This document shows positions 1 to 64,000 of a stretch of DNA of 64,000 nucleotides, piece by piece (the stretch's first letter is position 1; every line of letters begins with the position of its first letter). Under the pieces are notes generated by a model. That model was not told where the DNA came from. It saw only the letters and a program-made list of their open reading frames with translations, and did not search any database. The position numbers and the translations under genes were made by a program. Source of the DNA: Vicinamibacterales bacterium (GTDB lineage: Bacteria > Acidobacteriota > Vicinamibacteria > Vicinamibacterales > 2-12-FULL-66-21); assembly GCA_036556425.1 (NCBI GenBank), contig DATBJJ010000006.1, positions 4,266 to 68,265 of the forward strand, written 5' to 3'.

Positions 1-123
1 CTGCGCGCGACCATCTCGATGGTCGACAAGATGGCGTCGAAGGGTCTGATTCACCGGAACACGGCGGGAAGGTACAAGTCGCGCCTCGCCGCGCGCGTCG
101 CGAAGCGGTCGGCCGCCGCCTAG
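1..123 (+). CDS. rpsT: 30S ribosomal protein S20, C-terminal fragment (5' end outside window)
   Basis: Frame +1 from the window edge reads LRATISMVDKMASKGLIHRNTAGRYKSRLAARVAKRSAAA then TAG at 121-123. This resembles the conserved S20 C-terminus (KGxIHxN.A.R.KSRL). Confidence 0.7.
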   Translation: MRATISMVDKMASKGLIHRNTAGRYKSRLAARVAKRSAAA

Positions 124-1121
124 CTCGCGCGACAGAGCTCCACGACGAGCCGCTCGAGCAGCACTCGGGGGTCGCCGCCGGAGCTCTTCAAGTCCAGGTC
201 GGTTCGAAAGACCGCATCGATCGCGGGGCGGACCCGTCTCGCATCCACCTGAGGCAGTTTCTCGCGCACGAACCACGCGAGCTGGCCGAGCACCATGTAG
301 GGCACCGCACCCGATTCGAGCGAGAGCGCCAGATGCCGGAGCGCGTTCGCCGCGTCGCCGCGCTGGATCGCGCTCGTGACCGCCCAATCATCCTGCGCGG
401 TCTCGGCACTGACGACTTCCCGCGCGTCGGCAACCGTGATGCGTGGTTTGCCCGCGGCGTACAGCAAGAGCCGCTCGACGTCCCCTCTGAGTCTGGCGAT
501 GTCGGCGCCCGCGCGCTCCGCAACGAGGCGCGACGCCGCTGCATCGATCTTCTGGCCCGCATCCGCGACGGCTTTCAATACGAGCTGCTCGGCCTGACGG
601 GCGGCCTGACGCAAGTCGACCCGCGCATCCCTGCTCCCCTTCAGTCCCCAACACTCGACGATCGTCGCGTGCTTCTGAAGCGCTTTGAAGAGCCGGCGCG
701 ATCGGTCGACGTCGGACGCGACGAGCACGAGCGTCGTTTGCGGCTCGGGCGCTTTGACGTATTGCTCGAGCAGGTCGGCATCGCCGGCGGTCGAGTCGTC
801 GGCGCCCTCCTCCGCTTCCTCCGATCGGCCGCGCCGCTTCGGCTTCAAGATCTTTTCCGCGCGCGGGACGATGACGACGCGACGGTTCGACATCATCGGC
901 AGGAGCCGCGCGGCTTCGACGATGGCGGCCGGTCCGCCCGATCGATCCGTCGCGTAAATCCGCTCGACGTTGAAGGCACGGAGCTCGTCCTCGACCACGC
1001 CGGAAAACTCCCCGGCGAGCTGCGACATCTCCGCTTCGTCGTCGCCGACGATCAGGTAGACGGGACCGAGCGCTTGTTCCGCGATCTGCTTGCGAACGGC
1101 GCCGGGCGTCGCGGCCGGCAT
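120..1121 (-). CDS. holA: DNA polymerase III delta subunit
   Basis: ORF-track 120..1598 trimmed to the ATG at 1119-1121 (MPAATPGAVRKQIAEQALGPVYLIVGDDEAE...), 333 aa. It has a delta-subunit-like N-terminus and length. The start overlaps the lptE stop (TGATG). The order leuS-lptE-holA is the conserved one known from E. coli. Confidence 0.85.
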   Translation of the reverse strand: MPAATPGAVRKQIAEQALGPVYLIVGDDEAEMSQLAGEFSGVVEDELRAFNVERIYATDRSGGPAAIVEAARLLPMMSNRRVVIVPRAEKILKPKRRGRSEEAEEGADDSTAGDADLLEQYVKAPEPQTTLVLVASDVDRSRRLFKALQKHATIVECWGLKGSRDARVDLRQAARQAEQLVLKAVADAGQKIDAAASRLVAERAGADIARLRGDVERLLLYAAGKPRITVADAREVVSAETAQDDWAVTSAIQRGDAANALRHLALSLESGAVPYMVLGQLAWFVREKLPQVDARRVRPAIDAVFRTDLDLKSSGGDPRVLLERLVVELCRAS

Positions 1122-1711
1122 CAGAAGGACTCGAGGATCGCGCTCACGATCGCGCGCGCGAACTCGGAGGCCAGGCGCTCCTGCGCGTTCGCGTTCTGTC
1201 CGAGGAATGCGCCGGCGTCGACGCTGGTCGTCGACGTGATCGGATACTCCTCCGAGTACGGCAAGCCAGGATTCGACCAGAGGACTTTGTTGGTCTTCAG
1301 ATCCTTGAACTCGATCTTCGCGACGATCGTGATCACGTAGCGCGTGGCTTGCTGCTGCTGGTTGACGGCCGCCGCCGCGAGGCTGATCGAGACGATCTCG
1401 CCGGTCAGCACCGCGTCGACGTTGGTCGCGCGCGTTTCTACGGTGTACCGCCCGCGGCCGATCAGCTCCGATCTGACGCGATCGGTCAGAATTCGATCGA
1501 TATCGAAGACCGGTGTGTGATTCAGGAAGAGCGGAAGGCCGATCGTCTTGATGTACGCCGGTAGAAACGATCCGCGGCCGGCGAGCGAGTAGCCGCACCC
1601 CGCGGATCCCACGACGCCGCTCATCATCGTCACGAACGCGCAGACTCGAGCGAGGGCGAGAAGCGCGCGGCGCTTGGGCGCTCGACGGATGCGTTTGTCG
1701 ATTGCGATCAT
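1121..1711 (-). CDS. lptE: LPS-assembly lipoprotein LptE-like
   Basis: ORF 1121..1801 trimmed to MIAIDKRIRR... because leuS ends at 1722. A signal peptide with lipobox (VVGSAGC) is present, and the gene sits between leuS and holA. Confidence 0.65.
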   Translation of the reverse strand: MIAIDKRIRRAPKRRALLALARVCAFVTMMSGVVGSAGCGYSLAGRGSFLPAYIKTIGLPLFLNHTPVFDIDRILTDRVRSELIGRGRYTVETRATNVDAVLTGEIVSISLAAAAVNQQQQATRYVITIVAKIEFKDLKTNKVLWSNPGLPYSEEYPITSTTSVDAGAFLGQNANAQERLASEFARAIVSAILESF

Positions 1712-1721
1712 GGCTCCACGT

Positions 1722-4292
1722 TCATCCCGCGACGATGCTGACGATGCGGCTCCCGGCGCCGCCGGCGACGACGACTTTACGAATGGTCTTGCCTTCGACA
1801 TTCTTGACGACCTGCGGATCGGCGAGCGCCAACGACTTCAGCTCGTCCTCCGACACCTCGATCGACACGGTCAGCCGGGCGCGCACCTTCCCGTTGACCT
1901 GAACGGGCACGACGATCTGCTCGGCGCGCGATACCTGTTCGTCGAACGCCGGCCAGCCGACGGCGACGATGCCGTCCGGATGGCCCATGCGCTCCCAGAG
2001 CTCTTCAGCCATGTGCGGCGCGAACGGCGAGATCATCAGGATGAGCGCCTCGACCGCTTCCTTCAGGACGGCGATCGTCGCGGGCCGTTCGGCCACGCCG
2101 ATCGTCGCGGGATCGTCGATGCTGCGGCCGACGCGCGTCGACTCGCTTCGGTTGCAGAACGCGTACAGCTCGTTGACCAGCTCCATCAGCGCGGAGACCG
2201 CCGTGTTGAGATGCACGCGCGGATCGAGATCCTGCGAGACGCGGCGGATCGTGTCGTGCGTCTTCCGTCGAAGCGCGCGCTCCGCGTCGTCCAGCTCGAT
2301 GCCGCCGGGAGCAGGAATCCCTTCGCCGCCGATCGTCTCGCACAACTGATCGACGAGGCGCCACACGCGCGCGAGGAATCGATAGCTGCCCTCGAGCCCG
2401 GCGTCGGACCACTCGATCTCTTTTTCCGGGGGCGCCACGAACATGACGTACAGCCGGATGGCATCCGCGCCGACTTTCTCGATCATGTCGTCCGGATCGA
2501 CGACGTTGCCCTTGGACTTGGACATGACGTGTCCGTCCTTGAGCACCATGCCCTGCGTGAGCAGCCGCGTGAACGGCTCGTCGATCGCGCTCATGCCGAG
2601 ATCGCGGAATACACGCGCGAAGAACCGCGAGTAGATCAAGTGCAGGATGGCGTGCTCGACGCCGCCGACGTAGAAATCGACCGGTCCCCAATAACCAACC
2701 TTGTCGGGATCGAACGGCAGCGACGCGTTCTTCGGATCGCAAAAGCGATAGAAGTACCAGGACGAGTCGACGAACGTGTCCATCGTGTCGGTTTCGCGCC
2801 GGGCGGGACCGCCGCATTCAGGACACGTCGTGTTCACGAACTCGGGGACCTGCGCCAACGGCGAATCGCCGCGCCCCGTGAACTCGGCGACCTTTGGCAG
2901 CAGCACAGGCAAATCGTCGGCGGGCACGGGAACCATGCCGTCCTTGTCGCAGTACACGACGGGAATCGGCGTGCCCCAATAGCGCTGCCGCGAAATACCC
3001 CAGTCCTTCAAACGATACTGAATGGTGCGTTCGCCGATGCCGCGCGCTTCGGCCGCTTCAGACATCTTGACGATGGCGTCGCTCGTCGGAAGCCCGTTGA
3101 ACTCTCCGGAATTCACGATCGTGCCCGGACCATCGTACGGCTCCGCGGCAGATCCGGACGACACGGCGCCGGCGCCGGGCTGCACGACGATCGTGATCGG
3201 CAGGTTGTACTTGTGCGCGAACTCGTGGTCGCGCTGATCGTGGCCCGGCACCCCCATCACCGCACCGGTGCCGTACTCGCCGAGCACGAAGTTCGCGACC
3301 CACACGGGTACGGACTTGTTGGTGAACGGATTGATCGCCGTCCGTCCGGTGTCGAAGCCTTCCTTTTCGATCTCGCCGGTCATCCGCAGCGTACGATCCT
3401 GCGCGAGGAACTTCTCGAGCGTCTGCCGAAATGCCGGATCGGCCTGCGCCTTCCATTGCTGCACGAGCGGGTGCTCGGGCCCGAGCAGGATGAAGTTGGC
3501 GCCGTAGATCGTGTCGATGCGCGTCGTGAAGACCTCGATGTGATCGGGCTGCCCCTTCGGATCGGGCAGCGGGAACTTGACGCGCGCGCCTTCGGAGCGC
3601 CCGATCCAGTTCCGCTGCATCGTGAGCACCTTGTCGGGCCATTCGGGCAGGCGATCGGCCGCCTCGAGCAATTCATCCGCGTATTGGGTGATGCGAAAGA
3701 ACCACTGCTCCAGCTCGCGCGTCACGACGGTCGTGCCGCAACGCCAGCACTTCCCGTCGATGACTTGCTCGTTGGCCAGGACGGTATTGCAGCTCGGACA
3801 CCAGTTGACGCTGGAGCGCTTCTTGTACGCGAGGCCGCGCTCGAGCATCTTCAGGAACAACCACTGATTCCAGTGGTAGTAGTCCGGCATGCACGTCGCG
3901 ATCTCGCGCTCCCACGCGTAGCTGATGCCGATGCGCTGGAGCTGCCCTTTCATGTGGGCGATGTTCTCGAGCGTCCACGTCTCCGGGTGCGTTTGATTCT
4001 TGATGGCCGCGTTCTCGGCCGGCAGGCCGAACGCGTCCCATCCGAAGGGATGCAGCACGTTGAACCCGCGCATGCGCTTCATGCGCGCGACAACGTCGCC
4101 GATCATGTAGTTGCGCAGGTGGCCGACGTGCGCGTGGCCGGAGGGGTACGCGAACATCTCGAGGCAGTAGAACTTCGGACGCGGATCGTCTTCGGTTACC
4201 TCGAACGCGCGCTCGCGCTGCCAGCGCTCCTGCCACTTCTTCTCGAGTGTCTGGGGTTTGTAGTCGGCCACCTTCTCTCGATTATAAGCCAC
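1722..4292 (-). CDS. leuS: leucyl-tRNA synthetase
   Basis: 856 aa ORF with a class I aaRS HIGH-type motif (PSGHAHVGH) and KMSKS (VMSKSKGN). The layout is LeuRS-like over the full length. Confidence 0.97.
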   Translation of the reverse strand: MAYNREKVADYKPQTLEKKWQERWQRERAFEVTEDDPRPKFYCLEMFAYPSGHAHVGHLRNYMIGDVVARMKRMRGFNVLHPFGWDAFGLPAENAAIKNQTHPETWTLENIAHMKGQLQRIGISYAWEREIATCMPDYYHWNQWLFLKMLERGLAYKKRSSVNWCPSCNTVLANEQVIDGKCWRCGTTVVTRELEQWFFRITQYADELLEAADRLPEWPDKVLTMQRNWIGRSEGARVKFPLPDPKGQPDHIEVFTTRIDTIYGANFILLGPEHPLVQQWKAQADPAFRQTLEKFLAQDRTLRMTGEIEKEGFDTGRTAINPFTNKSVPVWVANFVLGEYGTGAVMGVPGHDQRDHEFAHKYNLPITIVVQPGAGAVSSGSAAEPYDGPGTIVNSGEFNGLPTSDAIVKMSEAAEARGIGERTIQYRLKDWGISRQRYWGTPIPVVYCDKDGMVPVPADDLPVLLPKVAEFTGRGDSPLAQVPEFVNTTCPECGGPARRETDTMDTFVDSSWYFYRFCDPKNASLPFDPDKVGYWGPVDFYVGGVEHAILHLIYSRFFARVFRDLGMSAIDEPFTRLLTQGMVLKDGHVMSKSKGNVVDPDDMIEKVGADAIRLYVMFVAPPEKEIEWSDAGLEGSYRFLARVWRLVDQLCETIGGEGIPAPGGIELDDAERALRRKTHDTIRRVSQDLDPRVHLNTAVSALMELVNELYAFCNRSESTRVGRSIDDPATIGVAERPATIAVLKEAVEALILMISPFAPHMAEELWERMGHPDGIVAVGWPAFDEQVSRAEQIVVPVQVNGKVRARLTVSIEVSEDELKSLALADPQVVKNVEGKTIRKVVVAGGAGSRIVSIVAG

Positions 4293-5316
4293 GCCAGAAG
4301 GGTTTCAGGGCCGCGCGCGCCGCCGCGACGGCGCGCTCTCCTCGCGGCGAGGCAACAGGCGATCGGTGCTGCGCATCCGTCTTCGAGATCGGCTCGAAGC
4401 GATCGCCATCTGCGATCGCCGAGAACGACGCCTCGAGGCATCCGCCGAGCGCCGACATCTCGTAGCCGCCTTCGGTGACGCACGCGAGCGCGCCGTGTCG
4501 CGCGGCAATCTGCCGCAGGCGCCGCATCACCGATGCGTACCCATCCGTCGTCATTCGCATCGACGCCAGCGGATCGTGTTCGTGCGCGTCGTAGCCCGCG
4601 GACACGAGCAGCAGCTCCGGTCGAAACTCTTCGAGGACCGGCTCGACGATTTCACGATGCACGAGCTCGAAATCCGCGTCGATCGATCCCGCATCCATCG
4701 GAATGTTCACCGTGAACCCACGGCCGTCTTTCTCGCCGACTTCGTTCGCTGCGCCGGTTCCCGGATAGAACGGATACTGGTGCGTCGAGACGTACAACAC
4801 GCGCGGGTCATCGTAGAACATCGCCTGCGTACCGTTGCCGTGATGCACGTCGATGTCGACGATCGCGATGCGCGACACGCCGCGATCCAGGAGCGATGCA
4901 GCCGCGACCGCGACGTTGTTGAAGAGACAAAAGCCCATCGCGCGATCGCGCTCCGCGTGGTGACCCGGCGGGCGCACGAGCGCGAACGCGGGCTCGCGCG
5001 CATCGACAGCGTGCTCGGCCGCTTCCACCGTCGCGCCTGCCGCGAAGCGGGCAACCTCGATCGACTCAGGAGACAAGAACGTGTCGGCGTCGAGCATCGC
5101 GGGACGTCCCGCCATCCGCGCGAGCGTCTCGAGGTACTCGGGATCGTGCACGCGCGCCAGCTCTGCATCGCGCGCCGCCCTCGGCGCCGCGGTCGACCCG
5201 CCGCGCTCCCGCCATCGCGCCGCCACGGCGTCGAAAACGTGCGCGCGTTCCGGGCGTTCGGGATGTCCGGGCGGCGTAACGTGGTCCTGAAAACGCGAGG
5301 TGGTAAGGATGAGCAT
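4282..5316 (-). CDS. histone deacetylase-family (arginase fold) deacetylase / acetoin-utilisation-type protein
   Basis: 344 aa with HDAC-family motifs: RPPGHHA, DIDVHHGNGTQ and the GGYE tail. Its 3' end overlaps the leuS start by 11 nt. Confidence 0.9.
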   Translation of the reverse strand: MLILTTSRFQDHVTPPGHPERPERAHVFDAVAARWRERGGSTAAPRAARDAELARVHDPEYLETLARMAGRPAMLDADTFLSPESIEVARFAAGATVEAAEHAVDAREPAFALVRPPGHHAERDRAMGFCLFNNVAVAAASLLDRGVSRIAIVDIDVHHGNGTQAMFYDDPRVLYVSTHQYPFYPGTGAANEVGEKDGRGFTVNIPMDAGSIDADFELVHREIVEPVLEEFRPELLLVSAGYDAHEHDPLASMRMTTDGYASVMRRLRQIAARHGALACVTEGGYEMSALGGCLEASFSAIADGDRFEPISKTDAQHRSPVASPRGERAVAAARAALKPFWRGL

Positions 5317-5360
5317 CGAACTTGCTACCGCGTGTAAACTGTGTAATATAGCGCCAAAAG

Positions 5361-5750
5361 ATGCTCATGAATCCGGCCCCTCCAGCCTCCACCAAGCTCA
5401 AGCTGCTCATCGTCGACGACGACGTGAGCCTGCTCGAAGCGATGCAGCGCTCGCTGCGCGATTCGCTCAGGACGGTGATCGCCTGCGATTCGTTCGAAAA
5501 GGCGCGGCAGATGCTGAAGGATCAGGCGTTCGACGCCCTGATTACCGACGTGCGGCTGGGCGCGTTCAACGGGCTGCAACTCGCCGTGATGGCGCGGGAC
5601 ATGTACCCGGAAATGCGGCTGATCGTGTTCTCGGGATTCGATGATCCCGTGCTGCGCGCCGACGCGGAACAGATCGGCGCCGTCTACCTCGTGAAGCCCG
5701 TCGCGAGCGGAGATCTCCTCCGGCTTCTCGAAAAACCCGCGGCAAACTAA
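5361..5750 (+). CDS. stand-alone response-regulator receiver domain protein
   Basis: 129 aa. It has KLLIVDDD, an aspartate pocket (ITDVRLG) and a K near the C-terminus (YLVKP). There is no output domain. Confidence 0.85.
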   Translation: MLMNPAPPASTKLKLLIVDDDVSLLEAMQRSLRDSLRTVIACDSFEKARQMLKDQAFDALITDVRLGAFNGLQLAVMARDMYPEMRLIVFSGFDDPVLRADAEQIGAVYLVKPVASGDLLRLLEKPAAN

Positions 5751-5775
5751 TCGGGATTCCCGGGAGCGGCCCGAA

Positions 5776-6915
5776 CTACGCGGAGGCCGCGATCCGTCCA
5801 GGGGGAATGGGCGGCGCCTCGGCCCCCGTGCGCGCCGTGTCGCGGCTCACCGCCGCGGAACGAAACTGCTGAAAGGGCATGTGGCACTGGTACTTTCGCA
5901 GGAAGCCCAGAAACCGCTTGTAGTCGTCGGCGGGCATGTTGAACAGCTCCACCATCACCTTATAGTTGCCGGACGTCCGCTCCAGTCCCTTGCGCACGAT
6001 CGCTCGAAGATCGTCGCGCGTGAGGTCGCGCGACATGAACGGGGCGTAGACGCACGACCAGAATGACTCGCCGCCGTTGACCATGCGCTCGAAGAGCACG
6101 TCCGCCGCGGGCCTCGTCGCGGGGCTCAAAGGAACGGCTACAGCAGGCGCCGCGCGCAGCACTTCGAGCGGCAGATCGTCGCGGCGAATCTCGCCGCTGC
6201 GCGCGCGAATCACGAGACGCTCGACGACGTTCTTCAACTCGCGCACGTTGCCGGGCCATCCGTGCTCGGTCAGCGTCTGAAGCGCTTCGGCCGAGATCGC
6301 TGGACGCTCGACCTGATACTGCCGCGCGAATTGATCGAGGAAGAATTCCATCAGCACGGGAATGTCCTCGAGCCGTTCGCGAAGCGCCGGCACCCGCAGG
6401 TGGATGACGTTCAACCGATAGTAAAGATCCTCGCGGAAGGTCTTGTTCGCGACGCTCTCGACGAGCACGCGGTTGGTCGCCGCGATCACGCGGACGTCGA
6501 CGCGGTTCTGGATCTGATCGGACCCGACGCGCTGAATCTCTCCCGTCTCCATGAAGCGAAGCAGCAGCCCCTGCATGCGAGGGCTCGTCTCGCCGATCTC
6601 GTCCATGAAGACGGTGCCGCGATGCGCCTGCTCGAACGCGCCGAGGCGATCGCGATACGCGCCGGTAAAACTCCCCCGAACGTGACCGAAGAGCTCCGTC
6701 TCGAGCAGCGTCTCCGACAGCGCCGCGCAGTTCACGGTCACGAGCGCGGACCGGCTGCGTACGCTCGACGCGTGAATCAGTCGGGCTACGATTTCCTTTC
6801 CCGCGCCGCTCTCGCCAGTGATGAGCACTTTGGCGTCGCACTTCGCCGCATAGTGGATTTCCTCTTGAAGAGCAAGGATGGCGGGGCTAGCGCCGACGAG
6901 TTTGGTCGGTTGCAT
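5776..6915 (-). CDS. sigma-54-dependent transcriptional activator (AAA+ EBP) lacking an N-terminal receiver or sensor domain
   Basis: ORF 5776..6978 trimmed to MQPTKLVGASPAILALQEEI.... Features: Walker A GESGAGKE, a GAFTGA-type loop (GSFTGA), Walker B FMDEIGE and a C-terminal Fis-like HTH region (LERTSGNYKVMVELFNM). The AAA+ core begins about 10 residues from the N-terminus. Confidence 0.9.
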   Translation of the reverse strand: MQPTKLVGASPAILALQEEIHYAAKCDAKVLITGESGAGKEIVARLIHASSVRSRSALVTVNCAALSETLLETELFGHVRGSFTGAYRDRLGAFEQAHRGTVFMDEIGETSPRMQGLLLRFMETGEIQRVGSDQIQNRVDVRVIAATNRVLVESVANKTFREDLYYRLNVIHLRVPALRERLEDIPVLMEFFLDQFARQYQVERPAISAEALQTLTEHGWPGNVRELKNVVERLVIRARSGEIRRDDLPLEVLRAAPAVAVPLSPATRPAADVLFERMVNGGESFWSCVYAPFMSRDLTRDDLRAIVRKGLERTSGNYKVMVELFNMPADDYKRFLGFLRKYQCHMPFQQFRSAAVSRDTARTGAEAPPIPPGRIAASA

Positions 6916-7147
6916 ACTGAAGTCGCGTCGCTCGGAACAGAAGTCGCTTTTATAGCGTCCTTTTTGCCTCCAAGTCAAGCGTAGAGGGACACGGCTGTGC
7001 CGATCCGGTACACGCTTTCGTTGAATTGCGAGGATTCTGCCGGTCAGTTATCAGTCCGTTGGAAGACTTTAGCGATGGATTGAGATGACAATGTGCAACC
7101 GGCGTACGACGCATGCGTCTTCCGCGCAGGATTTCCATCACGTACGC

Positions 7148-7162
7148 TGGCACGTGGGTTGC
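7148..7162 (+). promoter_or_regulatory. sigma-54 -24/-12 promoter, consensus match TGGCAC-GTGGG-TTGC
   Basis: The exact string tggcacgtgggttgc is at 7148-7162. It lies in the 260-bp divergent region between the sigma-54 activator and the YvcK-like gene. Confidence 0.6.
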
Positions 7163-7176
7163 GCTGGTTCGTCGAC

Positions 7177-8250
7177 ATGAACACGGGCACCGCCGCCGCA
7201 GACATCCTTCAGCAGACCGCCTCTCGTCCTCCACGTCCGCGACTCGTGTCGACGACGCCTCGCATGCAGCAGACGCCGCAGCCGCGCATCGTCGCGATCG
7301 GCGGAGGAACGGGATTGCCCGCTGTGCTCGAAGGTCTTTGTCAGCAGGCCGAAAAGGCTGGCGCGCTCGATCGCGACACGATCACCGCCGTCGTGACGGT
7401 TACCGACGACGGAGGAAGCTCCGGACGGCTTCGACAGGAGTTCGGCGTGCTGCCGCCGGGCGACGTTCGAAATTGCCTCGCGGCATTCGTGGAATCAGGT
7501 TCCCCACTTAAGCAATTGCTTCAACACCGGATGGGTGACGCGGCGCACCCGGTGGGCAACCTGCTGCTTACGGCGCTGACGCAAATCACCGGCAACTTTC
7601 CCGAAGCCGTGAGCCAACTCGGCCAGATGATCGGACTTCGCGGGCGCGTGCTCCCCACGACCGGCGAAGACGTGCGGCTGCGTGCCGAGATGGATTGCGG
7701 ACGCGTCATCACGGGCGAGACCGCGATTGTGGAGCAGGGGTCTGGAATCCGCCGCCTCTCGCTCGATCCGAGTCCGCGTCCGCTGCCCGAAGTGCTTCGC
7801 GCGCTCGTGAACGCCGACGCCATCGTCGTCGGGCCCGGCAGCCTCTACACGAGCACGCTGCCGAACCTCCTCGTCGAAGGGATCGCGTCGACCATCTCGG
7901 GCGTGAACGCGGTTCGCATCTACGTCGCGAACCTCATGACCGAGCCGGGCGAAACCGACGGGTTCTCGCTCGACGATCACCTTCGCGCGATCCGCGAGCA
8001 CACCGGCCACGATCTCTTCGACTACATCCTCGTGAACCGGCGTCCGCTGCCGTCGGCGCTCGTCGAAAAGTACGCGCGTCAGGGATCCGAGCCGGTTCGC
8101 TGCGATCGTCCGCTTCACTGGGCGGGGCGCGCCACGATCGTCGAAGCGGACTTCGCCTGCGAGGCGCTCCTCGATCGCGGCAAGATCCGCCACGAGCCGA
8201 CGTCGCTCGCCGCGGGAATCCGCGCCCTCGTCGACGCCGGACGAAGCTGA
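7177..8250 (+). CDS. YvcK/CofD-family (UPF0052, gluconeogenesis factor-like) protein
   Basis: Family motifs IVAIGGGTGL and VTVTDDGGSSGRLR are present. The start is ambiguous: GTG 7093, ATG 7177 or ATG 7264. The sigma-54 motif at 7148 argues against 7093. Confidence 0.8.
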   Translation: MNTGTAAADILQQTASRPPRPRLVSTTPRMQQTPQPRIVAIGGGTGLPAVLEGLCQQAEKAGALDRDTITAVVTVTDDGGSSGRLRQEFGVLPPGDVRNCLAAFVESGSPLKQLLQHRMGDAAHPVGNLLLTALTQITGNFPEAVSQLGQMIGLRGRVLPTTGEDVRLRAEMDCGRVITGETAIVEQGSGIRRLSLDPSPRPLPEVLRALVNADAIVVGPGSLYTSTLPNLLVEGIASTISGVNAVRIYVANLMTEPGETDGFSLDDHLRAIREHTGHDLFDYILVNRRPLPSALVEKYARQGSEPVRCDRPLHWAGRATIVEADFACEALLDRGKIRHEPTSLAAGIRALVDAGRS

Positions 8251-8261
8251 ATCCGTCGTTA

Positions 8262-9704
8262 TCAGTCTGGTCCCACGAGTCCGCGGACGCGGATCGTGTT
8301 CTTCCCCATCGCTTTCGCCTCGAGCAGCGCGCGATCCGCAATCGACAACAGCTCGCGCTCGCGGCCGTCCGAATGCGCCACGCCGATGCTGACGGTGACG
8401 CCGGCCGTGCCGTGCGCGCAGTGTCCGTCGACGCTCGTGCGAATCCTCTCCGCGACGAGCACCGCGGTGTCGACGTTCGACGAGGGCATGAGGATCGCGA
8501 ACTCGTCGCCGCCGTATCGCGCGCAGACGTCGAAGATACGGACGCCGCGGCGCAGCCGCTCCGACACGCATCGCAACAAACGATCGCCGACGACGTGGCC
8601 GTGATCGTCGTTAATCGCCTTGAAGTTGTCGATGTCGACCATCAAGAGCGTGAGCGGCTCGCCGTTCCTGCGCGCGCGCTGCAATTCCGCCTCGAGCCGC
8701 GTGTCGAAGTAGCGGCGGTTGAAGAGGCCCGTCAGCGGATCGATCGACGCGAGGCGAGTGACTTCATCCGCGGATTGCCGCAGCTTCTGCGTCGTCAATG
8801 CCAGCGCGGCGGGATCGGCAAGCAGCCGCAGCGACGAGAGATCATCCGCGGTGAAGCGGCCGCCGTCGCGGCGATCGGTGAACGAGGCCACGCCGAGCGC
8901 GCCGGTATGTCCGACGAGCGGCACGACGACGTACGAGTCGGTTCGGTACCGCAGCCGCCGCGCGTGCGGATGGTCGTGCGTGACGCCGCTCACGAGGAGC
9001 GAACGTCCGCTGCTGAAGACGGACCCGAGGATGCCTTCACCCGGAGCGACGCGCAAGTGATCGACGAGCTCGCGCGGATAGCCGTGCGTCTTGACGATCG
9101 CGAGCTTGCGGCTGCTCTCGCAGTACATGGCAAGGGCGGCGACGTCCGCGCGCACCTGCGCCGCCAGCGTCCGGAGGATCAAGGCGTAGAGCTCGTCCTC
9201 CGTCTGCGTGCGGGTCAACCGGCGGCAGAAACGATGGTACCGCTGGGCGTCGCGTTTCCGCCGGTCGCTGTGCTCGCGTTCGGCCGCGTCCTCCAACAGC
9301 GCTCCTATGTCGGGCACGAACTGGCTCACAACAGACGTACCCTCCCACTCCTCAGGGGCGCCAGGCAGCAGCAACATCCAACTCCGCGGCCCCCCTCCTC
9401 CACCACCGACCGAGATTCCCGTCCACGTGCGCCCATCGGCATCCACGACAACGTCCGCATCGCTGCCGGTCCGAATCTCCTCCCCTGCGGCGCGCCAGGG
9501 CGGCTGCGCCGCCGTGCGATCGACCGGCCAGGCCTCGGCTTCGAATCGCCAGACGCCACCGGTTCGCGAGAGCAGCGCGGTCGGCAGCCCGAGGCGGTCC
9601 GAGAGCATCGCCGTCACGATCCGCGTGACGTCGGACAGCCGCACCGAGGATGAGGCAGCCCCGCCGCCCTCCAAAACGGTTAGAGCGCGCGGCGGCGGCG
9701 ACAT
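8262..9704 (-). CDS. GAF-domain diguanylate cyclase (GGDEF) with I-site
   Basis: Intact GGDEF motif (ARYGGDEFAIL) with RxxD (RIFD) five residues upstream. A GAF-like region (ILGSVFSSGRSLLV...VVVPLV) is also present. The start is uncertain: ATG 9704, or the ORF maximum 9773. Confidence 0.85.
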   Translation of the reverse strand: MSPPPRALTVLEGGGAASSSVRLSDVTRIVTAMLSDRLGLPTALLSRTGGVWRFEAEAWPVDRTAAQPPWRAAGEEIRTGSDADVVVDADGRTWTGISVGGGGGGPRSWMLLLPGAPEEWEGTSVVSQFVPDIGALLEDAAEREHSDRRKRDAQRYHRFCRRLTRTQTEDELYALILRTLAAQVRADVAALAMYCESSRKLAIVKTHGYPRELVDHLRVAPGEGILGSVFSSGRSLLVSGVTHDHPHARRLRYRTDSYVVVPLVGHTGALGVASFTDRRDGGRFTADDLSSLRLLADPAALALTTQKLRQSADEVTRLASIDPLTGLFNRRYFDTRLEAELQRARRNGEPLTLLMVDIDNFKAINDDHGHVVGDRLLRCVSERLRRGVRIFDVCARYGGDEFAILMPSSNVDTAVLVAERIRTSVDGHCAHGTAGVTVSIGVAHSDGRERELLSIADRALLEAKAMGKNTIRVRGLVGPD

Positions 9705-9882
9705 CGCAGGATGCGTAGGCACGCGGGATGCCAGTCGAGCTGGGAAAATCCAGATGAGGGCACTCGCCCACATCGATCACGGTCACGTCGCGTTTACAGG
9801 GTGGACTCGAGCGATCGTCGGTCACGAAAGCGATTCAGGAGGCGTCGCGCGAAGAATACTGCGACCTCATCGGCAGCGTCCA

Positions 9883-9890
9883 GGCAGACT
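9883..9890 (+). promoter_or_regulatory. GGCAGACT box, copy 1 (extended CCAGGCAGACTTT)
   Basis: Exact 8-mer in an intergenic region, about 120 nt upstream of a weak GG-N10-GC element at 10004-10018. Confidence 0.3.
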
Positions 9891-10042
9891 TTTGTACGTC
9901 GGAGGCGCGAAAAGCCCCGTACGAGTCGAGAGGCGCGAGCGAGCGTTTTCACAATCCTGTAACGACGTTTCGCGGGTTTTCGAACATCAGGCGCGCGGCG
10001 GAATGGCCGTTGCACAGCAGCAACGACACTCGAGGGAACTTA

Positions 10043-10288
10043 ATGGAAATTCGATTCATCTCCACGCTCACCGCCGACGACGAAGGGCAGATGGCGCCGG
10101 CTCTGATGCATGCCGTGACGGCGTTGCTCGACGCGCTGCCAATCGCCTACACGCTTCGTATCGAAACGCTCGGCGCGCAGGTCTTTCAACACACGCATCC
10201 ATCGGCTGGCGCGGGACCGATGCCCGAATCCGTCGTTGCGCCCGCGGCGCGTCCGGCGAGTTTGGCGGTGGCAAATCTCACGCGTTGA
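10043..10288 (+). CDS. hypothetical small protein
   Basis: ORF 10010..10288 trimmed to the ATG at 10043 (MEIRFISTL...), preceded by a GAGGGA RBS-like element. Third-position G+C is high. I recognise no family. Confidence 0.4.
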   Translation: MEIRFISTLTADDEGQMAPALMHAVTALLDALPIAYTLRIETLGAQVFQHTHPSAGAGPMPESVVAPAARPASLAVANLTR

Positions 10289-10300
10289 CCCTCCTTTCGC

Positions 10301-10789
10301 ATGGCTCGTACGGCCGGTCCACGCACAGCCTCTCCCGATCGACGCGGGTCGAGGAATGTCCGCAGTGGCGGCGCGTTCTTCTGCGCTCTTCTAGCGCTTT
10401 CCGCCTGTACACCATCTGAGTCGTCGCGTTCGGAGTCGCCGCAGGCAGGCGTGCCGGCGGCGCCAGCGCCGCCCGCGCCGGTTGTTCCGGCTGAACCCGT
10501 TCAGATCGTCGGCGTCGAGCACATCGCGTGGGATCAACCCGCGATCACGGAGACGGAGTTCCGTCGGCTCAGCTTCGCAATCTACATCAACGACAAGCGG
10601 AGCGAGCTGCAAGGCGTCCACTGCGAACGGGCGGATCGCGCGTTCGCGTGCAAGACAAAGCTCCCGAAGCTATCGAACGGGGAACACAAACTCGCGGTCG
10701 TAAGCTACTTCAAAGACGGCCCGCGCATCGTGGAAAGCCATCGCTCGCCCGTCCTGACCGTCATCAAGAGCTCAGAGGCGCGGAACTGA
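10301..10789 (+). CDS. hypothetical lipoprotein
   Basis: 162 aa with a signal peptide and lipobox (ALLALSAC), a Pro/Ala linker and a beta-rich C-terminal domain. Confidence 0.55.
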   Translation: MARTAGPRTASPDRRGSRNVRSGGAFFCALLALSACTPSESSRSESPQAGVPAAPAPPAPVVPAEPVQIVGVEHIAWDQPAITETEFRRLSFAIYINDKRSELQGVHCERADRAFACKTKLPKLSNGEHKLAVVSYFKDGPRIVESHRSPVLTVIKSSEARN

Positions 10790-10816
10790 GAAAGCGGCGA
10801 ACAAAGCCACCTCTCC

Positions 10817-10824
10817 GGCAGACT
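10817..10824 (+). promoter_or_regulatory. GGCAGACT box, copy 2
   Basis: Exact 8-mer, intergenic, 56 nt upstream of the GG-N10-GC element at 10873. Confidence 0.3.
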
Positions 10825-10872
10825 CTTGAAGCTCAATCCCCGTAAGTTGTTGAACTAACAGACCATCTGCGC

Positions 10873-10887
10873 TGGTACACCGTGTGC
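10873..10887 (+). promoter_or_regulatory. candidate sigma-54-type promoter TGGTAC-ACCGT-GTGC
   Basis: GG and GC are at the canonical N10 spacing, about 35 nt upstream of the ATG at 10922. Confidence 0.35.
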
Positions 10888-10921
10888 CTTCTTAACAGTG
10901 GACTTCGAAGAGGCACCTTCT

Positions 10922-11155
10922 ATGGCACTTACGGTAATTTCAGGAGCGCTCGTCACGGCGCTGAGCGCGCTCAGCTATTTGGGTTGGCTGCGCGGATCGA
11001 TCTCGGAAGTCGCATTGCTCGTGAGCTGGGGCATGTCGCTGATGGCGGTCGCGCGGGGCGTGCGAGGACGCCAACACGACGCGCAGCCGACGCCATCGCT
11101 CGCCGGACCCGCCACGCTCCACCGCGCGCAAGGCACCGGTCACCAAGCCTTCTGA
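10922..11155 (+). CDS. hypothetical small membrane protein (two predicted TM helices)
   Basis: ORF 10898..11155 with its likely start at ATG 10922, preceded by GAAGAGG. Hydrophobic stretches: ALTVISGALVTALSALSYLGWL and VALLVSWGMSLMAV. Confidence 0.45.
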   Translation: MALTVISGALVTALSALSYLGWLRGSISEVALLVSWGMSLMAVARGVRGRQHDAQPTPSLAGPATLHRAQGTGHQAF

Positions 11156-11170
11156 GGATTTCGCCCCGAC

Positions 11171-11178
11171 GGCAGACT
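11171..11178 (+). promoter_or_regulatory. GGCAGACT box, copy 3
   Basis: Exact 8-mer, intergenic, 111 nt upstream of the GG-N10-GC element at 11282. Confidence 0.3.
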
Positions 11179-11281
11179 GAAATACCCGAAGAGGTTGACT
11201 TCAGGCGACGTGCCGACCGAACAGGGCTCGCAACACACAGTATTTAAAAGACATTTTGCCACGCAGGCTTCACGGCTCAGT

Positions 11282-11296
11282 AGGAATGGATGTTGC
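11282..11296 (+). promoter_or_regulatory. candidate sigma-54-type promoter AGGAAT-GGATG-TTGC
   Basis: GG-N10-GC with a perfect TTGC -12 element. It lies inside the 5' part of track ORF 11256..11534, which argues for a downstream start codon. Confidence 0.35.
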
Positions 11297-11330
11297 CTGT
11301 GACCGGCGGGGACTGTGCAATTTCGCGAAG

Positions 11331-11534
11331 ATGTCCGTTCAAGGCCGGGGAAAAGCAATGACGATGGTAGCAATTGGGTCGGCGGCTGCGACGCTGATTC
11401 AGTCGATTGGCAAAGGGTTGGGAAGCGCGGCTCCGGAACCGGTGTGGATGATGGTGTGGGGCGTCGGGTTGCTCGCGCTCGCATCGGGCGTTCGCTCGTT
11501 CCTGGTTCGCCGGCACGCGCTCGAAGCGGAATGA
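11331..11534 (+). CDS. minimal PEP-CTERM-like peptide (signal peptide plus PEP/TM/basic tail only)
   Basis: MSVQGRGKAMTMVAIGSAAATLIQSIGKGLGSAAPEPVWMMVWGVGLLALASGVRSFLVRRHALEAE. The N-terminus is signal-like, followed by PEP, a hydrophobic helix and an Arg cluster. Alternative starts are at 11256 (TTG) and 11358 (ATG). Confidence 0.45.
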   Translation: MSVQGRGKAMTMVAIGSAAATLIQSIGKGLGSAAPEPVWMMVWGVGLLALASGVRSFLVRRHALEAE

Positions 11535-11597
11535 CGCTGAAGGTCAATCAAATTCAGTAGCCAGCCGAGTCTTGTCGGTACCAGGGCTGAGAACCGG

Positions 11598-12284
11598 GTG
11601 GGGATGGCGATGAGTCTGGATACGAGTAAGGGCATTCGGACGTTGGCGGCCGCAATCGTCGTCGCAGCCTCGCTGAGCGTCGCACGCTCCGCGCAGGCCG
11701 AGACGATCGACTATCGCGGCCTGGGCCTTCACGTCAACAATCTCTCGATAACGGTTGGATCGCTCACGGAGATCGTCAGCGCAGGGGAGTTGAACTGGAC
11801 GTGGCTGAACGGCACGCCTGCCGGGTACGCGACGAACTTCTTCAGCTACTGCGTTGACGCGGTCAACGTGCTTCGCGACCCGCAGGTCGTGGACGTGCGC
11901 GGAACCGCGGACATGGGGAGCGCCGGCGCGAAGGTCGCATGGCTCTTCAACACGTTCGCCGACGAGGTGCGCGCGAGTGGTTCCGGTGTTCGCGCAGCGG
12001 CGCTGCAGGTCGCCATTTGGGAAGCGCTGTACGACGCGTCAAACAGTCTGACCGGTGGTACGTTCCGTTTGAATACGACCGGCGCGGTTCGCACCCAAGC
12101 CGCCTCGTATCTCTCGCAGCTGTATTCCTCGAACTACACGAACGCCCGCACGACGTGGCTCGACACGGCCCGCGGGCAGGACCAGATCACGCGCCAGGCC
12201 GTTCCCGAGCCAGCCACGCTGCTCTTGATGGGATGCGCGGGCCTGCTGTTCGCGCGTCAGCGCCGCCGGACGATGGTGAGCTAA
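11598..12284 (+). CDS. PEP-CTERM sorting-domain surface protein with thioester-domain-like YCVD / QVAIW motifs
   Basis: 228 aa. Signal peptide (AAAIVVAASLSVARSAQA), and a C-terminal VPEPATLLLMGCAGLLFARQRRR. Cys85 sits in FFSYCVD and Gln137 in AALQVAIWE. Confidence 0.85.
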   Translation: MGMAMSLDTSKGIRTLAAAIVVAASLSVARSAQAETIDYRGLGLHVNNLSITVGSLTEIVSAGELNWTWLNGTPAGYATNFFSYCVDAVNVLRDPQVVDVRGTADMGSAGAKVAWLFNTFADEVRASGSGVRAAALQVAIWEALYDASNSLTGGTFRLNTTGAVRTQAASYLSQLYSSNYTNARTTWLDTARGQDQITRQAVPEPATLLLMGCAGLLFARQRRRTMVS

Positions 12285-12312
12285 GGTCCGCCAACGCCGC
12301 GACTTCTTCAAG

Positions 12313-12348
12313 GGGCCTGACCTCACAAGGTCAGGCCCTTTGCTTTTG
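12313..12348 (+). terminator. Rho-independent terminator
   Basis: gggcctgacc / tcacaa / ggtcaggccc, a perfect 10-bp stem, followed by tttgcttttg. It lies 29 nt after the stop of the PEP-CTERM gene. Confidence 0.75.
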
Positions 12349-12524
12349 TCGCCTGTCGCGGGACCAAAAGTCCTCCTGGGGAGAGACAAATGTCCGCGCC
12401 GGGAGGTCCAGCGGCGACGAAATCGGAGTAGGATCGCGAGGAATGCTCCGTTTTTCACGTGTTTTCAACGAAATCCCGCAGCCTGGGACACGGAGCGGTG
12501 TTTGCTCTCGTCTAGCTGGTTCCA

Positions 12525-14807
12525 ATGACACAGCGATTTTGGTACGTCTGCCTCGTCCTCGCCCTGGCCTTGCCCGGGCTGTCGGCCTGCGGGAATCCGG
12601 CCGCGAAAAAGCAGAAATATCTCGAGAGCGGCAACGCCTACTTCAAGAACGAGAAGTACCGCGAGGCGGCGATCGAGTACCGCAACGCGATCCAGATCGA
12701 CGCGAATTTCGGCGAGGCGCGCCGGAAATTGGCCGAGACCTACGAGCGGCTCGGCGACCTGCCAAACGCGCTCGGCGAATACGTGCGCGCGGCCGATCTC
12801 CTGCCGGGCGACGCCGAGGTTCAGTTGAGCGCTGGAAACTACCTGCTGGCGGCGCGCAAGTTCGACGACGCGCGCGCCCGGGCGGAGGCGGTGCTGCAGA
12901 CGGACGCGAAGAACGTCAAAGCGCAGGTGCTCCTCGGCAATTCGCTCGCGGGCCTCAAGAACTTCGACCAGGCGATCGAGGAAATCGAAGAAGCGATCAG
13001 AATCGATCCCACGCGCGGTCCAACGTACACGAGCCTTGGCGTGTTGGAGATGGCGCGCGGCAAGGCGGAGGCGGCTGAGGCCGCGTTCAAGAAGACGGTT
13101 GCGCTCGACCCGAAATGGGTGCCGGGGCGACTGGCGCTCGCGAACCACTATTGGTCGGTGGGACGCGCGGCGGAAGCGGAAAGCGAGCTCAAAGCGGCGC
13201 TCGCGCTCGAGCCCGGGAATCCAGTGGCGAACCGCGCGCTCGCGATCTTCTACATCGCCAACGATCGCGGCGCGGATGCCGAGCCGTATGTCGCCGCGCT
13301 CGTGAAGTCGGGCGCGTCGCCGTTCGCGCTCGCAGATTTCTATCTGCTGAGAAACCGCCCCGACGATGCCATCGCGCAGCTCCAGCGGATCCGCTCGGAC
13401 GGAAGATCCGGTAGCGACGCCGCGCACCGCCTCGCGCAGGCATACGCGATCCGCGGCAACTACGACGAAGCGCACCGCGTCCTCGGCGAGATCTTGAAGA
13501 AGGATCCGAAGGACAGCGAGACGATTCTGCAGACTGGTCAACTGCTGGCGCAGGAGGGCAAGCGCGACGAAGCGCTCGCGCAATTCAAAGCGGCCGCCGA
13601 GATCGACCCGAATTCCGCGCAGCTGCAGTTCGCCTTGGGCAGAAGCTATGCGGCGCGCGGCGACATGGATCAGGCGCGCCAGGCGTACAACGAAGTGCTG
13701 CGGCTCAATCCGCGCGCGGCGCGCGCGCAGCTCGAGATCGCGCGTCTCGATCTCGTGGCCGGGAAGCCGCAGGCCGCGATTCAAAACGCTCGCGACGCGA
13801 TCCGCAACGAGCCCGAGAACGTGGAAGCGCAGATCGCCCTCGTCCGGGGCCTCGTCGCGAACCGCGAGATCGCGGCCGCGGAGCGACAGCTCGATCCGCT
13901 GCTTCAAGCGCACCCGAAGGTCGCCACGCTGCACGTGCAACGCGCGTTGATCGCGGTCGCGAAGAGCGACAGCGGCGCCGCGCGGCGCGCGTTCGAAGAA
14001 GCGTTTCGCCTCGACCCGCACTCCGCTGAAGCACTCGGCGGGCTCGTCGCCCTCGATACGGCGAGCGGCAATCATGCCGCGGCGCGTTCGCGTCTGGATG
14101 CCGCGCTGAAAACGCGTCCCGATCGACCCGAGCTCCTGTTGATTGCGGCGCGCGCCGAAGCGGGCGCCAAGGACTTTCCTGCCGCCGAACGATCGCTGAG
14201 GCGCGCGGTACAAATCGATCCGTCGCTGCTCACCGGGTACGTCATGCTCGGCCAGCTGTACTACTCGCAAGGCCGGCTGGACGATGCGCGGCGTGAATTC
14301 GAGACGCTGGCGGAACGGCAAGCGAAACCGGTCGCGGCGCTCACCATGCTCGGCATCATCGCGCAAGCGCAGAACAACCCCGAGCTCGCGCGCAAGAGCT
14401 TCGAGCGGGTGATCGATATCGATCCGCGCGCCCCCGTCGCGGCGAACAACTTGGCGTGGATGTACGCCGAGCGCGGCGAGCGCCTCGACGTCGCGCTCGA
14501 GCTCGCCAAAGCGGCAGCCGACGCGCTGCCGAAGATGGCGGAAGTCCGCGACACGCTCGGCTGGGTCTACTACAAGCGGCAGACGAGCGATCAAGCGATC
14601 GCGGCGCTTCAGGAAAGCGTCCGCCTCGACCCGCGGAATCCGACCTATCACTACCATCTCGGACTCGCATACGTCCAGGATGGAAATGTCGCGCGCGCTC
14701 GTGAATCCCTCGAACGCGCGCTGTCGCTTCCACGGTTCTCCGCGGAAGCGGACGCCCGCCGCGCCTTGGCGGGCCTGGCGGCGACGCCGGCGTCGGCGGG
14801 ACGATAG
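12525..14807 (+). CDS. prsT: PEP-CTERM-system TPR-repeat lipoprotein (PrsT-like)
   Basis: 760 aa with a lipobox (LPGLSAC) and wall-to-wall TPR repeats. The N-terminal pattern (YLESGNAYFKNEKYREAAIEYRNAIQIDANFGEA) is typical of the PrsT family associated with exosortase loci. Confidence 0.8.
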   Translation: MTQRFWYVCLVLALALPGLSACGNPAAKKQKYLESGNAYFKNEKYREAAIEYRNAIQIDANFGEARRKLAETYERLGDLPNALGEYVRAADLLPGDAEVQLSAGNYLLAARKFDDARARAEAVLQTDAKNVKAQVLLGNSLAGLKNFDQAIEEIEEAIRIDPTRGPTYTSLGVLEMARGKAEAAEAAFKKTVALDPKWVPGRLALANHYWSVGRAAEAESELKAALALEPGNPVANRALAIFYIANDRGADAEPYVAALVKSGASPFALADFYLLRNRPDDAIAQLQRIRSDGRSGSDAAHRLAQAYAIRGNYDEAHRVLGEILKKDPKDSETILQTGQLLAQEGKRDEALAQFKAAAEIDPNSAQLQFALGRSYAARGDMDQARQAYNEVLRLNPRAARAQLEIARLDLVAGKPQAAIQNARDAIRNEPENVEAQIALVRGLVANREIAAAERQLDPLLQAHPKVATLHVQRALIAVAKSDSGAARRAFEEAFRLDPHSAEALGGLVALDTASGNHAAARSRLDAALKTRPDRPELLLIAARAEAGAKDFPAAERSLRRAVQIDPSLLTGYVMLGQLYYSQGRLDDARREFETLAERQAKPVAALTMLGIIAQAQNNPELARKSFERVIDIDPRAPVAANNLAWMYAERGERLDVALELAKAAADALPKMAEVRDTLGWVYYKRQTSDQAIAALQESVRLDPRNPTYHYHLGLAYVQDGNVARARESLERALSLPRFSAEADARRALAGLAATPASAGR

Positions 14808-14837
14808 CGCGCCTAATCCACGTGACTCGGGAGCAGC

Positions 14838-15818
14838 ATGTTTTCAAGTGAAGTTCTACGGATCGATGCGCCGCAGGTTGCGGCTCGGATTGAAGAAGCG
14901 ATTCGCGCGCAGGTGCTCACGTCGCTGCGCCGCCGCGGCATTGTCGTCGGCGTGTCGGGCGGAATCGACAGCTCGGTCGTGACGACGCTCGCCGCGCGCG
15001 CGCTTGGTCCGACCAAGGTGCTCGCGCTGCTGATGCCGGAGCGCGACTCGTCGTCCGACTCCGCGCAGCTCGGACGTCTGCTGACGACGGCGCTGGGCGT
15101 GCCGACAATCGTCGAAGAGTTGAGCGAGATCCTGCAGGCGGCCGGCTGCTATCGGAGGCAGAACGAAGCGATCCGAACTGTGTTCCCCGACTTCGCCGAC
15201 GAGGACCGGTTCAAGATCACGCTGCCGTCGATCCTCGACGGCGATCGATTGAACGTGTCCGAGCTCACGATTCAGCGTCCCGACGGCACGCAGGCAACGG
15301 CGCGCATGCCGCTCGCCGCGTACCTCCAGATGATCGCGGCCACGAACTTCAAGCAGCGGTTCAGAAAGCTGATGGAGTACTACCACGCGGATCGGCTGAA
15401 CTATGCCGTCGCCGGCACGCCGAATCGCCTCGAATACGACCAAGGGTTTTTCGTGAAGCAGGGAGACGGCGCCGCCGATCTCAAGCCGATCGCGCATCTG
15501 TACAAATCACAGGTGTATGCGCTCGCCGAGTACCTCGGCGTTCCGGCGGAGATTCGCAAGCGTCCGCCGACGACGGACACGTTCTCGCTGCCGCAGACGC
15601 AGGAGGAGTTCTACTTCGCGCTGCCCTACGACAAGATGGACCTTTGCCTGTACGCGCGGAACAACAACGTCTCGGCCGCCGAAGCGGCGCCCGCCGTGGG
15701 CCTGACGCCTGAACAGGTGGAGCGCGTCTTCAAGGACATCGATCAGAAGCGGCGCACGACGAAGTACCTGCACGCGCGTCCACTGCTCGTGGAACACGTG
15801 TCGGAGATCATGACCTAA
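14838..15818 (+). CDS. NAD synthetase-family PP-loop ATPase (NadE-like)
   Basis: 326 aa with the PP-loop SGGIDSS. NadE-like C-terminal elements are present (KQGDGAADLKPI, YKSQVY.LAEYLGVP). The stop overlaps the asnB-like start (TAATG). Confidence 0.75.
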   Translation: MFSSEVLRIDAPQVAARIEEAIRAQVLTSLRRRGIVVGVSGGIDSSVVTTLAARALGPTKVLALLMPERDSSSDSAQLGRLLTTALGVPTIVEELSEILQAAGCYRRQNEAIRTVFPDFADEDRFKITLPSILDGDRLNVSELTIQRPDGTQATARMPLAAYLQMIAATNFKQRFRKLMEYYHADRLNYAVAGTPNRLEYDQGFFVKQGDGAADLKPIAHLYKSQVYALAEYLGVPAEIRKRPPTTDTFSLPQTQEEFYFALPYDKMDLCLYARNNNVSAAEAAPAVGLTPEQVERVFKDIDQKRRTTKYLHARPLLVEHVSEIMT

Positions 15819-17833
15819 TGTGCGGCATCGCCGGCGTCATCGCGCTGCGTGACGATCTGCCGCCTGCCGACATCAACGAGGCTGCGCGGATGGCCGGCGC
15901 CCTCCGTCATCGCGGACCGGATGAATTCGGCCTGTACCGGGATCGATTGGCGGCGCTCGCGCACGCGCGGCTCTCGATCATCGATCTGAGCGCGGGGCAA
16001 CAGCCGCTCAGCAACGAAGACGGCACGTGGTGGATCGTCTTCAACGGCGAGATCTTCAACTACATCGAGCTGCGCCAGGAGCTCGAAGCGCACGGACACG
16101 TCTTCCGCACGAAGAGCGACACGGAAGTCATCGTTCACGCGTACGAGCAGTGGCAGGACGACGCGTTCAGGCGGTTCAACGGCCAGTGGGCGCTGGCGCT
16201 GTGGAACGCGTCGACGTCGACGCTGGTCCTCGCGCGCGATCCGTTCGGCGTGCGGCCGCTGTATGTGGCCGAGCATGGCGGCCGCCTGTTCTTCGCGAGC
16301 GAAGTCAAGGCGATGTTCGCGGCGGACCCGACGCTGCCGCGGCGGTTCGATCCCGCTGGCCTCGATCAGCTCTTCACCTTCTGGACGCCCGTGGCGCCTC
16401 AAACGATCTTCGACGGCATCGAGGAAATCGAGCCGGGAACGACGCGCACCTACACGCGCGGCGCGCTCGTGCGTCAGAGCCGATGCTGGTCCCGCGCGTA
16501 TCCGGCGTCAGACGGGGCGGCGTACGCGGGCACGCTCGATGACGCCGTTCAGGAAGTGCGCGCGGGACTGGAGCGCGCCACGAGCCTTCGCATGCTGCGC
16601 GCCGACGTGCCTGTCGGCAGTTATCTCTCCGGCGGGCTCGACAGCTCGCTCGTCGCGGCCCTCGGGCTCCGCGCGAAGGGCGCCAAGTTCTCCACGTTCT
16701 CGCTGCGGTTCGAAGACGCCGAGTACGACGAGACGCAGTATCAGCGTGAGATGTCGGCGTATCTGCAGAGCGATCACCACGAGGTGCTCGTCTCGAGACG
16801 CGATATCGCGCGCGTATTCCCCGACGTGATCTTTCATACGGAGCGGCCCGTGCTCCGGACCGCGCCCGCGCCGCTGTTTCTTCTGTCGCGGCTCGTTCGC
16901 GACGCCGGCATCAAAGTCGTCCTCACCGGCGAAGGCGCCGACGAGATGTTCGCGGGCTACGACTTGTTCCGTGAAGCGAAGGTCCGGCGTTTCTGGGCGC
17001 GTCAGCCGGCGTCGCTGCGGCGGCCGAAGCTTCTCGAGCGGCTGTATCCCTACCTGCAACGATCGCCGGTCGCGCAGCAGGCGATCATGCGTCAGTTCTT
17101 CGGGCAAGGACTGGACCGTGCCTCGGCGCCGGGCTTCGGGCACGAACCTCGCTGGCGTGGCGCGTCGGCACTGAAGCGCCTGCTCGCCGGTGACATGCGT
17201 CCGCGCGCCGGCACGCCGGACTCACGCGATGCGCTGATCGCGGCGCTCCCGTCCGAGTTCAGCAATTGGAGTCCGCTCGCGCAGGATCAGTACCTCGAGA
17301 CGCATACGCTTTTGTCCGGCTACCTGCTGTCGTCGCAGGGCGACCGCATGCTGATGGCCAACTCCGTCGAGGGACGCTTCCCCTTCCTCGATCGGCATGT
17401 CGTCGCGCTCGCCGAATCGCTGCCGGCGTCGTACAAGCTGCGCGTCCTCGACGAGAAGCACGTGTTGAAGAAGGCGGCGGCCGGGCTCGTGCCGCCCTCG
17501 ATTCTCGGGCGAAAGAAGCAACCGTATCGCGCGCCCGATGCTCTGTCTTTCGCGGAGCCCGAGGCGTCGGACTGGATCGAGGAAGTCGCAAGCGCGCGCG
17601 CGCTGTCCGAGGCAGGTGTATTCGATCCGGCGGGCAGCCGGCGCCTGCTCGACAAGTGCCAATCGCGCGCCGCAGCGGGTCAGTTCTCGAACGCCGACAA
17701 CATGGCGGTCGTCGGCATCCTGTCCGCGCAGCTCGTCCACCACCATTTCATTCGGACTCGTCCCGAGGGCTGCCCGCCGGCCCACGTGCGGACGATCGTG
17801 GACCGGCTCGGTACGCCCCTCGAGGCTGTCTGA
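15818..17833 (+). CDS. asparagine synthase (glutamine-hydrolysing) family amidotransferase, copy 1
   Basis: 671 aa with the N-terminal nucleophile MCGIAG and a synthetase-domain PP-motif (SGGLDSS). Confidence 0.9.
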   Translation: MCGIAGVIALRDDLPPADINEAARMAGALRHRGPDEFGLYRDRLAALAHARLSIIDLSAGQQPLSNEDGTWWIVFNGEIFNYIELRQELEAHGHVFRTKSDTEVIVHAYEQWQDDAFRRFNGQWALALWNASTSTLVLARDPFGVRPLYVAEHGGRLFFASEVKAMFAADPTLPRRFDPAGLDQLFTFWTPVAPQTIFDGIEEIEPGTTRTYTRGALVRQSRCWSRAYPASDGAAYAGTLDDAVQEVRAGLERATSLRMLRADVPVGSYLSGGLDSSLVAALGLRAKGAKFSTFSLRFEDAEYDETQYQREMSAYLQSDHHEVLVSRRDIARVFPDVIFHTERPVLRTAPAPLFLLSRLVRDAGIKVVLTGEGADEMFAGYDLFREAKVRRFWARQPASLRRPKLLERLYPYLQRSPVAQQAIMRQFFGQGLDRASAPGFGHEPRWRGASALKRLLAGDMRPRAGTPDSRDALIAALPSEFSNWSPLAQDQYLETHTLLSGYLLSSQGDRMLMANSVEGRFPFLDRHVVALAESLPASYKLRVLDEKHVLKKAAAGLVPPSILGRKKQPYRAPDALSFAEPEASDWIEEVASARALSEAGVFDPAGSRRLLDKCQSRAAAGQFSNADNMAVVGILSAQLVHHHFIRTRPEGCPPAHVRTIVDRLGTPLEAV

Positions 17834-19386
17834 TGGTGCACCGGCTGCTCGAAGACGCCGCCGCGCTGTCGCCAGGGGCGGTCGCCCTCATCGAGCCGCG
17901 CCGAACGATCACGTACGCGGAGCTCAATCGGCTCGCGAATCGGTACGCGCATCTGCTGATCGCGACCGGTGTGCGCCGCGGCGATCGCGTCGTGATGGCG
18001 CTCGAGAACAGCACGGACCTCGTCGCACTGTATTTCGGTACGCTGAAAGCGGGCGCGATTGCGGTGCCGCTGCCGGCGGGACCTCGCAGCGATCGACTCG
18101 TGCGGGCGGTCGTCGACAGCAGCCCGGCGGTCGCCGTTGTCGATCCGGCGACGGCGCACGAGATCTCGTCAACGCATCCGCTCGCGTCGGTGCCGTCGTT
18201 GTTCGTCTCGTCCAACGTCGTGCTGACGCCCGGCCGGGGCGTGTCGTACGCGCGATTGCAGGACGCCGTCCAATCGGTCTCGGACGGTCCGGTAGACGTG
18301 CGGTCGATCGATGTCGATCTTGCCGCGATCATCTATACGTCGGGCAGCACGGGCGAGCCTCGCGGCGTGATGCTCAGCCATCGGAATTTCGTCGCGAACA
18401 CGCAGTCGATCGTGCAGTACCTCCGGCTGACGTCGCACGATCGCGTCATGTGCGTGCTGCCGTTCTATTACGTGTACGGGCTGTCGCTGCTCCACACGCA
18501 CATCGCCGTCGGCGGATCGATCGTGATCGACAACCGGTTCGCGTTTCCGAACGTGGTTCTCAACGCGATGCAGCAGCATCGCGTGACGGGATTCGCCGGC
18601 GTGCCGTCGACGTTCGCGCTCCTTCTTCACAGATCCGGACTGCAGGACGTGACGCTGCCGCATCTCCGCTACGTCACGCAGGCCGGCGGCGGTATGGCTC
18701 CCGCGCGCGTCCTCGAGTGGCTCGAGCGGGGACCGCGCGTGCCGTTCTACGTCATGTACGGCGCGACCGAGGCGTCAGCGCGGCTCACGTATCTCGATCC
18801 TGCGAGGCTGCGCGACAAGCTCGGCTCGATCGGCCGTCCGATCCCGAACGTCGACATCGTCGTCGTCACCGAACAGGACACGATTGCCGACACCGGCGAG
18901 ATTGGAGAGCTCGTCGCGCGCGGCACGAACATCTCGCGCGGCTACTGGAACGATGAAGAAGAGACGCGCCAGAAGTTTGGACCGCGCGGCTACTACACGG
19001 GCGATCTCGGCTACGCCGACGAAGAAGGGTTCCTCTTTCTCGTCGGCCGCAAGCACGACATGCTGAAGGTCGGCGCGCATCGCGTCGGCGCCAAGGAAAT
19101 CGAGGACGTGCTTCAGGGATTTCCGGGGCTCCACGAAGTCGCGGTCGTGCCGGCACCGCACGCCATTCTCGGCGAGGTCCCCGTTGCGTTCGTCTCGATG
19201 CGCGACGGAGAGGCGGCGGACGCGGAAGGGCTCGGCGCGTTCTGCCGCGCGCGTCTGCCGCCGCACAAAGTGCCCACGGGGTTCTTCCTCCGCACCGAGC
19301 TGCCGAAGCTGGGAACGGTCGGAAAGATCGACAAGGTCCGACTTCGGGAGGAGGCGCGCGCATCCGTTGCCGACGCAACGGCGTGA
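17833..19386 (+). CDS. AMP-dependent acyl-CoA/acyl-carrier ligase (ANL family), copy 1
   Basis: ORF 17266..19386 trimmed to MVHRLLEDAA... (ATG 17833, a TGATG overlap with asnB). ANL motifs: YTSGSTGEPRG, GYWNDEE, TGDLGY and the C-terminal K (GKIDK). Confidence 0.9.
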   Translation: MVHRLLEDAAALSPGAVALIEPRRTITYAELNRLANRYAHLLIATGVRRGDRVVMALENSTDLVALYFGTLKAGAIAVPLPAGPRSDRLVRAVVDSSPAVAVVDPATAHEISSTHPLASVPSLFVSSNVVLTPGRGVSYARLQDAVQSVSDGPVDVRSIDVDLAAIIYTSGSTGEPRGVMLSHRNFVANTQSIVQYLRLTSHDRVMCVLPFYYVYGLSLLHTHIAVGGSIVIDNRFAFPNVVLNAMQQHRVTGFAGVPSTFALLLHRSGLQDVTLPHLRYVTQAGGGMAPARVLEWLERGPRVPFYVMYGATEASARLTYLDPARLRDKLGSIGRPIPNVDIVVVTEQDTIADTGEIGELVARGTNISRGYWNDEEETRQKFGPRGYYTGDLGYADEEGFLFLVGRKHDMLKVGAHRVGAKEIEDVLQGFPGLHEVAVVPAPHAILGEVPVAFVSMRDGEAADAEGLGAFCRARLPPHKVPTGFFLRTELPKLGTVGKIDKVRLREEARASVADATA

Positions 19387-19402
19387 ACCAGCGCAATCGC
19401 GC

Positions 19403-20041
19403 ATGACGACCGTCGATCGCTTCCTTCACTCCGTTCTGACGCATCCCCTTGCGATGTCGCTCAAGCGACCGCTCAAGGATCTCTGGTGGTGGGCATCAGG
19501 ATGGCGCTTCGCGAATCCATCGATTCCGGCGAGGATCGATTCGATTCTGTTCGTCTGCCACGGCAACATCTGTCGAAGTCCGTTTGCCGCCGATCTCGCG
19601 GCGAAGCTTCTGCGAGGCGAGGGACATCGCCACGTCCGCTGCGCCTCGGCGGGCATCCGAACGAATCCCGCGTCGCGTCCCCCGTCGGAAGCCATCGAAG
19701 CTGCCGCGGTCTTCGGCGCGTCGTTCGACAATCATCAACCGCTTCAAGTGAGCGACGACGTGATCGCGGCGTTCGATCTCGTCGTGGTGATGGAAGCCGC
19801 GCACGCGGCGGAGCTCCGGCGGCGATACCCACAGGCGGCAAAGCGAATCGTGCTGCTCTCGCTGCTGGACGACTCCGCAAGCGGCAGCTACGCACGCTAC
19901 AACATCGCGGATCCGTTCGGGCAGCCGTTCGCCACGTTCGTCGACTGCTACCGGCGCATCAAGCGGGCACTGACGAATCTCGTCACGCGGCTCGAGGTCG
20001 AGGAATATCAGGCGGCCGCATCAGGAGGCCGCCGCTCGTGA
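19403..20041 (+). CDS. low-molecular-weight protein-tyrosine phosphatase
   Basis: ORF 19184..20041 trimmed to ATG 19403. P-loop CHGNICRSP, and a downstream DP motif (ADPFG). Confidence 0.85.
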   Translation: MTTVDRFLHSVLTHPLAMSLKRPLKDLWWWASGWRFANPSIPARIDSILFVCHGNICRSPFAADLAAKLLRGEGHRHVRCASAGIRTNPASRPPSEAIEAAAVFGASFDNHQPLQVSDDVIAAFDLVVVMEAAHAAELRRRYPQAAKRIVLLSLLDDSASGSYARYNIADPFGQPFATFVDCYRRIKRALTNLVTRLEVEEYQAAASGGRRS

Positions 20042-21531
20042 TGCCGCTGACCCTGGGCCTCGGAGGCGTACGACGGCACGCGTGCGCCGCGGTGGCGGAT
20101 CGCCACGACGTCCTCAGCGTGTGCGAGCAGGAGCGCATCACGCGCGTCCGGGGCGCGGGCTACAACGGGACGGGGCTGCCGGACGAAGCGGTGGATGCCG
20201 CGCTGGCATCCGTCGGCGCGGCCCGGTCCGACGTCACGATGTGCGCCGTCGCGGAAGAAGTCGCAGCGGAGCTTCCGTGGCCGACCGAGCGGTTCAATCA
20301 TCATCACGCGCACGCGTGCGCGGCCTATTTGACGTCGCCGTTCCAGTCGGCCGCGATTCTCGTGTGCGATCACGAGCCTCCCGGAGTGAGCGTGTGGGTT
20401 GGAAACGGCCCGGACGTACAACGCATCGATTGGCCCTGGACCGGGCCCAGCATTTCGGCTTTGTACACCGAGTGCGCGCGCCTTTTCGGCTTTACGGCGA
20501 CGGGCGGCGATCAGATGTTCGAGGCGCTCGCTCGACTGATGATGTCGGATCCCGACGACCGCCTGCCTGTGATCTTCAGCACGGATGGCGCGGCGATCGA
20601 AGAGCAGCCGGACTGGCGATCGATCGTGAAAGAGCTGTTGGCATCGCCGCGCGTGACCGCGAAGGCTCGCGTCGCCGCCGCGGTTCAGCGACAGATCGAG
20701 CGGCTTGCCGTGGAGGTCCTCGCCAGAATTCAGACGGCAACGGAACGATCGGTCGTCTGCCTCGGGGGAAGTCTCTTCTATCACTCGTCGATCAACACAG
20801 CAGTCCGTCAGTCGGGGCTGTTCGAGCGCGTCTTCGTTCCGGCGAATCCCGGCAACGCCGGACTCTCGGTCGGCGCCGCGATGCGCGCATCGCAGCTTGC
20901 GCCGCGCCGCGTGTCGGCGTTCCTCGGCCCCTCGTACGATCCGGACGCGATCAAGGCCACGCTCGACAACTGCAAGCTGCGCTACGACTGGGTGGAAGAA
21001 GGAGCCGCGATTCGAACAGCGGTGAAGCACCTGACGCAAGGGCGGCTCGTCGGATGGTTCGAAGGGCGAATGGAGTGGGGGCCACGCGCGCTGGGCGCGC
21101 GCTCGATTCTCGCGAGCCCGTTTCATCCGCACGTGCTCGAGAACTTGAATCGCTTCTTGAAGCGCCGCGAGGAGTGGCGCGGATACGCGGTCAGCGTCCT
21201 CGACGAGGCGCTATCGACGCACTTCTCCGGGCCGGCGGAGGCGCCGTTCATGGAATGCGATTACCGGCCGAAGGATGCCGGCGCGTTTCGATGGGCGCTG
21301 CCGTCGCCCTGTGCGGCGATCCGCGTGCAGACCGTCGGAGCGGACTCGCCCCCGAGATATCGCGAGCTCGTGAGGGCCTTCGGCGAGGTGACCGGCGTTC
21401 CCTGCGTCATGAATACCTCGTTCAATGGATTCCACGAGCCGATCGTCTGCACGCCCCGCGATGCGGTCCGCGTCTTCTACGGATCCGGACTCGACGTGCT
21501 GCTGCTCGACCGATTCGAGCTCACGAAGTGA
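20041..21531 (+). CDS. carbamoyltransferase (NodU/CmcH family), short divergent paralog
   Basis: ORF 19486..21531 trimmed to MPLTLGLGG... (ATG 20041, a TGATG overlap). It retains HHHAH, GRMEWGPRALGARSIL and NTSFNGFHEPIV. 496 aa. Confidence 0.8.
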   Translation: MPLTLGLGGVRRHACAAVADRHDVLSVCEQERITRVRGAGYNGTGLPDEAVDAALASVGAARSDVTMCAVAEEVAAELPWPTERFNHHHAHACAAYLTSPFQSAAILVCDHEPPGVSVWVGNGPDVQRIDWPWTGPSISALYTECARLFGFTATGGDQMFEALARLMMSDPDDRLPVIFSTDGAAIEEQPDWRSIVKELLASPRVTAKARVAAAVQRQIERLAVEVLARIQTATERSVVCLGGSLFYHSSINTAVRQSGLFERVFVPANPGNAGLSVGAAMRASQLAPRRVSAFLGPSYDPDAIKATLDNCKLRYDWVEEGAAIRTAVKHLTQGRLVGWFEGRMEWGPRALGARSILASPFHPHVLENLNRFLKRREEWRGYAVSVLDEALSTHFSGPAEAPFMECDYRPKDAGAFRWALPSPCAAIRVQTVGADSPPRYRELVRAFGEVTGVPCVMNTSFNGFHEPIVCTPRDAVRVFYGSGLDVLLLDRFELTK

Positions 21532-21545
21532 GGGTGTAACGCCGC

Positions 21546-23372
21546 ATGCGCGACGAGTACATTCTGGGCATCTCGGCGTTCTACCACGACAGCGCGGCGT
21601 GTCTCGTGCGCAACGGCGAGATCGTCGCGGCCGCTCAAGAGGAACGCTTCACGCGCAAGAAGGGGGATTCGGGCTTCCCCGCGCGCGCGGTGGACTACTG
21701 CTTGAGCGTCGCAGGCGTGCGCATGCCGGACATCGACTACGTTGGTTTCTACGACAAGCCGCTCGTGAAGTTCGAGCGCATTCTCGAGACGTATCTCGGC
21801 GTCGCGCCGCGCGGATTCCCCTCCTTCATGCTCGCCGGTCCTCTCTGGATCAAGGACAAGCTGTACATGGACCGGCAGCTCCGGCAGGAGCTCGGCTTCC
21901 ACGGCGAGGTCTTGTACGCGGAGCATCACGAATCGCACGCCGCCAGCGCGTTCTACCCGTCGCCGTTCGACGAAGCGGCGATTCTGACGATTGACGGCGT
22001 CGGCGAATGGGCGACCGCGTCGATCGGCGTCGGCCGCGGCAACGAGCTCCGGATCCTCGACGAGCTGCATTGGCCGGATTCTCTTGGCCTGCTCTACTCC
22101 GCGTTCACGTACTACACCGGGTTCAAGGTCAACTCGGGCGAGTACAAAGTGATGGGGCTCGCGCCGTACGGCGAACCCAAGTACGTCGACGTCATCTACA
22201 ACGAGCTGATGGATCTTCGCGACGACGGATCGTTCAGGCTCAATCAGAAGTACTTCAACTACCTCACCGGCCTGACGATGACGAACGGCGCGTTCGAGAA
22301 GCTGTTCGGCGGGCCGCCGCGCACACCCGAGACGAAGCTGACGCAGAAAGAAATGGATCTTGCGCGCTCCGTGCAGGTCGTCTGCGAAGAAGTGATGCTG
22401 CGCATGGCGCGCACGGCGCATCGGCGGACCGGACTCGAGAACCTGTGCCTCGCCGGAGGCGTCGCGCTGAATTGCGTCGGCAACGGACGTCTCCTTCGCG
22501 AGGGACCGTTCAAGCGGCTCTGGATTCAGCCGGCGGCCGGAGATGCGGGCGGCGCGCTCGGCGTCGCGCAGCTGATCAACCATCGCTATCGCGGACGTCC
22601 GCGGAACGTCACGCCGAACCAGGATTCGATGAAGGGTTCCTATTTGGGACCGGCGTTCAGCGAAGCGGAGATCGCGCGATTCCTCAAGACCGTCGGTGCG
22701 CCGGCGTCGAGGATCGACGGCGATGCGCTTCCCGGGCGCGTCGCGGATCTATTGGCGAACGAGAAGGTCGTGGGATGGTTCGACGGCCGCATGGAGTTCG
22801 GTCCGCGGGCGCTCGGCGCGCGCAGCATCCTCGGGGATCCCCGCAGCCCGCGCATGCAGGCGCAGATGAACATCAAGATCAAGTTCCGCGAAGGCTTCAG
22901 GCCGTTCGCGCCGTCGGTGCTGCGCGAGCGCGTCTCCGACTACTTCGATCTCGATACCGATTCGCCATACATGCTGCTCGTCGCGCCCGTTTGCGAAGAG
23001 CGGCGCATTCCGCTCTCCGAGGCGCAGCACACGCTCTGGGGCATCGACAAGCTGAACGTGCCGCGCTCCGACATCCCGGCCGTCACGCACATCGACTACT
23101 CCGCGCGCGTGCAGACGGTCACGCACGAGACTAATCCTGGCTACTACGATCTGATCAAGGCCTTCGACGCGAAGACCGGATGCCCGGTCGTCGTCAACAC
23201 GTCGTTCAACGTCCGCGGCGAGCCAATCGTCTGCACGCCCGAGGACGCGTATCGCTGCTTCATGCGCACCAACATCGATTACCTGGTGCTGGGTCCCTAT
23301 CTGCTCGACAAGTCCGCCCAGCCGGCATACAAGGACACGCAGGAATGGCAGAAAGAATTCCAGCTCGATTGA
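21546..23372 (+). CDS. carbamoyltransferase (NodU/CmcH/TobZ family)
   Basis: 608 aa with ILGISAFYHDSAA, EHHESHAASAF, GRMEFGPRALGARSILGDPR and NTSFNVRGEPIVCTPEDA. Confidence 0.92.
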   Translation: MRDEYILGISAFYHDSAACLVRNGEIVAAAQEERFTRKKGDSGFPARAVDYCLSVAGVRMPDIDYVGFYDKPLVKFERILETYLGVAPRGFPSFMLAGPLWIKDKLYMDRQLRQELGFHGEVLYAEHHESHAASAFYPSPFDEAAILTIDGVGEWATASIGVGRGNELRILDELHWPDSLGLLYSAFTYYTGFKVNSGEYKVMGLAPYGEPKYVDVIYNELMDLRDDGSFRLNQKYFNYLTGLTMTNGAFEKLFGGPPRTPETKLTQKEMDLARSVQVVCEEVMLRMARTAHRRTGLENLCLAGGVALNCVGNGRLLREGPFKRLWIQPAAGDAGGALGVAQLINHRYRGRPRNVTPNQDSMKGSYLGPAFSEAEIARFLKTVGAPASRIDGDALPGRVADLLANEKVVGWFDGRMEFGPRALGARSILGDPRSPRMQAQMNIKIKFREGFRPFAPSVLRERVSDYFDLDTDSPYMLLVAPVCEERRIPLSEAQHTLWGIDKLNVPRSDIPAVTHIDYSARVQTVTHETNPGYYDLIKAFDAKTGCPVVVNTSFNVRGEPIVCTPEDAYRCFMRTNIDYLVLGPYLLDKSAQPAYKDTQEWQKEFQLD

Positions 23373-23752
23373 GCGCGGCCGAAGGCCGACGCTTCGGGCT
23401 CACCGTCGGCGCGGCGTTCCTCGTGCTCGCCGCGATTGCCTGGTGGCGCGGCCACGTGGTGGCGCCCACAGTGCTCTCGACCGTGGGCGGCCTCCTCGTC
23501 GCGGCGGGCATCGTCGTGCCAACGCTGCTCGGACCGGTCCAGCGCGGATGGATGGCGCTGGCGCACGCAATCTCGAAAGTGACGACGCCCATCGTGATGG
23601 GCGCGATTTATCTCATCGTCCTGACCCCGGTCGGCGTTCTTCGGCGTCTCGTCTCGGGCAACCCTCTCGTTCACGGCGTGAAGTCGACGACGTACTGGCA
23701 CCATCGGCCCGAACGGCCGCGCCCGCCGTCGTCGATGCAGCGGCAATTCTAG
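23345..23752 (+). CDS. SxtJ-family small membrane protein
   Basis: ORF 23180..23752 trimmed to MAERIPARLSAAEGRRFGLTVGAAF.... It has three hydrophobic helices and sits directly after a carbamoyltransferase, as SxtJ-type genes do. Confidence 0.65.
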   Translation: MAERIPARLSAAEGRRFGLTVGAAFLVLAAIAWWRGHVVAPTVLSTVGGLLVAAGIVVPTLLGPVQRGWMALAHAISKVTTPIVMGAIYLIVLTPVGVLRRLVSGNPLVHGVKSTTYWHHRPERPRPPSSMQRQF

Positions 23753-23765
23753 CGAGGAGCGTTCG

Positions 23766-23924
23766 ATGGCAAGTTCAAGCTGGATCGGCGAGCTCTGGGC
23801 GTTCATGCGCGAGCGGAAGAAGTGGTGGCTCCTCCCGGTCATCGTCGTGATGGTCGTGGTGGGGACGCTGCTCATCTTCGCGCAGGGATCCGTGCTGGCG
23901 CCGTTCATCTACACGATCTTCTGA
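23766..23924 (+). CDS. DUF5989-like 52-aa membrane peptide (not in the supplied ORF track)
   Basis: Hand translation gives MASSSWIGELWAFMRERKKWWLLPVIVVMVVVGTLLIFAQGSVLAPFIYTIF then TGA at 23922-23924. This peptide type commonly follows carbamoyltransferase/SxtJ pairs. Confidence 0.6.
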   Translation: MASSSWIGELWAFMRERKKWWLLPVIVVMVVVGTLLIFAQGSVLAPFIYTIF

Positions 23925-23934
23925 GCGAATCGCT

Positions 23935-25002
23935 TTGCGACTTTTCAAGGCGGTACTCTTCCGGCTCATCGCGGTTGGAATCGCGACGACGGTCTCGCTG
24001 ATCGCCGCCGAGCTGGTGCTGCGCCTCTCGGCGGCGAGCCAGTACGTCTATCAGGATCCGGTGCTCTTCTCGGATCCGGTGACGTACGTGCCGAATCAGG
24101 TGGGGTACCACCAACTCGCGCGCGAGTTCAACATTCAGATCAAGATCAATTCGCGGGGTTTCCGCGACACCGAGTACACGCCCGCGCCGGAGGCGCGGAC
24201 CATCGTCACGCTGGGAGATTCGTTCACCGAGGGGTTTGGCGTGGACGCGGAGGCCGTCTGGTCGAAGCGCCTGCAGGAGCGGGTCGTCCGCGACCGCCTC
24301 GCGTACGAGCACGTCTACAACGCCGGCCACAGTGGAACGAATCCGAAGAACTACCGAGCGGTCTACGAGCACTTCTTCAAGAACGATCCGCACGTGCAGT
24401 TGGTCGTCATCGGATTCTGCCTCGCGAACGACATCGTCGAGGAGTCCACGCCGGTCAATCTGCGGCCGCAGCGCGCGCCCAAGAAGGGCCTGAACTATGT
24501 ACTAAGCAAGTATTCGATCATCTACAACCTCGCCAGGAGCCGCCTCCGGTACGACCGGCGCCTCGAGCGCGTGATGGCGAAGTTCGGCCTGACCAATCCG
24601 CCGATCATCACGACGGATCTCTTGAACAACGAGGAGAATCGCCGGCGATGGCCGTACGCGGTCCAGTTCCTGACGGACTTCGCGCGCGAGATCAACGCCG
24701 ACGGCAAGAAGGTCCTGATCGTGTTCATCCCGTCGAAGGAGCTCGTGCTGGACGATTACTTCGACACGCTGCTCAAGGTGACGGAGACGCCGCCGGCGAG
24801 CATCGATCGATACGGGTTCCGCGACTACGCGCTGGACCGCTTCCAGCGGGCGCAAGTGCCGGTGCTCGACCTCACGCCCGCGTTGAGGGCGCAGCGCACG
24901 GCTGACCTCTATTTCGTCGGGGACGGGCACTGGAACCCCGCAGGACATCAGTTCGCGGCGGACACCATCTACGAGTACCTTTCACGGCACGGTCTGCTCT
25001 GA
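23935..25002 (+). CDS. SGNH/GDSL-type hydrolase or O-acyl esterase with N-terminal membrane anchor
   Basis: 355 aa with a block I GDSFTEG and a C-terminal DGHWN (DxxH) block. Confidence 0.75.
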   Translation: MRLFKAVLFRLIAVGIATTVSLIAAELVLRLSAASQYVYQDPVLFSDPVTYVPNQVGYHQLAREFNIQIKINSRGFRDTEYTPAPEARTIVTLGDSFTEGFGVDAEAVWSKRLQERVVRDRLAYEHVYNAGHSGTNPKNYRAVYEHFFKNDPHVQLVVIGFCLANDIVEESTPVNLRPQRAPKKGLNYVLSKYSIIYNLARSRLRYDRRLERVMAKFGLTNPPIITTDLLNNEENRRRWPYAVQFLTDFAREINADGKKVLIVFIPSKELVLDDYFDTLLKVTETPPASIDRYGFRDYALDRFQRAQVPVLDLTPALRAQRTADLYFVGDGHWNPAGHQFAADTIYEYLSRHGLL

Positions 25003-25040
25003 GGGCGCGCAATTCTGTTACGTGACCGCACGGCGCGCCC
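25003..25040 (+). terminator. GC-rich hairpin immediately after the operon stop codon
   Basis: gggcgcgc (25003-25010) pairs with gcgcgccc (25033-25040) across a 22-nt loop. There is no clear U-tract. Confidence 0.35.
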
Positions 25041-25090
25041 GTCGAGCTTGTTGATTCCACTGGAATTACCGCTCTTTTCTCGATCACCCG

Positions 25091-25105
25091 TGGCATAGAC
25101 CTTGC
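25091..25105 (+). promoter_or_regulatory. candidate sigma-54 promoter TGGCAT-AGACC-TTGC
   Basis: It differs from the consensus TGGCAC-N5-TTGC at one position. It is intergenic, about 215 nt upstream of the beta-helix gene. Confidence 0.5.
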
Positions 25106-25116
25106 CTGACCACAGG

Positions 25117-25148
25117 ACGGCCGAGCAAGCGTTTGGCCGGCCGTTTTT
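25117..25148 (+). terminator. hairpin plus T5 (terminator of the upstream operon, or a leader attenuator)
   Basis: acggccg (25117-25123) pairs with cggccgt (25138-25144), followed by ttttt. Confidence 0.45.
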
Positions 25149-25318
25149 CGAGATTCAGCGAAAAAGTCCAAGAAAACTGGTGGGGTCCCATCGGGGTGCC
25201 GCCGCGGCAGCTTGTAGGATTTATACGAATCGCCGCAAGCACCGTGTAGCGGCTTACGGTTGTGTAACGGATGAGGCCGACGTAGGGCACCTCCAAAGCG
25301 ATACGAGGTAAGGAGATC

Positions 25319-26809
25319 ATGCGGAAGTCGAACACGATGATGCGGATTTGCATGGGGATCGCGGCGGCGCTCGTGGTGACGGCAGCGCAGCCTGCGCGAG
25401 CGGCGAATTATCCTCTCGAGTTGACGAATATCCGGGCGGCTGGCGCGAACATGAACAGCAGTCACCGGATCTTCCGCGCATATCCAGGGCTCATGTACAA
25501 CATCCGCGCCGCGGTGATCGGCGGAGATCTTCCCTACACCTTCTCGCTCACGAACGCGCCCGCGGGGATGACGATCGACGCGCGCGGTGAAATCTTCTGG
25601 CCGAACCCGCAGGCCAACGCGACGCCGACGATCACGGTGCGCGACGCGGCCGGCGCGCAGGTCACAGCCACGTGGACGATTCAAGTCACGACGACCGGCT
25701 TCCGCTTCGTGAACGCGAACGCGGCCGCCGGCGGCAACGGCAGCGCCGCGAGCCCGTGGCGCACGATGGTGGACGTCTACAACAACGCCGCGCAGACCGA
25801 CATCATCTACTGGCGCGCGGGCACGTACAGCCAGCTGACGCTGCCGCGTACGGGCACCGGCGGCGACTGGGAGCGCGTCGAGTGGTACCGCCACGCGTCG
25901 ATCTGGCTGGCGTATCCGGGCGAAACGCCCGTCATCGACTTCGGGTATCGCGCCGGCGGCTCCGAGCGCGCGCCTGCGATCCGGCTGAACGACGACCTCG
26001 TGTACGTCGACGGCTTCGAGACGGTCAATTCACGGCTGATCGCGTTTCAATTCACCGGCATGCAGCAAGGCCCGACCTTCCGCAAGCTGCGCATGCACGC
26101 GCACGGGCCGGGCACGGATGGATCGAACGCGTCGTTCATCATGACGATGATCTCCCTCGGCTCGCCGACGAGCAACATGGTCGTGCAGGATTCCGAGTTC
26201 TGGGATCTCACGGGGCTCGCCACGACGCTCAAGATCTACTCGCAGCGCAAGCTGCTCATCGAGGACACTGTGCAGCACGACGCCACGTATGGCGTCGAGC
26301 TGAAAGCCGACGTGTCGCAGTTCACGGTCCGCAACAACTACTTCTACGACTGCAACGGGTTTGCGCTCGGCGGGAACATGCACTACGACACGACGTACGG
26401 CGAGATCCTGTTGAACTACATCCGTTCGGCGGACGCGCTGCAGCTCAATAACGACAGCGACGCGAGGACGATTCACGTCTATCGCAACACGCTCGTCGGG
26501 CGCGTGCTCGTCAGCGCGACGGACTCCGCCGACGGACCGTTCTATTTCATCAACAACGTCATCGTGAACAGCAACAGCGGCACGCCGGCCGGATCGCACA
26601 TCACCTACGAAGAGGTGAGCGCCCCGAGCCGCATCATTCAGGTCAACAACCTCGCGGGATACCCATCGGACAACATCGTCGACGGCGCCGGCAATTTGAC
26701 GACGGCGTATGCCGCGTATCGCGGCACGCACGGCCACACGGGCGGAGGCACGACACCGCCGGTACCGAATGCGCCGGCCGCGCCGACAAACGTCCGTATC
26801 ATCCGCTAA
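25319..26809 (+). CDS. secreted protein: Ig-like domain plus right-handed beta-helix (pectate-lyase fold) domain
   Basis: 496 aa. AAGGAG RBS, a signal peptide (AAQPARA/AN), a putative-Ig-like segment (YTFSLTNAPAGMTIDARGEIFW) and repetitive beta-helix-like turns (NNYFYD, YRNTLVG, FINNVIVNSN). Confidence 0.7.
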   Translation: MRKSNTMMRICMGIAAALVVTAAQPARAANYPLELTNIRAAGANMNSSHRIFRAYPGLMYNIRAAVIGGDLPYTFSLTNAPAGMTIDARGEIFWPNPQANATPTITVRDAAGAQVTATWTIQVTTTGFRFVNANAAAGGNGSAASPWRTMVDVYNNAAQTDIIYWRAGTYSQLTLPRTGTGGDWERVEWYRHASIWLAYPGETPVIDFGYRAGGSERAPAIRLNDDLVYVDGFETVNSRLIAFQFTGMQQGPTFRKLRMHAHGPGTDGSNASFIMTMISLGSPTSNMVVQDSEFWDLTGLATTLKIYSQRKLLIEDTVQHDATYGVELKADVSQFTVRNNYFYDCNGFALGGNMHYDTTYGEILLNYIRSADALQLNNDSDARTIHVYRNTLVGRVLVSATDSADGPFYFINNVIVNSNSGTPAGSHITYEEVSAPSRIIQVNNLAGYPSDNIVDGAGNLTTAYAAYRGTHGHTGGGTTPPVPNAPAAPTNVRIIR

Positions 26810-26822
26810 CCATTAATGCACA

Positions 26823-26868
26823 CAGAGGCGCAAGGTAACGCTGCGTTTGCAGCCCACCTTGCCCTCTG
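26823..26868 (+). terminator. long composite stem-loop after the beta-helix gene
   Basis: A 13-bp outer stem pairs cagagg(c)gcaaggt with accttgccctctg. A 5-bp inner stem pairs gctgc with gcagc around a GTTT loop. No U-tract follows. Confidence 0.35.
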
Positions 26869-26913
26869 CACGTCTGCCCTGGCAAGATCGATCCAGGGAA
26901 TAAGAAACCCTTA

Positions 26914-28008
26914 ATGCCAGGACAATCCGTCTCCGTCGTCATCCCCACGTATAACCGCGCAGAATTCGTCCGCGAAGCGATCGACAGCGCGCTCGCTCAA
27001 ACCCTTCCCGTCCGCGAAATCATCGTGGTCGACGACGGGTCCACCGACGAGACCGAATCGGCGCTTGCCGCGTACGGCAACCGCATCACGTACATCCGCC
27101 AGGAGAATCGCGGCGTCAGCGCGGCCCGGAATCTCGGGATGCAGCTTGCGGGCGGCAACTACATCGCGTTCCTCGATTCGGACGACGTCTGGCATCCGAA
27201 CAAGCTCGCGCTGCAGGTCGCGATTCTGGAGCGCCTGCCGGACGTGCACCTGCTCTTCACCGAGTTCGAGATCCTCAGGCAGGACGGCTCGCATCAGCGT
27301 CAGGGCAGCCGCGCGTGGCTCGCGCCCGGATCGTCGTTCGCGAACTTGTATCAGAGCACGACCTCGTCCACGGAGCTGGGCGTGAACGTCGACGGCTTTC
27401 CGTCCGACGTGCCGATTCACACCGGCCACGTGTACGACAAGATGCTCTACGAGCACTTCGGGTTGACGTCGACGGCGATGCTTCGGCGCAGCGTCGTGGC
27501 GGAGGGTCTGCGATTCACCGAGGGCGTGTCGCTCTACGAGGATTGGGAATTCTACGCGCGCATCGCCAAACGCCACGCGCTCGCGTTCGCCGATGCCGAA
27601 ACGGCGACGAACCGCAGCCATCAGGGGTTGGAGCGCCTGACGCGCGGTCCGCGCGTCGCCAAAGTGGAGTCATATCTCGGACTGCTCGACCGCGTGTGGA
27701 AGGCGGACCCGGGCTTCATCGAGGAGCACGGAGAAGATCTCCGCCGCGTCGAGTCCCGCGCGCTCATGGCGCTGGCGCGGGAAGGCGCGCTCGCGTCGCG
27801 CCCCGACGTGGTCGACCGCGCCCTCGTGCGCTGGCGCGCGCAATCGCCGCCCGTTCAAGAGGGCCGCGTCTGGGCGCGAATCTACGAGCTCTCCGGCTCG
27901 GCCCCAGGCGGTGCTGTCATCCTTCGTTTCCTGCTTCGAGTGAGCACCATGCTCAAGGTCCTCACGAAGCGGCAGCAGGCGCACTATTCGGTGAATCCCG
28001 CGGCCTGA
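26914..28008 (+). CDS. family 2 glycosyltransferase
   Basis: VSVVIPTYNRAEF...VVDDGSTDET...FLDSDD. Confidence 0.9.
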   Translation: MPGQSVSVVIPTYNRAEFVREAIDSALAQTLPVREIIVVDDGSTDETESALAAYGNRITYIRQENRGVSAARNLGMQLAGGNYIAFLDSDDVWHPNKLALQVAILERLPDVHLLFTEFEILRQDGSHQRQGSRAWLAPGSSFANLYQSTTSSTELGVNVDGFPSDVPIHTGHVYDKMLYEHFGLTSTAMLRRSVVAEGLRFTEGVSLYEDWEFYARIAKRHALAFADAETATNRSHQGLERLTRGPRVAKVESYLGLLDRVWKADPGFIEEHGEDLRRVESRALMALAREGALASRPDVVDRALVRWRAQSPPVQEGRVWARIYELSGSAPGGAVILRFLLRVSTMLKVLTKRQQAHYSVNPAA

Positions 28009-28037
28009 GACAGCCTCCGCGACGAGGTCATTCGCCA

Positions 28038-28045
28038 GGCAGACT
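28038..28045 (+). promoter_or_regulatory. GGCAGACT box, copy 4 (extended CCAGGCAGACTTT, identical 13-mer to copy 1)
   Basis: Exact 8-mer, intergenic, 107 nt upstream of the GG-N10-GC element at 28145. Confidence 0.3.
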
Positions 28046-28144
28046 TTCGTCGCGGCCTCTCACCCCTTTCCCGCCGACAGATCCGAATGTCAGTGTGCGC
28101 TCAATGATTTAGGCCGGTTTTCGAGCCGTTACCAAGGCCGTCCG

Positions 28145-28159
28145 TGGAATGAATCCTGC
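28145..28159 (+). promoter_or_regulatory. candidate sigma-54-type promoter TGGAAT-GAATC-CTGC
   Basis: GG-N10-GC spacing, about 45 nt upstream of the ATG at 28202 of a PEP-CTERM gene. Confidence 0.4.
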
Positions 28160-28201
28160 TGGATTTCGTCGGCGTACGCTTTGACCGAAAGGTATGCGTC
28201 G

Positions 28202-28870
28202 ATGAGGAACAGGAAACCGAGTCTGGTGGGCGTGTTCGTGACGGGGTTGCTCTTCCTTGGTGCCGTCCGCGGCGAGGCCGCACTGATCGATCGCGGCGGC
28301 GGACTGATCTACGACGATGTGCTGAACGTGACCTGGCTGCAGGACGCGCAGTTCGCGCAGACGTCGGGCTACGCCCAGTTCGGCAGGCTGAATTGGGCGG
28401 ATGCGAATGCGTGGGCGGCGGGACTGGAGTACTACGATTCAGTTCGCGGCATCACGTGGAACGACTGGCGTCTGCCGACGACGGTCAACGACCCGAGCTC
28501 GCTGGGGTACGACACGAACGGCCTCAACAGCGAGCTGGCCTACATGTATTACGTGAATCTCGGATACGCGCCGAATCTCGAGCACGATCGCTTCGCGCCG
28601 GCGCCGACGTCGAGCAACTACAACCCGTTCGTGAATCTCGCGTATCGCGGCTACTGGTCCGAGACCATGGGGCCGCAGGGTCAGGCGTGGATGTTCCACT
28701 TCCACTTCGGATCGACCGAGCTCGACGGACCGAACGACGAGCAGCGCATCTGGGCCGTGCGCGACGGCGACGTCGCCGCGATTGCCTCGCAGTCCGTGCC
28801 GGAGCCGACAACGCTCGCGTTTCTCGGCGTCGGACTCGCTGGATTCCTCTCTCGGAAGCGTCGGATCTAA
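28202..28870 (+). CDS. DUF1566 (Lcl C-terminal-like) PEP-CTERM protein
   Basis: ORF 28181..28870 with its likely ATG at 28202. Signal peptide, a DUF1566-type WRLPT motif, and a C-terminal VPEPTTLAFLGVGLAGFLSRKRRI. Confidence 0.85.
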   Translation: MRNRKPSLVGVFVTGLLFLGAVRGEAALIDRGGGLIYDDVLNVTWLQDAQFAQTSGYAQFGRLNWADANAWAAGLEYYDSVRGITWNDWRLPTTVNDPSSLGYDTNGLNSELAYMYYVNLGYAPNLEHDRFAPAPTSSNYNPFVNLAYRGYWSETMGPQGQAWMFHFHFGSTELDGPNDEQRIWAVRDGDVAAIASQSVPEPTTLAFLGVGLAGFLSRKRRI

Positions 28871-28983
28871 TCCCCGCAAGGCCTCCGAAACACAACCACC
28901 CAAGCGCTCGGCCGGCGTTCCGAGAGATGTCGGTGATACCATTCCGCCGGGCTCGGGTTTCTCGTACCGCGCAAGGCGATGCT

Positions 28984-29418
28984 ATGTCAGGTCTGAAGAA
29001 CCGAATCGCCAGATGGCGGCTGCAGCTGCAGGCCGTGCTGTGCTGCCATATTCCGCGCCGCTATCTGAAGACGGTCCGGTTTCCGCACCCGATGGGGATC
29101 GTGATCGGCGACGGCGTTCGCATCGGCCGCGACGTGCGAATCTATCAGAACGTCACGATCGGCCTCACGGAGAATCTCGTGGGGGCGCGGCCCGAGGACT
29201 ATCCCACGATCGAGGACGAAGTGTTCATCTACGCCGGCGCGGTGATCTTCGGCGCGATCACCATCGGCGCGCGGTCGATCGTCGGCGCGAACGCCGTCAT
29301 CAGCCGCGACATCCCGCCGGATTCGATCGCGTACGGATACAACCAGTTCAGGCCGCGGAGCGCGAAGAGCGAAGGGGAGCGGCCGCGAATCGCGGAACGC
29401 GCGGTCAAATCGGGCTGA
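28984..29418 (+). CDS. hexapeptide-repeat (LbH) acetyltransferase, serine-acetyltransferase-like
   Basis: ORF 28393..29418 trimmed to MSGLKNRIARW.... Hexapeptide repeats are visible (IGDGVRIGRDVRIYQNVTIG...IGARSIVGANAVI). Confidence 0.8.
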   Translation: MSGLKNRIARWRLQLQAVLCCHIPRRYLKTVRFPHPMGIVIGDGVRIGRDVRIYQNVTIGLTENLVGARPEDYPTIEDEVFIYAGAVIFGAITIGARSIVGANAVISRDIPPDSIAYGYNQFRPRSAKSEGERPRIAERAVKSG

Positions 29419-30196
29419 GCGGGCGGCTCATCCCTTTCAGCCTCGGTCCGGCCGCGCTCCGAATGCGGCGCGCGCGCTCGTCCGCCGTAGCGGGGCCGTT
29501 CATGAACACGCTGCAGATCCATCCCTTCGACGAATGCCCGATGCGCGTCTCGTCGAAGAGCGTGTAGCGCTCCTGCAGCTCCTTGAGAATCGCGCACGCC
29601 CGGTACGATCCCTCGAACGTCGACACGATGATCATGCCCTGATCGTTCAGGGAGTTCATGCAGCGATCGATGACGGCGAGCGGCGAGTCGAGATAGTAGA
29701 GCGATTCGTTGAAGATGATCGCGTCGAAGCGCTCTCGAGGCTCGTACGAGTTCGCGTCCGCGCAGACGAACATCGTCCGCTCGTCCTGCTCCGCGGCGAG
29801 TAATTGCTGCGCGGCGGCCGAGAGATCGACGCCGACGTAGCGCGCGTAGCCGTACGGACGGTAGCGGCGAAACAGCAGCCCTTCACCGCAGCCGACGTCG
29901 AGAATCGCGGGATTGGGCTTGAGGAATTGCAGGTAGCCGGTGATGATGCTGTAGCGCGGCAGCTCGTCGAGCTGCTGCAAGTACGACCACTTCCCTGTCT
30001 GGTACTGACGCTCCCAGACGTCCTTCGACACGGGCGTGTCGCCCAAGCCGTGGTGACGCTCCCACTGCGCGATCTTGCGGCCCATCGCCGCGCCAAAAGG
30101 AAGGTTGCGGCCGAAGAGATACCGATAGTAGGTCCGATAGACGGTGCGTACGGCCTTACGCACAAGACGATCGTACAGTCCTCGTTTGGACTTCAT
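29405..30196 (-). CDS. class I SAM-dependent methyltransferase
   Basis: 263 aa with motif I ILDVGCGEG. The 3' end overlaps the convergent acetyltransferase by 14 nt. Confidence 0.8.
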   Translation of the reverse strand: MKSKRGLYDRLVRKAVRTVYRTYYRYLFGRNLPFGAAMGRKIAQWERHHGLGDTPVSKDVWERQYQTGKWSYLQQLDELPRYSIITGYLQFLKPNPAILDVGCGEGLLFRRYRPYGYARYVGVDLSAAAQQLLAAEQDERTMFVCADANSYEPRERFDAIIFNESLYYLDSPLAVIDRCMNSLNDQGMIIVSTFEGSYRACAILKELQERYTLFDETRIGHSSKGWICSVFMNGPATADERARRIRSAAGPRLKGMSRPLSPI

Positions 30197-30379
30197 CGCT
30201 CAGCTGCTGGGCGCAGGTCAGCATAACGCAGATTTCGTCACACACATCACCGCATTGCATTTTTTTTCATACAAACAGACGTCCACTACCGCGCACAGTG
30301 TGCGCGTGGGCGCGCCTATACGCGAAACGAAAACGTCGAACGAGAATCGTAAGCTACGCGGGTAGTCTAGACGCGGTCA

Positions 30380-31369
30380 CTAGGCGGGACTTTCGGCGGG
30401 CTGGAGCGTAGGTCGAACGGCCAGGTCGGACGCGTAGTGCTTGGCGAGCCAGCGGTTCGACACGTCCAGTAGCTCTCGCTGCCATTCGGTGAGCGACAGC
30501 ACATGATTCGCGTGCTCGATCACGTGCACGTCGTAGAGCGCGGGAAGCGCCGCCAGCTTCTCGCGATGACGCGCGACGAATTTCTCCTCGAACTCCCACT
30601 GCAATCGATCCGTGCCGCCGAAGACGAGCAGCATCGGACGCTTCGTCGAGAGCATGTTGAAGAACGCCGGCGGAAAGAGCGGGTTCGCGTTGTCCTTCTC
30701 GGGAGGCGGCGCGGCCTCGCCAGCCGGCGGCTTCGCGAAACGCTGCTTCAGGGGCTCCGAGAGGAACCGCCAGATCAATCGATAATCGCTCTTGAGCGTC
30801 AGGAGGCGCATCCACGCCTGCGGGCTCAAGAGGCGCCCGATGTACTTGCGTCGGGTTGCCTGAAGCTGTCCCGTGGTCATGTAGAGCGAGGCGTCCGCGG
30901 ATGATGCCGCGAGCACCGCCGTGATGCCGAGTCCCAGGAGTCCCGCCACGCGCGCGTCGCGTCCGCCGGCGAGGAGGCCCGTGATCGCGCCGCCGCACAG
31001 GCCCGAGAGGATGAAGCGCTTCGTCCCGTACTCCGTCCCCATCCAATCCATCGCGTCGATCGTGTCGTCGACGAATCGACCCACTTCGATATGGTTGTAC
31101 ACGTCGCGCAGCAGCTCCTCGCGGAGCGTCCCCTCGGAGTCTCCCAGGCCGAAGAAGTCGAATCGCAGTACGGGGATTCCCATGCGGACGAACTCGTCGG
31201 TCATGCGGCGGTAGAGGCCCTGCGGGCCGACGCGCATCTTGACGCCGGGCGAGAGCAGCATGACGGCGAGATCGGTTCGCGCGCCCTGCGGCGTGTGCAT
31301 GACGCCAAACAGCCGCAGCCCGCTGCGATTCGTAAAGCAAACTGGTGTTTGTTGATCCATAGAGTTCAC
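30380..31369 (-). CDS. alpha/beta hydrolase, exosortase-locus type (hydrolase-1-like)
   Basis: 329 aa with a nucleophile elbow GLCGG. N-terminal pattern: LFGVMHTP...VLRFDFFGLGDSEG. Confidence 0.75.
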   Translation of the reverse strand: MNSMDQQTPVCFTNRSGLRLFGVMHTPQGARTDLAVMLLSPGVKMRVGPQGLYRRMTDEFVRMGIPVLRFDFFGLGDSEGTLREELLRDVYNHIEVGRFVDDTIDAMDWMGTEYGTKRFILSGLCGGAITGLLAGGRDARVAGLLGLGITAVLAASSADASLYMTTGQLQATRRKYIGRLLSPQAWMRLLTLKSDYRLIWRFLSEPLKQRFAKPPAGEAAPPPEKDNANPLFPPAFFNMLSTKRPMLLVFGGTDRLQWEFEEKFVARHREKLAALPALYDVHVIEHANHVLSLTEWQRELLDVSNRWLAKHYASDLAVRPTLQPAESPA

Positions 31370-31374
31370 GCAAT

Positions 31375-31791
31375 TCAGGTCACACGTCCGCGACGCTCGT
31401 CGGTGTCGATCAGCTCGACGCTCACGCCCATCCCCAGATACAGAAACGCGATCAAATGATCGTCGAACGCCTCGCCGGGCGCGGGCTGCGCGGTCACGCG
31501 GACGCCGCGCGCCGCGAGGTCTGCGGTCGACGCGGCGACGTCAGCCACTTTGAAGCACACGTGATGGAGGCCGCCGCCCTTGCGGACCGCATCCCACAAC
31601 GGGGAATCCGCGTCCGATGGTTCGATCAACTTGATGTCGATCGAGCCGTCCTTGCCGAGGAACAGCACCGTGACCTTCTGCCGGGTGTTGGTGACCTTTT
31701 CCGTCTTCCGCGCGTAGCCGAGCAGCGGGCACAAACGGTCCGCAGCCGCATCGACCGAGCGAACCGCGACGGCAATGTGATCGATGTGCAT
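31375..31791 (-). CDS. VOC/glyoxalase-family protein (methylmalonyl-CoA epimerase-like)
   Basis: ORF 31375..32601 trimmed to MHIDHIAVAVRSVD..., 138 aa, with GGLHHVCFKV. Confidence 0.8.
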   Translation of the reverse strand: MHIDHIAVAVRSVDAAADRLCPLLGYARKTEKVTNTRQKVTVLFLGKDGSIDIKLIEPSDADSPLWDAVRKGGGLHHVCFKVADVAASTADLAARGVRVTAQPAPGEAFDDHLIAFLYLGMGVSVELIDTDERRGRVT

Positions 31792-31799
31792 CGGCTCGA

Positions 31800-32750
31800 T
31801 CAGTGCTTGACCGGCTTGTTGGAGGCGATCGCGACCGTGAGGCACTCGGGCCCCAGGCCGACGAAGCCGAGCGCATGGCGGATCGTCGCGATCGCCGACT
31901 CGATGACGTTGCCGCCCTTCAACGCCTTCCTGATGCGCAGGCGGTTGTACGGATCGACGGTGCTGAAGCGCGCGATGTCGAAGCCGGCCTCGTGCAGCAT
32001 CGCGACGACCGATCGCTTGTTGAAATAGAACAGATGCTGGTTCTGGAATCCAAGCACGGTGAATCCGGTCCGCTTCCCGCGCGACTTCTGCATCTTGTGC
32101 CACAGGTATTTCGGCGACTCGACGAGCGCGCGATAGAAGGGATTGAAGAACAGATCGGAGTTGGGGTGGCGCAGGAGCAGCGCCCCGCCGGGCGGCAGCA
32201 TGCGGCGAATCTTGTGCAGCACCGCCATCGGTTCCGCGAGGTGCTCGATGACGTTCAAGAGCAGCACGGCGTCGAAGGACGCGTCGGGAATGTCGATGTC
32301 CTCCATGCGGCCGTAGAGCATCTGTCCCTTGAACTTCTTGCGGTTCGCCGAGTCCGCGAACTCGACGCCGGTCGCGGCGATCCCCTTCTCTTCCAGGTAC
32401 GCGAGAAAGTCGCCCGTGCCACAGCCAATCTCGAGCACCTTGTTGAGCCGCGCGCACTTCTCGGCCAACGTCGCGTGGAAGTGCTCCATGAGCACGGGGT
32501 TGTTGTTCGTCGAGTCCTCGTAGACGTCGTAGTTGTAGATGTGGTGCAGATCGCGAAGATCCGGCATCGGGTTGAGATACCGCAGGCCGCATTCGCTGCA
32601 CTCGACGATTTTCAGCCTGCCGCCGAAGACTTCGTTCTCGGGCAGCGATTTGATCATCTGATCCGCGCGAACCGTTTCAGCGGTCTTGCGCGCGCAGAAC
32701 GTGCACTGCGTCGTCGTCGTTCGGAGTGTTGTCCTTGTGCTCGTTTCCAT
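31800..32750 (-). CDS. class I SAM-dependent methyltransferase with N-terminal Cys4 zinc-ribbon
   Basis: CTFC...CSEC precedes VLEIGCGTGDF. 316 aa. Confidence 0.85.
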   Translation of the reverse strand: METSTRTTLRTTTTQCTFCARKTAETVRADQMIKSLPENEVFGGRLKIVECSECGLRYLNPMPDLRDLHHIYNYDVYEDSTNNNPVLMEHFHATLAEKCARLNKVLEIGCGTGDFLAYLEEKGIAATGVEFADSANRKKFKGQMLYGRMEDIDIPDASFDAVLLLNVIEHLAEPMAVLHKIRRMLPPGGALLLRHPNSDLFFNPFYRALVESPKYLWHKMQKSRGKRTGFTVLGFQNQHLFYFNKRSVVAMLHEAGFDIARFSTVDPYNRLRIRKALKGGNVIESAIATIRHALGFVGLGPECLTVAIASNKPVKH

Positions 32751-34157
32751 TCAAATCCCCAGGGGTACGTGTGAGATGACCCACTTGAACTTGCCGTTCT
32801 TCGATGTCTCCAGGCGATCCACCATCTGCACGTCGATCGTCACGTCGGCGCCGAGCCGCGCCGCGAGCTCGGTGATCAAGTGGTGCGTGTGCGCGGGCGT
32901 ATACGCGGGACCGGCGACGATCCTGACCGTCACCGCGTTTCGCGCCGTCTGGACGATCTGCGATCCCTCGATGCAGTCGAGCGGCTTGAAGGGATGCGTG
33001 AGCACGGACGGAGAAATCAGCCGGCCGTCGCCGAGCGTCAGCACGTCCTCCGCCTTCGTCGTCACATCGTCCATCAAGTCGAGCGCGCGGCCGCACGCGC
33101 ACGCGCCCGTCCTGAGCGACGTCATATCGTTCGTGACGTAGCGGATGAGCGGCATCGCCTTGTTGTGCAGCGTCGTGCCGACGAGTTTCCCCACCGTTCC
33201 GCGCGGCACTGGACGGCCGGCCGGATCGGTGACTTCGGCGATCCCGTACTCCATCGCGAGGTGATGGCCCTGGTGCCGCTCGCACTCGTGCGAGAAGACG
33301 ACGCGCTCCGCGAGCGCGTAGTAGTCGAACACCGGGCACCGGAAGCTTTCCTCGATCGTCTTCCGCTGAAAGTCGTAGAGCGTTTCGGACGATGTAATTG
33401 CGGCGCGCAGCGGAAACGTTTTGCCGACAGACTGCAGATACTTGGCGAGGAGATAGAGCGTCGACGGATAGCCGTCGAGCACCGCCGGCGCAAAGTCGGT
33501 CAGCGCCTCGAAGTACGCGGGCAGGTTTGTCCTCGAGAGGTGGAACGACGACAGCAGGAGCTGATTCTGCAGCCGGTTCAACCGCCAGAACGGCGCCGCC
33601 CGCTGGTCCAGCGGCACGATCACGTTGCCGCGCGCGACGGCCACGCGGTCGCCGTCGCGGCCGAACTTGCATCCGGCCCACCGGTAGTGGCGATCGAAGA
33701 CGGCGTACGTCATCCACACGGTGTCGCGGTCGTAGCCGACCGTCAACGGCGTGCCGGTCGTTCCGCTCGTGTGTCCTGTCCGCATCGCCCTTCGCGATAC
33801 GGTCCGCGATCGGAGATCGTCGAAATGCGTGCGGATGTCGTCGCGCGTCAACACGGGAATCTTCGGCAGATCCTCGCGTGTTCGAATGTCCCGCGGCGTG
33901 AGCTTCGCCTCGTCGAATCGGCGGCGATAGAAGGGAACCGTGTCGTACGCGTGCGTGACGATCTGGCGGAGTTGCTCGTCCTGATACGCCTCGAGGTCGC
34001 CGCGGGAAAACCACTCTGTCTTCGCGAGCAGATCGCGGAACTCGGGATAGCGGCCCCCGTATCGTTCGCGCTCGAGCAGCGCGCTGAACCCCGTCAGCAT
34101 CAGGTTCTGGCCCCAAATGGGCGCCCTTCGATACAGCTCCGCGGCGTAGCGGTTCAT
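32751..34157 (-). CDS. phenylacetate-CoA ligase-like adenylating enzyme (PaaK/CapK/F390-synthetase family)
   Basis: ORF 32751..34379 trimmed to MNRYAAELYRR... (ATG 34157, an ATGA overlap). Family-typical features: VPFYRRRFDEAKL and TSGTTGTP. Confidence 0.85.
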   Translation of the reverse strand: MNRYAAELYRRAPIWGQNLMLTGFSALLERERYGGRYPEFRDLLAKTEWFSRGDLEAYQDEQLRQIVTHAYDTVPFYRRRFDEAKLTPRDIRTREDLPKIPVLTRDDIRTHFDDLRSRTVSRRAMRTGHTSGTTGTPLTVGYDRDTVWMTYAVFDRHYRWAGCKFGRDGDRVAVARGNVIVPLDQRAAPFWRLNRLQNQLLLSSFHLSRTNLPAYFEALTDFAPAVLDGYPSTLYLLAKYLQSVGKTFPLRAAITSSETLYDFQRKTIEESFRCPVFDYYALAERVVFSHECERHQGHHLAMEYGIAEVTDPAGRPVPRGTVGKLVGTTLHNKAMPLIRYVTNDMTSLRTGACACGRALDLMDDVTTKAEDVLTLGDGRLISPSVLTHPFKPLDCIEGSQIVQTARNAVTVRIVAGPAYTPAHTHHLITELAARLGADVTIDVQMVDRLETSKNGKFKWVISHVPLGI

Positions 34158-35383
34158 CGTGCGCGCCTTCCCGTGTCCATGGCCTTGCGATATGCGTCGA
34201 GCAGCTGGCATCCAACGACGCGCCAGGCGTAGCGCTGCTCCACGAGCGTCCGCGCCGCGCCTCCGAGCGTCCGCCGCTTCGTGCGGTCGTCGAGCAGCGT
34301 CGACACCGACTGTGCGAACGTCTCCGGCGTGTCCGCGACGATCAGATGCTCGCCGTGCCGCACGTCGATGCCTTCGCATCCGATCGACGTCGAAACGAGC
34401 GCCTTCCCCATCGCCATCGCGTCGAGCACCTTCAACCGCGTACCCCCGCCGACGCGGAGCGGCACCACATACACCGCCGCCTGGCGGACGAATGGGCGGA
34501 TGTCGTTCACGTAGCCCGTCACGATGACGCGCGGATCCTTGGCGGCAAGCGCGGCGAGCTCCTTCGGGGGGTCCTGGCCTACTGCAAAGAAACGAACGTC
34601 TGGCGTGTTCTGAACGATGCGCGGCCAGATCTCGTTCAGGAAATACATGACGGCATCGCGATTGGCGAACATGTTCATGCCGCCGGTGTAGATCATCGCG
34701 GGCGTTTCACCGTCCGGATCGGGCGAGAAGTAGTCCACGTCCACGCCGTTCGGGACGACCGCGGTCCGCACGCCGGGCACGCGATCGAGGAGCGTCTTCT
34801 CGTCGTGCTCGGACATCAGAATGTTGATGTCGAACGCCGGCGACATCGTGCCTTCGTACGATTGGAGCTTTCGCGTCTCACGCTGGAGGAACTGCCGAGC
34901 GAAGGGCCTCTGCTCCACCTGGGCCCGGCGCTCCATCAACATCGATTCGATGTTGTGGTGCGTCAGCACCGTCGGCACGCCGTTGCCGGACGCGAACTGG
35001 CCGAGCGCGATCGTGTCCACGTGCAGCAGGTCGAAGCGATCCGTCTTCAGCGCGCCAGACACTCGCTGCTGAAAGGCCTTCGAGCGATGGGCGATCACGC
35101 TGAACGGCGCGGACGAGCAGGCACTCGCCGCGAGCGCCGCCAGGACGTGCGCGCGCGAGGCTTTCGGCCACAGCGGAAAGTACTCGACCTTCTCGCAGAA
35201 GCCGCCGAGCACGCGCCGGCTCTCCTCCAGCGACTCCGCAGTCGGGAGCACGTCCGGATGGATGAACGCCAGCAAGTGCACGCTCGCCGAGCGGCCGAGC
35301 TCGCGCAGCAAGTTGAACCCACGCTGCAGCACGCCGCCGTGAGGCGGGTACGGAACGATTTGGGAGAGGAACAGGACCTTCAC
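34154..35383 (-). CDS. family 4 (GT-B) glycosyltransferase, PEP-CTERM/exosortase-locus type
   Basis: ORF 34154..35728 trimmed to GTG 35383 (VKVLFLSQIVPYPPHGGVLQR...), a GTGA overlap with the upstream stop. The C-terminal E-x7-E region is GT4-like. Confidence 0.8.
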   Translation of the reverse strand: MKVLFLSQIVPYPPHGGVLQRGFNLLRELGRSASVHLLAFIHPDVLPTAESLEESRRVLGGFCEKVEYFPLWPKASRAHVLAALAASACSSAPFSVIAHRSKAFQQRVSGALKTDRFDLLHVDTIALGQFASGNGVPTVLTHHNIESMLMERRAQVEQRPFARQFLQRETRKLQSYEGTMSPAFDINILMSEHDEKTLLDRVPGVRTAVVPNGVDVDYFSPDPDGETPAMIYTGGMNMFANRDAVMYFLNEIWPRIVQNTPDVRFFAVGQDPPKELAALAAKDPRVIVTGYVNDIRPFVRQAAVYVVPLRVGGGTRLKVLDAMAMGKALVSTSIGCEGIDVRHGEHLIVADTPETFAQSVSTLLDDRTKRRTLGGAARTLVEQRYAWRVVGCQLLDAYRKAMDTGRRAR

Positions 35384-36528
35384 TGAAGCGCTTCGAGATA
35401 CGCGCGCTCGTACGCGGACGTCATGTGCTGCACGGTGAAGTTGTCTCGCCAGCGGGCGCGGCCGGCCGCGCCGAATCGCTGGCGCAGCGCGGGATCGTCG
35501 ACGAGGCGGCCGAGCGCCGCCGCCATCCCGTCGACGTCTCGCGGATTGCACAGGAGACCGGTGACGCCATCCGCAACGACGTGCGGATTCTCGCCGACTC
35601 GCGTCGCGACGATGGGCTTTCCAGCGGCCATCGCCTCGAGGATCACCATCGACATGGCTTCCCAGAGCGACGGCTGGAAGAAGATGTCGAACGCCGGCAG
35701 CGCTCGATGCGCGGCGTTGGTGATCCATCCCGTGAACGTCACGATGTCCTCGAGGCCGAGCTCCCGGCGCATCTCTTCGAGCGGCGCCTTCAGCTCACCG
35801 TCGCCGACGATTACGAAGCGCACGCGCTTGCCGGCACCCTTCAACTTCTGCGCGACGCGCAGGAGATCGGTCAGCCCCTTCTGCTCGATGAGCGTCGCCA
35901 GCGTGCCGATGACGATGCGATCGGAAGCCGAGAACCGTGCGCGCAGGTCGGGATCGCCCGAGCCGTTCGATCCATCCACGCCGTTCCAGACAGTGCCGAT
36001 TGAAGAATCGCGGAACCCGAAGACCTTCCGGAGCTGCTGACGCTGCACCTCGCCGACCGCATAGATCCGGGTCGCGATCCTCGAGCAGATCCGCTCCATC
36101 CACATGATCCGCGTGCGCGTGTTCGGATAGTTGCCGAAGTGGAACGTGTGCACCAGCTTCAGCCGCGGCCGAAACAGCAGCTTGCACATCGCAACGTCGA
36201 ACAGACCCTGCGTCGTGTGCGTGTGGACGACGTCGATGTCGCGGGACTGAATGAGCTTCAGCATCTTCCGCGAGCTGAGATAGTCGACCTCGCCGTTGGG
36301 ATTGAACAGGCTCACGATGTCCACGCCGGCATTCGCGAGCTCGTCGCCGATCTGGCCGCGCGACTTCAAGTGGCACACCGTCACCTTGAACCGCGACGGA
36401 TCGAGCGACAGCGCGAGGTGGCGGATCACGGTCTCGGCTCCGCCAATCCAGAGGCCCGAGGCGACGATGAGCAGATTCACTTTCCGGCCGGATCCCACGA
36501 CATCCGGAGCCGCCGCGACCGCCGTCAT
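35380..36528 (-). CDS. family 4 glycosyltransferase
   Basis: 382 aa with a GT-B layout (LLIVASGLWIGGAE...FQPSLWEAMSMVILEAMAAGKPIVAT). Confidence 0.9.
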   Translation of the reverse strand: MTAVAAAPDVVGSGRKVNLLIVASGLWIGGAETVIRHLALSLDPSRFKVTVCHLKSRGQIGDELANAGVDIVSLFNPNGEVDYLSSRKMLKLIQSRDIDVVHTHTTQGLFDVAMCKLLFRPRLKLVHTFHFGNYPNTRTRIMWMERICSRIATRIYAVGEVQRQQLRKVFGFRDSSIGTVWNGVDGSNGSGDPDLRARFSASDRIVIGTLATLIEQKGLTDLLRVAQKLKGAGKRVRFVIVGDGELKAPLEEMRRELGLEDIVTFTGWITNAAHRALPAFDIFFQPSLWEAMSMVILEAMAAGKPIVATRVGENPHVVADGVTGLLCNPRDVDGMAAALGRLVDDPALRQRFGAAGRARWRDNFTVQHMTSAYERAYLEALQ

Positions 36529-37841
36529 GCGCGCCTGGTCCTCGTCGCGGGAACGGCATCCACGACCTTCCGGTCGCGGGCGGAGCGCACGGGTTGGATG
36601 CGCGCCAGAGGCTTCGCAACGGCTGGGACCGTCTCGACTGCCGGGCTCTCGCGCGCGATGCGCCTGGCGGCCCCCAACATCCCGGCGAGCATGTAGATGT
36701 GCGGATAGTAGATGGCGCTCAGGAACGCGCCGCCGGTCGCGAACGCGACGAGCGACGCGCTGAGACAGGCCAGCAGCGCGACGTTCGTGGCGACCTCAGG
36801 CGACGGAGGACTCGACGACCGCTCGAGCAGCGCCTTCGTCGCGCGCCGGTTCATGACGAGATTCGAGATGATGAATCCGAGGAGGATGCCGATGCCCGGC
36901 AGCCCGAGCTCTCCCAAGATGAGGAAGTAGATCGAGTGCGCCGTCAGCCAGGGCATCGCGAGATCCGGCGATCGATATTCCGCGCCGAACTTGACCGGAA
37001 AATGCCCCGCGCCCACACCGAGCAGCGGATGATCGAGCGCCATCTGCACCGACGCGCCCCAGGCCGCGATGCGTCCCTGCGACGATCCATCTTCATGGCT
37101 CGAGATCGTGCTCATGCGGTCGAACCACGACGCGGGCGCCGACACCAGGACGAGGGCGAGGACGACCACGGCGGTGGCGCCCGTCAGCGCTTTCCTGGTG
37201 CTCTTCGTCCAGTAGTAGATGCCGACGCACGCGAGCGCGATCGTGCCGCCGCGCGATTTCGTCGCGATGACGCACAGCACCAGCAGGAGCAGCGAGCCGC
37301 CCCAGAACAGCTTGTGCAGCGTCTTCGGCGAGTTGCCCAGGAGAAAAATACACAACGGAAGCGCGACGTTCACGGACAGCGCGTAGTCGTTGCCGTCGCC
37401 GAGGAACGTGCCGGACGACAGGTAGTGCCGGCCGTCGGGATCGGTGAACATCTCGGGCGTCAGCAGCGCGAGCACGACGTGGACGAGCACGAGCATCGCG
37501 AACACGCCCTTCATGCGCGAGACGTCCGTGAGCTGCTTCGTGAGCACGAACGTCATCAGGACGTATCCGAACACGGCGGTGAAGATGTTGTACGAGTACA
37601 ACGTCACGTCCGCCGTCAGCACCGACATGACGATCAGCCCGAGCAGAAAGAGGATCATGCGCACGTTCGGCTCGCGCAGAGCCTCGGCGTTCGTGACCTT
37701 CTTGTTGTTCAGGATCGTCAGCGCGATCACGCCGAGCGGCACGATCGTGTTGAGGCGGAGCACGCCAATCGGGGGGAAGTACGTCGACGGCCGCACGTAC
37801 TCCAGCACGAAGAACAGAAGCAGTCCGTAGTAGGTCATCAT
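36525..37841 (-). CDS. O-antigen ligase/polymerase (Wzy-like) membrane protein, exosortase-locus type
   Basis: ORF 36525..37955 trimmed to MMTYYGLLLFFVLEYVRP.... It has about 10 or more TM helices and a periplasmic-loop signature (GHFPVKFG...TAHSIYFLILGELG). Confidence 0.8.
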   Translation of the reverse strand: MMTYYGLLLFFVLEYVRPSTYFPPIGVLRLNTIVPLGVIALTILNNKKVTNAEALREPNVRMILFLLGLIVMSVLTADVTLYSYNIFTAVFGYVLMTFVLTKQLTDVSRMKGVFAMLVLVHVVLALLTPEMFTDPDGRHYLSSGTFLGDGNDYALSVNVALPLCIFLLGNSPKTLHKLFWGGSLLLLVLCVIATKSRGGTIALACVGIYYWTKSTRKALTGATAVVVLALVLVSAPASWFDRMSTISSHEDGSSQGRIAAWGASVQMALDHPLLGVGAGHFPVKFGAEYRSPDLAMPWLTAHSIYFLILGELGLPGIGILLGFIISNLVMNRRATKALLERSSSPPSPEVATNVALLACLSASLVAFATGGAFLSAIYYPHIYMLAGMLGAARRIARESPAVETVPAVAKPLARIQPVRSARDRKVVDAVPATRTRRA

Positions 37842-38974
37842 CGGGCGTCTACTCCGGCGAGCTCGAGATAGATCGCCTCGAGCCGGCGCGTGCGCACGCG
37901 AAAATCGAACTGTGCCTCCACCATCGCCCGCCCCCGGGTCGCCATCTTCTTCCATGGCCCCGGATCCGCGAGGAACTCGCGGATGTCGGCCGCAAGCGAT
38001 TGCGGTTCGTGCGGCGGCACCAGGCGCCCCGTCGCGCCATCCGTGACGACTTCCGGCGTCCCGCCGACCCGCGTCGCGAGCACAGGAACCTCCATCACGA
38101 GCGCCTCGAGCGCGGCGTTCGGCAGCCCCTCGGTGTGCGATGGAAGGACCATCAAGTCCGTTTCTTCCAGGATACGTTCTGGCTGGCTCAGATAGCCGGG
38201 AAAGTGAATCGTCTCCTCGAGCCCGAGCTCGAGCACGCGCGATTCGAGACGCTCGCGATCGGGTCCGTCGCCGACGAATATCGCCGAGAACGCTTGCCCT
38301 TCGCGCGCGAGGATTGCCAACGCCTCGATGAGGTCCGCCTGTCCCTTCTCAGGACTCAGGCGGCCGATCGTCGTGATAACCGGGTGCTCCACAGGCTTGC
38401 CGATCAAGCTAGTCAGCAGGCCTTCCTGCCCCGTCCGGCGGTACTTGTCCACGACGATGGCGTTGTGCAGCAGCCTCACGACGTCTTTCGGGACGCCGCC
38501 CGCGACGAGCTCGTCGCGAATCTTTCCGGACACGGCGATCACGCAATCGAACGCCCGCAGTACGCGCTTGTCGAGCGCGATGAGCAGACGATCCTTCCGC
38601 CGATTGCCGATCCAGCCGTGCAGCGTCGTCATGATCGGCATGCGATGCAGCTTCGAGGCGAGGTACGTGATCACGTCCGACTTGACCTCGTGCGCGTGCA
38701 CGACGTCGAACTGCTCCGACTTCACCAACTCGACGACGCCCCGCACGACGCGCGGGTCGTACTGGTTGTACCCGCGCAGATAGTGCACCGGCATGCCGAG
38801 GCTCTTGGCCGCCACCGTGAACGGCGTGTCGCCTGCTTCGTACCGCGTCTGGAACACGCCCAAATGGAGGTCGAAGCGCGTCGCATCAATCGCTCGAAAC
38901 GTCTCGAGCATCGTCTTGCCGGGTCCGCCAATTTCGTACGTGTCCCGGAGGTGGAGAACTTTAATGCGCCGCAC
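37838..38974 (-). CDS. family 4 glycosyltransferase
   Basis: 378 aa (KVLHL...GGPGKT...VLPSHTEGLPNAALEALVMEVPVLAT). Confidence 0.9.
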   Translation of the reverse strand: MRRIKVLHLRDTYEIGGPGKTMLETFRAIDATRFDLHLGVFQTRYEAGDTPFTVAAKSLGMPVHYLRGYNQYDPRVVRGVVELVKSEQFDVVHAHEVKSDVITYLASKLHRMPIMTTLHGWIGNRRKDRLLIALDKRVLRAFDCVIAVSGKIRDELVAGGVPKDVVRLLHNAIVVDKYRRTGQEGLLTSLIGKPVEHPVITTIGRLSPEKGQADLIEALAILAREGQAFSAIFVGDGPDRERLESRVLELGLEETIHFPGYLSQPERILEETDLMVLPSHTEGLPNAALEALVMEVPVLATRVGGTPEVVTDGATGRLVPPHEPQSLAADIREFLADPGPWKKMATRGRAMVEAQFDFRVRTRRLEAIYLELAGVDAR

Positions 38975-40178
38975 CGAGCAACCTGCCGTACAAACGAACC
39001 GTCGCGTCGACGTTCCGGTCGATGTTGAATTGCTCGATCAAACGCTGGTATCCGTTCTCCCCCAGGCGGCGCGCCGCGGAGCGATCCTTGATCAATGTGA
39101 TGATCGCCCGCGCGAGCTGCTCCGAGTCGCCGGGCGGGAACGTCAACCCGGTCTTCCCCTCTTCGATGATCTCGGGAATGGCGCCGGCGCGCGAGCCAAC
39201 GACCGGTTTGCGGCACGCCATCGCGTCGAGGATGACGCGTCCGAACGGCTCCGGCCGCACCGACGCGTGCACGACCACATCGCACAGATTGAGGTAGTCC
39301 GCGACGTTCTTCTGGAATCCCGTCAGGATGATGTAATCCTGCAGGCCGAGCGACGACGCGAGCTCGGCCAACATGTCGCCGTACGGCCGATCAGACGCAG
39401 CCATGTCGCCGATGAGGAGGCATCGCGCGTTCGGGCATTCACGCCTGACGAGGTCCATGGCCCGCACGAGCGTATCTTGTCCTTTCCATGCACGGATATT
39501 GCCCGGCATGCCCACAATCGCGTGCTCGGGCCGAAGACCGTGGCGCCGGCGCAGCTCGTCGGCCGGCGTCCCCACGCGCATGACGGCGGGATCCAGGCCG
39601 TTGTAAATCGTCACGAGATTGCCGAAATCGGCACCGCCCTCCACCATGTTCCGCCGGACCGCCTCGGAGATGCAGATCACCGCGTCGAGCCGTTTGCCCA
39701 GGTATTTCGCTCCGGACGTATATCGGTCGTTGATGCCTCGTTCGTGCGTGATGCACCGCCGTCCCGTCAGGTTGGCGGCCAGCATCCAGTCGTGATTCCG
39801 CATGATCGAGTTGTTCAAGTGAACGACGTCGATTCGGCGGCTGATCAGAAACCAGGCGCGCGAGAGGACTCCGCCGACGAACCGTAGAACGTTGAGCGCG
39901 CGCTGCAGAACGAGCAGCGGCAGCCGCAGCACGGCCAGCGGACCCTTTGCGCGCGACGCGAGGGCGATGCCTGCAGGCCGAGGCCACACGAGCGTCCGGA
40001 TGCCCGCGTCACGAAATGTCGAGAGCAGCGCATGCTCGCGATAGAACACGACAGTCGGATCGAACTTCGTGCGATCGAGCCCTTTGACGAGGTACAGCAG
40101 GCTGTAGTACGAACCGCCGATCGTGCCGTCGACGTTCGTCTCGCAGTAGACAACCTTGACGGGCTTGGTACCGCTCAT
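38961..40178 (-). CDS. family 4 glycosyltransferase
   Basis: ORF 38961..41561 trimmed to MSGTKPVKVVYCETN... (ATG 40178, an ATGA overlap with the flippase stop). GT4 motif: VHASVRPEPFGRVILDAMACRKPVVGS. Confidence 0.85.
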   Translation of the reverse strand: MSGTKPVKVVYCETNVDGTIGGSYYSLLYLVKGLDRTKFDPTVVFYREHALLSTFRDAGIRTLVWPRPAGIALASRAKGPLAVLRLPLLVLQRALNVLRFVGGVLSRAWFLISRRIDVVHLNNSIMRNHDWMLAANLTGRRCITHERGINDRYTSGAKYLGKRLDAVICISEAVRRNMVEGGADFGNLVTIYNGLDPAVMRVGTPADELRRRHGLRPEHAIVGMPGNIRAWKGQDTLVRAMDLVRRECPNARCLLIGDMAASDRPYGDMLAELASSLGLQDYIILTGFQKNVADYLNLCDVVVHASVRPEPFGRVILDAMACRKPVVGSRAGAIPEIIEEGKTGLTFPPGDSEQLARAIITLIKDRSAARRLGENGYQRLIEQFNIDRNVDATVRLYGRLLGAAH

Positions 40179-41641
40179 CGTGCCCCGTACGCCGCAAACA
40201 ACGTGCGGATGTCTCGGAGGTTCAGCGCGAGGCAGACGACGCCGCTGAGCATGCCCAAGAGGACCAGCGCGACGCGCGGGTCGGCGCTGACGACCGACTT
40301 GGCCGCGATGAGCACGATCGCGAGCACGGCGCCTTGAACCGCCGCGACGCCGAGCGGGCGCAGCGCCACGGTGATGGGCACGCCAATCAGCCGTCGCGAC
40401 AAATAGACGCCGGCCACGAATTGCGCCGCCATCGGCAGCGTGACCGCCAGGCTCGCGCCAATCGCTCCGTACTTCATCGTCAGCGGCACGATGAGCGCGC
40501 CCATGACGATCAGCCGCGTCAGGTTCATCGAGAAGTCGATGTGCGGGCGCCCGATCGCGTTGTAGGAGTACCCGTTGATCAGCCACAACGCGCGGAAGCA
40601 GCCGAACACCGAGAGGATTGCGAGCGGCGGCGCCGCCGCCGACCATTTCGCGCCGTACAGCGACTGCACGATCTCCGGCGCGAGCACGGCAGTCGCGACC
40701 GCAATCGGCACGGCCACGGACGTGATCAAGCGGATGCCGCGCGTGTACTCGACGCGCAGCAGCTCGAAGTCGTTCTGCAGCTTCGCCAGCATGGGGAACA
40801 GCACTTTCGCGATCATGCGCGAGATGTAGTCGGACGGTATCGTCGCAAGCGTGTAAGCCGCGACATAGTACCCGAGGATCTCGACGCCGAGCACTTTGCC
40901 GACGACGGCATTGTCGAGCTCGCGCGTGATGAAGACGACAATCGCGAGGCCCGTCATGAAGCGCCCGTATCGATACAACTGCTTCGCAATCTCCCAGTCG
41001 AGATGGAAGCGCACGCGGCCCGGCACCATGATGAACGACAGCGCGCTCGTAATCGCCGCCGACGCGATCTGCGCGTAGACGAGAGCCCACAGGCTCCTCA
41101 ACCAGTACGCCAGCCCCGCCGCCGCGAGGAACTTGAACGTCGCGCTCGTCAGTTCGTAGTACGTGAGCCGCTTGTAGTCCAGCTCCTTCTGGAGCGCGAC
41201 CATGTTGATGTTCGTGAAGCCGCTCAACACGAAGCTCAATCCGACGACGGCGATCGCGGGCTGCAGGACGGGCTCGTGATAGAAGTTCGCGAAGTAGGGT
41301 GAGATCGCGTACGAGATCGCGGCGAGGCCGATGCCGCGCAGGAACATCATCGTGAACGCCGTGTCCTTCGCATCCTCGAATCGATCCTGGCGTTGGATCA
41401 GCGCGGCGCCGAAGCCGGTTTCGGTGAAGATCTCGATGAGGCGCGTGGCCATCAGACAGAGCGCCATCAAGCCGAAGATCTCCGGCGTCAACAGGCGCGC
41501 GAGGATGATGCCGCGTCCGAACGTGAGCACGCCGATGACGACGCTCGAAAGCGCGACCCACGCGCTCGACCGGACCGCTTTTTTCTGAAGCGATCCGTCC
41601 GTGCGATCCATGAAGTGATACAAACGCTTGAGCAGCCTCAC
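40175..41641 (-). CDS. polysaccharide flippase (MOP/Wzx family)
   Basis: 488 aa, polytopic (12-14 TM helices), with the N-terminal pattern typical of Wzx/RfbX proteins. Confidence 0.85.
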   Translation of the reverse strand: MRLLKRLYHFMDRTDGSLQKKAVRSSAWVALSSVVIGVLTFGRGIILARLLTPEIFGLMALCLMATRLIEIFTETGFGAALIQRQDRFEDAKDTAFTMMFLRGIGLAAISYAISPYFANFYHEPVLQPAIAVVGLSFVLSGFTNINMVALQKELDYKRLTYYELTSATFKFLAAAGLAYWLRSLWALVYAQIASAAITSALSFIMVPGRVRFHLDWEIAKQLYRYGRFMTGLAIVVFITRELDNAVVGKVLGVEILGYYVAAYTLATIPSDYISRMIAKVLFPMLAKLQNDFELLRVEYTRGIRLITSVAVPIAVATAVLAPEIVQSLYGAKWSAAAPPLAILSVFGCFRALWLINGYSYNAIGRPHIDFSMNLTRLIVMGALIVPLTMKYGAIGASLAVTLPMAAQFVAGVYLSRRLIGVPITVALRPLGVAAVQGAVLAIVLIAAKSVVSADPRVALVLLGMLSGVVCLALNLRDIRTLFAAYGAR

Positions 41642-41668
41642 GTCCCTAGTCCTCGATCCTCGATCGCG

Positions 41669-42682
41669 TCATGACGCCCTTTGCCGCATCCGTTTGTAGC
41701 CGCGGCGAATCCCGTCGCCGAGCGATGCCGGCATCCACGACCACGCGTAGAGCGACGCGACGCGCGGCGCGAAACCCGAATGCGCGTAGGCTCGTCCCAG
41801 CGCAGACCGCGCGGCAGACGACTGACGGCTGCCAAGAAGCGCCTTCGCGAGGGTGTAGTAGAGGTCGGCGACCCGTTCGCCAACGACAGCCTCCCCCACG
41901 CGGGAACGCGCCGGCCCGGCGAGCGCCGCGACCACTTCCGCGGTGTCCTGCACGACGCGGAGGCGCTGGTCGTCCGATGTGAGCTGATTCGGCCTGCGAC
42001 GGAACGTCAGGAGCGGCAGATCGATGTAGGCCATCGCGCCGCCGAGCGCGATCTTCAGCCACAGCTCGTAGTCTTCCTGCGTCCGCCGCCCGACGGTGAA
42101 GCGCCCCGCGCGCTCGATCGCGTCGCGCCGCAGCACGATCGACGACGTGTTCACGAAGTTGCCGCGGAACAACGCGGCGAACGCGTCGCCAAAGTACACG
42201 TTCACGCTCGAGCCGCCGCTCGCGACGGTCCCGCGCGCCGGAAACATCGCCGGCCAATCGAGACCGTACGCCGAGAACACGCGGTACTTGCGACGGATGT
42301 GCCGCTCTTCACGAAGCGTCCCGTCCTCGCTCACCAGGCTGAAATCGCAGCACACGGCGTGCACGTCGGCGTGCGACGCCAGCACCTCTACCTGCAGCGC
42401 CAGCTTGTTCGGATACCACGCGTCGTCCGCGTCGAGGAATGCGACGAGGTCGCCGGTGGCGCGCGCGAGCCCGACGTTGCGTGCCGCGGCCGCGCCCTGG
42501 TTCGGCGTCCGTACGTACGTCACGCGCGAAAACCCTCGTACCACGTCGCCCGTATTGTCGGTCGACCCGTCGTCGACGACGATCAGCTCGTGAACGCCGC
42601 GCGACTGGTCGAGCACGGACCGAATGGCGTCGGGCAGGTACCGCGCGCAATTGAACGCCGGAATGATCGCGCTGACCCGCAC
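41669..42682 (-). CDS. family 2 glycosyltransferase
   Basis: VSAIIPAFNCARYL...VVDDGSTDNT...FLDADD. Confidence 0.9.
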   Translation of the reverse strand: MRVSAIIPAFNCARYLPDAIRSVLDQSRGVHELIVVDDGSTDNTGDVVRGFSRVTYVRTPNQGAAAARNVGLARATGDLVAFLDADDAWYPNKLALQVEVLASHADVHAVCCDFSLVSEDGTLREERHIRRKYRVFSAYGLDWPAMFPARGTVASGGSSVNVYFGDAFAALFRGNFVNTSSIVLRRDAIERAGRFTVGRRTQEDYELWLKIALGGAMAYIDLPLLTFRRRPNQLTSDDQRLRVVQDTAEVVAALAGPARSRVGEAVVGERVADLYYTLAKALLGSRQSSAARSALGRAYAHSGFAPRVASLYAWSWMPASLGDGIRRGYKRMRQRAS

Positions 42683-42685
42683 GGC

Positions 42686-43753
42686 CTAGTACATCTCCAT
42701 GAAGTTCAGCGCGCGGCACGCGAAGAACGGCAGATCGACGGAGACACGCTGATTGATGTCGATGCGGTTCAACTGCATGGGATCGGCGCCGCGGCGCACC
42801 AGGCCGGGAACGATCGTGAACGCCCCTCGGAAGCCGACCTTCTGCACGAACGCGCGGACGGCCGGTGTGCTCCTCCCGAACGGATACGCGAACACGGGCG
42901 CCGCGTTCGCGAGCGACGCTTCCGTGCGGGACTTGCTCCCCGCGATCTCGCGCTCCGCTGCCGCCTGTTCGCTGCGCTCGAGATTCACGTGGCTGACGGT
43001 ATGCGCGCCGAAGTGCATCCCCGCGGCCTCCATCTCGCGGATCTCGTCCCAGTTCATGAAGCGGCGCGGCTCGCGCAAGCTCTCCAGTTTGATCAGCCCC
43101 TCGAGCGCGTCCATGACGCGCGCGCGCTCCGCTTCGGGCTTCGCTCGCAGCGTCGTGACGTGCGCGGACAGGAACTGCCTGAATCGAGGCAGCCCCATCG
43201 CGAGAATCGCCGACAACTCCAATCGCGCCAGCACCTCGCTGACGGCGGACAGCTCTGACGCCGCAATCGCCCGATCGAGATGCCGCTGCATGACGTGCGC
43301 GAGGACGTATTTCAACCGCTCTTCCCAGAACCACGAGCCGCCATCGACGAAGTTCGTCGCCAGGAAGATCGTCGCCGGCACGTTGTGCTTCTTCAGGATC
43401 GGGAACGCGTGCGTGTAATTGTCCCGCCACCCATCGTCGAACGTCACGGCGCAGAGGCGATCGTCGAGCGTCCGTTGATCCGAGACCCGCTGCGCAAGCT
43501 CGCTCAGCGGAATCGCCGTGTAGTGGCGGCTCAGATACGCCATCTGCGCATCGAAGGCATCGCGCCGGACGCACATGCCTGACGGCGAGTAATCGAGCAA
43601 GTCGGGAGGCTCGTCGACGATACGGTGATACACGAGCACGACGGCGGAGGACCGCATGACGCGGCGGCGATACACGCCGAGCGCGCCCGTGTAGTAGAGC
43701 GCGTCCGCGAGCGCCCTCTGCGTCAGATGCTTGACCGTTCCTCTGAGGCCCAT
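42686..43753 (-). CDS. polysaccharide deacetylase (CE4/NodB family)
   Basis: ORF 42686..44053 trimmed to MGLRGTVKHL.... Features: TFDDGWRDNY, and HTVSH for the metal-site histidines. Confidence 0.85.
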   Translation of the reverse strand: MGLRGTVKHLTQRALADALYYTGALGVYRRRVMRSSAVVLVYHRIVDEPPDLLDYSPSGMCVRRDAFDAQMAYLSRHYTAIPLSELAQRVSDQRTLDDRLCAVTFDDGWRDNYTHAFPILKKHNVPATIFLATNFVDGGSWFWEERLKYVLAHVMQRHLDRAIAASELSAVSEVLARLELSAILAMGLPRFRQFLSAHVTTLRAKPEAERARVMDALEGLIKLESLREPRRFMNWDEIREMEAAGMHFGAHTVSHVNLERSEQAAAEREIAGSKSRTEASLANAAPVFAYPFGRSTPAVRAFVQKVGFRGAFTIVPGLVRRGADPMQLNRIDINQRVSVDLPFFACRALNFMEMY

Positions 43754-43767
43754 GCGTCGAGATCCGG

Positions 43768-44901
43768 CTACCGCCGCGACGGCGTCCAAAGCTCCTGCCG
43801 TACGCCGCGCCCGTATCGATACCAGGCGGCGAGCACAGCGGCGTTCACGGTCGAGAAATACAGCGCGATCTTTCCGAAGAGCGTGCGATCGATGCGGCCC
43901 CATTGCGCCAGCGCCGCCAGCGCCGCAAGGTAGAACGCGACTTGCACCGCGAGAATCGCTGAATACCACGGCGAGGGTAACAGGGCGATGGGCGTCACGA
44001 GCGCGAGCACGAGGAAGCAGGGCGCCAGCCACCGCATCACCTTGTGCGACCACAGCGCGAACGAGAACAGGCCGTAGCGGAACGGATTCAGCAAGTGCGC
44101 GTGCTCGAAGAGCGTCGTGATGCCGCGAAGCAGCGTGCGCACTTTACGCTCGAACTCGTCGCGCGGATCCTTCACGCTCGTCATCGCGCCGACGGCGTCC
44201 GGATCGCTAATCGCGCGCGCCCCCTGCTCGACGGTGCGCAGCACCGACAGAAAATCTGGCGCCAGCCCTTCGACGAACGGCGCGCAGAGCGATCGGCGCT
44301 GCGCGTAGAACGATCCGCTCGCGCCGACAATCGATCCCACTTCGGACTCGAGCCGCCGCAGCATGAGCTCGTACCGCCCGTACCACGCCTCGCCGCCGGA
44401 GCCCGCGATGCGATCCTCGCCGGACACGCAGCCGATCTCTGGATCGCCGAACCGCTGGACGATCTTGCGCAACGAATCCGGTTCGAGCGCGATCGACGCG
44501 TCGGAGAACACGAGGATCTCGTTCGTCGCATGTTGCAGACCGGCGTTCAACCCGGCCGCCTTGCCGCGGCGCTCGGGCAGCTCGATCACGGTCATCGTCG
44601 GCCGCGCCTGCGCCCGAATGATCTCGATCGTGCGATCCGTCGAGCCGTCGGACACGAAGAGAACCTGTAGACGGTCGGCGGGATACTCCAGCGCCGCCGT
44701 GTTCGCGATCTTTTTCTCGATGCGCGCCGCCTCGTTGTGGACGGGGATGATCATCGAGATCGTCGGGAGCTCGTCGCCGGCGACTCGTCCGCGCTCGCCG
44801 CCGCGGAGCCGCGATAGAACCCACAACGCCATCGGATAGCCGAAGTACGGATAGAGCACGCCGGCAACCGAGAGCCAGAAAATGAGTTCGATTCCCGTCA
44901 T
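43768..44901 (-). CDS. membrane-embedded family 2 glycosyltransferase
   Basis: 377 aa. An N-terminal TM helix, then ISMIIPVHNE...VSDGSTDRT...SDAS, then C-terminal TM helices. Confidence 0.9.
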   Translation of the reverse strand: MTGIELIFWLSVAGVLYPYFGYPMALWVLSRLRGGERGRVAGDELPTISMIIPVHNEAARIEKKIANTAALEYPADRLQVLFVSDGSTDRTIEIIRAQARPTMTVIELPERRGKAAGLNAGLQHATNEILVFSDASIALEPDSLRKIVQRFGDPEIGCVSGEDRIAGSGGEAWYGRYELMLRRLESEVGSIVGASGSFYAQRRSLCAPFVEGLAPDFLSVLRTVEQGARAISDPDAVGAMTSVKDPRDEFERKVRTLLRGITTLFEHAHLLNPFRYGLFSFALWSHKVMRWLAPCFLVLALVTPIALLPSPWYSAILAVQVAFYLAALAALAQWGRIDRTLFGKIALYFSTVNAAVLAAWYRYGRGVRQELWTPSRR

Positions 44902-45959
44902 AGCAACCCGACCACGCGGGCAAGGAACATCGGCGTCGTATTCGTCACGGCTTCGTGGATGTTCAAGCGGCGCACCGTGAAGGGCTCGTCGCTGCAGCTC
45001 ACGAAGCCGCGCTTGGTCGTGAACGCCAGGCGGTAGCCGGCATCCTCGACCTCGCGCGCGATCGGCGGCGTCCAGTACCCGTTTGGATAGCTGAACGTCG
45101 GGACCGTCTGAGCGAACTTGTCCTGCATCATCTGCTTCGAGCCGCGCACCTCGCGGCGCACGTCATCGTCAGAGACCTGCGTGAGCAGCAGATGGTCGAC
45201 GCCGTGCCCGCCGAACGAAATCCCGCCCACGGCCATCCGTTCGACGTCGGTCCAACCGATGAACCCGTCGACGTCGCTCAGATCGTCGAGACTCACCTTC
45301 AGCTCGCGCGCGAGCGCCTGCTGCAGGTCCTCGATCGACGAACGCGTCAGCCGCTTCTGCGACGCGATGGCATCGATGATCGCGGTGCGCGGGTCGGCGT
45401 CCGCCAGTTCGAGCAGATGCTCGAGCCCCGCGGGCTCGAGGATCCGCGCGAACGCGCCGCGCCGCGCCGGATTGCTTCGGACCTCCGCGACGACGCGCCG
45501 CAGCAGATGCGTGAGCGCTTCCTGCCAGAACAGCCGGCGGCTGCCGACGTAGTTCGCCGGCAGGAACACGAGCGCCGGCAGATTGTGCCGCTCGAGAATG
45601 GGCAGCGCGTTGTCGACATTGTCCTGCCAGCCGTCATCGAACGTGATCAAGCAGGACGAATTCTCGAAAGGGACCTTGCGCTCGAGCCGCGACGCGAACT
45701 CGTTGACCGTCAGCACCGAAAAGCGGCGCTTCAGAAGCGCCATCTGTCGGGCGAATGTCTCGCGTGAGACGACGAGCGCCGGATGCGAGCCGGTTCGCGC
45801 CAGCTCCTCGGGCGTCAGCACGCGGTGATACATGAGGATCACCGCTTTGCGCCGCATCACGATCCGCTGCCAGAGCTGGAGCAGACCGAGATAGTAGAGC
45901 GCGTGCGACACGACGACCTTGATCGCATAGTTCACGCGCTGCCGCGAGGTCATTCGCAC
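44898..45959 (-). CDS. polysaccharide deacetylase (CE4/NodB family)
   Basis: 353 aa with ITFDDGWQDN and FGGHGVDH. It is a paralog of 42686..43753. Confidence 0.85.
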   Translation of the reverse strand: MRMTSRQRVNYAIKVVVSHALYYLGLLQLWQRIVMRRKAVILMYHRVLTPEELARTGSHPALVVSRETFARQMALLKRRFSVLTVNEFASRLERKVPFENSSCLITFDDGWQDNVDNALPILERHNLPALVFLPANYVGSRRLFWQEALTHLLRRVVAEVRSNPARRGAFARILEPAGLEHLLELADADPRTAIIDAIASQKRLTRSSIEDLQQALARELKVSLDDLSDVDGFIGWTDVERMAVGGISFGGHGVDHLLLTQVSDDDVRREVRGSKQMMQDKFAQTVPTFSYPNGYWTPPIAREVEDAGYRLAFTTKRGFVSCSDEPFTVRRLNIHEAVTNTTPMFLARVVGLL

Positions 45960-45981
45960 GCGTCGTACTCTCGCGCCGCGA

Positions 45982-47178
45982 TCACGATCGGCGTACCGCG
46001 TCGCGTGCGGCGGTCCGGAACCACGCGTACGTCTCGAAGAACCACGGCCTGAGATCGCGCAGGCTCGGGTTCTCGTACCGAAGATCGGGCTGCCAGAACT
46101 TCACGAACTCTCGAATCGCGCCCCACCGGCTCTGGCCGCCGAGCGCGGCGACGCGCTGCCCGCCGAAGAGCGTCACGAGGAGCGAATCGACGTCTCCCCA
46201 GAGCCAGCGGCTGCGCACGCCGACACGATACGGCGCCTGACGCTGCACGCGCTCGCTCCGTGTCATCTCCACGAGCACCCGAGGGAAATCGACGCCCGCA
46301 TCGATCGCAAGCTGCAGCGATCCCCAGAACCTTCCGTTGATCTCCATCAGCTTCGGCACATCATCGCGCGCGTCCTGCTTGAACTCGACCATCGCCACGC
46401 CGTGCCAGCCGATCTCGTCGAGCAGCCGCGTGGCGTAGTCGCTGGCGAGCGGCGGGAGCGGCACGCTCTCGGACAGCACGCTGACGCCGCCCCACGGTGG
46501 ACGCTCTCTCAGCCGCCGATGGCTGAAGAGGGCCACCGCGCGGCCCTCTTGATAGCAGGCGAAGACGCCGACGCCCGGGCCGGCGATCCGCTCCTGCAGC
46601 ATGACGGGAAACTCGTGCTTCGGCCGCCGCTTCAATTCGCGCACGAGGTTGTCGAAGCTGTCCGCGTAGCCGACCGCGGTGGAGACCCATCCCGCGGGCG
46701 TGCGCACGCGCGATTTCCACGGCTTGATGACCACCGGGTACGGAAACTCCGGCCGCGGAATCGAGTCCGCGTCGCAGACGATCATGGTCCGCGGCACGGG
46801 CACGCCGATCCGCATCGCCGTCTGCATCAAGTCGACCTTGTTCGCGGCGCGCTGAACGATCTCCGCGCTCGCGAACGGAATCGCGCACCGGCGATCGAAG
46901 CAATCGCGGTTCTCCGTCACGAGGAACGTCGTGATGTCGGAGACCGGAAGCAGCACATCGATCGCGCGCGCCTTCACGGCGGACGCGAGGAACGCGACGA
47001 ACTCGTCGGACCGCGTCACGGGATCCGGATAGACGAGGCGATCCGAACAGTACCGCGACGTCTGCGCGAGCGACGGCGTTTCTTTTTCGCCGACGACGAC
47101 CGTGTGGCCCGCGCGTCCGAGCGATCGCGTGATGGCCAACGCGGCGCGATTGCCGCCGTCGGTGACGAGAACCTTCAT
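45982..47178 (-). CDS. ATP-grasp enzyme
   Basis: ORF 45982..47661 trimmed to MKVLVTDGGNRAAL... (ATG 47178, an ATGA overlap). ATP-grasp core: PVVIKP...MLQERI...MEINGRFWGS. Confidence 0.8.
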   Translation of the reverse strand: MKVLVTDGGNRAALAITRSLGRAGHTVVVGEKETPSLAQTSRYCSDRLVYPDPVTRSDEFVAFLASAVKARAIDVLLPVSDITTFLVTENRDCFDRRCAIPFASAEIVQRAANKVDLMQTAMRIGVPVPRTMIVCDADSIPRPEFPYPVVIKPWKSRVRTPAGWVSTAVGYADSFDNLVRELKRRPKHEFPVMLQERIAGPGVGVFACYQEGRAVALFSHRRLRERPPWGGVSVLSESVPLPPLASDYATRLLDEIGWHGVAMVEFKQDARDDVPKLMEINGRFWGSLQLAIDAGVDFPRVLVEMTRSERVQRQAPYRVGVRSRWLWGDVDSLLVTLFGGQRVAALGGQSRWGAIREFVKFWQPDLRYENPSLRDLRPWFFETYAWFRTAARDAVRRS

Positions 47179-47993
47179 GCAGCTGTGAGCCAGTCGAGCG
47201 TCACCGCGAAGAGATTCGGCGCCTCGTCGTAGAACCGCAGAATCTCCTTCCAGAACGGCTCTTCCTGCGCGCTGGTCAGCGTCGGCGATGCGAGCGAGTA
47301 CGACGCCGCGAGCTGCTGCAGCTCGGGAACCGGGCGGTTCGGCTGACGATCGACGTTCACGATCAGACAGCGGGCGGCATGGCGCTTCGGCGCCGCCGCC
47401 AGCTTCACGGCGGACACCTCCGCATACATCGGCAGCGCGATGTCGTAGCCGTCGACGTTGACGGTGCCGCCGTTCTCCATCACTTGCACGAGCGCGGCGC
47501 GATCCTGCCGGATCTCCTTGTGCGTCGCCATCTGCGTGGTGAGGTTCGAGCGCAGGAGCTCCTGCATGTACCGGGCGCCGTCGACGATGGGCGCCCACAG
47601 CACGAGCCGATCGATGTCTGCGGCATCCTCGGCGGCGAGGCTCGCAACCATCGCGCCCCACCGCAGCCCGAGCAGATTCACCGTGCGGACGCCCGTTCGG
47701 CGCCGGACCTCGTCGATCGCGGCACGAACGTCAGCCACCGCCGAGGCCAGCGAGGACTCCGGAAACGCTCCTCCGCTGTCCCCGTTTCCCATGTAGTCGA
47801 AGCGGAGCACCGGATGACCGTCAGCCGCCAGCCGCCGCGCGAACGAGACGAACACGCGGTGCGTCCAGAGCTTTTCCTCGCCAAACGGATGACAGAAGAC
47901 GTACGCGGAGCTTGGGGCGCTGCCAGCGGCCTCGTGCAGGATCGCGAACAACCGGCTGTTCCCGTGGGAAAAGTAAAACGGCGTCTCGGTCAT
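47175..47993 (-). CDS. alpha/beta hydrolase, exosortase-locus type (hydrolase-2-like)
   Basis: 272 aa (FCHPFGEEKLW...VLRFDYMGNGDSGG) with a nucleophile elbow GLRWG. Confidence 0.75.
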   Translation of the reverse strand: MTETPFYFSHGNSRLFAILHEAAGSAPSSAYVFCHPFGEEKLWTHRVFVSFARRLAADGHPVLRFDYMGNGDSGGAFPESSLASAVADVRAAIDEVRRRTGVRTVNLLGLRWGAMVASLAAEDAADIDRLVLWAPIVDGARYMQELLRSNLTTQMATHKEIRQDRAALVQVMENGGTVNVDGYDIALPMYAEVSAVKLAAAPKRHAARCLIVNVDRQPNRPVPELQQLAASYSLASPTLTSAQEEPFWKEILRFYDEAPNLFAVTLDWLTAA

Positions 47994-48024
47994 GCGCAGG
48001 TCGTCGCGTGTCCCACCGCCGCGC

Positions 48025-48675
48025 TCAGCCGCGCGACGCCGACGTACGACGGCGTCGAATGGCGAGCCCGGCCGCCGCCGGCGCGAGCAGCAACAGCGTC
48101 ATCGGCTCGGGCACGTTCGCCCGCCGCATCGCGGTCGCATGATAGAGATAGCTGGTTGGATCGCCGTCGTAGCGATCGGACAGGATTCGATACGACCCTG
48201 AATAGCAGCACGAACCAAGGTCATACAGGAGATCGGGCTGCACCCAATATCCGCCCTGAAGGGCCGTGCCGAGATTCGTGAACGGTCCGAGCTGCCAGCC
48301 CGTGGCAACGCTCCCGAGCGCCGGCTTGATGTTCCCGAGCGCCTCGTAGAACAAGTGCTCGAGATAGTTCGCTTTCGTTCTCAACGGCGCATCCGCCGGA
48401 CCGCTGCCGCTCGCGAGCTCCCAGTCGTTGTGGCCGAGATACGAGACGGCGTTGAGGTGATTGATCCAACGCTGCGCGTCATTCCACGACATTCGTCCAT
48501 CGCTGTCGAAGCCCGTGGTCATTGCCGTGTTCATATCCTGCAGGAAAGCCATCCCAATCGTGTCGTCGAGCACCGTTCCATCGCCGACCACGATCAAGCT
48601 CGCGCTCGCGGGACGAGCGCCGACACACAAGAGCATCCAAACCAGAACGACAACGACTTTCGACCAACGAGCCAT
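48025..48675 (-). CDS. DUF1566-like PEP-CTERM protein (paralog of 28202..28870)
   Basis: ORF 48025..48861 trimmed to MARWSKVVVVLVWMLL.... C-terminal VPEPMTLLLLAPAAAGLAIRRRR. Confidence 0.85.
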   Translation of the reverse strand: MARWSKVVVVLVWMLLCVGARPASASLIVVGDGTVLDDTIGMAFLQDMNTAMTTGFDSDGRMSWNDAQRWINHLNAVSYLGHNDWELASGSGPADAPLRTKANYLEHLFYEALGNIKPALGSVATGWQLGPFTNLGTALQGGYWVQPDLLYDLGSCCYSGSYRILSDRYDGDPTSYLYHATAMRRANVPEPMTLLLLAPAAAGLAIRRRRTSASRG

Positions 48676-48688
48676 GGCGGGATCCTTT

Positions 48689-50035
48689 CTACCGTACGAG
48701 ATGCGCTTCGAGCACAGGCTTCGCGTAAGCGGTAATAGCCGCGTAGCCTGCCGGCGTGATGTGGCTGCCGTCTTCGTTCGTGAACTCGCGGCGCCGTCGT
48801 CCTCCCTCTTCGGCGAGCGCGTTGTGGAGATCGAGCACGAGAAGGTTCTTCTGCTTGGCAAAGTCCACGAGCCACCGGTTCGTGGCCATGACGTGCCGGT
48901 TGATGACGTCCTGATACGCTTCCTTCCCCATCACCCAGCCGATCCACGATCCGATCGTCTCCGACCATGAATCTTTCGGCCGCACGGTGACTTCGGTCGC
49001 GAGAATCGTCTCGATTCCGCTGGCGTGCGCCTGTTCGACCATGCGCGTGTAGTTCTTCCGCACGCGCTCCGTCGCGGCATCCGACTCGGTCGGCGCCGCG
49101 CGGAAGATATCGTTGATGAAGCCCCAGATGATCACGGTCCGCGGATTCGCGGCGACCACGTCGCGGTCGAACCGGCCGACGAGCTCCGCCGTCTGCTCGC
49201 CGGCAACGCCGCGATTGATCACCTCGACGCCCGACAATGTCCTGAGATCCCAGTTCTTCGCGTACGACGCGCCGAGCAGCACGATCGGCCGGCTCGGCGT
49301 CTTCGGCGTCTGCTGCGGATTCATTCCCGACGTCGGTACCATCGCGATTCTGCTCTCGTGGCTCTCGTTACGGTTCGTGGCGTCCGCGCCTTCTTTGATC
49401 CACCCGCGCCAGCGGTAGTACGACAGCGCGAGGAACTCGCGCATGCCGGCCGTCAACATCGAGACGTTGTCGGGATGGCCTTCGTAAATCGGTACGGACG
49501 CGCGCTCGACGTCGAACCCGAGCGAGGCGAAAACCCCCGCGGACCTCCGCATGTGGAGGCGATCGGTGACGAGGAGCACACGCTGCGCGCCGATCTGCCG
49601 CAGCATGGGCGCGCTGCGCTCTCCGTTCTGGCGAGTGTTGTACGAGTTCGACTCCACCAGCACGTTCGAGGCGGGCACGCCGAGCTCGCGCGCGAGCTGC
49701 GCCATCGCGACTCCGACCGGACAGGACGGCCCCGTGCCGCCGCCCGTGAACACCATCACCGGCGCTCGCCCCTCGCGCCAGACGCGGACCCCGAGGAGCG
49801 TTCGACGAACGCCGTTCTGGTTGGGAACGCATTCCCCGACGACGCCCGCGCCCAGCACGACGATCGCGTCGGCCTTGCCTGCGGTATCGCTCGCGAGCAG
49901 CGGGCTGATCAAGTAGTCCGCCACGGTCGTGCGGTTGATCGCGAGGCGGCCGAAATAGACGGCCGCCAAACCGCAGACGAATCCGGCCGCGAAGCGATGA
50001 CGCCTGACGAATCCTGCGATCGATCCAATCTTCAT
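48689..50035 (-). CDS. fusion protein: DUF218 (YdcF/ElyC-like) domain plus SGNH hydrolase domain
   Basis: ORF 48689..50110 trimmed to MKIGSIAGFV.... The DUF218 core is AIVVLGAGV...VFTGGG...NTRQN...VTDRLHMRR. The C-terminal half has a GDSL-type layout (LLGASYAKNW...GVAGE...WGFINDI). Confidence 0.7.
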   Translation of the reverse strand: MKIGSIAGFVRRHRFAAGFVCGLAAVYFGRLAINRTTVADYLISPLLASDTAGKADAIVVLGAGVVGECVPNQNGVRRTLLGVRVWREGRAPVMVFTGGGTGPSCPVGVAMAQLARELGVPASNVLVESNSYNTRQNGERSAPMLRQIGAQRVLLVTDRLHMRRSAGVFASLGFDVERASVPIYEGHPDNVSMLTAGMREFLALSYYRWRGWIKEGADATNRNESHESRIAMVPTSGMNPQQTPKTPSRPIVLLGASYAKNWDLRTLSGVEVINRGVAGEQTAELVGRFDRDVVAANPRTVIIWGFINDIFRAAPTESDAATERVRKNYTRMVEQAHASGIETILATEVTVRPKDSWSETIGSWIGWVMGKEAYQDVINRHVMATNRWLVDFAKQKNLLVLDLHNALAEEGGRRRREFTNEDGSHITPAGYAAITAYAKPVLEAHLVR

Positions 50036-50096
50036 GCGGCGGCGCTCTGTTGCCCGAACCGGCTGATCATGTGTCCCAAGTTGCGCCGGGAGCGAC

Positions 50097-51467
50097 TCAC
50101 GCCACAGCATCTCGCTTCACCACCGCTCTTTCGCCGTCGCGCGCGAGCGCACCCGATCGCGGCACGTCGGACCGGCATCCAAGGATGAACTCGTAGTCGG
50201 CCCGGAACCGCGCACGGCACGACGGATCCTTGTACGCCAGGTTTGGCGAATTCGTCTTTTCGACGATCCCTTCCGTGTAGCGTCCGCCGGCCGAGGTCAC
50301 CGCGCGCGCCAGCGCGTCGTTCAGGATCCGCGTCGCGTTCGCGCTGCCCGTATGCTCGAGGACCCACTCGCGCGGCGTGAACCGGTCGTAATGGTCGATC
50401 ATGTCCACGATCTTCGCCGGAAGCTCAGCGTCCGAGGCCAACACACCGGTCGACGCGTTGATGCGGCTACGCGCGCCCCCGATCGTCTTGTCATAAACGA
50501 TCGCGGGGACGCCGGCGAACATCGCCTCGACGAGGGCTTTGTTATCCCCTTCTTTGCGCGACAAGAACACGAACACCTTGCTCTGGCTGACGTGCGCGGC
50601 GACCTCGGTCGGCGGCAGGTTCTCGATGATGTCGAGGTGCATTCCCGGCGGTCCGAACCGTTCGGCTTCGCGGCGCACGTCCGCGGCGGTCCGGTTCGCC
50701 CACGCAAATCCGATCAGCAGCACACGCACCTGGCGGTCGCGAATCTCGTGCAGCGCGCGAAAGAGCTGCGCATGGCGCTTGTGCGGCGCCCAGTTGGCGA
50801 CCATCACGAGGTCGTACGACTTCTTCTCTGCTGCGGGCTTGAAGAGGTCAGCGTCGACCCAATCCGCCGGCCCAAGCCGGATCGGGACGAGCGGCCCACC
50901 AGTCTCCGCGACGAATCGATAATCCTCTTCGGTGAAGCATTGCACGAGCACCGGATTGCCCGGTGCGATGTACATCAGCAAGCTTGGATCACAATAGCCC
51001 GCCCAGCACGGCTCGAGGACGAACGTGTAGCGCTTCATCAGCCGCGGCAGGTCGAACATCGACGCCACCGCATTGAACGTCCTGACGTACTTCAGCAGGA
51101 TCACGCCTTTCTCTTCGGCGGTCGCGCGCTTCAAGACGATCAGGTCGCGCCAGAGATCGTGCGGACCTTTTCCAGTCAGCGCGTACAGCGAGGCGCACGC
51201 GGCCGACGCGGGGTCGGCCCGGTACGAGTCGAGGACGACGTTCCTTGGTTCGCGGCGGAGCGTCGCAATCGTCTCGTTCACGACGCGCTCGGCTATACGG
51301 CCGAAGGGCCCGACGTTGGAGACGCGCGTCACCCAACACAAATCGCCGAGCGCGCGATACAGATTGCCGCTGCCGAGCGCCATCCGCCCGCGCGTCGTCA
51401 TCGCGGCCGCGATCAATCCGCGTGCGGCGCGATACTCGAAGACGGCTTCCTGCAGGGACCGAGTCAT
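50097..51467 (-). CDS. glycosyltransferase (GT-B, GT4-like C-terminal half) with a divergent N-terminal domain
   Basis: ORF 50097..51677 trimmed to MTRSLQEAVFEY... (an ATGA overlap). C-terminal motif: VFVFLSRKEGDNKALVEAMFAGVPAIV. Confidence 0.65.
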   Translation of the reverse strand: MTRSLQEAVFEYRAARGLIAAAMTTRGRMALGSGNLYRALGDLCWVTRVSNVGPFGRIAERVVNETIATLRREPRNVVLDSYRADPASAACASLYALTGKGPHDLWRDLIVLKRATAEEKGVILLKYVRTFNAVASMFDLPRLMKRYTFVLEPCWAGYCDPSLLMYIAPGNPVLVQCFTEEDYRFVAETGGPLVPIRLGPADWVDADLFKPAAEKKSYDLVMVANWAPHKRHAQLFRALHEIRDRQVRVLLIGFAWANRTAADVRREAERFGPPGMHLDIIENLPPTEVAAHVSQSKVFVFLSRKEGDNKALVEAMFAGVPAIVYDKTIGGARSRINASTGVLASDAELPAKIVDMIDHYDRFTPREWVLEHTGSANATRILNDALARAVTSAGGRYTEGIVEKTNSPNLAYKDPSCRARFRADYEFILGCRSDVPRSGALARDGERAVVKRDAVA

Positions 51468-52288
51468 CGCGCAGACCGAGGTTGCTTCTTCTCGAAAACC
51501 AGGAGGTTGCCGAACGCGGGACCAGGCAGACGCACGAAACGGAACCAGACGTCGTTGGCGGCGTGAATCGCGCGGCGCACGGGACGCCACGGCATGAGCG
51601 CATACATCTCCGTGAACTGACCGGAGCGGCGCGTCTTCAGCGCGAGACCGAGCCTGTCGCATTCGGCGACGAACCACTTCATATCGAGTTGGCGCGTCAG
51701 CAGCGTTCCCTGCGGCGTCGCCTCGTGGGACTCGAGCCCGGCTGGAACGCGCTCGACGCGCGCTCGCCCCTTGCCGAGTATCCGCTTCAGCCCTCGCAGC
51801 GCGATCGACTGCGCCGAATACATGTTGCCCTCGCTCAGCACGAGCTTTCCGCCTGGTGCGAGCACCCGCGTCAATTCAGAGAGGGCGCGGTGAAGCTCGG
51901 GCACGTGCATGAGCACGCCCCAGCACACCGCGTACTTGAACTGACCGTCCTCGAACGGGAGACGAAGGAGATCGCCCTGCCGCAGCGTGATCTTGTCGTC
52001 GAGCCCACGCGCGTGAATGGTCTTCTTCGCGAGATCCAACGCGTTCTGCGAAAAATCGGTGGCCACCACGTGAAAGCCGCGCGCCGCGAGCAGAACGGAT
52101 TTCGCGCAGCTCCCGCAGCCCGCGTCGAGAATCGTCGACCCGGCCGGAGCGCTCAGCTCGCGCGCAATCGCATCGAACGCGACCTCGTAGAAGCCCTGCG
52201 CTTCCGGCGTCCGATACATCGAGACCCACTGCTCGTGGATCGCGGCATCGGCAAGCGCATCACGCACGACGTTCGGAGCGCTGCTCAT
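51464..52288 (-). CDS. class I SAM-dependent methyltransferase
   Basis: ORF 51464..53332 trimmed to MSSAPNVVRD... (an ATGA overlap). Motif I: ILDAGCGSC. Confidence 0.8.
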   Translation of the reverse strand: MSSAPNVVRDALADAAIHEQWVSMYRTPEAQGFYEVAFDAIARELSAPAGSTILDAGCGSCAKSVLLAARGFHVVATDFSQNALDLAKKTIHARGLDDKITLRQGDLLRLPFEDGQFKYAVCWGVLMHVPELHRALSELTRVLAPGGKLVLSEGNMYSAQSIALRGLKRILGKGRARVERVPAGLESHEATPQGTLLTRQLDMKWFVAECDRLGLALKTRRSGQFTEMYALMPWRPVRRAIHAANDVWFRFVRLPGPAFGNLLVFEKKQPRSAR

Positions 52289-54339
52289 GCCGCCCTCGAT
52301 CCAGCCGGCGCCTGCGCGCGGCGGATCGCCTCGGCGGCAAGCGTGGCGTCGTACTGTTCGGACGAGAATGCGGCCGCCAGGTCGATCGGGTTCGCGCTGC
52401 GCAGCAGGATTCGCTGCGCGAGCTTCGCAATCGGCGACATCACCGACAGCACCCACGCAGGCATCCACACGGCCCTGAGATCGGGACGCTTCTCGAGCCA
52501 CAGCGCGAGCAGCTTCGCGCGCGTCGGCGCCTCGGGCTCGACAAGGTTGACGATCGTCGGCATCGAATCGAAATTCTCGACTCCGCCGCGAATCACCTGC
52601 GCGGCCGTGCGCACGTCGCAGAGGCTGAGTCCGCCCGACTTCGGACCGATCGCGAGGAAGATCGGACCCAGCTCGCGACCGAGGCGGCCTGGCGGCTCGT
52701 ACGCCTTGAAGTCGACGAGCGGTCCCGGCCGCACGACGCGGATTCTCAGACCCAGGCCCGGACCCCGCTCGAGCACTTCGCGCTCGGATTCCGCCTTGGC
52801 CCACACGTACGGTCCGCGCGCGAGGTTGTCGCGATCGACCGGGCTCCTCTCCGTCAACGGCCCGCCGACGACTTTGCTCGGCTTCAGGACCGCAATGCTG
52901 CTGACGTGCAGGAAATTCCTGACGCCCGCGGCGGCCGATGCGTCGAGGAGGTGGCGCGTCGCGGCGATCGTGTTCCGCTCGTGAGCGTCCTTCCCGCCGG
53001 CCGTCTCCGCCGCGCAATGCACGACCGTCGATACTCCGGCGAGCAGGCCCTTCTCGAGTTTCTGGCTCAGATCGGCGGCGACATACTCCACTCCCGCTTC
53101 CTGCGCCGACGCGGGTGGCACACGGCGTCCAACCGACCGCACCGACCAGGCATGCCGCCGCAAGTCGCGGACGACCGCACGTCCGAGCGTTCCGTTCCCG
53201 CCGGTCACCAATACCACGCCGCGGGTCGGATCCGTTGGCGGCAGCTGACGCTTCCGTTCCGCGAGCTCCACTTCCGCGCGGCGCTCGCGCTCGGCGTCGG
53301 CAGCGCGCAGCGTTTGGCCGATCTCTTCGCACACGCGGACGGTGTCGAGGATCGATTCCGGCGAGAGCGGCGGCTTCGTCCCGTGACGGATGCTCTCGTA
53401 GAACGCGTGCGTCAAATCGCTGAGCCCCGGATATCCCTTCTTCTTGCCGAAGAGATGCGACGCGAAGCCTTTCGTCGATCCGATGATGATCTGCTTCGCC
53501 TCGCGATACGGATTCGACACGAGGGAAATCGCGGATGCGCCGGCGCCGGCCAAGTTCGTGAGCGCGCCGCGCACGAAATCCGCGCGAAGGCAGCCGTTCG
53601 TGCCGACGACGCGCAAATACGATTCGATTGGCCGGCCGCGCAGCGTCACGATCAGCACGCCGGTCGCCTCACCGGCCTTCAAGATGGCGTGAACTTCTCC
53701 CTCGGCGCGAACGTGAATCGACGTGAGCTCGGGCGACGCAAGCGGGTCGCACGCGCGCAGCGCGTCGAGCAGCGTGTAGACGGGGTGCGGCAGAATGTCG
53801 AGCAGCTGCTCGATCGGCGACATCAGCGACCGTCCGTCGCGAGACTTCCTCACGGTCCGGAACGAGAAATAGCTCTCCACGTGAACGACGCGTCCGATGA
53901 GGTTCAGCGACGCGGTCAACCCGCGCGCCGGCGCCTGATAGAGGAGCTGGTGTCCGGCGCACACCGAACGCTCCGCTCTCGCCGCCGTCTCGAGCACGTC
54001 GCGCGCATCCGCCGTCGTCAGCGTGAACGGCTTCTCGACATAGACGTGCGCGCCGTGCGAGAGGCACAGCTTCGCGAGCGGCGCGTGGGATCCGGGCGGC
54101 GTGGCGATGTGCACGACGTCGGGATGGACGGCCTCGAGCATCTCGGACGCCGACGCAAACCATCGAACGTCCTTCGACAGGACCGACGGCAGCTTCTCCG
54201 GGTTCGCGTCGGGATCGGCGACGGCGACGATGCTCGCGCCGGGGCACGCCTGTATCGCGCGCGCGTGGTGGATGCCCATCTTGCCGCAGCCGACGATGGC
54301 GATCTTCAAGGGAGCGGCGGGGCCGCGTTGAGTTGACAT
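52285..54339 (-). CDS. bifunctional fusion: Gfo/Idh/MocA oxidoreductase (N-terminal) plus NAD-dependent epimerase/dehydratase SDR (C-terminal)
   Basis: 684 aa with two Rossmann motifs: IAIVGCGKMG at the N-terminus and VLVTGGNGTLG around residue 385. Confidence 0.85.
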   Translation of the reverse strand: MSTQRGPAAPLKIAIVGCGKMGIHHARAIQACPGASIVAVADPDANPEKLPSVLSKDVRWFASASEMLEAVHPDVVHIATPPGSHAPLAKLCLSHGAHVYVEKPFTLTTADARDVLETAARAERSVCAGHQLLYQAPARGLTASLNLIGRVVHVESYFSFRTVRKSRDGRSLMSPIEQLLDILPHPVYTLLDALRACDPLASPELTSIHVRAEGEVHAILKAGEATGVLIVTLRGRPIESYLRVVGTNGCLRADFVRGALTNLAGAGASAISLVSNPYREAKQIIIGSTKGFASHLFGKKKGYPGLSDLTHAFYESIRHGTKPPLSPESILDTVRVCEEIGQTLRAADAERERRAEVELAERKRQLPPTDPTRGVVLVTGGNGTLGRAVVRDLRRHAWSVRSVGRRVPPASAQEAGVEYVAADLSQKLEKGLLAGVSTVVHCAAETAGGKDAHERNTIAATRHLLDASAAAGVRNFLHVSSIAVLKPSKVVGGPLTERSPVDRDNLARGPYVWAKAESEREVLERGPGLGLRIRVVRPGPLVDFKAYEPPGRLGRELGPIFLAIGPKSGGLSLCDVRTAAQVIRGGVENFDSMPTIVNLVEPEAPTRAKLLALWLEKRPDLRAVWMPAWVLSVMSPIAKLAQRILLRSANPIDLAAAFSSEQYDATLAAEAIRRAQAPAGSRAA

Positions 54340-54381
54340 TGCGAAGCTGGTCCTTGGTCGATGTCTGGAATCAATTGACGG

Positions 54382-56217
54382 TTAACAACGGAACGTTTCG
54401 CGCCACGTGCAGAGATTGAGCGCGGTCCACAGGAACTCGGAATGGTCGCGCGCGCCGGAGCGATGCTCGGCGATGAGCCGCGTGAGCGCGGGCCGATCGA
54501 ACACGTCGGCTGCCGGGCTTTCCGCGAGCCCGCGGATGCGCTCGCCCAATCCGTCGTGCGCGCGGAACCATCGCGCAAGCGGCACGCCGAAGCCCGACTT
54601 GCGCCGATCGACAATCGCCTGCGGCAGCGCGCGCCGCGCGACGTCTTTCACGACCGCCTTGCCGGACCCGAGCCGGACTTTGTGCTCCGTCGGCAGGCGA
54701 TTGGCGAACTCGACGATCCGGTAATCCATGAACGGCACGCGCGACTCGATGCCGGCCGCCATGCTCATCTTGTCCTGCCGATGCAGGATCGACACGAGGA
54801 ACGTCTCCTGATCGAGCAGCGACAGACGTCCCACGCCATCGAGTCCCAGGCCCGCGCTGCCCTCGAGGCATTCCCGGCGATATTCCGCCCCGAACGCCGG
54901 CAGACCCGGGGCCGCTTCGGCCACGAGATCGGGACGCAGATAGCTCGAGTTGTACAGGAACACGTCCTCGCGCGAGGCCGACGCGTAGCGATCGAGCTTG
55001 TGCAGGCGGTGATCCTTGATCCACGCGAGCAAGAACCGTCGCATCGGCGCGGGCACGTTGCGGTACGAGTCCGCGAGGCGAGGAATGCGGTACCGCGGAT
55101 AGCCGGCGAAGAGCTCGTCCGATCCCTCGCCTGTCAACACGACGGTCACGTGCTGCTTGGCGAGCTTGCTGAGCGCGAAGATGTGGACCGAGTTCGCGAA
55201 ATCCAGCGGCTCGTCGTTGTGCCACACCATCCGCGGAAAGAGCTCGTCGAACTCGACGTTGCCGACGCGGAGTTGGTGGTGAACCGTGTTGTACTTCTTC
55301 GAGACCATGAGCGCGAACGCGCTCTCGTCGAAGTCCGTCTCGTCGAAGCCGACCGAGAACGTGTTGACCGCGTCGCCCTTGATCTTCGCGGCCAACGCCG
55401 TCACGAGGCTCGAGTCGACGCCGCCGCTGCAGAACGTGCCGACGGGAACGTCGCTGATCAGACGCATCCGCACCGAATCCTGCAAGAGATCCGACAGCGT
55501 GCGCGTCGCTTCCTCGAATCCAATCGCGGGACGCTCGGGCGACGGCCTCGGCGACCAATAACGCGTGATGCGCGGACGCCCGTCGCGAACCGTCATCGTG
55601 CATCCAGGCGGCAGGCTTCGAATCCCGCGGAACAGCGTCTCGGTACCCGACACCTGTCGGAAGAGCAAGTACTCGCTCAGCGCTTCTTCGCGGCACTGCG
55701 CGGCAACCTTGCCGCTCTTCAGAATCGACTTGATCTCCGATCCGAACACGAAGGCTTCGGGCGTCTCGGCGTAGTAGAGCGGCTTGACGCCCATCCGGTC
55801 GCGCGCCAGGAACAGCGTCCGATGTTCCGTGTCCCAGATGGCGAACGCAAACATGCCGTTGAGCGCCTCGACGCACTTCTCGCCGCGCTCCGCGTACAGA
55901 TTCAGGATGACTTCGGTGTCGCTGTTCGAGTGGAACGCGAAGCCCTTCGCGACGAGCGCTTCGCGCAGCGGACGATAGTTGTAGATCTCGCCGTTGAAGA
56001 CGATCCACAGCTTGCGCCGGACGTCCTGCATCGGCTGGTGGCCGCCGGACAGATCGATGATGCTCAGACGGCGGAAGCCGAGACCCACCGGACCATCGAT
56101 GAAGTTGCCCGCGTCGTCAGGACCGCGGTACGAGATGATGTCGCGCATCGCCGTGACGAGCTCGGGCTCGCACGGGTGCGACGGATCCTTGTAAACCAGT
56201 CCCGCTATTCCGCACAT
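54382..56217 (-). CDS. asparagine synthase (glutamine-hydrolysing) family amidotransferase, copy 2 (exosortase-adjacent)
   Basis: ORF 54382..56376 trimmed to MCGIAGLVYKD.... PP-motif: SGGVDSS. Confidence 0.9.
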   Translation of the reverse strand: MCGIAGLVYKDPSHPCEPELVTAMRDIISYRGPDDAGNFIDGPVGLGFRRLSIIDLSGGHQPMQDVRRKLWIVFNGEIYNYRPLREALVAKGFAFHSNSDTEVILNLYAERGEKCVEALNGMFAFAIWDTEHRTLFLARDRMGVKPLYYAETPEAFVFGSEIKSILKSGKVAAQCREEALSEYLLFRQVSGTETLFRGIRSLPPGCTMTVRDGRPRITRYWSPRPSPERPAIGFEEATRTLSDLLQDSVRMRLISDVPVGTFCSGGVDSSLVTALAAKIKGDAVNTFSVGFDETDFDESAFALMVSKKYNTVHHQLRVGNVEFDELFPRMVWHNDEPLDFANSVHIFALSKLAKQHVTVVLTGEGSDELFAGYPRYRIPRLADSYRNVPAPMRRFLLAWIKDHRLHKLDRYASASREDVFLYNSSYLRPDLVAEAAPGLPAFGAEYRRECLEGSAGLGLDGVGRLSLLDQETFLVSILHRQDKMSMAAGIESRVPFMDYRIVEFANRLPTEHKVRLGSGKAVVKDVARRALPQAIVDRRKSGFGVPLARWFRAHDGLGERIRGLAESPAADVFDRPALTRLIAEHRSGARDHSEFLWTALNLCTWRETFRC

Positions 56218-57476
56218 ATCTCGCTCTGCTCTCTCTTCGTCCGTACCACCGTCAGCCCATCCGCACGGCCGCGCACGACGCGCTCGAGTATCTCGACCGT
56301 CGTCGTGATGTCGCTCGGCCTGACGAGCGCATGCGTGGGAATCGTCAGAACGCGTTCCGCGACCGATCGGCCGCAAGGAGCCGGCGCCGCTCCACCGGCG
56401 AATGCCGTCTGCAGCGCCGGAACGTCGACGAGCGATGAGGGATACGACGCCGTCGCGCCAATGCCAGCGGCGACGAGCGCCTCGAGCGCGCGCTGCCGCA
56501 CGTCACGATTCGGTAACAGCACCGGGAAGCGCAGGTAGACCGGCGTCGCGCCGTTGGTCACACGGATCGACTGCACGCCGGGAACAGCCGTCACGCCTGC
56601 GAGAATCGACGCCGCGTTCTCGCGCCGCGCGCGGTTGAACTCATCGAGCCGCTTCGTCATCGTGACGCCGAGCGCAACCAGCGGACGGCTCGGCCGCTCC
56701 ATCGGGAAATCCGTCGTGTAGACCGTCTTGCCGAGGCCGAGCTGCGGAATGCTGTTTGGAATCCAATACAGCGCCGGCCGGAGCATCAGCGAATACACGC
56801 ACGCTTTCATGACGCCGCTGACGGACTCGGTCAGCGGCGGCGCCGCCAAGCTCGCGTGCTCGCGATCGAGCGCGGACGCCAGGCGGTCCGAGCTCGTGAC
56901 GACCATTCCGCCATCAATCGCCGCGACGTTCTTACCTTTGTCGAAGCTGTAGAGGCCCGCGTCGCCCCAGGTCCCCGACGCGCGCCCACCGACGGCCGCC
57001 CCCATCGCCTGCGCGGCATCGTCGACGAGAAATGCCCCGTGCTCGCGCGCGATATCGGCAATCGCCGGAAGATCGTTTGGGAGCCCGTACAAGTTCGTCG
57101 CCACGACAGTCATCACACGGCGGAAATCAGTCCGCCGCAGCTGGTCGAGGTCGTAATCCAACGTGTCCGCCCGGATGTCGACGATGCGCGGGCGAAGGCC
57201 GGCTTTGACGACCGACGCGGCGACCGAAAAGCACGTGTACGACGGAAGCACGACCTCGTCGCGATCGCCGGACGCGAGACGGCGCATGGCTCTCAGCAGC
57301 AGCGTCAGACCCGCGCGGCCGGTCGACGTCAGCAGCGCGTGGCGCACGCCGAATCGATCCTGGAACGCGCGGCGCAGAGTCGCGCCGACGTCCGCTCCAG
57401 AGACGACAAGCGCCGCCGCGCGCGCGAGATCGATCGCGCGAATCGGAGCGCCGGCGGGAGCAACGTGTCGAGGCAT
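56205..57476 (-). CDS. DegT/DnrJ/EryC1/StrS-family PLP aminotransferase
   Basis: ORF 56205..57746 trimmed to MPRHVAPAGAP.... Features: DDAAQAMGA, and the PLP-lysine context YSFDKGKN. Confidence 0.85.
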   Translation of the reverse strand: MPRHVAPAGAPIRAIDLARAAALVVSGADVGATLRRAFQDRFGVRHALLTSTGRAGLTLLLRAMRRLASGDRDEVVLPSYTCFSVAASVVKAGLRPRIVDIRADTLDYDLDQLRRTDFRRVMTVVATNLYGLPNDLPAIADIAREHGAFLVDDAAQAMGAAVGGRASGTWGDAGLYSFDKGKNVAAIDGGMVVTSSDRLASALDREHASLAAPPLTESVSGVMKACVYSLMLRPALYWIPNSIPQLGLGKTVYTTDFPMERPSRPLVALGVTMTKRLDEFNRARRENAASILAGVTAVPGVQSIRVTNGATPVYLRFPVLLPNRDVRQRALEALVAAGIGATASYPSSLVDVPALQTAFAGGAAPAPCGRSVAERVLTIPTHALVRPSDITTTVEILERVVRGRADGLTVVRTKREQSEICAE

Positions 57477-58501
57477 TACGGAATGCTGCGCGCGATGAAC
57501 GGGCCGATCACCTGGGTCACGGGAACGGGAAGCTGCTGCCACGCCCGAATCGCGAGGCGATACTTCGGGTTCGCGACGTTCAATTGCGGGATGTCGCGCC
57601 GCGTCCTCAGCACGTACTGCCAATACAGTTGGAGCGGCTTCGCATTCCACTTTTTCTTGAAGACTTCCCCGCCGGATTGCACCGTCGAGCGTCCCAGGTG
57701 GAAGCGCGTCATGCCGCGCTCGCACGCGCCTTTGATGAGCTCCCAATACAGCACGTATCCGGCGTACTGACTCCGGAATTTGCCGCGCGATCCGAGCCAG
57801 AGTCCCTCAGCCGTTTCCCCATGGAGCATGTCGAGCGATGCGGCGGCCGGCTCGGTGCCGGCATAGACCACGCACAGGCGTGTCGCTTCGGGAAATGTCG
57901 CGGCCACCGTCTCGAGGTAGCTGCGCGAGTAGATCGGCGTTCCGAGATCCCGCCAGCTCTCCGACAGGACCGCGTAGAAATCCGGAATCAGCTCCGCGCC
58001 GCCGATACGCGCGGTGAGTCCGTTCTTGTAGCCCTTGCGGATATCCTGACGATGCGAGCTCGAGAACTTTTTCCAGAGGACGTCCGGATCCTTGTTCAGG
58101 TCCAACGTCATGCTGACCTTGTGATCGGAGGACGGAAGACCGTCGAGGAATTTGCGGCTGCGAATCTCGACGTAGTCGACGCGCCACTCGTCCGCGATCT
58201 CGCTCGCCTTCGCAATCAACACCCGCTCGATCTCCGGCGTCGACGCGCACGGCCCGCCGAAATTCACGAACGGAAGCGAGCACGCGATGTTGCCGAACAG
58301 TCGGCTCTGCACGCGCACGATCGGAAAGACACCCGCGATCCGATCGCCGTCGAGCGCCGCCAAGTACGCCGAGCGATGCCCGAAGCATTGCTGGTTGACG
58401 CGCCGCCACTCGTAGCGGTGATAAAGCGATGCGCCGTCCGCCGTGTCGACGAACGCGTTCCATGCATCGCGATGCGAGTCGTCGCAGTTGATGATCTTCA
58501 T
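57476..58501 (-). CDS. FemAB-related (GNAT-fold) peptidyl/aminoacyl transferase, PEP-CTERM-system type
   Basis: ORF 57476..58585 trimmed to MKIINCDDSHRDAWNAFV..., 341 aa. It has the family-typical SLYHRYEW opening and sits directly downstream of the exosortase. Confidence 0.8.
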   Translation of the reverse strand: MKIINCDDSHRDAWNAFVDTADGASLYHRYEWRRVNQQCFGHRSAYLAALDGDRIAGVFPIVRVQSRLFGNIACSLPFVNFGGPCASTPEIERVLIAKASEIADEWRVDYVEIRSRKFLDGLPSSDHKVSMTLDLNKDPDVLWKKFSSSHRQDIRKGYKNGLTARIGGAELIPDFYAVLSESWRDLGTPIYSRSYLETVAATFPEATRLCVVYAGTEPAAASLDMLHGETAEGLWLGSRGKFRSQYAGYVLYWELIKGACERGMTRFHLGRSTVQSGGEVFKKKWNAKPLQLYWQYVLRTRRDIPQLNVANPKYRLAIRAWQQLPVPVTQVIGPFIARSIP

Positions 58502-58529
58502 GCTCGTTCCGTATGTCTTCGATCGCGCG

Positions 58530-60113
58530 TCAGTGAGCGCGGCCCGGCAAATGAGGGCCGAGGGCCTCGTGCACGAGCGCCGCAAGCTCCGAGAGATCGC
58601 GCGCGCGCGCGCGATCGTCCTCGCCAGCCGTCGGGTTGTTCGACCGCGCCGGGGTCGAGAGCGCGACGACCGCGCCGTTGGTCCGGCCCTGCGCGAGCGC
58701 GTTCCAGATCGTCCGAATCTTCGCGCCGGATGCGCTCAATTCCACGGCGTCGTTCATCTCGTACCAGAAGAACACGTCGCGAGGATCCTGCCCCGCGACC
58801 TTTTCGGACGAGGCGCGAACGAGGTTCGCGTCGAATTCCGCGCCTCGCGCATCGGCGACGCGAACGCGCTCGGCCCGGCGGTGCAGATCCAGCGTCCTCG
58901 ATCCGGCGACCTCTTTGCTCTGCGACTGCGTCTCGAAGTACGCGATGTAGACGTCGATCGCGCGCCCGTTGCTGCGATAGCTGCGGCGAAGCTCCGCGTC
59001 GGCGCCGCGCCACAAGTCGCGTGGCCAAGACTTGGGACCGCCGAACGGACTCGCCTGCCATGTTCCGAGCGTCGATGGAAAACTGTCCAGACCTGCGGTC
59101 AGCGGCACGGGCCGCGGCTCGCCTGCGAGAACGCCCGAGCCGAACCCGATGAACACGAGCAGACAGGCCAGCGCCTCGGCGCGGGGCAGCCGCACCGAGA
59201 AGCCTGACGTAGGGGTCGCTTTCGCCGGACCGCCGCCGCGCGCGCGGTCGAGGTCCGCGTCGGGCCGCGGCTGCTCCAACCATCGAAGGCCGGCGAACAA
59301 CACGACGAATCCAATACCCGACACGAACAGACCGTGGAGCACGTGAAACGGCCCGTGCAGCGGCGAGCCGATCTCGAAGTGCGCCAGCACGCCAATCAGC
59401 GCGACCCGTAGACCGTTCGAGAGCGCCGCGATCGTGACAGCGGACACGATGAGCACGGCGCGGCGCCAGAACCCCCGCAGGTAGACATAGGACAGCGGAA
59501 GCCCCAGGGCGAGCACGGCGACCAGATAGTTGATGCCGCTGCACGCGCGAGCGACCTCGAGCGTCAGACCCGGAAGCTCGATGAACGTGCCCTCGCGATG
59601 CGCGGGGATTCCAACCGCGTGCAGGATTGCCACGCCAATCCCGGCGGACCGCTGCTGGAACGGCCAGTGGAGCGACTCGGTGAAGCCGTCCCAGAGGGGC
59701 ACCATCAGCAGCAGGTACGCGAGCGCAGCCCATGACGCTCGCACATACGCCAGGCCGAAGAGCAGCAACACGATGCCGACGAGAGACACGAGAAACGCGA
59801 GCTGCTCGAGAACCTGCAGACCGCCCGCTTTCCCGATCGCGAGAAGACCCATGCCTCCCAGGAGGACGAGCGCAGCCAAGCCGCGAGACGGCCGCGGCGA
59901 CAACGTCCGCAGGACGTCGCGGCGAGACCACGCGAGGAAGGCGGCGACGATCGGCACCATGAATCCGTACGAATACATCGGGCTGACCGACCATTGCCGG
60001 ACCATCGCGGCCAGCGGCGCACGGTGCGCGAACACCGAGGCGGCGCACAGCACGATCGCCACGACGATCTCCGCGCGGGGTGCGCGAACGGGTTCTACGG
60101 CGCGTGCGATCAA
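58530..60113 (-). CDS. xrtA: exosortase (XrtA-like) fused to a C-terminal EpsI-family domain
   Basis: Exosortase core: polytopic, with ARACSGINYL (catalytic Cys context) and LSNGLRVALIG (Arg), then HGLF. The C-terminal roughly 200 aa is a soluble domain of EpsI type (FPSTLGTWQA...IDVYIAYFETQ...NGAVVALS). I propose the start at TTG 60113-60111, giving a TTGA overlap with the upstream stop. The ORF maximum is 60230. Confidence 0.85.
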   Translation of the reverse strand: MIARAVEPVRAPRAEIVVAIVLCAASVFAHRAPLAAMVRQWSVSPMYSYGFMVPIVAAFLAWSRRDVLRTLSPRPSRGLAALVLLGGMGLLAIGKAGGLQVLEQLAFLVSLVGIVLLLFGLAYVRASWAALAYLLLMVPLWDGFTESLHWPFQQRSAGIGVAILHAVGIPAHREGTFIELPGLTLEVARACSGINYLVAVLALGLPLSYVYLRGFWRRAVLIVSAVTIAALSNGLRVALIGVLAHFEIGSPLHGPFHVLHGLFVSGIGFVVLFAGLRWLEQPRPDADLDRARGGGPAKATPTSGFSVRLPRAEALACLLVFIGFGSGVLAGEPRPVPLTAGLDSFPSTLGTWQASPFGGPKSWPRDLWRGADAELRRSYRSNGRAIDVYIAYFETQSQSKEVAGSRTLDLHRRAERVRVADARGAEFDANLVRASSEKVAGQDPRDVFFWYEMNDAVELSASGAKIRTIWNALAQGRTNGAVVALSTPARSNNPTAGEDDRARARDLSELAALVHEALGPHLPGRAH

Positions 60114-61663
60114 GGGAGTACCGGACGTCCGAGCGCTTTGCGCGCCACCTTGCCAGAGCCCGTACGCGGCAGCGCGTCGACAATCTCGACCCACTTCGGC
60201 ACCATGAAGTCCTCGAGTGCCTGCGCGCACTGGCGCAGCACGTCCTGCTCGGTGAGCGGCGAGGATCTCGTCACCGTCACGAACGCCTTGATCGCTTCGC
60301 CGAGCACGGGATCGGGCACGCCGATCACCGCGGCCTCGGCCACTCCAGGAATCGCGTGCAGGACGTTTTCAATCTCGCGCGGGCTGACCTTCTGCCCCCG
60401 GCTCTTGATGACATCGTCGGTCCGCGACTGGAAGTACATGAACCCATCGTCGTCGATGCGGAAGATGTCGCCGGTGTGGAGGACGCGCTCGCCCGGCAGC
60501 AAGCCGGGCTTCAGGACGCGAGCCGTATCCTCGGGCGATCGCCAATAGCCCTGCATGACGTTCGAACCGCGGACGACGAGCTCGCCGATGCCGTGATCCA
60601 TCCGCCGCCCCGCTTCGTCGACGAGATAGACCTCGACGTTGCTCATGGCCTTGCCGACCGATCCGGGCCGCGCGTCGATCTCGGCGGGATCGAGATATGA
60701 CACGCGCTTGCATTCGGTCAGTCCGTACATCGAGAAAATGCGGACGTGCGGCAGGCGCTCGCGCAGCGTGTTGATGTGCGCGGTCGGCAGTGCCGCGCCC
60801 GTGTTCGTGACGTAGCGCAGCGACCTCAGTTCGTACGCACCGAGATCGAGCTTGAGGAGCAGCGCGGCGATCATCGGAACGATCGGCAGCGCCGTCACGC
60901 CTTCGCGGACCATCAGATCGAGCAGCGCCGTTGGATACGCGAACGACCGCTCGAGCACCAGGCGGGCGCCGGCGTTGAACGCGAGAAAAATCTGATACAG
61001 GCCGTAGTCGAACGACAACGGCAGCACGTCGAGAATCACATCATTCGGCGTGTTGCGAAGGTAGTCCTGAATCGAGCTCGCGGCAGCGACCATGTTCGCG
61101 TGCGTCAACATGACGCCCTTGCCGCGGCCGGTGGACCCCGACGTGTAGATCAACGCGGCAAGATCCTGATCGATCGGGCGGCGGCGATCCGCTGCGTCGG
61201 CGGGCGGCTCAGTGCTCGCGAGCGCGGCGAACCAGACGATCGGATGACGCTCGATCCCGATATCCCCAGTGCACTCTCCCACCAATACGACCGCATTCAA
61301 CGCGCCGCATTTCGAGACGGCATCCGTCACGACAGGGAGCGCGCGCCGATCGCTGACGAGCACGCTGGCTTCGCAGTCGTTGAGGAGATACAGGAGCTTG
61401 TCGGCTTTGACGGTCGGGTTGACCGGCACGAACACGGCTCCGGCCTTCAGCGCGCCAAAGATGGTCAGCACCGCCTCGACGCTGTTCTCGAGGTGCACGA
61501 CCACGCGGTCTCCGCGGCCGACGCCGAGTTGGCGCAGACCGTCGGCGACGCGATTCGCCGCGTCGTTCAGCTCGCGATACGTGAGCCGGCGCGTACCGCA
61601 GACGAGCGCCTCGCGGTCGGGCGTCTGCCGCGCGCTCGCTTCGAGGCCGCTGTTAACCAGCAA
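60110..61663 (-). CDS. AMP-dependent acyl-CoA/acyl-ACP ligase (ANL family), copy 2 (exosortase-adjacent)
   Basis: 517 aa with YTSGSTGRGKG, GYWRSPE, TGDIFRID and GKVARK. Confidence 0.9.
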   Translation of the reverse strand: MLVNSGLEASARQTPDREALVCGTRRLTYRELNDAANRVADGLRQLGVGRGDRVVVHLENSVEAVLTIFGALKAGAVFVPVNPTVKADKLLYLLNDCEASVLVSDRRALPVVTDAVSKCGALNAVVLVGECTGDIGIERHPIVWFAALASTEPPADAADRRRPIDQDLAALIYTSGSTGRGKGVMLTHANMVAAASSIQDYLRNTPNDVILDVLPLSFDYGLYQIFLAFNAGARLVLERSFAYPTALLDLMVREGVTALPIVPMIAALLLKLDLGAYELRSLRYVTNTGAALPTAHINTLRERLPHVRIFSMYGLTECKRVSYLDPAEIDARPGSVGKAMSNVEVYLVDEAGRRMDHGIGELVVRGSNVMQGYWRSPEDTARVLKPGLLPGERVLHTGDIFRIDDDGFMYFQSRTDDVIKSRGQKVSPREIENVLHAIPGVAEAAVIGVPDPVLGEAIKAFVTVTRSSPLTEQDVLRQCAQALEDFMVPKWVEIVDALPRTGSGKVARKALGRPVLP

Positions 61664-61928
61664 TCTGCGCTCCCTGCGCCTCGAGCTTGCGGGACACGAA
61701 CCGCGTCACGTTGTCGACCGAATCCAGATTCTCGGGCAGAAGCTCGCGATCGGCGACGGCGATGCCGAACCGCTGCTCGAGGAACGCCACGAGCTCCAAC
61801 ACGCCGGTCGAGTCGATGATGCCGTTCTCGAGAAACGACTGGTCGTTGGTGATCGAATCCCCGTTCTGGCCGAACAGGAAGTTCGTGACGACGAATTCCT
61901 TGATTTCCGCTGCAATCATGTCTGCCAT
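61653..61928 (-). CDS. acyl carrier protein
   Basis: 91 aa with the phosphopantetheine-attachment context GIIDSTGVLELVAFLE. Confidence 0.85.
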   Translation of the reverse strand: MADMIAAEIKEFVVTNFLFGQNGDSITNDQSFLENGIIDSTGVLELVAFLEQRFGIAVADRELLPENLDSVDNVTRFVSRKLEAQGAQIAG

Positions 61929-62071
61929 GGTCTGTTCCCGACTCCTAGGTGACGGGGCGCCGGAGATCGGCGGCCCCCGTGGTACACAGCTTCGCCCTTT
62001 CAGTTACAGGGGTGCGCGTGCGGCACACGCCCCGCGGACCGCATTGGGGGAGCTGACTGGCCTCTGGACTG

Positions 62072-62087
62072 AGCAAGGACCCTGCCC
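62072..62087 (-). promoter_or_regulatory. candidate sigma-54-type promoter (minus strand) GGGCAG-GGTCC-TTGCT
   Basis: The plus strand reads agcaaggaccctgccc at 62072-62087. GG-N10-GC with a perfect TTGCT -12 element, about 145 nt upstream of the ACP start. Confidence 0.4.
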
Positions 62088-62217
62088 GCTCAAAGGTGCG
62101 CGCGAAGGCTGCTAAGGTGCTCAATTTGTGAGACTTCCTGTCGATATGCCGGTCCGAGGCCTCCGGCATGGGCCAAAAGTCATTGATTACGAAGACAAAA
62201 GTCGTTAATTGGAAGAC

Positions 62218-63216
62218 CTAAGTCTGCTGCAGCGCGCCTGCCGTCACGAGGATTTCGGCGCTTTCGAGGGCATTTGCCCGCGCCAGCACCTCTCCAACGG
62301 GGCCGAATCTGAACTCCGACAGCAGCCGCTCGAGCCGCGCCTGGGTCTTCGACAGGTTGCGATAGTGCCGCATCCGCGACAGCCCGCCTGACGCGATACG
62401 GGGCTGATCCGGGTCGATTTCCCAGGGATGCAGGTAGAACACCGCCGGCTGCCGCTCCGTCGCGTTCAGCCGACCGATCCCATGCCGCGTCCAGGCATAC
62501 GGGAGAATTCGGAAGTACCCCCCGCCGCCGATCGGGAAATTGGTCGATCCAAACCGCACCGTCGACCCTGGCAGCTCCCACAATCCACCGGAGGGCGTCT
62601 CGATGCGCTGAATCTGCCGCGGCCAATCCGCGATGCCGTAGCGATCGTGGTGAACCGGGTAGATGCTCGCGTCGTACGCGTAGCCCTCGGCGATCAACAC
62701 GTCGAGGGCCCACAGGGACTTCCGCGTGATCGAGTAGCTCGGGGCGCGATAGCCGAGTACGGGGACGCTTGCCGCCGCCTCGATCGCGACGCGCGCGCGG
62801 CGCAGATCGTCGCGGAACTCCGACGGCGTCATCGAGTACACGAGCCGGTGGCTGTATCCGTGCGACGCGATCTCGTGTCCGCCTTCCGCGATCTGCCGCA
62901 CGAGTCCGGGAAATCGATCGGCCACCCATCCGAGCACGAAGAACGTCGCCGTCACGTCCGCGTCGGCGAACATCTCGAGCAGCCGCTCGGTGTTCCGGCA
63001 CACGCGGCTCTCCAGGCGATCCCACTGCGCACGCGGGACGCGATCTTCGAACGCCGAGACCTGGAAGTAGTCCTCGACGTCGATCGTCATCGCGTTCACG
63101 ACGCGGGCGTCCCCCGTCGAATCAGGATCGCCACCGCCTTCGACCAGCGGTGTAACACGAAATCCAGGCGCCGGGGCAAACTCCATCAATGCGCGGCCGT
63201 TGTGCAGGAGTGACAT
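62218..63216 (-). CDS. polysaccharide deacetylase, exosortase-system type (CE4 plus DUF3473-like C-terminus)
   Basis: 332 aa (MTIDVEDYF...FFVLGWVA...HEIASHGYSH). Confidence 0.85.
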   Translation of the reverse strand: MSLLHNGRALMEFAPAPGFRVTPLVEGGGDPDSTGDARVVNAMTIDVEDYFQVSAFEDRVPRAQWDRLESRVCRNTERLLEMFADADVTATFFVLGWVADRFPGLVRQIAEGGHEIASHGYSHRLVYSMTPSEFRDDLRRARVAIEAAASVPVLGYRAPSYSITRKSLWALDVLIAEGYAYDASIYPVHHDRYGIADWPRQIQRIETPSGGLWELPGSTVRFGSTNFPIGGGGYFRILPYAWTRHGIGRLNATERQPAVFYLHPWEIDPDQPRIASGGLSRMRHYRNLSKTQARLERLLSEFRFGPVGEVLARANALESAEILVTAGALQQT

Positions 63217-63229
63217 GAGCTGCTGGTCC

Positions 63230-64000
63230 CTAGGAACCGCGACGCACGAGTACCGTCTTCAGCGTTTCCAGACAGATGAACAGATCGAACGCGATCGAGA
63301 TGTGCTTGATGTAGAACAAGTCGAACTGCAGCTTCTGCAGCGCGTCCTCGACCGACGATCCATAGCTGTGCCGCACCTGCGCCCAGCCGGTGAGGCCGGG
63401 TCGAACGACGTGGCGCTGACCGTAGAACGGAATCTGTTCGGTGAGGTTCGCCACGAACTCCGGCCGCTCGGGACGCGGGCCGACAAAGCTCATGTCCCCT
63501 CGCAAGATGTTCCAGAGCTGCGGAATCTCGTCGAGCCGCGTGCGCCGGAGGAATCTGCCGACCGGCGTCACGCGAGGATCGCCGGCCGTCGACCAGACGA
63601 CGCCCGTCTTCGCCTCCGCGTCGGGCCGCATCGATCGGAACTTGTGGATCATGAACGTACGGCCATCCTTGCCCACGCGCCGCTGGTGATAGAGCGCGGG
63701 GCCCGGCGACGTCGCACGGATCGCGATGGCGATGAGGACCAGGAACGGCGCCGCAAGTAGAAGCCCGAACGACGCGACGAGCACGTCGAGGACGCGCTTC
63801 GCGCCCGACAGCACGCGGCCCTTTCGGAACCCGTCCGAGAAGATCAACCAGCTCGGTCGCAGGTTCTCGACGGCGATCTTTCCGGTGTACTGCTCGTAGA
63901 CCGATGCCAGGTGATCGAACTGCACGCCGTCGATCAGCTTCATCTGCAGCAGAGCGCCCATCGGCAGTTTTCCTCGGGCGTCGGCCAGGCTCACGACCAC
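63230..64000 (-). CDS. polyprenyl-phosphate glycosyl-1-phosphate (priming) sugar transferase, 5' end outside window
   Basis: C-terminal catalytic domain of the bacterial sugar transferase family (KRVLDV...RVGKDGRTFMIHKFRSM...DEIPQLWNILRGDMSFVGPRPERPEF...PGLTGWAQV). Confidence 0.9.
   Translation of the reverse strand: MVVSLADARGKLPMGALLQMKLIDGVQFDHLASVYEQYTGKIAVENLRPSWLIFSDGFRKGRVLSGAKRVLDVLVASFGLLLAAPFLVLIAIAIRATSPGPALYHQRRVGKDGRTFMIHKFRSMRPDAEAKTGVVWSTAGDPRVTPVGRFLRRTRLDEIPQLWNILRGDMSFVGPRPERPEFVANLTEQIPFYGQRHVVRPGLTGWAQVRHSYGSSVEDALQKLQFDLFYIKHISIAFDLFICLETLKTVLVRRGS

Follow-up and report, generated by a model that had tools for sequence, protein, structure and literature searches.

A ten-gene block within an acidobacterial exosortase locus reads as a mosaic of conserved modules

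The ten genes at positions 12525-25002 of the window, the 64,000-nt stretch of DNA that was analysed, are best explained as a co-transcribed mosaic block that tailors an exosortase-associated glycan, a reading to which we assign a probability of roughly 0.55. By family composition and conserved order, the block is a mosaic of conserved modules rather than a single novel pathway, its four parts being a PrsT-like lipoprotein (g1), a NadE/AsnB/ANL set (g2-g4, module A), a phosphatase (g5), and a short carbamoyltransferase followed by a carbamoyltransferase-SxtJ-DUF5989-SGNH series (g6-g10, module B). Its most likely role would be to decorate a surface sugar polymer with amide, acyl and carbamoyl groups. 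What was observed is which genes are present, how they are ordered and packed, where the block is bounded, what is conserved and what co-occurs.

All ten genes lie on the plus strand and are co-directional, with a shared coding signature (GC3 of 0.80-0.88, GC2 lowest, in a genome of 65% GC), and profile searches reproduced all ten family assignments. The successive junction gaps from g1 to g10 are 30, -1, -1, 16, -1, 14, -28, 13 and 10 nt, so that the largest intergenic gap is 30 nt and four junctions overlap: three at stop/start codons (TAATG at 15816 for g2/g3, TGATG at 17831 for g3/g4 and TGATG at 20039 for g5/g6), and one of 28 nt, where g8 starts inside the end of g7. The original prediction of genes linked by gaps of 30 nt or less or by overlapping codons was thus borne out on recomputation, as was its gene order, with one exception: the SxtJ gene (g8) does not come after g7 but begins within its last 28 nt. 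The same overlap is kept in two relatives (loci L082 and L083).

The terminator and hairpins proposed as boundaries were also recovered. An intrinsic terminator at 12309-12352 (plus strand), with a 15-bp stem containing nine G-C pairs and then a T tract, closes the upstream PEP-CTERM gene (11598-12284) and forms the 5' boundary; the segment 12285-12365 folds at -47.3 kcal/mol (z = -6.95 versus shuffles). The 3' boundary consists of hairpins at 25003-25149 (plus strand), the last being a 9-bp stem at 25118-25139 followed by GCCGTTTTTC (stem and T run spanning 25118-25149); here, the segment 24995-25160 folds at -66.4 kcal/mol (z = -3.5), and the next gene begins 316 nt beyond g10. Terminator-like matches across the scanned region were not above chance (14 versus 9.6 +/- 3.4 expected), and those inside the block had short stems only.

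Conservation in relatives bears on whether the ten genes act as one. The backbone order PrsT-NadE-AsnB-ANL, inserts, phosphatase (in some), short carbamoyltransferase, carbamoyltransferase, SxtJ and DUF5989 recurs wholly or partly in loci L001, L003, L064, L082, L083 and L084, with identities of 51-91%. It is found in other Vicinamibacterales contigs with varying inserts, and, where the source is named, the closest homologues all come from this order of Acidobacteriota. The source of the window is a soil acidobacterium. In relatives, 3-5 kb of other genes separate the ANL ligase from the phosphatase or short carbamoyltransferase, and the tails differ, so the ten genes are not the single indivisible unit first supposed. 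Promoters may accordingly exist inside the block, and the ten genes may not all share one transcript, given that genes inserted between modules in relatives imply function without co-transcription of all ten; against this stand the tight packing with its four overlaps and the restriction of strong terminators to the flanks. The block is probably a real, co-transcribed unit.

The block sits within a large exosortase/PEP-CTERM EPS locus, with PEP-CTERM proteins on both of its flanks and, on the minus strand, XrtW, FemAB, an XrtA-type deacetylase, a priming glycosyltransferase, a flippase and many glycosyltransferases. The exosortase had been taken for XrtA, but it scores below the XrtA cut-off (195 versus 208 bits) and passes that of XrtW (58530-60230, minus strand; NF038142, 463 versus 425), with a fused EpsI domain (TIGR02914, 74). 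The FemAB-family XrtA-associated protein (57476-58585, minus strand) passes its own model (TIGR03019, 316 versus 260). At the head of the block, g1 (12525..14807, 760 aa) encodes a PrsT-like TPR lipoprotein that exceeds the TIGR02917 cut-off (328 versus 312.2 bits, matching model positions 7-534 of 899), matches many TPR families in Pfam and begins with a hydrophobic segment and an LSAC lipobox; in L001, L082 and L104, homologues sharing 47-57% identity with it occur close to the same genes.

Module A comprises a NadE-like PP-loop ATP pyrophosphatase of the PRK00876 type (g2, 14838..15818, 326 aa), an AsnB-like glutamine amidotransferase/synthetase (g3, 15818..17833, 671 aa) and an ANL (adenylate-forming) ligase (g4, 17833..19386, 517 aa; AMP-binding and AMP-binding_C in Pfam). 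Hydrophobic segments are absent from g2 and g3, and g4 has none at its N-terminus. The first two may be a housekeeping NAD(+) synthase and asparagine synthase, as they pass the curated cut-offs of models to which NCBI gives these names (NF002048, 517.5 versus 313 bits, with the SGGxDS motif present; TIGR01536, 523 versus 267 bits). The best solved relatives of g2 are NH3-dependent NAD synthetases, matched in two stretches. It shares 58-62% identity with nadE of rhizobial plasmid asnB-ACP-ANL-nadE clusters. The identity of g3 is 47-62% to AsnB from these quartets and just 33% to the other AsnB encoded in the window; among solved structures it is closest to a hydroxyamidotransferase (7YLZ). Both g3 and g4 fall below the cut-offs of the XrtA-associated models (TIGR03108 amidotransferase, 406 versus 817; TIGR03098 ligase, 363 versus 592). 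Among solved structures, g4 most resembles an NRPS adenylation domain (LgrA) and malonyl-CoA synthetase, and in all six backbone loci listed above its position is taken by homologues with 59-69% identity.

The gene set had been thought to match no described pathway; however, g2-g4 are homologous to genes of the Sinorhizobium meliloti pSymB quartet asnB-ACP (SMb20651)-ligase (SMb20650)-nadE, of which module A is the equivalent minus the acyl carrier protein (ACP). An ACP gene is missing from the ten-gene block itself. In the window, the best matches to the quartet ligase and ACP are encoded next to the exosortase, at a distance of about 35 kb from the block: a second ANL ligase (60110-61663, minus strand; TIGR03098, 502, below the cut-off of 592), which is 37% identical to g4, and an ACP with a PP-binding domain (61653-61928, minus strand). 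In tblastn searches of the S. meliloti and Mesorhizobium loci, these two reached 49-53% and 46-48% identity, respectively, both above g4. The quartet's ACP and ligase have already been studied (PMC7232532; Ramos-Vega 2009 cited therein); the ACP was acylated upon co-expression with its ligase, which could not replace FadD (PMC7232532). Gene order varies among nadE-asnB-ANL-ACP on a Mesorhizobium plasmid, asnB-ACP-ANL-nadE adjoining GT1 glycosyltransferase genes on a Shinella plasmid, and ACP-asnB-ANL-nadE in locus L088; module A is thus conserved across phyla. Within 12 kb of the S. meliloti quartet there are no exosortase/EPS genes, its neighbours being minCDE and ABC-transporter genes.

Enzymes of the TobZ/NodU family form carbamoyl-AMP from carbamoyl phosphate and ATP and then O-carbamoylate a hydroxyl group. 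Two such proteins are encoded in module B, both with catalytic motifs kept and without hydrophobic segments. The full-length NodU/CmcH/TobZ-type, SxtI-like enzyme (g7, 21546..23372, 608 aa; Carbam_trans_N 329 bits, Carbam_trans_C 251 bits) has 7XB6, GdmN, the novobiocin carbamoyltransferase and TobZ as solved relatives. Its short paralogue (g6, 20041..21531, 496 aa), 27% identical to g7 and from a family of about 500 aa throughout, retains a whole YrdC-like C-terminal domain (Carbam_trans_C, 160 bits) and a shortened Kae1-like N-terminal domain (Carbam_trans_N merely 58 bits, profile positions 130-346); HxxxH and one Asp are conserved in this family, and 109 of 120 members carry Asn where g7, 7XB6 and GdmN have Asp.

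The remaining three products are membrane proteins: an SxtJ-family protein with three hydrophobic segments (g8, 23345..23752, 135 aa; PF19588, 38.2 versus 24.4), from a family of 5135 clusters (50% identity) at E <= 1e-3; a single-pass DUF5989 peptide (g9, 23766..23924, 52 aa; PF19451, 86 versus 27), SxtK-like by position and size, with a basic RERKK stretch preceding the transmembrane segment, and with a core (E-LW-F-RKKWWLLP...APFIYT-F) conserved in 34 sequences; and an SGNH/AlgX-like esterase or transferase with an N-terminal transmembrane anchor (g10, 23935..25002, 355 aa; PF16822 (ALGX), E = 1e-13; Lipase_GDSL_2, E = 5e-11), which keeps its catalytic motifs, the GDS, N and D-x-H motifs being conserved in 34 homologues, and occupies the SxtL position. 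Genes g7-g10 share the sxtI-sxtJ-sxtK-sxtL order and gene sizes of the saxitoxin cluster (PMC2679770, PMC2684587), with sxtI of 1839 bp against 1827 bp for g7, sxtJ of 405 against 408 bp for g8, and sxtK, a 165-bp ORF 3' of sxtJ, against 159 bp for g9 (PMC2679770). In saxitoxin synthesis, SxtI/J/K act on a small alkaloid rather than on a glycan. Across 167 fetched loci, SxtJ/DUF5989 occurred within 2.5 kb of all 18 g7-type enzymes (at least 55% identity to g7, with enough flank) and near none of 73 distant ones, so this partnership is obligate; an SGNH gene lay within the same radius in 12 of the 18.

The link to the exosortase system was upheld within the lineage and failed as a general rule. 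In L097, L099 and L101 (Acidobacteriota), the short carbamoyltransferase gene lies 11-15 nt after a pepcterm FemAB gene (TIGR03019, 357-367 bits versus a cut-off of 260), preceded directly in L097 and L101 by an XrtA deacetylase gene (TIGR03006, 392-397 bits versus 276), and in L019 FemAB and deacetylase genes lie about 7 kb from it. Because the short carbamoyltransferase follows curated XrtA-system genes in these other contigs, the tie of the carbamoyl module to the exosortase system is real in this lineage. Neither cassette is intrinsically dedicated to exosortases, since both occur away from exosortase/EPS genes: module A in S. meliloti, and the carbamoyl cassette in Pelagibacterales, a Gemmatirosa plasmid, a DPANN archaeon and saxitoxin clusters.

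Between the modules, g5 (19403..20041, 212 aa) encodes a low-molecular-weight phosphotyrosine-phosphatase-family protein (PF01451, 91 bits) with catalytic motifs kept (CHGNICRS, a CX5R(S) P-loop, and DP) and an N-terminus free of hydrophobic segments. Its start is most likely the ATG at 19403, giving an N-terminal extension of about 48 aa, because homologues in L082 and L084, where they sit directly 5' of the short carbamoyltransferase, measure 219 and 225 aa. No BY-kinase partner was found in the window. Originally counted among the modification enzymes, g5 is more likely regulatory.

For the tailoring block as a whole, we infer every substrate and product; amidation, acylation and O-carbamoylation of EPS or its cargo are read from family membership. 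The NadE-like and AsnB-like proteins would act as ATP-dependent, carboxylate-activating amidating enzymes in cooperation with the adenylate-forming ligase, and the ligase would load an acyl or an aminoacyl group, with the ACP next to the exosortase as the most likely recipient. The product may be an acyl or aminoacyl substituent that bears an amide, a uronamide made from a uronic acid, or both; uronamide sugar synthesis has been proposed for AsnB-like enzymes (PMC7468200). The cytoplasmic carbamoyltransferases would use carbamoyl phosphate and ATP, via carbamoyl-AMP, to O-carbamoylate hydroxyls of a membrane-associated substrate such as a lipid-linked sugar, held or presented by SxtJ and DUF5989, and g10 may edit or transfer ester groups on the membrane's outer face. 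The phosphatase could regulate the export machinery in the manner of Wzb, and PrsT could provide the PEP-CTERM system with its TPR lipoprotein scaffold. The target would be an exosortase-associated glycan, either the EPS repeat unit or a sugar acceptor that the XrtA-type deacetylase and FemAB make ready; aminoacylation of the T9SS linking sugar by a FemAB-like enzyme has been proposed, and the same authors suggested the exosortase analogy (PMC7468200). Both cassettes are already known elsewhere, and the ten genes join them within an exosortase locus.

The ten plus-strand genes between 12525 and 25002 are read here, with a probability of roughly 0.55, as a co-transcribed mosaic that tailors an exosortase-associated glycan, each chemical detail of this reading being much less certain. 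In order, the genes encode a PrsT-like protein (g1), a NadE-like enzyme (g2), an AsnB-like amidotransferase (g3), an ANL ligase (g4), a low-molecular-weight phosphatase (g5), a short carbamoyltransferase (short CT, g6), a full-length carbamoyltransferase (CT, g7), SxtJ (g8), DUF5989 (g9) and an SGNH hydrolase (g10); g2-g4 are referred to as module A and g6-g10 as module B. Gene content, order, packing, conservation and co-occurrence were observed directly, together with predicted membrane segments and retained catalytic motifs.

With a GC content of 64-68%, the window fills mechanical ORF lists with spurious frames, and genes were called by codon-position GC. Ten genes with GC3 values of 0.80-0.88 fill the interval 12525-25002, in agreement with the original prediction of a ten-gene run on this strand. 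The expected gaps of 30 nt or less were borne out by junctions of 30, -1, -1, 16, -1, 14, -28, 13 and 10 nt (overlaps in four of the nine cases), and the quoted stop/start overlaps lie exactly where they had been placed, TAATG at 15816 and TGATG at 17831 and 20039. All the family names were reproduced by Pfam and NCBIfam. The gene order likewise stood as listed, except that SxtJ begins within the 3' end of g7, creating a 28-nt overlap that is also present in the related loci L082 and L083. The start of the phosphatase gene g5 is most likely ATG 19403, giving an N-terminal extension of about 48 aa.

The block is bounded upstream by the anticipated terminator at 12309-12352, where a stem of 15 bp precedes a T tract (fold z = -6.95), and downstream by the anticipated hairpins at 25003-25149, one of which has a stem of 9 bp and a T run behind it. 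Long-stem terminator-like sites were located only at 12309 and 25118, the hits within the block having stems of 5-7 bp, and the number of terminator-like hits in the scanned region did not exceed chance (14 found, 9.6 +/- 3.4 expected). A sigma-70 scan of the plus strand upstream of g1 yielded no promoter-like site, and a weak sigma-54-like GG-N10-GC site was recognised there by eye only. Across the window, the sigma-54 pattern TGGCAC-N5-TTGCW, with up to two mismatches, was not enriched (17 hits against 18.2 expected). Its sole well-placed hit, TGGCAT-AGACC-TTGC at 25091-25106 on the plus strand, falls outside the block, in the 316-nt spacer after g10, and is followed by the T-run hairpin at 25118-25149, an odd arrangement in which a promoter would precede a terminator-like hairpin. 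The gene downstream of both (25319-26809) encodes a He_PIG and beta-helix protein with a hydrophobic N-terminus. At gathering thresholds, Rfam gave no match anywhere in the window.

The window is a single large exosortase/PEP-CTERM exopolysaccharide (EPS) locus, which runs beyond its end at 64000. Two PEP-CTERM proteins flank the block (11598-12284 and 28181-28870), each with VPEP, a hydrophobic segment and basic residues at its C-terminal end. Between 29 and 64 kb, the minus strand carries stp-type GT4 enzymes, an O-antigen-ligase-like protein, a flippase, deacetylases, methyltransferases, hydrolases of types 1 and 2, an ATP-grasp protein, a second AsnB and an aminotransferase, alongside the exosortase-linked genes: FemAB (TIGR03019, 316 bits against a cut-off of 260), an exosortase-EpsI fusion, the second ligase ANL2, an acyl carrier protein (ACP), an XrtA-system deacetylase (TIGR03006, 393 bits against 276) and an EpsB_2 priming transferase. 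The exosortase (58530-60230, minus strand) had been taken for an XrtA-type enzyme; it scores instead as XrtW (NF038142, 462.6 against 425), the XrtA model TIGR03109 reaching 194.6 against 208, and its fused EpsI domain scores 74 bits with TIGR02914. Apart from XrtW, the locus resembles an XrtA locus. Among homologues of named origin, the nearest all came from Vicinamibacterales (Acidobacteriota).

Other features of the locus include a second SGNH enzyme, fused to a DUF218 (ElyC-like) domain, in the minus-strand cluster (48689-50110, minus strand) and a GGDEF protein (8262-9773). Two small plus-strand ORFs at 10898-11155 and 11256-11534, which may not be genes, lie in the extended intergenic region that precedes the PEP-CTERM gene and had no family match above cut-off; one of them ends in ...AAPEPVWMMVWGVGLLALASGVRSFLVRRH, where a PEP motif, a hydrophobic segment and a basic end resemble a miniature PEP-CTERM protein.

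The PrsT assignment of g1 is marginal (TIGR02917, 328 bits against 312.2; model positions 7-534 of 899 matched by a protein of 760 aa), and the protein shows many TPR families, an N-terminal hydrophobic segment and an LSAC lipobox. PrsK was not found in the window, and a divergent sigma-54 activator lacking a receiver domain (5776-6978, minus strand) scores below the PrsR cut-off (268 against 502.6), a stand-alone response-regulator receiver being encoded separately at 5361-5750 on the plus strand, upstream of the locus. The phosphatase g5 (PF01451, 91 bits) retains CHGNICRS, the CX5R(S/T) P-loop, and IADPFG, with the DP general-acid motif, and scores 51-53 bits with the Wzb equivalog models, far below their cut-offs of 243-247. 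Its retained motifs would most simply make it a Wzb-like regulator, though a tyrosine kinase partner (BY-kinase, Wzc-like) was found nowhere among the window genes.

To place the block in a comparative context, neighbourhoods were fetched for homologues of g6, its most specific gene, from metagenome contigs, from a genome collection in which each species is represented once and from a scan of metagenomes (167 loci, designated by L numbers). Window proteins were mapped onto these loci by tblastn and by iterated HMMs over six-frame ORFs, tblastn alone having missed diverged SxtJ and DUF5989 proteins; the 80 loci obtained with the g6 profile in the genome collection, mostly distant CTs without the other genes, served as a negative control. 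The backbone PrsT-NadE-AsnB-ANL...(phosphatase)-short CT-CT-SxtJ-DUF5989 recurred, whole or partial, in L001, L003, L064, L082, L083 and L084, at 51-91% identity to the window proteins and 80-91% for g7 and g9. Relatives carry 3-5 kb of extra genes downstream of the ANL ligase, before the phosphatase or short CT is reached, encoding FemAB-like Acetyltransf_6 proteins, GT2, a VanZ-TPR protein, an acyl-CoA dehydrogenase, ACP and another ligase, and their tails past DUF5989 vary (ATP-grasp, GT4 or glyoxalase); the window holds the most compact version. The junction is an insertion hotspot in L082 (5071-9345) and L083 (1310-9978), with an 875-aa protein also present and two Acetyltransf_6 genes in L082.

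Such variability bears on the possibility, which we consider rather unlikely, that modules A and B are independent neighbours and that their tight packing reflects a hotspot gathering envelope-modification genes rather than one pathway; module A would then produce a lipid or small molecule that contains an amide and is bound to ACP, presumably as in rhizobia lacking neighbouring exosortase genes, and module B would carbamoylate an unrelated target. Each module does occur alone elsewhere, the inserts and differing tails of the relatives would be expected of such an assembly, and the two modules have opposite orientations in L002, L088 and L008. Nevertheless, despite rearrangement, no more than about 10 kb separates them in at least eight Vicinamibacterales/Acidobacteriota loci, the junctions in the window are overlapping or 16 nt long, and the genes inserted in the relatives (FemAB-like, GT2, ACP, ligase) are themselves glycan-tailoring genes, all of which argues against independence.

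Within module B, g7 is a two-domain NodU/TobZ-type enzyme (Pfam domains of 329 and 251 bits), comparable with NodU, NolO, TobZ and GdmN in that both domains are full length and the protein can be aligned with solved members from one end to the other; each of the four named enzymes acts by itself on soluble substrates, whereas the g7 subfamily always comes with SxtJ and DUF5989. The adjoining g8 matches the SxtJ family (PF19588, 38.2 against 24.4) and is followed by g9, a DUF5989 ORF of 52 aa (86 bits against 27), 10 nt past which g10 begins. Considering the CTs at least 55% identical to g7 and with at least 1 kb of flank, SxtJ and/or DUF5989 lay within 2.5 kb in 18 out of 18 cases and an SGNH gene in 12 of them, whereas SxtJ/DUF5989 was near none of the 73 CTs under 44% identity to g7. 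The trio is ordered either CT-SxtJ-DUF5989 or SxtJ-DUF5989-CT, and its hosts include Pelagibacterales (L043), a Gemmatirosa kalamazoonensis plasmid (L087; 76, 54 and 69% identical to the window), a Nanobdellota archaeon (L054) and Fibrobacteria (L065). A nearby SGNH gene accompanies the trio in the DPANN archaeon MAG (L054 9745-11832) and in the Pelagibacterales MAG (L043 8132-12599), the fetched flanks of which gave no match to the exosortase-locus queries XrtW, FemAB, ANL2 and ACP. The SxtJ family comprises 5135 clusters at 50% identity (E <= 1e-3), and a literature search for DUF5989 found no papers.

In relatives, an ATP-grasp gene of "carbamoyl phosphate synthase-like" type follows CT-SxtJ-DUF5989, directly or past one or two genes (L001 13914-15206; L083 15142-16401; L064 16290-17363), and a counterpart 28-29% identical lies in the minus-strand cluster of the window (45982-47661, minus strand). 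It is conceivable that the ATP-grasp enzyme helps to supply the carbamoyl donor.

The short CT g6 represents a well-populated family of proteins of about 500 aa, in which the adenylate-forming YrdC-like domain keeps all its motifs and the Kae1-like domain keeps HxxxH and one Asp. Residue 272 is Asn in 109 of 120 family members, the corresponding residue being Asp in g7, 7XB6 and GdmN (GDAG, SDPG and HDAG motifs); we take this aligned position to be a possible metal ligand of the Kae1-like domain. The family is new, and in related contigs its genes stand directly behind bona fide XrtA FemAB and deacetylase genes. Specifically, the g6-family gene starts 11-15 nt past a TIGR03019 FemAB gene (357-367 bits against 260) in L097, L099 and L101, and this gene is preceded by a TIGR03006 deacetylase gene (392-397 bits against 276) in L097 and L101; in L019, TIGR03019 and TIGR03006 genes lie about 7 kb from the short CT. 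This adjacency is the strongest evidence in support of a carbamoyl module that may work with exosortase core genes in this lineage.

Enzymes of the TobZ/NodU family form carbamoyl-AMP and O-carbamoylate a hydroxyl group. By family, g6 and g7 would do the same, SxtJ and DUF5989, which have three hydrophobic segments and one, respectively, would locate the reaction at the membrane, and g10 would work outside the cytoplasm as an ester-editing or ester-transferring enzyme, the exosortase-associated glycan being the probable target of the block. The g10 protein has an N-terminal anchor and conserved GDS, N and D-x-H motifs, and in Pfam it is matched best by the SGNH domain of AlgX acetyltransferase type; its similarity to solved AlgJ and AlgX is weak (E = 0.03-0.1) and covers the D-x-H region.

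These features could be taken further, to a trans-envelope carbamoylation by module B resembling the O-acetylation machineries of alginate, cellulose and peptidoglycan, an attractive idea that appears improbable to us. After activation in the cytoplasm, SxtJ and DUF5989 would pass the carbamoyl group or a carrier across the membrane and periplasmic g10 would transfer it to the exported polymer, the short paralogue g6 being mainly a carbamoyl-AMP synthase. Besides the AlgX/AlgJ resemblance of g10 and an anchor that would put its domain outside the cytoplasm, such a relay is favoured by the embedding of the SGNH gene within the cassette in many loci (e.g. short CT-SGNH-SxtJ-DUF5989-CT in L099), by the membrane proteins that always accompany g7-type CTs, and by the Asn for Asp in the transfer domain of the g6 family, whose adenylate-forming domain keeps all its motifs. 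A membrane-anchored AlgX/AlgJ-like SGNH protein, small membrane proteins and a supplier of the activated group are shared with the extracytoplasmic AlgI/J/F/X system and its relatives, but there is no membrane protein of the MBOAT or acyltransferase-3 type, and the activated group would be carbamoyl rather than acetyl. Moreover, in TobZ-type enzymes transfer to the acceptor takes place within the same protein, according to structural work on TobZ, and we know of no case of a carbamoyl relay across a membrane. The SGNH gene was also not found within 2.5 kb in 6 of the 18 loci, and saxitoxin carbamoylation is thought to target a soluble intermediate (PMC2679770).

Turning to module A in the proposed tailoring operon, a tblastn search with g2 against 72,556 plasmids matched 117 records at 54-62% identity, mostly Sinorhizobium/Ensifer megaplasmids but also plasmids of Azospirillum, Mesorhizobium and Shinella. 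Annotated contexts read asnB-ACP-ligase-nadE (S. meliloti pSymB, Shinella) or nadE-asnB-ligase-ACP (Mesorhizobium), and L088 has the order ACP-asnB-ligase-nadE. In the window, the PRK00876-type g2 adjoins g3 with a 1-base overlap, the two being 58-62% and 47-62% identical to rhizobial NadE and AsnB, respectively. The best match of the rhizobial ligase is ANL2 (60110-61663, minus strand; 49-53%) and not its paralogue g4, which is 37% identical to ANL2; the rhizobial ACP is 46-48% identical to the only ACP found in the window (61653-61928), the ten block genes having no match to an ACP family. The window thus contains all four members of the quartet, two in the block and two near the exosortase, and has g4 as an additional ligase. 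Compared with the S. meliloti pSymB quartet (NadE-like 58%, AsnB-like 47%, ligase/ANL2 53% and ACP 48% identical), which lies outside any exosortase or EPS locus, NadE and AsnB are thus joined to the paralogue g4, while the best ligase and ACP sit by the exosortase, about 35 kb off. We take the S. meliloti genes to be the SMb20650/SMb20651 operon. According to PMC7232532, which cites Ramos-Vega 2009, the S. meliloti ACP is acylated when co-expressed with the ligase, and the ligase is no substitute for FadD; the function of SMb20650/SMb20651 is still listed as unknown (PMC5686131).

With TIGR03108, g3 scores 406 against a cut-off of 817, and with TIGR03098, g4 scores 363 against 592; their minus-strand paralogues also fall short (497 and 502), and the second AsnB of the window is 33% identical to g3. 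Among solved structures, g3 comes closest to a hydroxamate-forming amidotransferase of a natural-product pathway, and the relatives of g4 range from NRPS adenylation domains, which provide the best match, to malonyl-CoA synthetase. By family, g2 and g3 would be ATP-dependent carboxylate-amidating enzymes, and g4 would adenylate an acid and probably then load it onto a carrier protein. AsnB-like enzymes have been proposed as makers of uronamide sugars (PMC7468200, with its reference to WbpS). The labels "NAD(+) synthase" and "asparagine synthase" probably hide tailoring enzymes here.

Taken literally, these labels would make g2 and g3 a housekeeping NAD synthetase and asparagine synthetase, leaving decoration to the carbamoyl cassette alone, which is very unlikely. 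The cut-offs of NF002048 (g2, 517 against 313) and TIGR01536 (g3, 523 against 267) are passed by a wide margin, and homologues from many contigs share 74-82% identity with g2; this conservation is, however, unexceptional, because g7 and g9 reach equal or higher values (80-91%). In addition, g2 aligns with solved NadE proteins in two stretches separated by an insertion of about 60 aa, stop/start overlaps bind g2, g3 and g4, and NadE/AsnB are linked to an ANL ligase, and usually to ACP, in two phyla, the rhizobial copies residing on accessory replicons. The housekeeping reading was rejected on account of this ligase linkage, conserved across phyla.

The original prediction had recognised no described pathway with this gene set, which does not hold: the tail has the sxtIJKL arrangement and the head corresponds to the S. 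meliloti quartet, both described and neither understood. In the saxitoxin cluster, sxtI-J-K-L has the same order of CT, SxtJ-family membrane protein, ORF of about 50 aa and GDSL/SGNH gene (PMC2679770, PMC2684587), with lengths of 1839, 405, 165 and 1281 bp compared with 1827, 408, 159 and 1068 bp for g7-g10 (PMC2679770). From its position and size, DUF5989 may be equated with SxtK, the direct sequence tie to sxt being the Pfam SxtJ model only, and sxtL is likened to the shorter g10 by position and gene type. SxtI is assumed to work jointly with SxtJ and SxtK, both of which are described as uncharacterised (PMC2885083, PMC2679770), and SxtJ/SxtK-dependent carbamoyl transfer is unproven even for saxitoxin (PMC2885083). 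The settings differ, in that sxt belongs to an alkaloid pathway, whereas the cassette in the window lies in an exosortase EPS locus and is preceded by an extra short CT and a phosphatase. That the block is a fragment of a saxitoxin-like or NRPS-like secondary-metabolite cluster, as its sxtI-J-K-L tail and the best solved relatives of g3 and g4 might suggest, is scarcely credible given some 50 kb of glycosyltransferases, flippase, deacetylases, exosortase and PEP-CTERM proteins around it, and was rejected because no match to NRPS condensation, PKS or sxt-type families other than SxtJ was found among the genes called in the window.

As a whole, the window shares with XrtA/PEP-CTERM EPS loci (Haft 2006, PMC1569441) the PrsT-like protein, FemAB (TIGR03019), the XrtA deacetylase (TIGR03006), EpsB_2, stp-type GT4, hydrolases 1 and 2, a ligase with ACP, and PEP-CTERM cargo. 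It departs from them in its XrtW exosortase with fused EpsI and in g3 and g4, which stay below the cut-offs for the XrtA-associated amidotransferase and ligase; NAD synthase and carbamoyl go unmentioned in Haft 2006 (PMC1569441). Searches of the literature for exosortase together with carbamoyltransferase returned incidental mentions only, and those for acidobacterial exosortase EPS and for EPS carbamoylation returned nothing. A further likeness, in possible working and not in membership, is with the Wbp/Vim pathway for the T9SS linking sugar of Porphyromonas and Tannerella, where a uronic amino sugar is modified by a deacetylase, a FemAB-like aminoacyl transferase and an AsnB-like amidotransferase (PMC7468200). 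This sugar is the acceptor for a sortase-like C-terminal transfer, and a parallel with exosortase loci is drawn in that paper itself (PMC7468200); the pathway is without a carbamoyltransferase, NadE-like enzyme or ligase/ACP.

The block would thus be of a known kind, its comparative context suggesting a glycan-tailoring operon in an EPS locus and no new kind of system. New are the fusion of both cassettes in one tight unit within an XrtW locus and the short carbamoyltransferase family with its position in related contigs. A more specific but improbable proposal is that the SxtI/J/K/L-type cassette, with the short paralogue, is dedicated to carbamoylating a membrane-bound or already exported glycan and that, in exosortase organisms, the acceptor comes from the XrtA-type deacetylase and FemAB. 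By analogy with the T9SS linking sugar, the acceptor might then be an amidated, aminoacylated and carbamoylated uronic amino sugar, to which PEP-CTERM proteins would be attached. If true, this would provide the first function for SxtJ/SxtK, a family of more than 5000 sequence clusters in the case of SxtJ, and would identify the long-sought exosortase acceptor.

The finding leaves existing expectations standing and corrects the automatic names "NAD(+) synthase" and "asparagine synthase". Both cassettes are widespread without a proven function, and conservation of the NadE/AsnB/ligase/ACP quartet extends from rhizobia to Acidobacteriota. Their fusion in this locus, together with the short CT behind XrtA hallmark genes, provides concrete hypotheses on the role of SxtJ/SxtK, the product of SMb20650/SMb20651 and the decorations that exosortase-associated glycans may carry.

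Follow-up and report, generated by a model that had tools for sequence, protein, structure and literature searches.

A conserved exosortase W operon from an uncultured soil acidobacterium with tailoring genes that may build an amino-sugar acceptor for PEP-CTERM proteins

The genes described here form a conserved operon at the core of a protein-sorting and exopolysaccharide (EPS) system of the exosortase W (XrtW) type. It lies in a window of 64 000 nucleotides (the whole stretch of DNA that was analysed) from a metagenome-assembled genome of an uncultured soil Acidobacterium of the Vicinamibacterales (Acidobacteriota). The window as a whole is one very large EPS locus, encoding glycosyltransferases, a flippase, a Wzy-like/O-antigen-ligase-like protein, further deacetylases, carbamoyltransferases, methyltransferases and an ATP-grasp enzyme. 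The reading that we favour, to which we give a little short of an even chance, is that two branches encoded in the operon build an amino-acid-decorated amino sugar as the likely acceptor for PEP-CTERM proteins. The analysis itself shows what the genes are, how they score against the families, their synteny, the conservation of the pocket residues and the modelled fold of FemAB, and the locus gives testable ideas on exosortase attachment targets.

The initial annotation had described six tightly coupled genes around the exosortase. NCBIfam and Pfam searches bore this out, locating all six on the minus strand at the same coordinates. The carrier protein (ACP) and ligase genes overlap by 11 nt, ligase and exosortase by 4 nt (TTGA), FemAB and DegT by 1 nt (TAATG) and DegT and AsnB by 13 nt, with one gap of 28 nt between exosortase and FemAB; the overlap of the ligase stop with the XrtW start constitutes translational coupling. 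The coupling is thus as tight as first described, but the 42-nt gap quoted as its upper limit belongs to the junction between AsnB and the next gene, outside the six-gene junctions. Independent JGI gene calls, made on a 6-kb contig of identical sequence, agree on the boundaries of the upstream deacetylase, ACP, ligase and exosortase and on the FemAB start. No sigma-70 promoter-like sites were found within the six-gene block, and its only two terminator-like hairpins both fall within coding sequence, with shuffled sequences giving more.

Transcription of the operon probably starts at a sigma-54-type promoter upstream of the carrier protein gene. The 289-nt gap there holds a candidate −24/−12 element, GGGCAGGGTCCTTGCTC (62071..62087, minus strand), with exact GG-N10-GC spacing, and six other Vicinamibacterales loci, when aligned, conserve the same element in this position ahead of ACP. 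Since bare consensus matches in the window are not above chance (17 versus 18 expected), the case for this promoter comes from position and conservation. Between it and the ACP start lies a conserved leader motif, TGTAACTGAAAGGGCGAAGCT (61988..62008, minus strand), which occurs once in the window against 0.01 expected. The motif precedes ACP in loci L001, L006, L007, L008, L009 and L015 and, in L043, a Gfo/Idh/MocA gene; a search for RNA structure in it found none supported.

The exosortase gene (58530..60113, minus strand) encodes a 527-residue protein combining Pfam Exosortase_EpsH with a C-terminal DUF3485/EpsI domain, and the exact protein is also called in JGI data. It had been annotated as XrtA::EpsI, but the family HMMs reassign it to XrtW: it scores 462.6 bits against NF038142 (cut-off 425), while the 194.6 bits obtained with the XrtA model TIGR03109 (cut-off 208) rule out XrtA. 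The XrtW class holds for the window protein and for its Nitrospira, Manganitrophus, delta-proteobacterial and Luteitalea homologues; the gamma-proteobacterial group is XrtA. Cys191, Arg236 and His253/257/260 are invariant among 15 homologues, and XrtW is predicted to be a membrane cysteine peptidase or transpeptidase acting on PEP-CTERM proteins. Three genes for such proteins, as previously noted, are present in the window and encode its predicted substrates: 11598..12284 (plus strand; PF07589; tail VPEPATLLLMGCAGLLFARQRRR), 27995..28870 (plus strand; an Lcl_C domain, PF07603, with PF07589; tail VPEPTTLAFLGVGLAGFLSRKRRI) and 48025..48675 (minus strand; signal peptide, N-terminus MARWSKVVVVLVWMLLCVGARPASA and tail VPEPMTLLLLAPAAAGLAIRRRR), the last giving no match in NCBIfam. 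Transpeptidation, as opposed to mere cleavage, has never been demonstrated for exosortases in the literature. The earlier remark that the chemistry has never been established holds for exosortase systems, the attachment target still being called unknown in a 2025 paper.

We compared 32 XrtW loci with enough flank (Acidobacteriota, Nitrospira and others) and 16 XrtA loci, scoring ACP, ligase and AsnB within 10 kb of the exosortase; many of the 32 are from Nitrospira, and the co-occurrence counts ignore phylogeny. The full six-gene order occurs in six XrtW loci and sub-blocks in most of the 32. The arrangement is not due to chance, and its conservation across phyla upholds the view of the module as a functional unit. 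A core block of deacetylase, XrtW and FemAB is common to XrtA loci: the deacetylase is present in 28/32 XrtW and 10/16 XrtA loci, FemAB in 27/32 XrtW loci, directly after XrtW in 25, and the deacetylase–FemAB pair abuts XrtA in 10 of 16. DegT next to FemAB is specific to XrtW loci (23/32, against 0/16 XrtA loci). It directly follows FemAB in all 23 and does not adjoin the ligase, which speaks against an earlier suggestion that it stands in for a PLP decarboxylase. ACP and ligase form a facultative block, found in 22 of the 32 and always directly upstream of XrtW or of a cassette abutting XrtW. This block tracks AsnB-type amidotransferases (also in 22/32), which occur in 20 of the 22 loci with ACP and ligase versus 2 of the 10 without; those 10 still have DegT in four cases and FemAB in several. 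As ACP with ligase, and likewise AsnB, are each missing from 10 of the 32 loci, they are not obligatory for sorting unless encoded elsewhere in the genomes.

These patterns bear on the strongest alternative, to which we would give about one chance in three: that the tailoring enzymes only decorate the EPS repeat unit, equipping it with amides and with amino sugars in N-aminoacyl or N-acyl form. The exosortase would then sit in the operon merely for co-regulation, with XrtW cleaving and releasing PEP-CTERM proteins or attaching them to something else. The very large EPS locus that fills the window and the facultative nature of ACP, ligase and AsnB both fit such a role. So do alternative carrier-protein cassettes found at the same place in some related loci, such as a prolyl-PCP dehydrogenase set with an SGNH::carrier fusion, which look like variable glycan decoration. 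Against it, the remaining EPS gene order around the exosortase varies freely, unlike that of the adjoining genes: FemAB abuts XrtW, and the deacetylase–FemAB pair XrtA, in the majority of loci counted above. The overlap of the ligase and XrtW genes also argues for a closer link, and the homologous Vim/Wbp product is specifically a sortase acceptor, in type IX secretion. The initial annotation had offered both an acceptor for XrtA and an EPS modification; both options are still live, with XrtW as the exosortase.

Returning to the amino-sugar acceptor, the first branch begins with a cytoplasmic CE4 polysaccharide deacetylase of the XrtA-system family (62218..63216, minus strand; Polysacc_deac_1 plus DUF3473), which scores 392.9 bits against TIGR03006 (cut-off 276). 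Upstream of it, in 27/32 XrtW loci, is a polyprenyl glycosylphosphotransferase, the predicted starter of a lipid-linked glycan. The gene here (63230..64000, minus strand) is cut by the window end; it scores 320 bits against TIGR03025 (cut-off 296), and the truncated protein 372 against the XrtA/PEP-CTERM type model TIGR03013 (cut-off 393). The FemAB/VimA-like tandem-GNAT transferase (57476..58501, minus strand) reaches 316 bits with TIGR03019 (cut-off 260). Its AlphaFold model (mean pLDDT 91.4) best matches FemX (TM 0.72), FemA, aminoacyl-tRNA-dependent peptide synthases and MprF domains; the matched synthases include ones solved with an amino-sugar-type acceptor, and CoA-dependent enzymes come lower in the list. 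The predicted role of FemAB is the attachment of an amino acid to a sugar amine. The DegT-family PLP aminotransferase (56205..57476, minus strand; PF01041, 174 bits) has a Schiff-base lysine motif, SFDKGK, kept in all orthologues. It reached no equivalog-level assignment and its solved relatives are mixed; the prediction is that it aminates a keto-sugar. A candidate supplier of that keto-sugar is a Gfo/Idh/MocA oxidoreductase fused to an SDR epimerase/dehydratase-like domain (52285..54339, minus strand; Pfam GFO_IDH_MocA plus Epimerase), present in 5/32 XrtW loci and only generically similar to WbpB/WlbA structures.

The second branch comprises the carrier protein, the ligase and AsnB-type amidotransferases. 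The stand-alone, 91-residue carrier protein (61653..61928, minus strand; Pfam PP-binding, 26.1 bits) has the DST serine motif and is of peptidyl-carrier type, its best solved relatives being peptidyl carrier proteins (2my5), PigG and DltC. By tblastn it is the sole carrier protein in the window, and it matched none of the exosortase-specific family models. The adjacent gene (60110..61663, minus strand), previously called an acyl ligase, encodes a stand-alone adenylation (ANL) enzyme whose best family is TIGR03098, at 502 bits, below the cut-off of 592. Its substrate-pocket core best matches VinN (3WV4; 84 bits, every other solved structure at most 51): VinN D230, F231, S299, K330 and R331 correspond to D219, Y220, T288, K319 and R320, with Tyr for Phe at 231 and Thr for Ser at 299, and the beta13–beta14 loop is short, equal in length to that of VinN. 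The resulting DYTKR code is invariant in 27/27 orthologues across two phyla; a true XrtA-type TIGR03098 ligase has the code DYTFR and is followed by a TIGR03099 DAP-decarboxylase-like enzyme. A fatty acyl-CoA ligase is disfavoured by this pocket, which resembles that of aspartate/beta-amino-acid:carrier-protein ligases; the predicted substrate, to be loaded onto the carrier protein, is an aspartate-like or beta-amino acid. The idea of an ACP-tethered acyl or aminoacyl unit survives in its aminoacyl form: the PCP-like protein probably carries an aminoacyl unit.

The glutamine-dependent AsnB-family amidotransferase (54382..56217, minus strand; TIGR01536, 489 bits, cut-off 267) has the N-terminus MCGIAG, giving catalytic Cys2, and is predicted to turn a carboxylate into an amide; it scores 497 bits against TIGR03108, well under the cut-off of 817. 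By family matches and gene order, three plus-strand genes form a detached part of the same cassette (14826..19386): an NAD-synthase-like PP-loop enzyme (14826–15818), a second AsnB (15713–17833) and a second ligase (about 17830–19386), in which the amino-binding Asp is missing and which is similar to malonyl- and oxalyl-CoA synthetases. In Nitrospira XrtW loci nothing separates the same genes from ACP and ligase, and the arrangement is ASNB2-ACP-LIG-LIG2-NadE-XrtW. The full set of XrtA neighbours reported earlier was thus partly recovered: FemAB is above its cut-off, but ligase and AsnB are below theirs and ACP has no exosortase-specific model. The two hydrolases counted in that set are weak, below-cut-off matches outside the module, a hydr2-like gene 6 kb away (47175–48098) and a hydr1-like gene 23 kb away (30380–31540). 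The PrsT TPR protein is above its cut-off (328 versus 312), while stp1, stp2 and the O-antigen-ligase-like protein fall below those of the XrtA families.

From these assignments we infer every chemical step, which donor FemAB uses and how the tailoring connects to XrtW catalysis. XrtW, a membrane peptidase fused to EpsI, would process the PEP-CTERM proteins encoded nearby, and two cytoplasmic tailoring branches would flank it. In the first (deacetylase, FemAB and DegT, perhaps with the Gfo/Idh/MocA::SDR fusion), following Wbp/Vim logic, de-N-acetylation would expose a sugar amine and/or oxidation and transamination would install one, after which the FemX-like transferase would couple an amino acid to it. 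In the second, the side-chain carboxyl of an aspartate-like amino acid would be joined to the carrier protein and the free carboxylate left over would be amidated, the point at which the XrtA-type cassette would use a decarboxylase; the beta-aminoacyl unit would then be handed to the glycan. The result would be a lipid-linked polysaccharide precursor bearing an amino sugar decorated with an amino acid, and the free amine of that sugar would be the most likely nucleophile to take the cleaved PEP-CTERM C-terminus from XrtW.

The scheme first put forward, in which a single ACP-tethered intermediate, acyl or aminoacyl, is worked on in turn by ligase, FemAB and AsnB, with the carrier protein providing FemAB's donor or acceptor, we consider improbable. 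The three enzymes do share one operon with ACP, an aminoacyl-S-ACP donor is chemically plausible given GNAT folds that bind phosphopantetheine thioesters, and CoA-dependent enzymes are among FemAB's lower tandem-GNAT matches. The co-occurrence data fit it poorly: FemAB and DegT are found in XrtW loci with no ACP or ligase within 10 kb, XrtA loci likewise without them count against it, and AsnB tracks ACP and ligase, not FemAB. The closest folds to FemAB, moreover, are all aminoacyl-tRNA users, with FemX at their head.

Least likely of all, the carrier protein and ligase could supply the acyl chain of a lipid, an N-acyl amino acid or the like, that anchors or accompanies PEP-CTERM proteins, by analogy with archaeosortase lipidation; N-acyl amino acid synthases have been linked to PEP-CTERM/exosortase loci (Craig et al. 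2011, as cited in PMC4897644), the nearest ligase family is named 'acyl-CoA ligase' in NCBIfam and the window has the weak alpha/beta-hydrolase homologues of hydr1 and hydr2, but no N-acyl amino acid synthase homologue was found among the window ORFs, the ligase pocket has VinN's amino-group-binding Asp and carboxylate-binding Lys-Arg without a fatty-acid tunnel signature, and the carrier protein is PCP-like, unlike fatty-acid ACPs.

The amino-sugar acceptor idea for exosortase loci is not new. Veith et al. 2020 (PMC7468200) showed that VimE, VimA, WbpE, WbpB and WbpS build the amino-acid-bearing linking sugar of type IX cargo, 2-N-seryl-3-N-acetylglucuronamide, amide-bonded to cargo C-termini, and explicitly proposed the same scheme for exosortase loci; there VimA matches TIGR03019 and WbpB is a Gfo/Idh/MocA protein. 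Both systems have a CE4 deacetylase (VimE being the counterpart of ours), a TIGR03019-like transferase that sets the amino acid (VimA), and DegT (WbpE/PorR), Gfo/Idh/MocA (WbpB) and AsnB-like (WbpS) enzymes, and the Wbp/Vim product is an amine acceptor for a C-terminal sortase. That sortase, PorU, is in the outer membrane, whereas XrtW is in the inner membrane; Wbp/Vim lacks the carrier-protein and adenylation pair. Two differences count against the proposed pathway: no WbpA-like (6-dehydrogenase) or WbpD-like (N-acetyltransferase) gene was found in the window, and DegT and the oxidoreductase are not specific WbpE and WbpB orthologues.

The XrtA system (Haft et al. 2006; TIGRFAMs/NCBIfam families) likewise places an exosortase and EpsI within a large EPS locus encoding PEP-CTERM proteins. 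PrsT, the TIGR03006 deacetylase and TIGR03019 FemAB all exceed their cut-offs here, and the window also has a carrier protein, a related ligase and an amidotransferase of the AsnB type. It differs in that our exosortase is XrtW fused to EpsI, below the XrtA cut-off; ligase, AsnB, stp1, stp2, the O-antigen-ligase-like protein and both hydrolases are also below theirs, and the TIGR03099 decarboxylase is absent. DegT fixed beside FemAB, and ACP and ligase abutting the exosortase, are found in none of the 16 XrtA loci.

VinN/VinL/VinO (FlvN/L/O), which supply beta-amino-acid starters of macrolactams, also pair a stand-alone adenylation enzyme with a stand-alone carrier protein, and our ligase keeps pocket residues D230, aromatic 231, S/T299, K330 and R331 with the short beta13–beta14 loop. 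XrtA-type loci have a DAP-decarboxylase-like PLP enzyme after the ligase, much as VinO partners VinN, and this TIGR03098–TIGR03099 pair mirrors VinN/VinL/VinO and the beta-alanine starter pathway. Unlike the Vin pathway, the locus has no PKS, VinK-type acyltransferase or VinM-type alanyl ligase, its second ligase lacks the amino-binding Asp, AsnB-type amidotransferases co-occur in place of the decarboxylase, which is absent from the window, and the destination is presumably a glycan rather than a polyketide.

Amino acids are also delivered by small dedicated carrier proteins in D-alanylation by DltA/DltC and in the addition of glycine to lipid A by AlmE/AlmF/AlmG. No DltB-type MBOAT, DltD or AlmG-type acyltransferase was detected in the window, and the ligase is nearer to VinN than to DltA. 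The likeness lies in an adenylation enzyme and carrier protein for the decoration of a cell-envelope glycopolymer, and DltC is one of the solved relatives of our carrier protein.

The six genes at 54382-61928 form a real, conserved operon on the minus strand. Family scans identified, in order, a carrier protein (91 aa, 61653-61928), an ANL-superfamily ligase (517 aa, 60110-61663), an exosortase fused to EpsI (527 aa, 58530-60113), a FemAB-like protein (341 aa, 57476-58501), a DegT-family aminotransferase (423 aa, 56205-57476) and an AsnB-family amidotransferase (611 aa, 54382-56217). Inspection of start codons gave overlaps of 11 nt (carrier protein and ligase genes), 4, 1 and 13 nt, and one gap of 28 nt. 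Scans and start codons together bear out the six-gene block of the initial annotation, with its coordinates and tight junctions. The coupling that it described holds within the block, but the 42-nt gap that it included lies outside the six, between AsnB and the next gene, a Gfo/Idh/MocA::SDR fusion (52285-54339, minus strand). Independent gene calls on an identical 6-kb JGI contig agree for the deacetylase, carrier protein, ligase, exosortase and start of FemAB. Database records identical to the exosortase and FemAB proteins exist, the latter as a Vicinamibacterales MAG protein at NCBI. No sigma-70-like promoters or convincing terminators were found inside the module. The window has a G+C content of 64-67%, encodes three PEP-CTERM proteins and, according to the family scans, is filled almost entirely by a very large exopolysaccharide (EPS) locus. 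The left end (1-9776) lies outside this locus, carrying holA, leuS, a histone-deacetylase-family protein, a response regulator, a YvcK-like protein and a GGDEF diguanylate cyclase; a sigma-54 activator in the same stretch scores below the PrsR level (268 versus 503).

The 289-nt gap upstream of the carrier protein gene includes a GG-N10-GC element, GGGCAGGGTCCTTGCTC (62071-62087, minus strand), and six related loci retain it at the corresponding place in the alignment. Its position and conservation make it a candidate sigma-54 -24/-12 promoter. PEP-CTERM genes are RpoN-dependent, so such a promoter would fit, but it is not proven, as the consensus itself is not enriched in the window (17 occurrences versus 18 expected). 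Two more conserved blocks in the gap are shared with related Vicinamibacterales loci: a 'GACTTTTGG' block (approx. 62170-62200) and a 21-nt leader motif (61988-62008), both on the minus strand. The leader motif recurs upstream of a Gfo/Idh/MocA gene in L043, one of the comparison loci around exosortase homologues. Rfam yielded no match in the window, and the consensus fold of eight carrier protein leaders comprised three pairs with no covariation.

The exosortase itself is of the W class. It scores 462.6 bits with the exosortase W model (NF038142; curated cut-off 425), covering positions 3-477 of the 494 in the model, and also exceeds the EpsI cut-off (TIGR02914; 73.9 versus 42.8). It falls short of the cut-off for XrtA (TIGR03109; 194.6 versus 208), for which gamma-proteobacterial comparators score 297-338 bits. 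These cut-offs rule out the XrtA identity proposed in the initial annotation; the EpsI fusion is present, and the protein is XrtW::EpsI. Its homologues carry the database name 'exosortase W [Vicinamibacterales]', and membership of the exosortase/archaeosortase superfamily is evident from the TIGR04178 signature (50 versus 23) and from residues C191, R236, H253, H257 and H260, which are unchanged across 15 homologues. Homologues found in Nitrospira, Manganitrophus, Luteitalea and one delta-proteobacterium fall into the same class by family score; the more distant relatives from the same scan, which are gamma-proteobacterial, are XrtA. A literature search for XrtW found no relevant paper.

Membership of the XrtA-associated families was mixed. 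The family models, proposed as a check on the subfamily assignments, confirmed FemAB (TIGR03019; 316.1 bits versus 260), whose exact sequence bears this family name at NCBI, and the deacetylase upstream of the module, which passes the TIGR03006 'XrtA/PEP-CTERM-associated' cut-off. They did not confirm the ligase, for which TIGR03098 is the best-scoring family at 502.1 bits yet lies below its cut-off of 592, or AsnB, which reaches 496.6 of the 817 bits set for the XrtA/PEP-CTERM amidotransferase family TIGR03108. AsnB does pass the general model TIGR01536 (489 versus 267) and has an intact catalytic Cys2. The PLP decarboxylase (TIGR03099) listed as missing is indeed found nowhere in the window, beside the ligase or elsewhere. 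The 'two hydrolases' that the initial annotation counted in the set of XrtA neighbours proved to be weak, sub-cut-off matches 6 kb and 23 kb past the end of AsnB. One of the neighbouring families that Haft 2006 listed as correlated is polysaccharide deacetylase (PF01522); the paper did not mention FemAB, ACP, ligase or decarboxylase, whose associations rest on family definitions.

We compared gene order across 80 loci from a scan of one genome per species, mapping the window proteins by tblastn and counting neighbours within 10 kb of the exosortase in 32 XrtW loci with adequate flanks and 16 XrtA loci. The deacetylase is present in 28 XrtW and 10 XrtA loci, and FemAB in 27 (25 of them directly after XrtW) and 10, respectively. 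DegT occurs in 23 of the 32 XrtW loci, always directly after FemAB, and in none of the 16 XrtA loci. This synteny rules out DegT as a substitute for the PLP decarboxylase, in whose place it had been thought to sit. The carrier protein and ligase are found together in 22 XrtW loci, while among the 16 XrtA loci the carrier protein is absent and the ligase appears once; AsnB-type genes are found in 22 and nine loci, respectively. The full six-gene order, which is not applicable to XrtA loci, is seen in six of the 32. XrtA loci have the classical order deacetylase-FemAB-XrtA-glycosyltransferase-AsnB. XrtW loci fall into three main arrangements: that of the window, one without carrier protein, ligase and AsnB, and a Nitrospira type with the order ASNB2-ACP-LIG-LIG2-NadE-XrtW-FemAB-DegT, where ASNB2 and LIG2 are a second AsnB and a second ligase and NadE is an NAD-synthase-like PP-loop enzyme. 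Across the 32 XrtW loci, the carrier protein and ligase co-occur with AsnB-type genes (both in 20 loci, carrier protein and ligase only in two, AsnB-type only in two, neither in eight; Fisher p ~ 2e-4, uncorrected for phylogeny), while FemAB and DegT are found with or without them. This pattern of co-occurrence makes the module a composite of a universal deacetylase/exosortase/FemAB core, a DegT partner of FemAB that is specific to XrtW loci, and a facultative carrier protein cassette. Among Vicinamibacterales XrtW loci, L002 (13899-19508), equivalent to L005, has an extra type II NRPS-like set inserted between DegT and AsnB, consisting of a PigA/RedW-like prolyl-carrier-protein dehydrogenase (452 bits), a 605-aa SGNH::carrier-domain fusion and a DltA-like adenylation domain; the insert is also present in L007, and it hints at a pyrrole-2-carboxyl-type decoration in these loci.

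By sequence, FemAB had no match among solved structures, so a predicted model and a fold search were used. The model (pLDDT 91.4) has a FemX-type tandem-GNAT fold and superposes best on Weissella FemX (TM 0.72, E 2e-15), followed by FemA, two aminoacyl-tRNA-dependent peptide synthases solved with streptothrisamine, and the aminoacyl-phosphatidylglycerol synthase domains of MprF. These enzymes all draw their amino acid from aminoacyl-tRNA, which, judging by the modelled fold, is probably the donor for FemAB as well. The Schiff-base lysine of DegT is kept in all orthologues. DegT matches WbpE with 77 bits, beneath its top match TlmJ (97 bits) and several other sugar aminotransferases, and the likeness of the Gfo/Idh/MocA oxidoreductase to WlbA is only generic.

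The ligase carries the NRPS-type 'FD' motif and not that of acyl-CoA synthetases. In its pocket-forming core, VinN is by far the best solved relative (84 bits versus 51 or less for others). The substrate that VinN activates as a beta-amino acid is 3-methylaspartate or aspartate, and the stand-alone carrier VinL receives it. The determinants in VinN are D230, a bulky aromatic residue at 231 (F231), S299, K330-R331 and a beta13-beta14 loop that is shortened by one residue relative to A domains for alpha-amino acids (review PMC11253843). Residues D219, Y220, T288, K319 and R320 of the ligase align with these five positions without gaps, with two conservative substitutions (Phe to Tyr and Ser to Thr), whereas LgrA requires insertions. 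All 27 orthologues, which come from Acidobacteriota and Nitrospira, share the resulting pocket code DYTKR, and the overlapping carrier protein gene provides a dedicated stand-alone partner. Solved relatives of the carrier protein are peptidyl carrier proteins, PigG and DltC, and a tblastn search found no second one in the window. We therefore predict, from sequence, a carrier-protein ligase of Asp-like specificity that is currently mis-named as an acyl-CoA ligase. LgrA ranked first only because three domain hits were added together, and was rejected as the nearest relative; over its best single stretch it reaches 183 bits, compared with 264 for VinN. In L080 (17708-20541), the gene of a genuine XrtA-type TIGR03098 ligase (695 bits, pocket code DYTFR) runs into the start of its immediate neighbour, a TIGR03099 DAP-decarboxylase-like gene (551 bits). 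The arrangement resembles that of a beta-alanine starter pathway (PMC10662134) and that of the VinN/VinL/VinO system, and the parallel with VinN and VinO points to beta-alanyl-carrier protein as a likely product of the XrtA cassette; the TIGR03098 family name 'acyl-CoA ligase' may mislead.

A second set of genes lies 40 kb from the module on the opposite strand (14826-19386, plus strand), where an NAD-synthase-like PP-loop enzyme, a second AsnB and a second ligase adjoin the PrsT TPR gene. This second ligase lacks the amino-binding Asp, keeps an Arg and resembles malonyl- and oxalyl-CoA synthetases. Given that the window has a single carrier protein and that in Nitrospira these three genes are contiguous with the carrier protein, ligase and XrtW, the two sets probably work in a single pathway. 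Two tandem NodU-like carbamoyltransferase genes follow the second ligase directly (19387-23372, plus strand), and then an SGNH esterase-like gene (23851-25002).

Several other genes of the EPS locus are of note. At 31800-34706 (minus strand), a PaaK/DVU_1553-like AMP-ligase and a DVU_1556-like methyltransferase form a pair. The genes that flank it encode a hydrolase with a weak hydr1_PEP match (30380-31540) and a further methyltransferase (29405-30199). Several XrtW loci (L014, L017 and L036) also have the PaaK-like gene. An ATP-grasp enzyme adjoins a weak hydr2_PEP-like alpha/beta-hydrolase (45982-48098, minus strand), just downstream of the PEP-CTERM gene at 48025-48675, a pair also seen in L008. 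A DUF218/ElyC-like domain fused with an SGNH/GDSL domain (48689-50110, minus strand) follows a GT4-like gene (50097-51677), as it does in the closest XrtW loci, L006 and L009. Just upstream of the PEP-CTERM gene at 11598, a 92-aa ORF (11256-11534, plus strand) has a C-terminal end in which a hydrophobic stretch and basic residues come after a PEP-like motif (AAPEPVWMMVWGVGLLALASGVRSFLVRRH); it falls outside the standard PEP-CTERM matches.

Exosortases and PEP-CTERM proteins occur widely among bacteria of soil, sludge and aquatic habitats, and the cohesion of flocs and biofilms depends on them. To our knowledge, there has been no demonstration since 2006 of the target to which PEP-CTERM proteins are attached, or of the role of the conserved neighbour enzymes. 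We envisage two branches. In the first, a sugar started by the phosphotransferase encoded just upstream would acquire a free amine, in nucleotide- or lipid-linked form, through the deacetylase and/or through the oxidoreductase with DegT, and FemAB would aminoacylate this amine. In the second, the ligase would attach an Asp-like amino acid to the carrier protein via its side-chain carboxyl. The loaded unit would be decarboxylated in XrtA systems, yielding beta-alanyl-ACP, while in XrtW systems, where the decarboxylase is absent, AsnB-type (and NadE-type) amidotransferases may amidate the free carboxylate; a further transferase would hand the unit to the glycan. XrtW would cut the PEP-CTERM signal, and the acyl-enzyme could then be resolved on the free amine of the decorated sugar.

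That PEP-CTERM proteins are transferred to such a sugar is our tentative preference, held at somewhat less than even confidence. Pure EPS decoration by tailoring enzymes, in which case the module genes would be ordinary polysaccharide-decoration enzymes, is a possible reading that we regard with some doubt: the ligase and FemAB flank the exosortase tightly and persistently across the phylogeny while other EPS gene order varies, which favours a direct link to sorting. A fully specified version of transfer to the sugar is unlikely as a whole. Here XrtW would be a true transpeptidase. An amino sugar of the lipid-linked polysaccharide would bear a beta-aspartyl-derived (isoasparaginyl-like) or aminoacyl substituent, and PEP-CTERM proteins would be joined to the free amine of this substituent, which would come from a carrier protein pathway with macrolactam-starter logic. 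The XrtA ligase/ACP/decarboxylase cassette would serve the same end by making beta-alanyl-ACP, and amidation would have taken the place of decarboxylation in the XrtW lineage. If true, it would be the first definition of anchor chemistry for the exosortase family. The locus and its relatives sort exosortase neighbours into separable branches, and the resulting biochemical predictions are concrete and cheap. The ligase would be of an Asp type that acts on the carrier protein, the FemX-like aminoacyl transferase would have a sugar aminotransferase as its partner, and the two lineages would differ in using amidation (XrtW) or decarboxylation (XrtA). Confirmation would link exosortase sorting mechanistically to the type IX linking-sugar strategy.

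Among known systems, the window has no membrane transferase of the Dlt/Alm type (DltB MBOAT or AlmG-like) and no N-acyl amino acid synthase. A published parallel is the Wbp/Vim pathway of type IX secretion, in which the cargo C-terminus is amide-bonded to 2-N-seryl-3-N-acetylglucuronamide (Veith et al. 2020, PMC7468200), the linking sugar being glycyl-substituted in Tannerella. A di-N-acetylated uronic acid made by WbpA, WbpB, WbpE and WbpD loses one acetyl group to the CE4 deacetylase VimE, receives its amino acid from VimA, a TIGR03019 match, and is converted to the uronamide by the AsnB-like WbpS (PMC7468200). Four or five of these seven enzyme types are present in the window: the TIGR03006 and TIGR03019 matches correspond to VimE and VimA, the AsnB-family enzyme is a candidate WbpS-type counterpart, and DegT and the oxidoreductase have the domains of WbpE and WbpB without specific similarity to them. 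Neither the WbpA 6-dehydrogenase nor the WbpD N-acetyltransferase is among the window ORFs; both could lie elsewhere in the genome. Veith et al. also noted deacetylase/FemAB/AsnB clusters beside exosortases and speculated that they are the source of the exosortase acceptor (PMC7468200), so the idea in the initial annotation that these genes build an acceptor was already in print as a hypothesis. Its remark that the chemistry of the exosortase neighbours has never been established still stands, a 2025 study treating the PEP-CTERM attachment target as unknown. The operon belongs to the XrtW type and has both DegT and a VinN-like ligase/carrier pair that abuts the exosortase; this kind of system is known and its mechanism unsolved, and the value of the locus lies in the specific, inexpensive tests that it suggests rather than in a lack of precedent.
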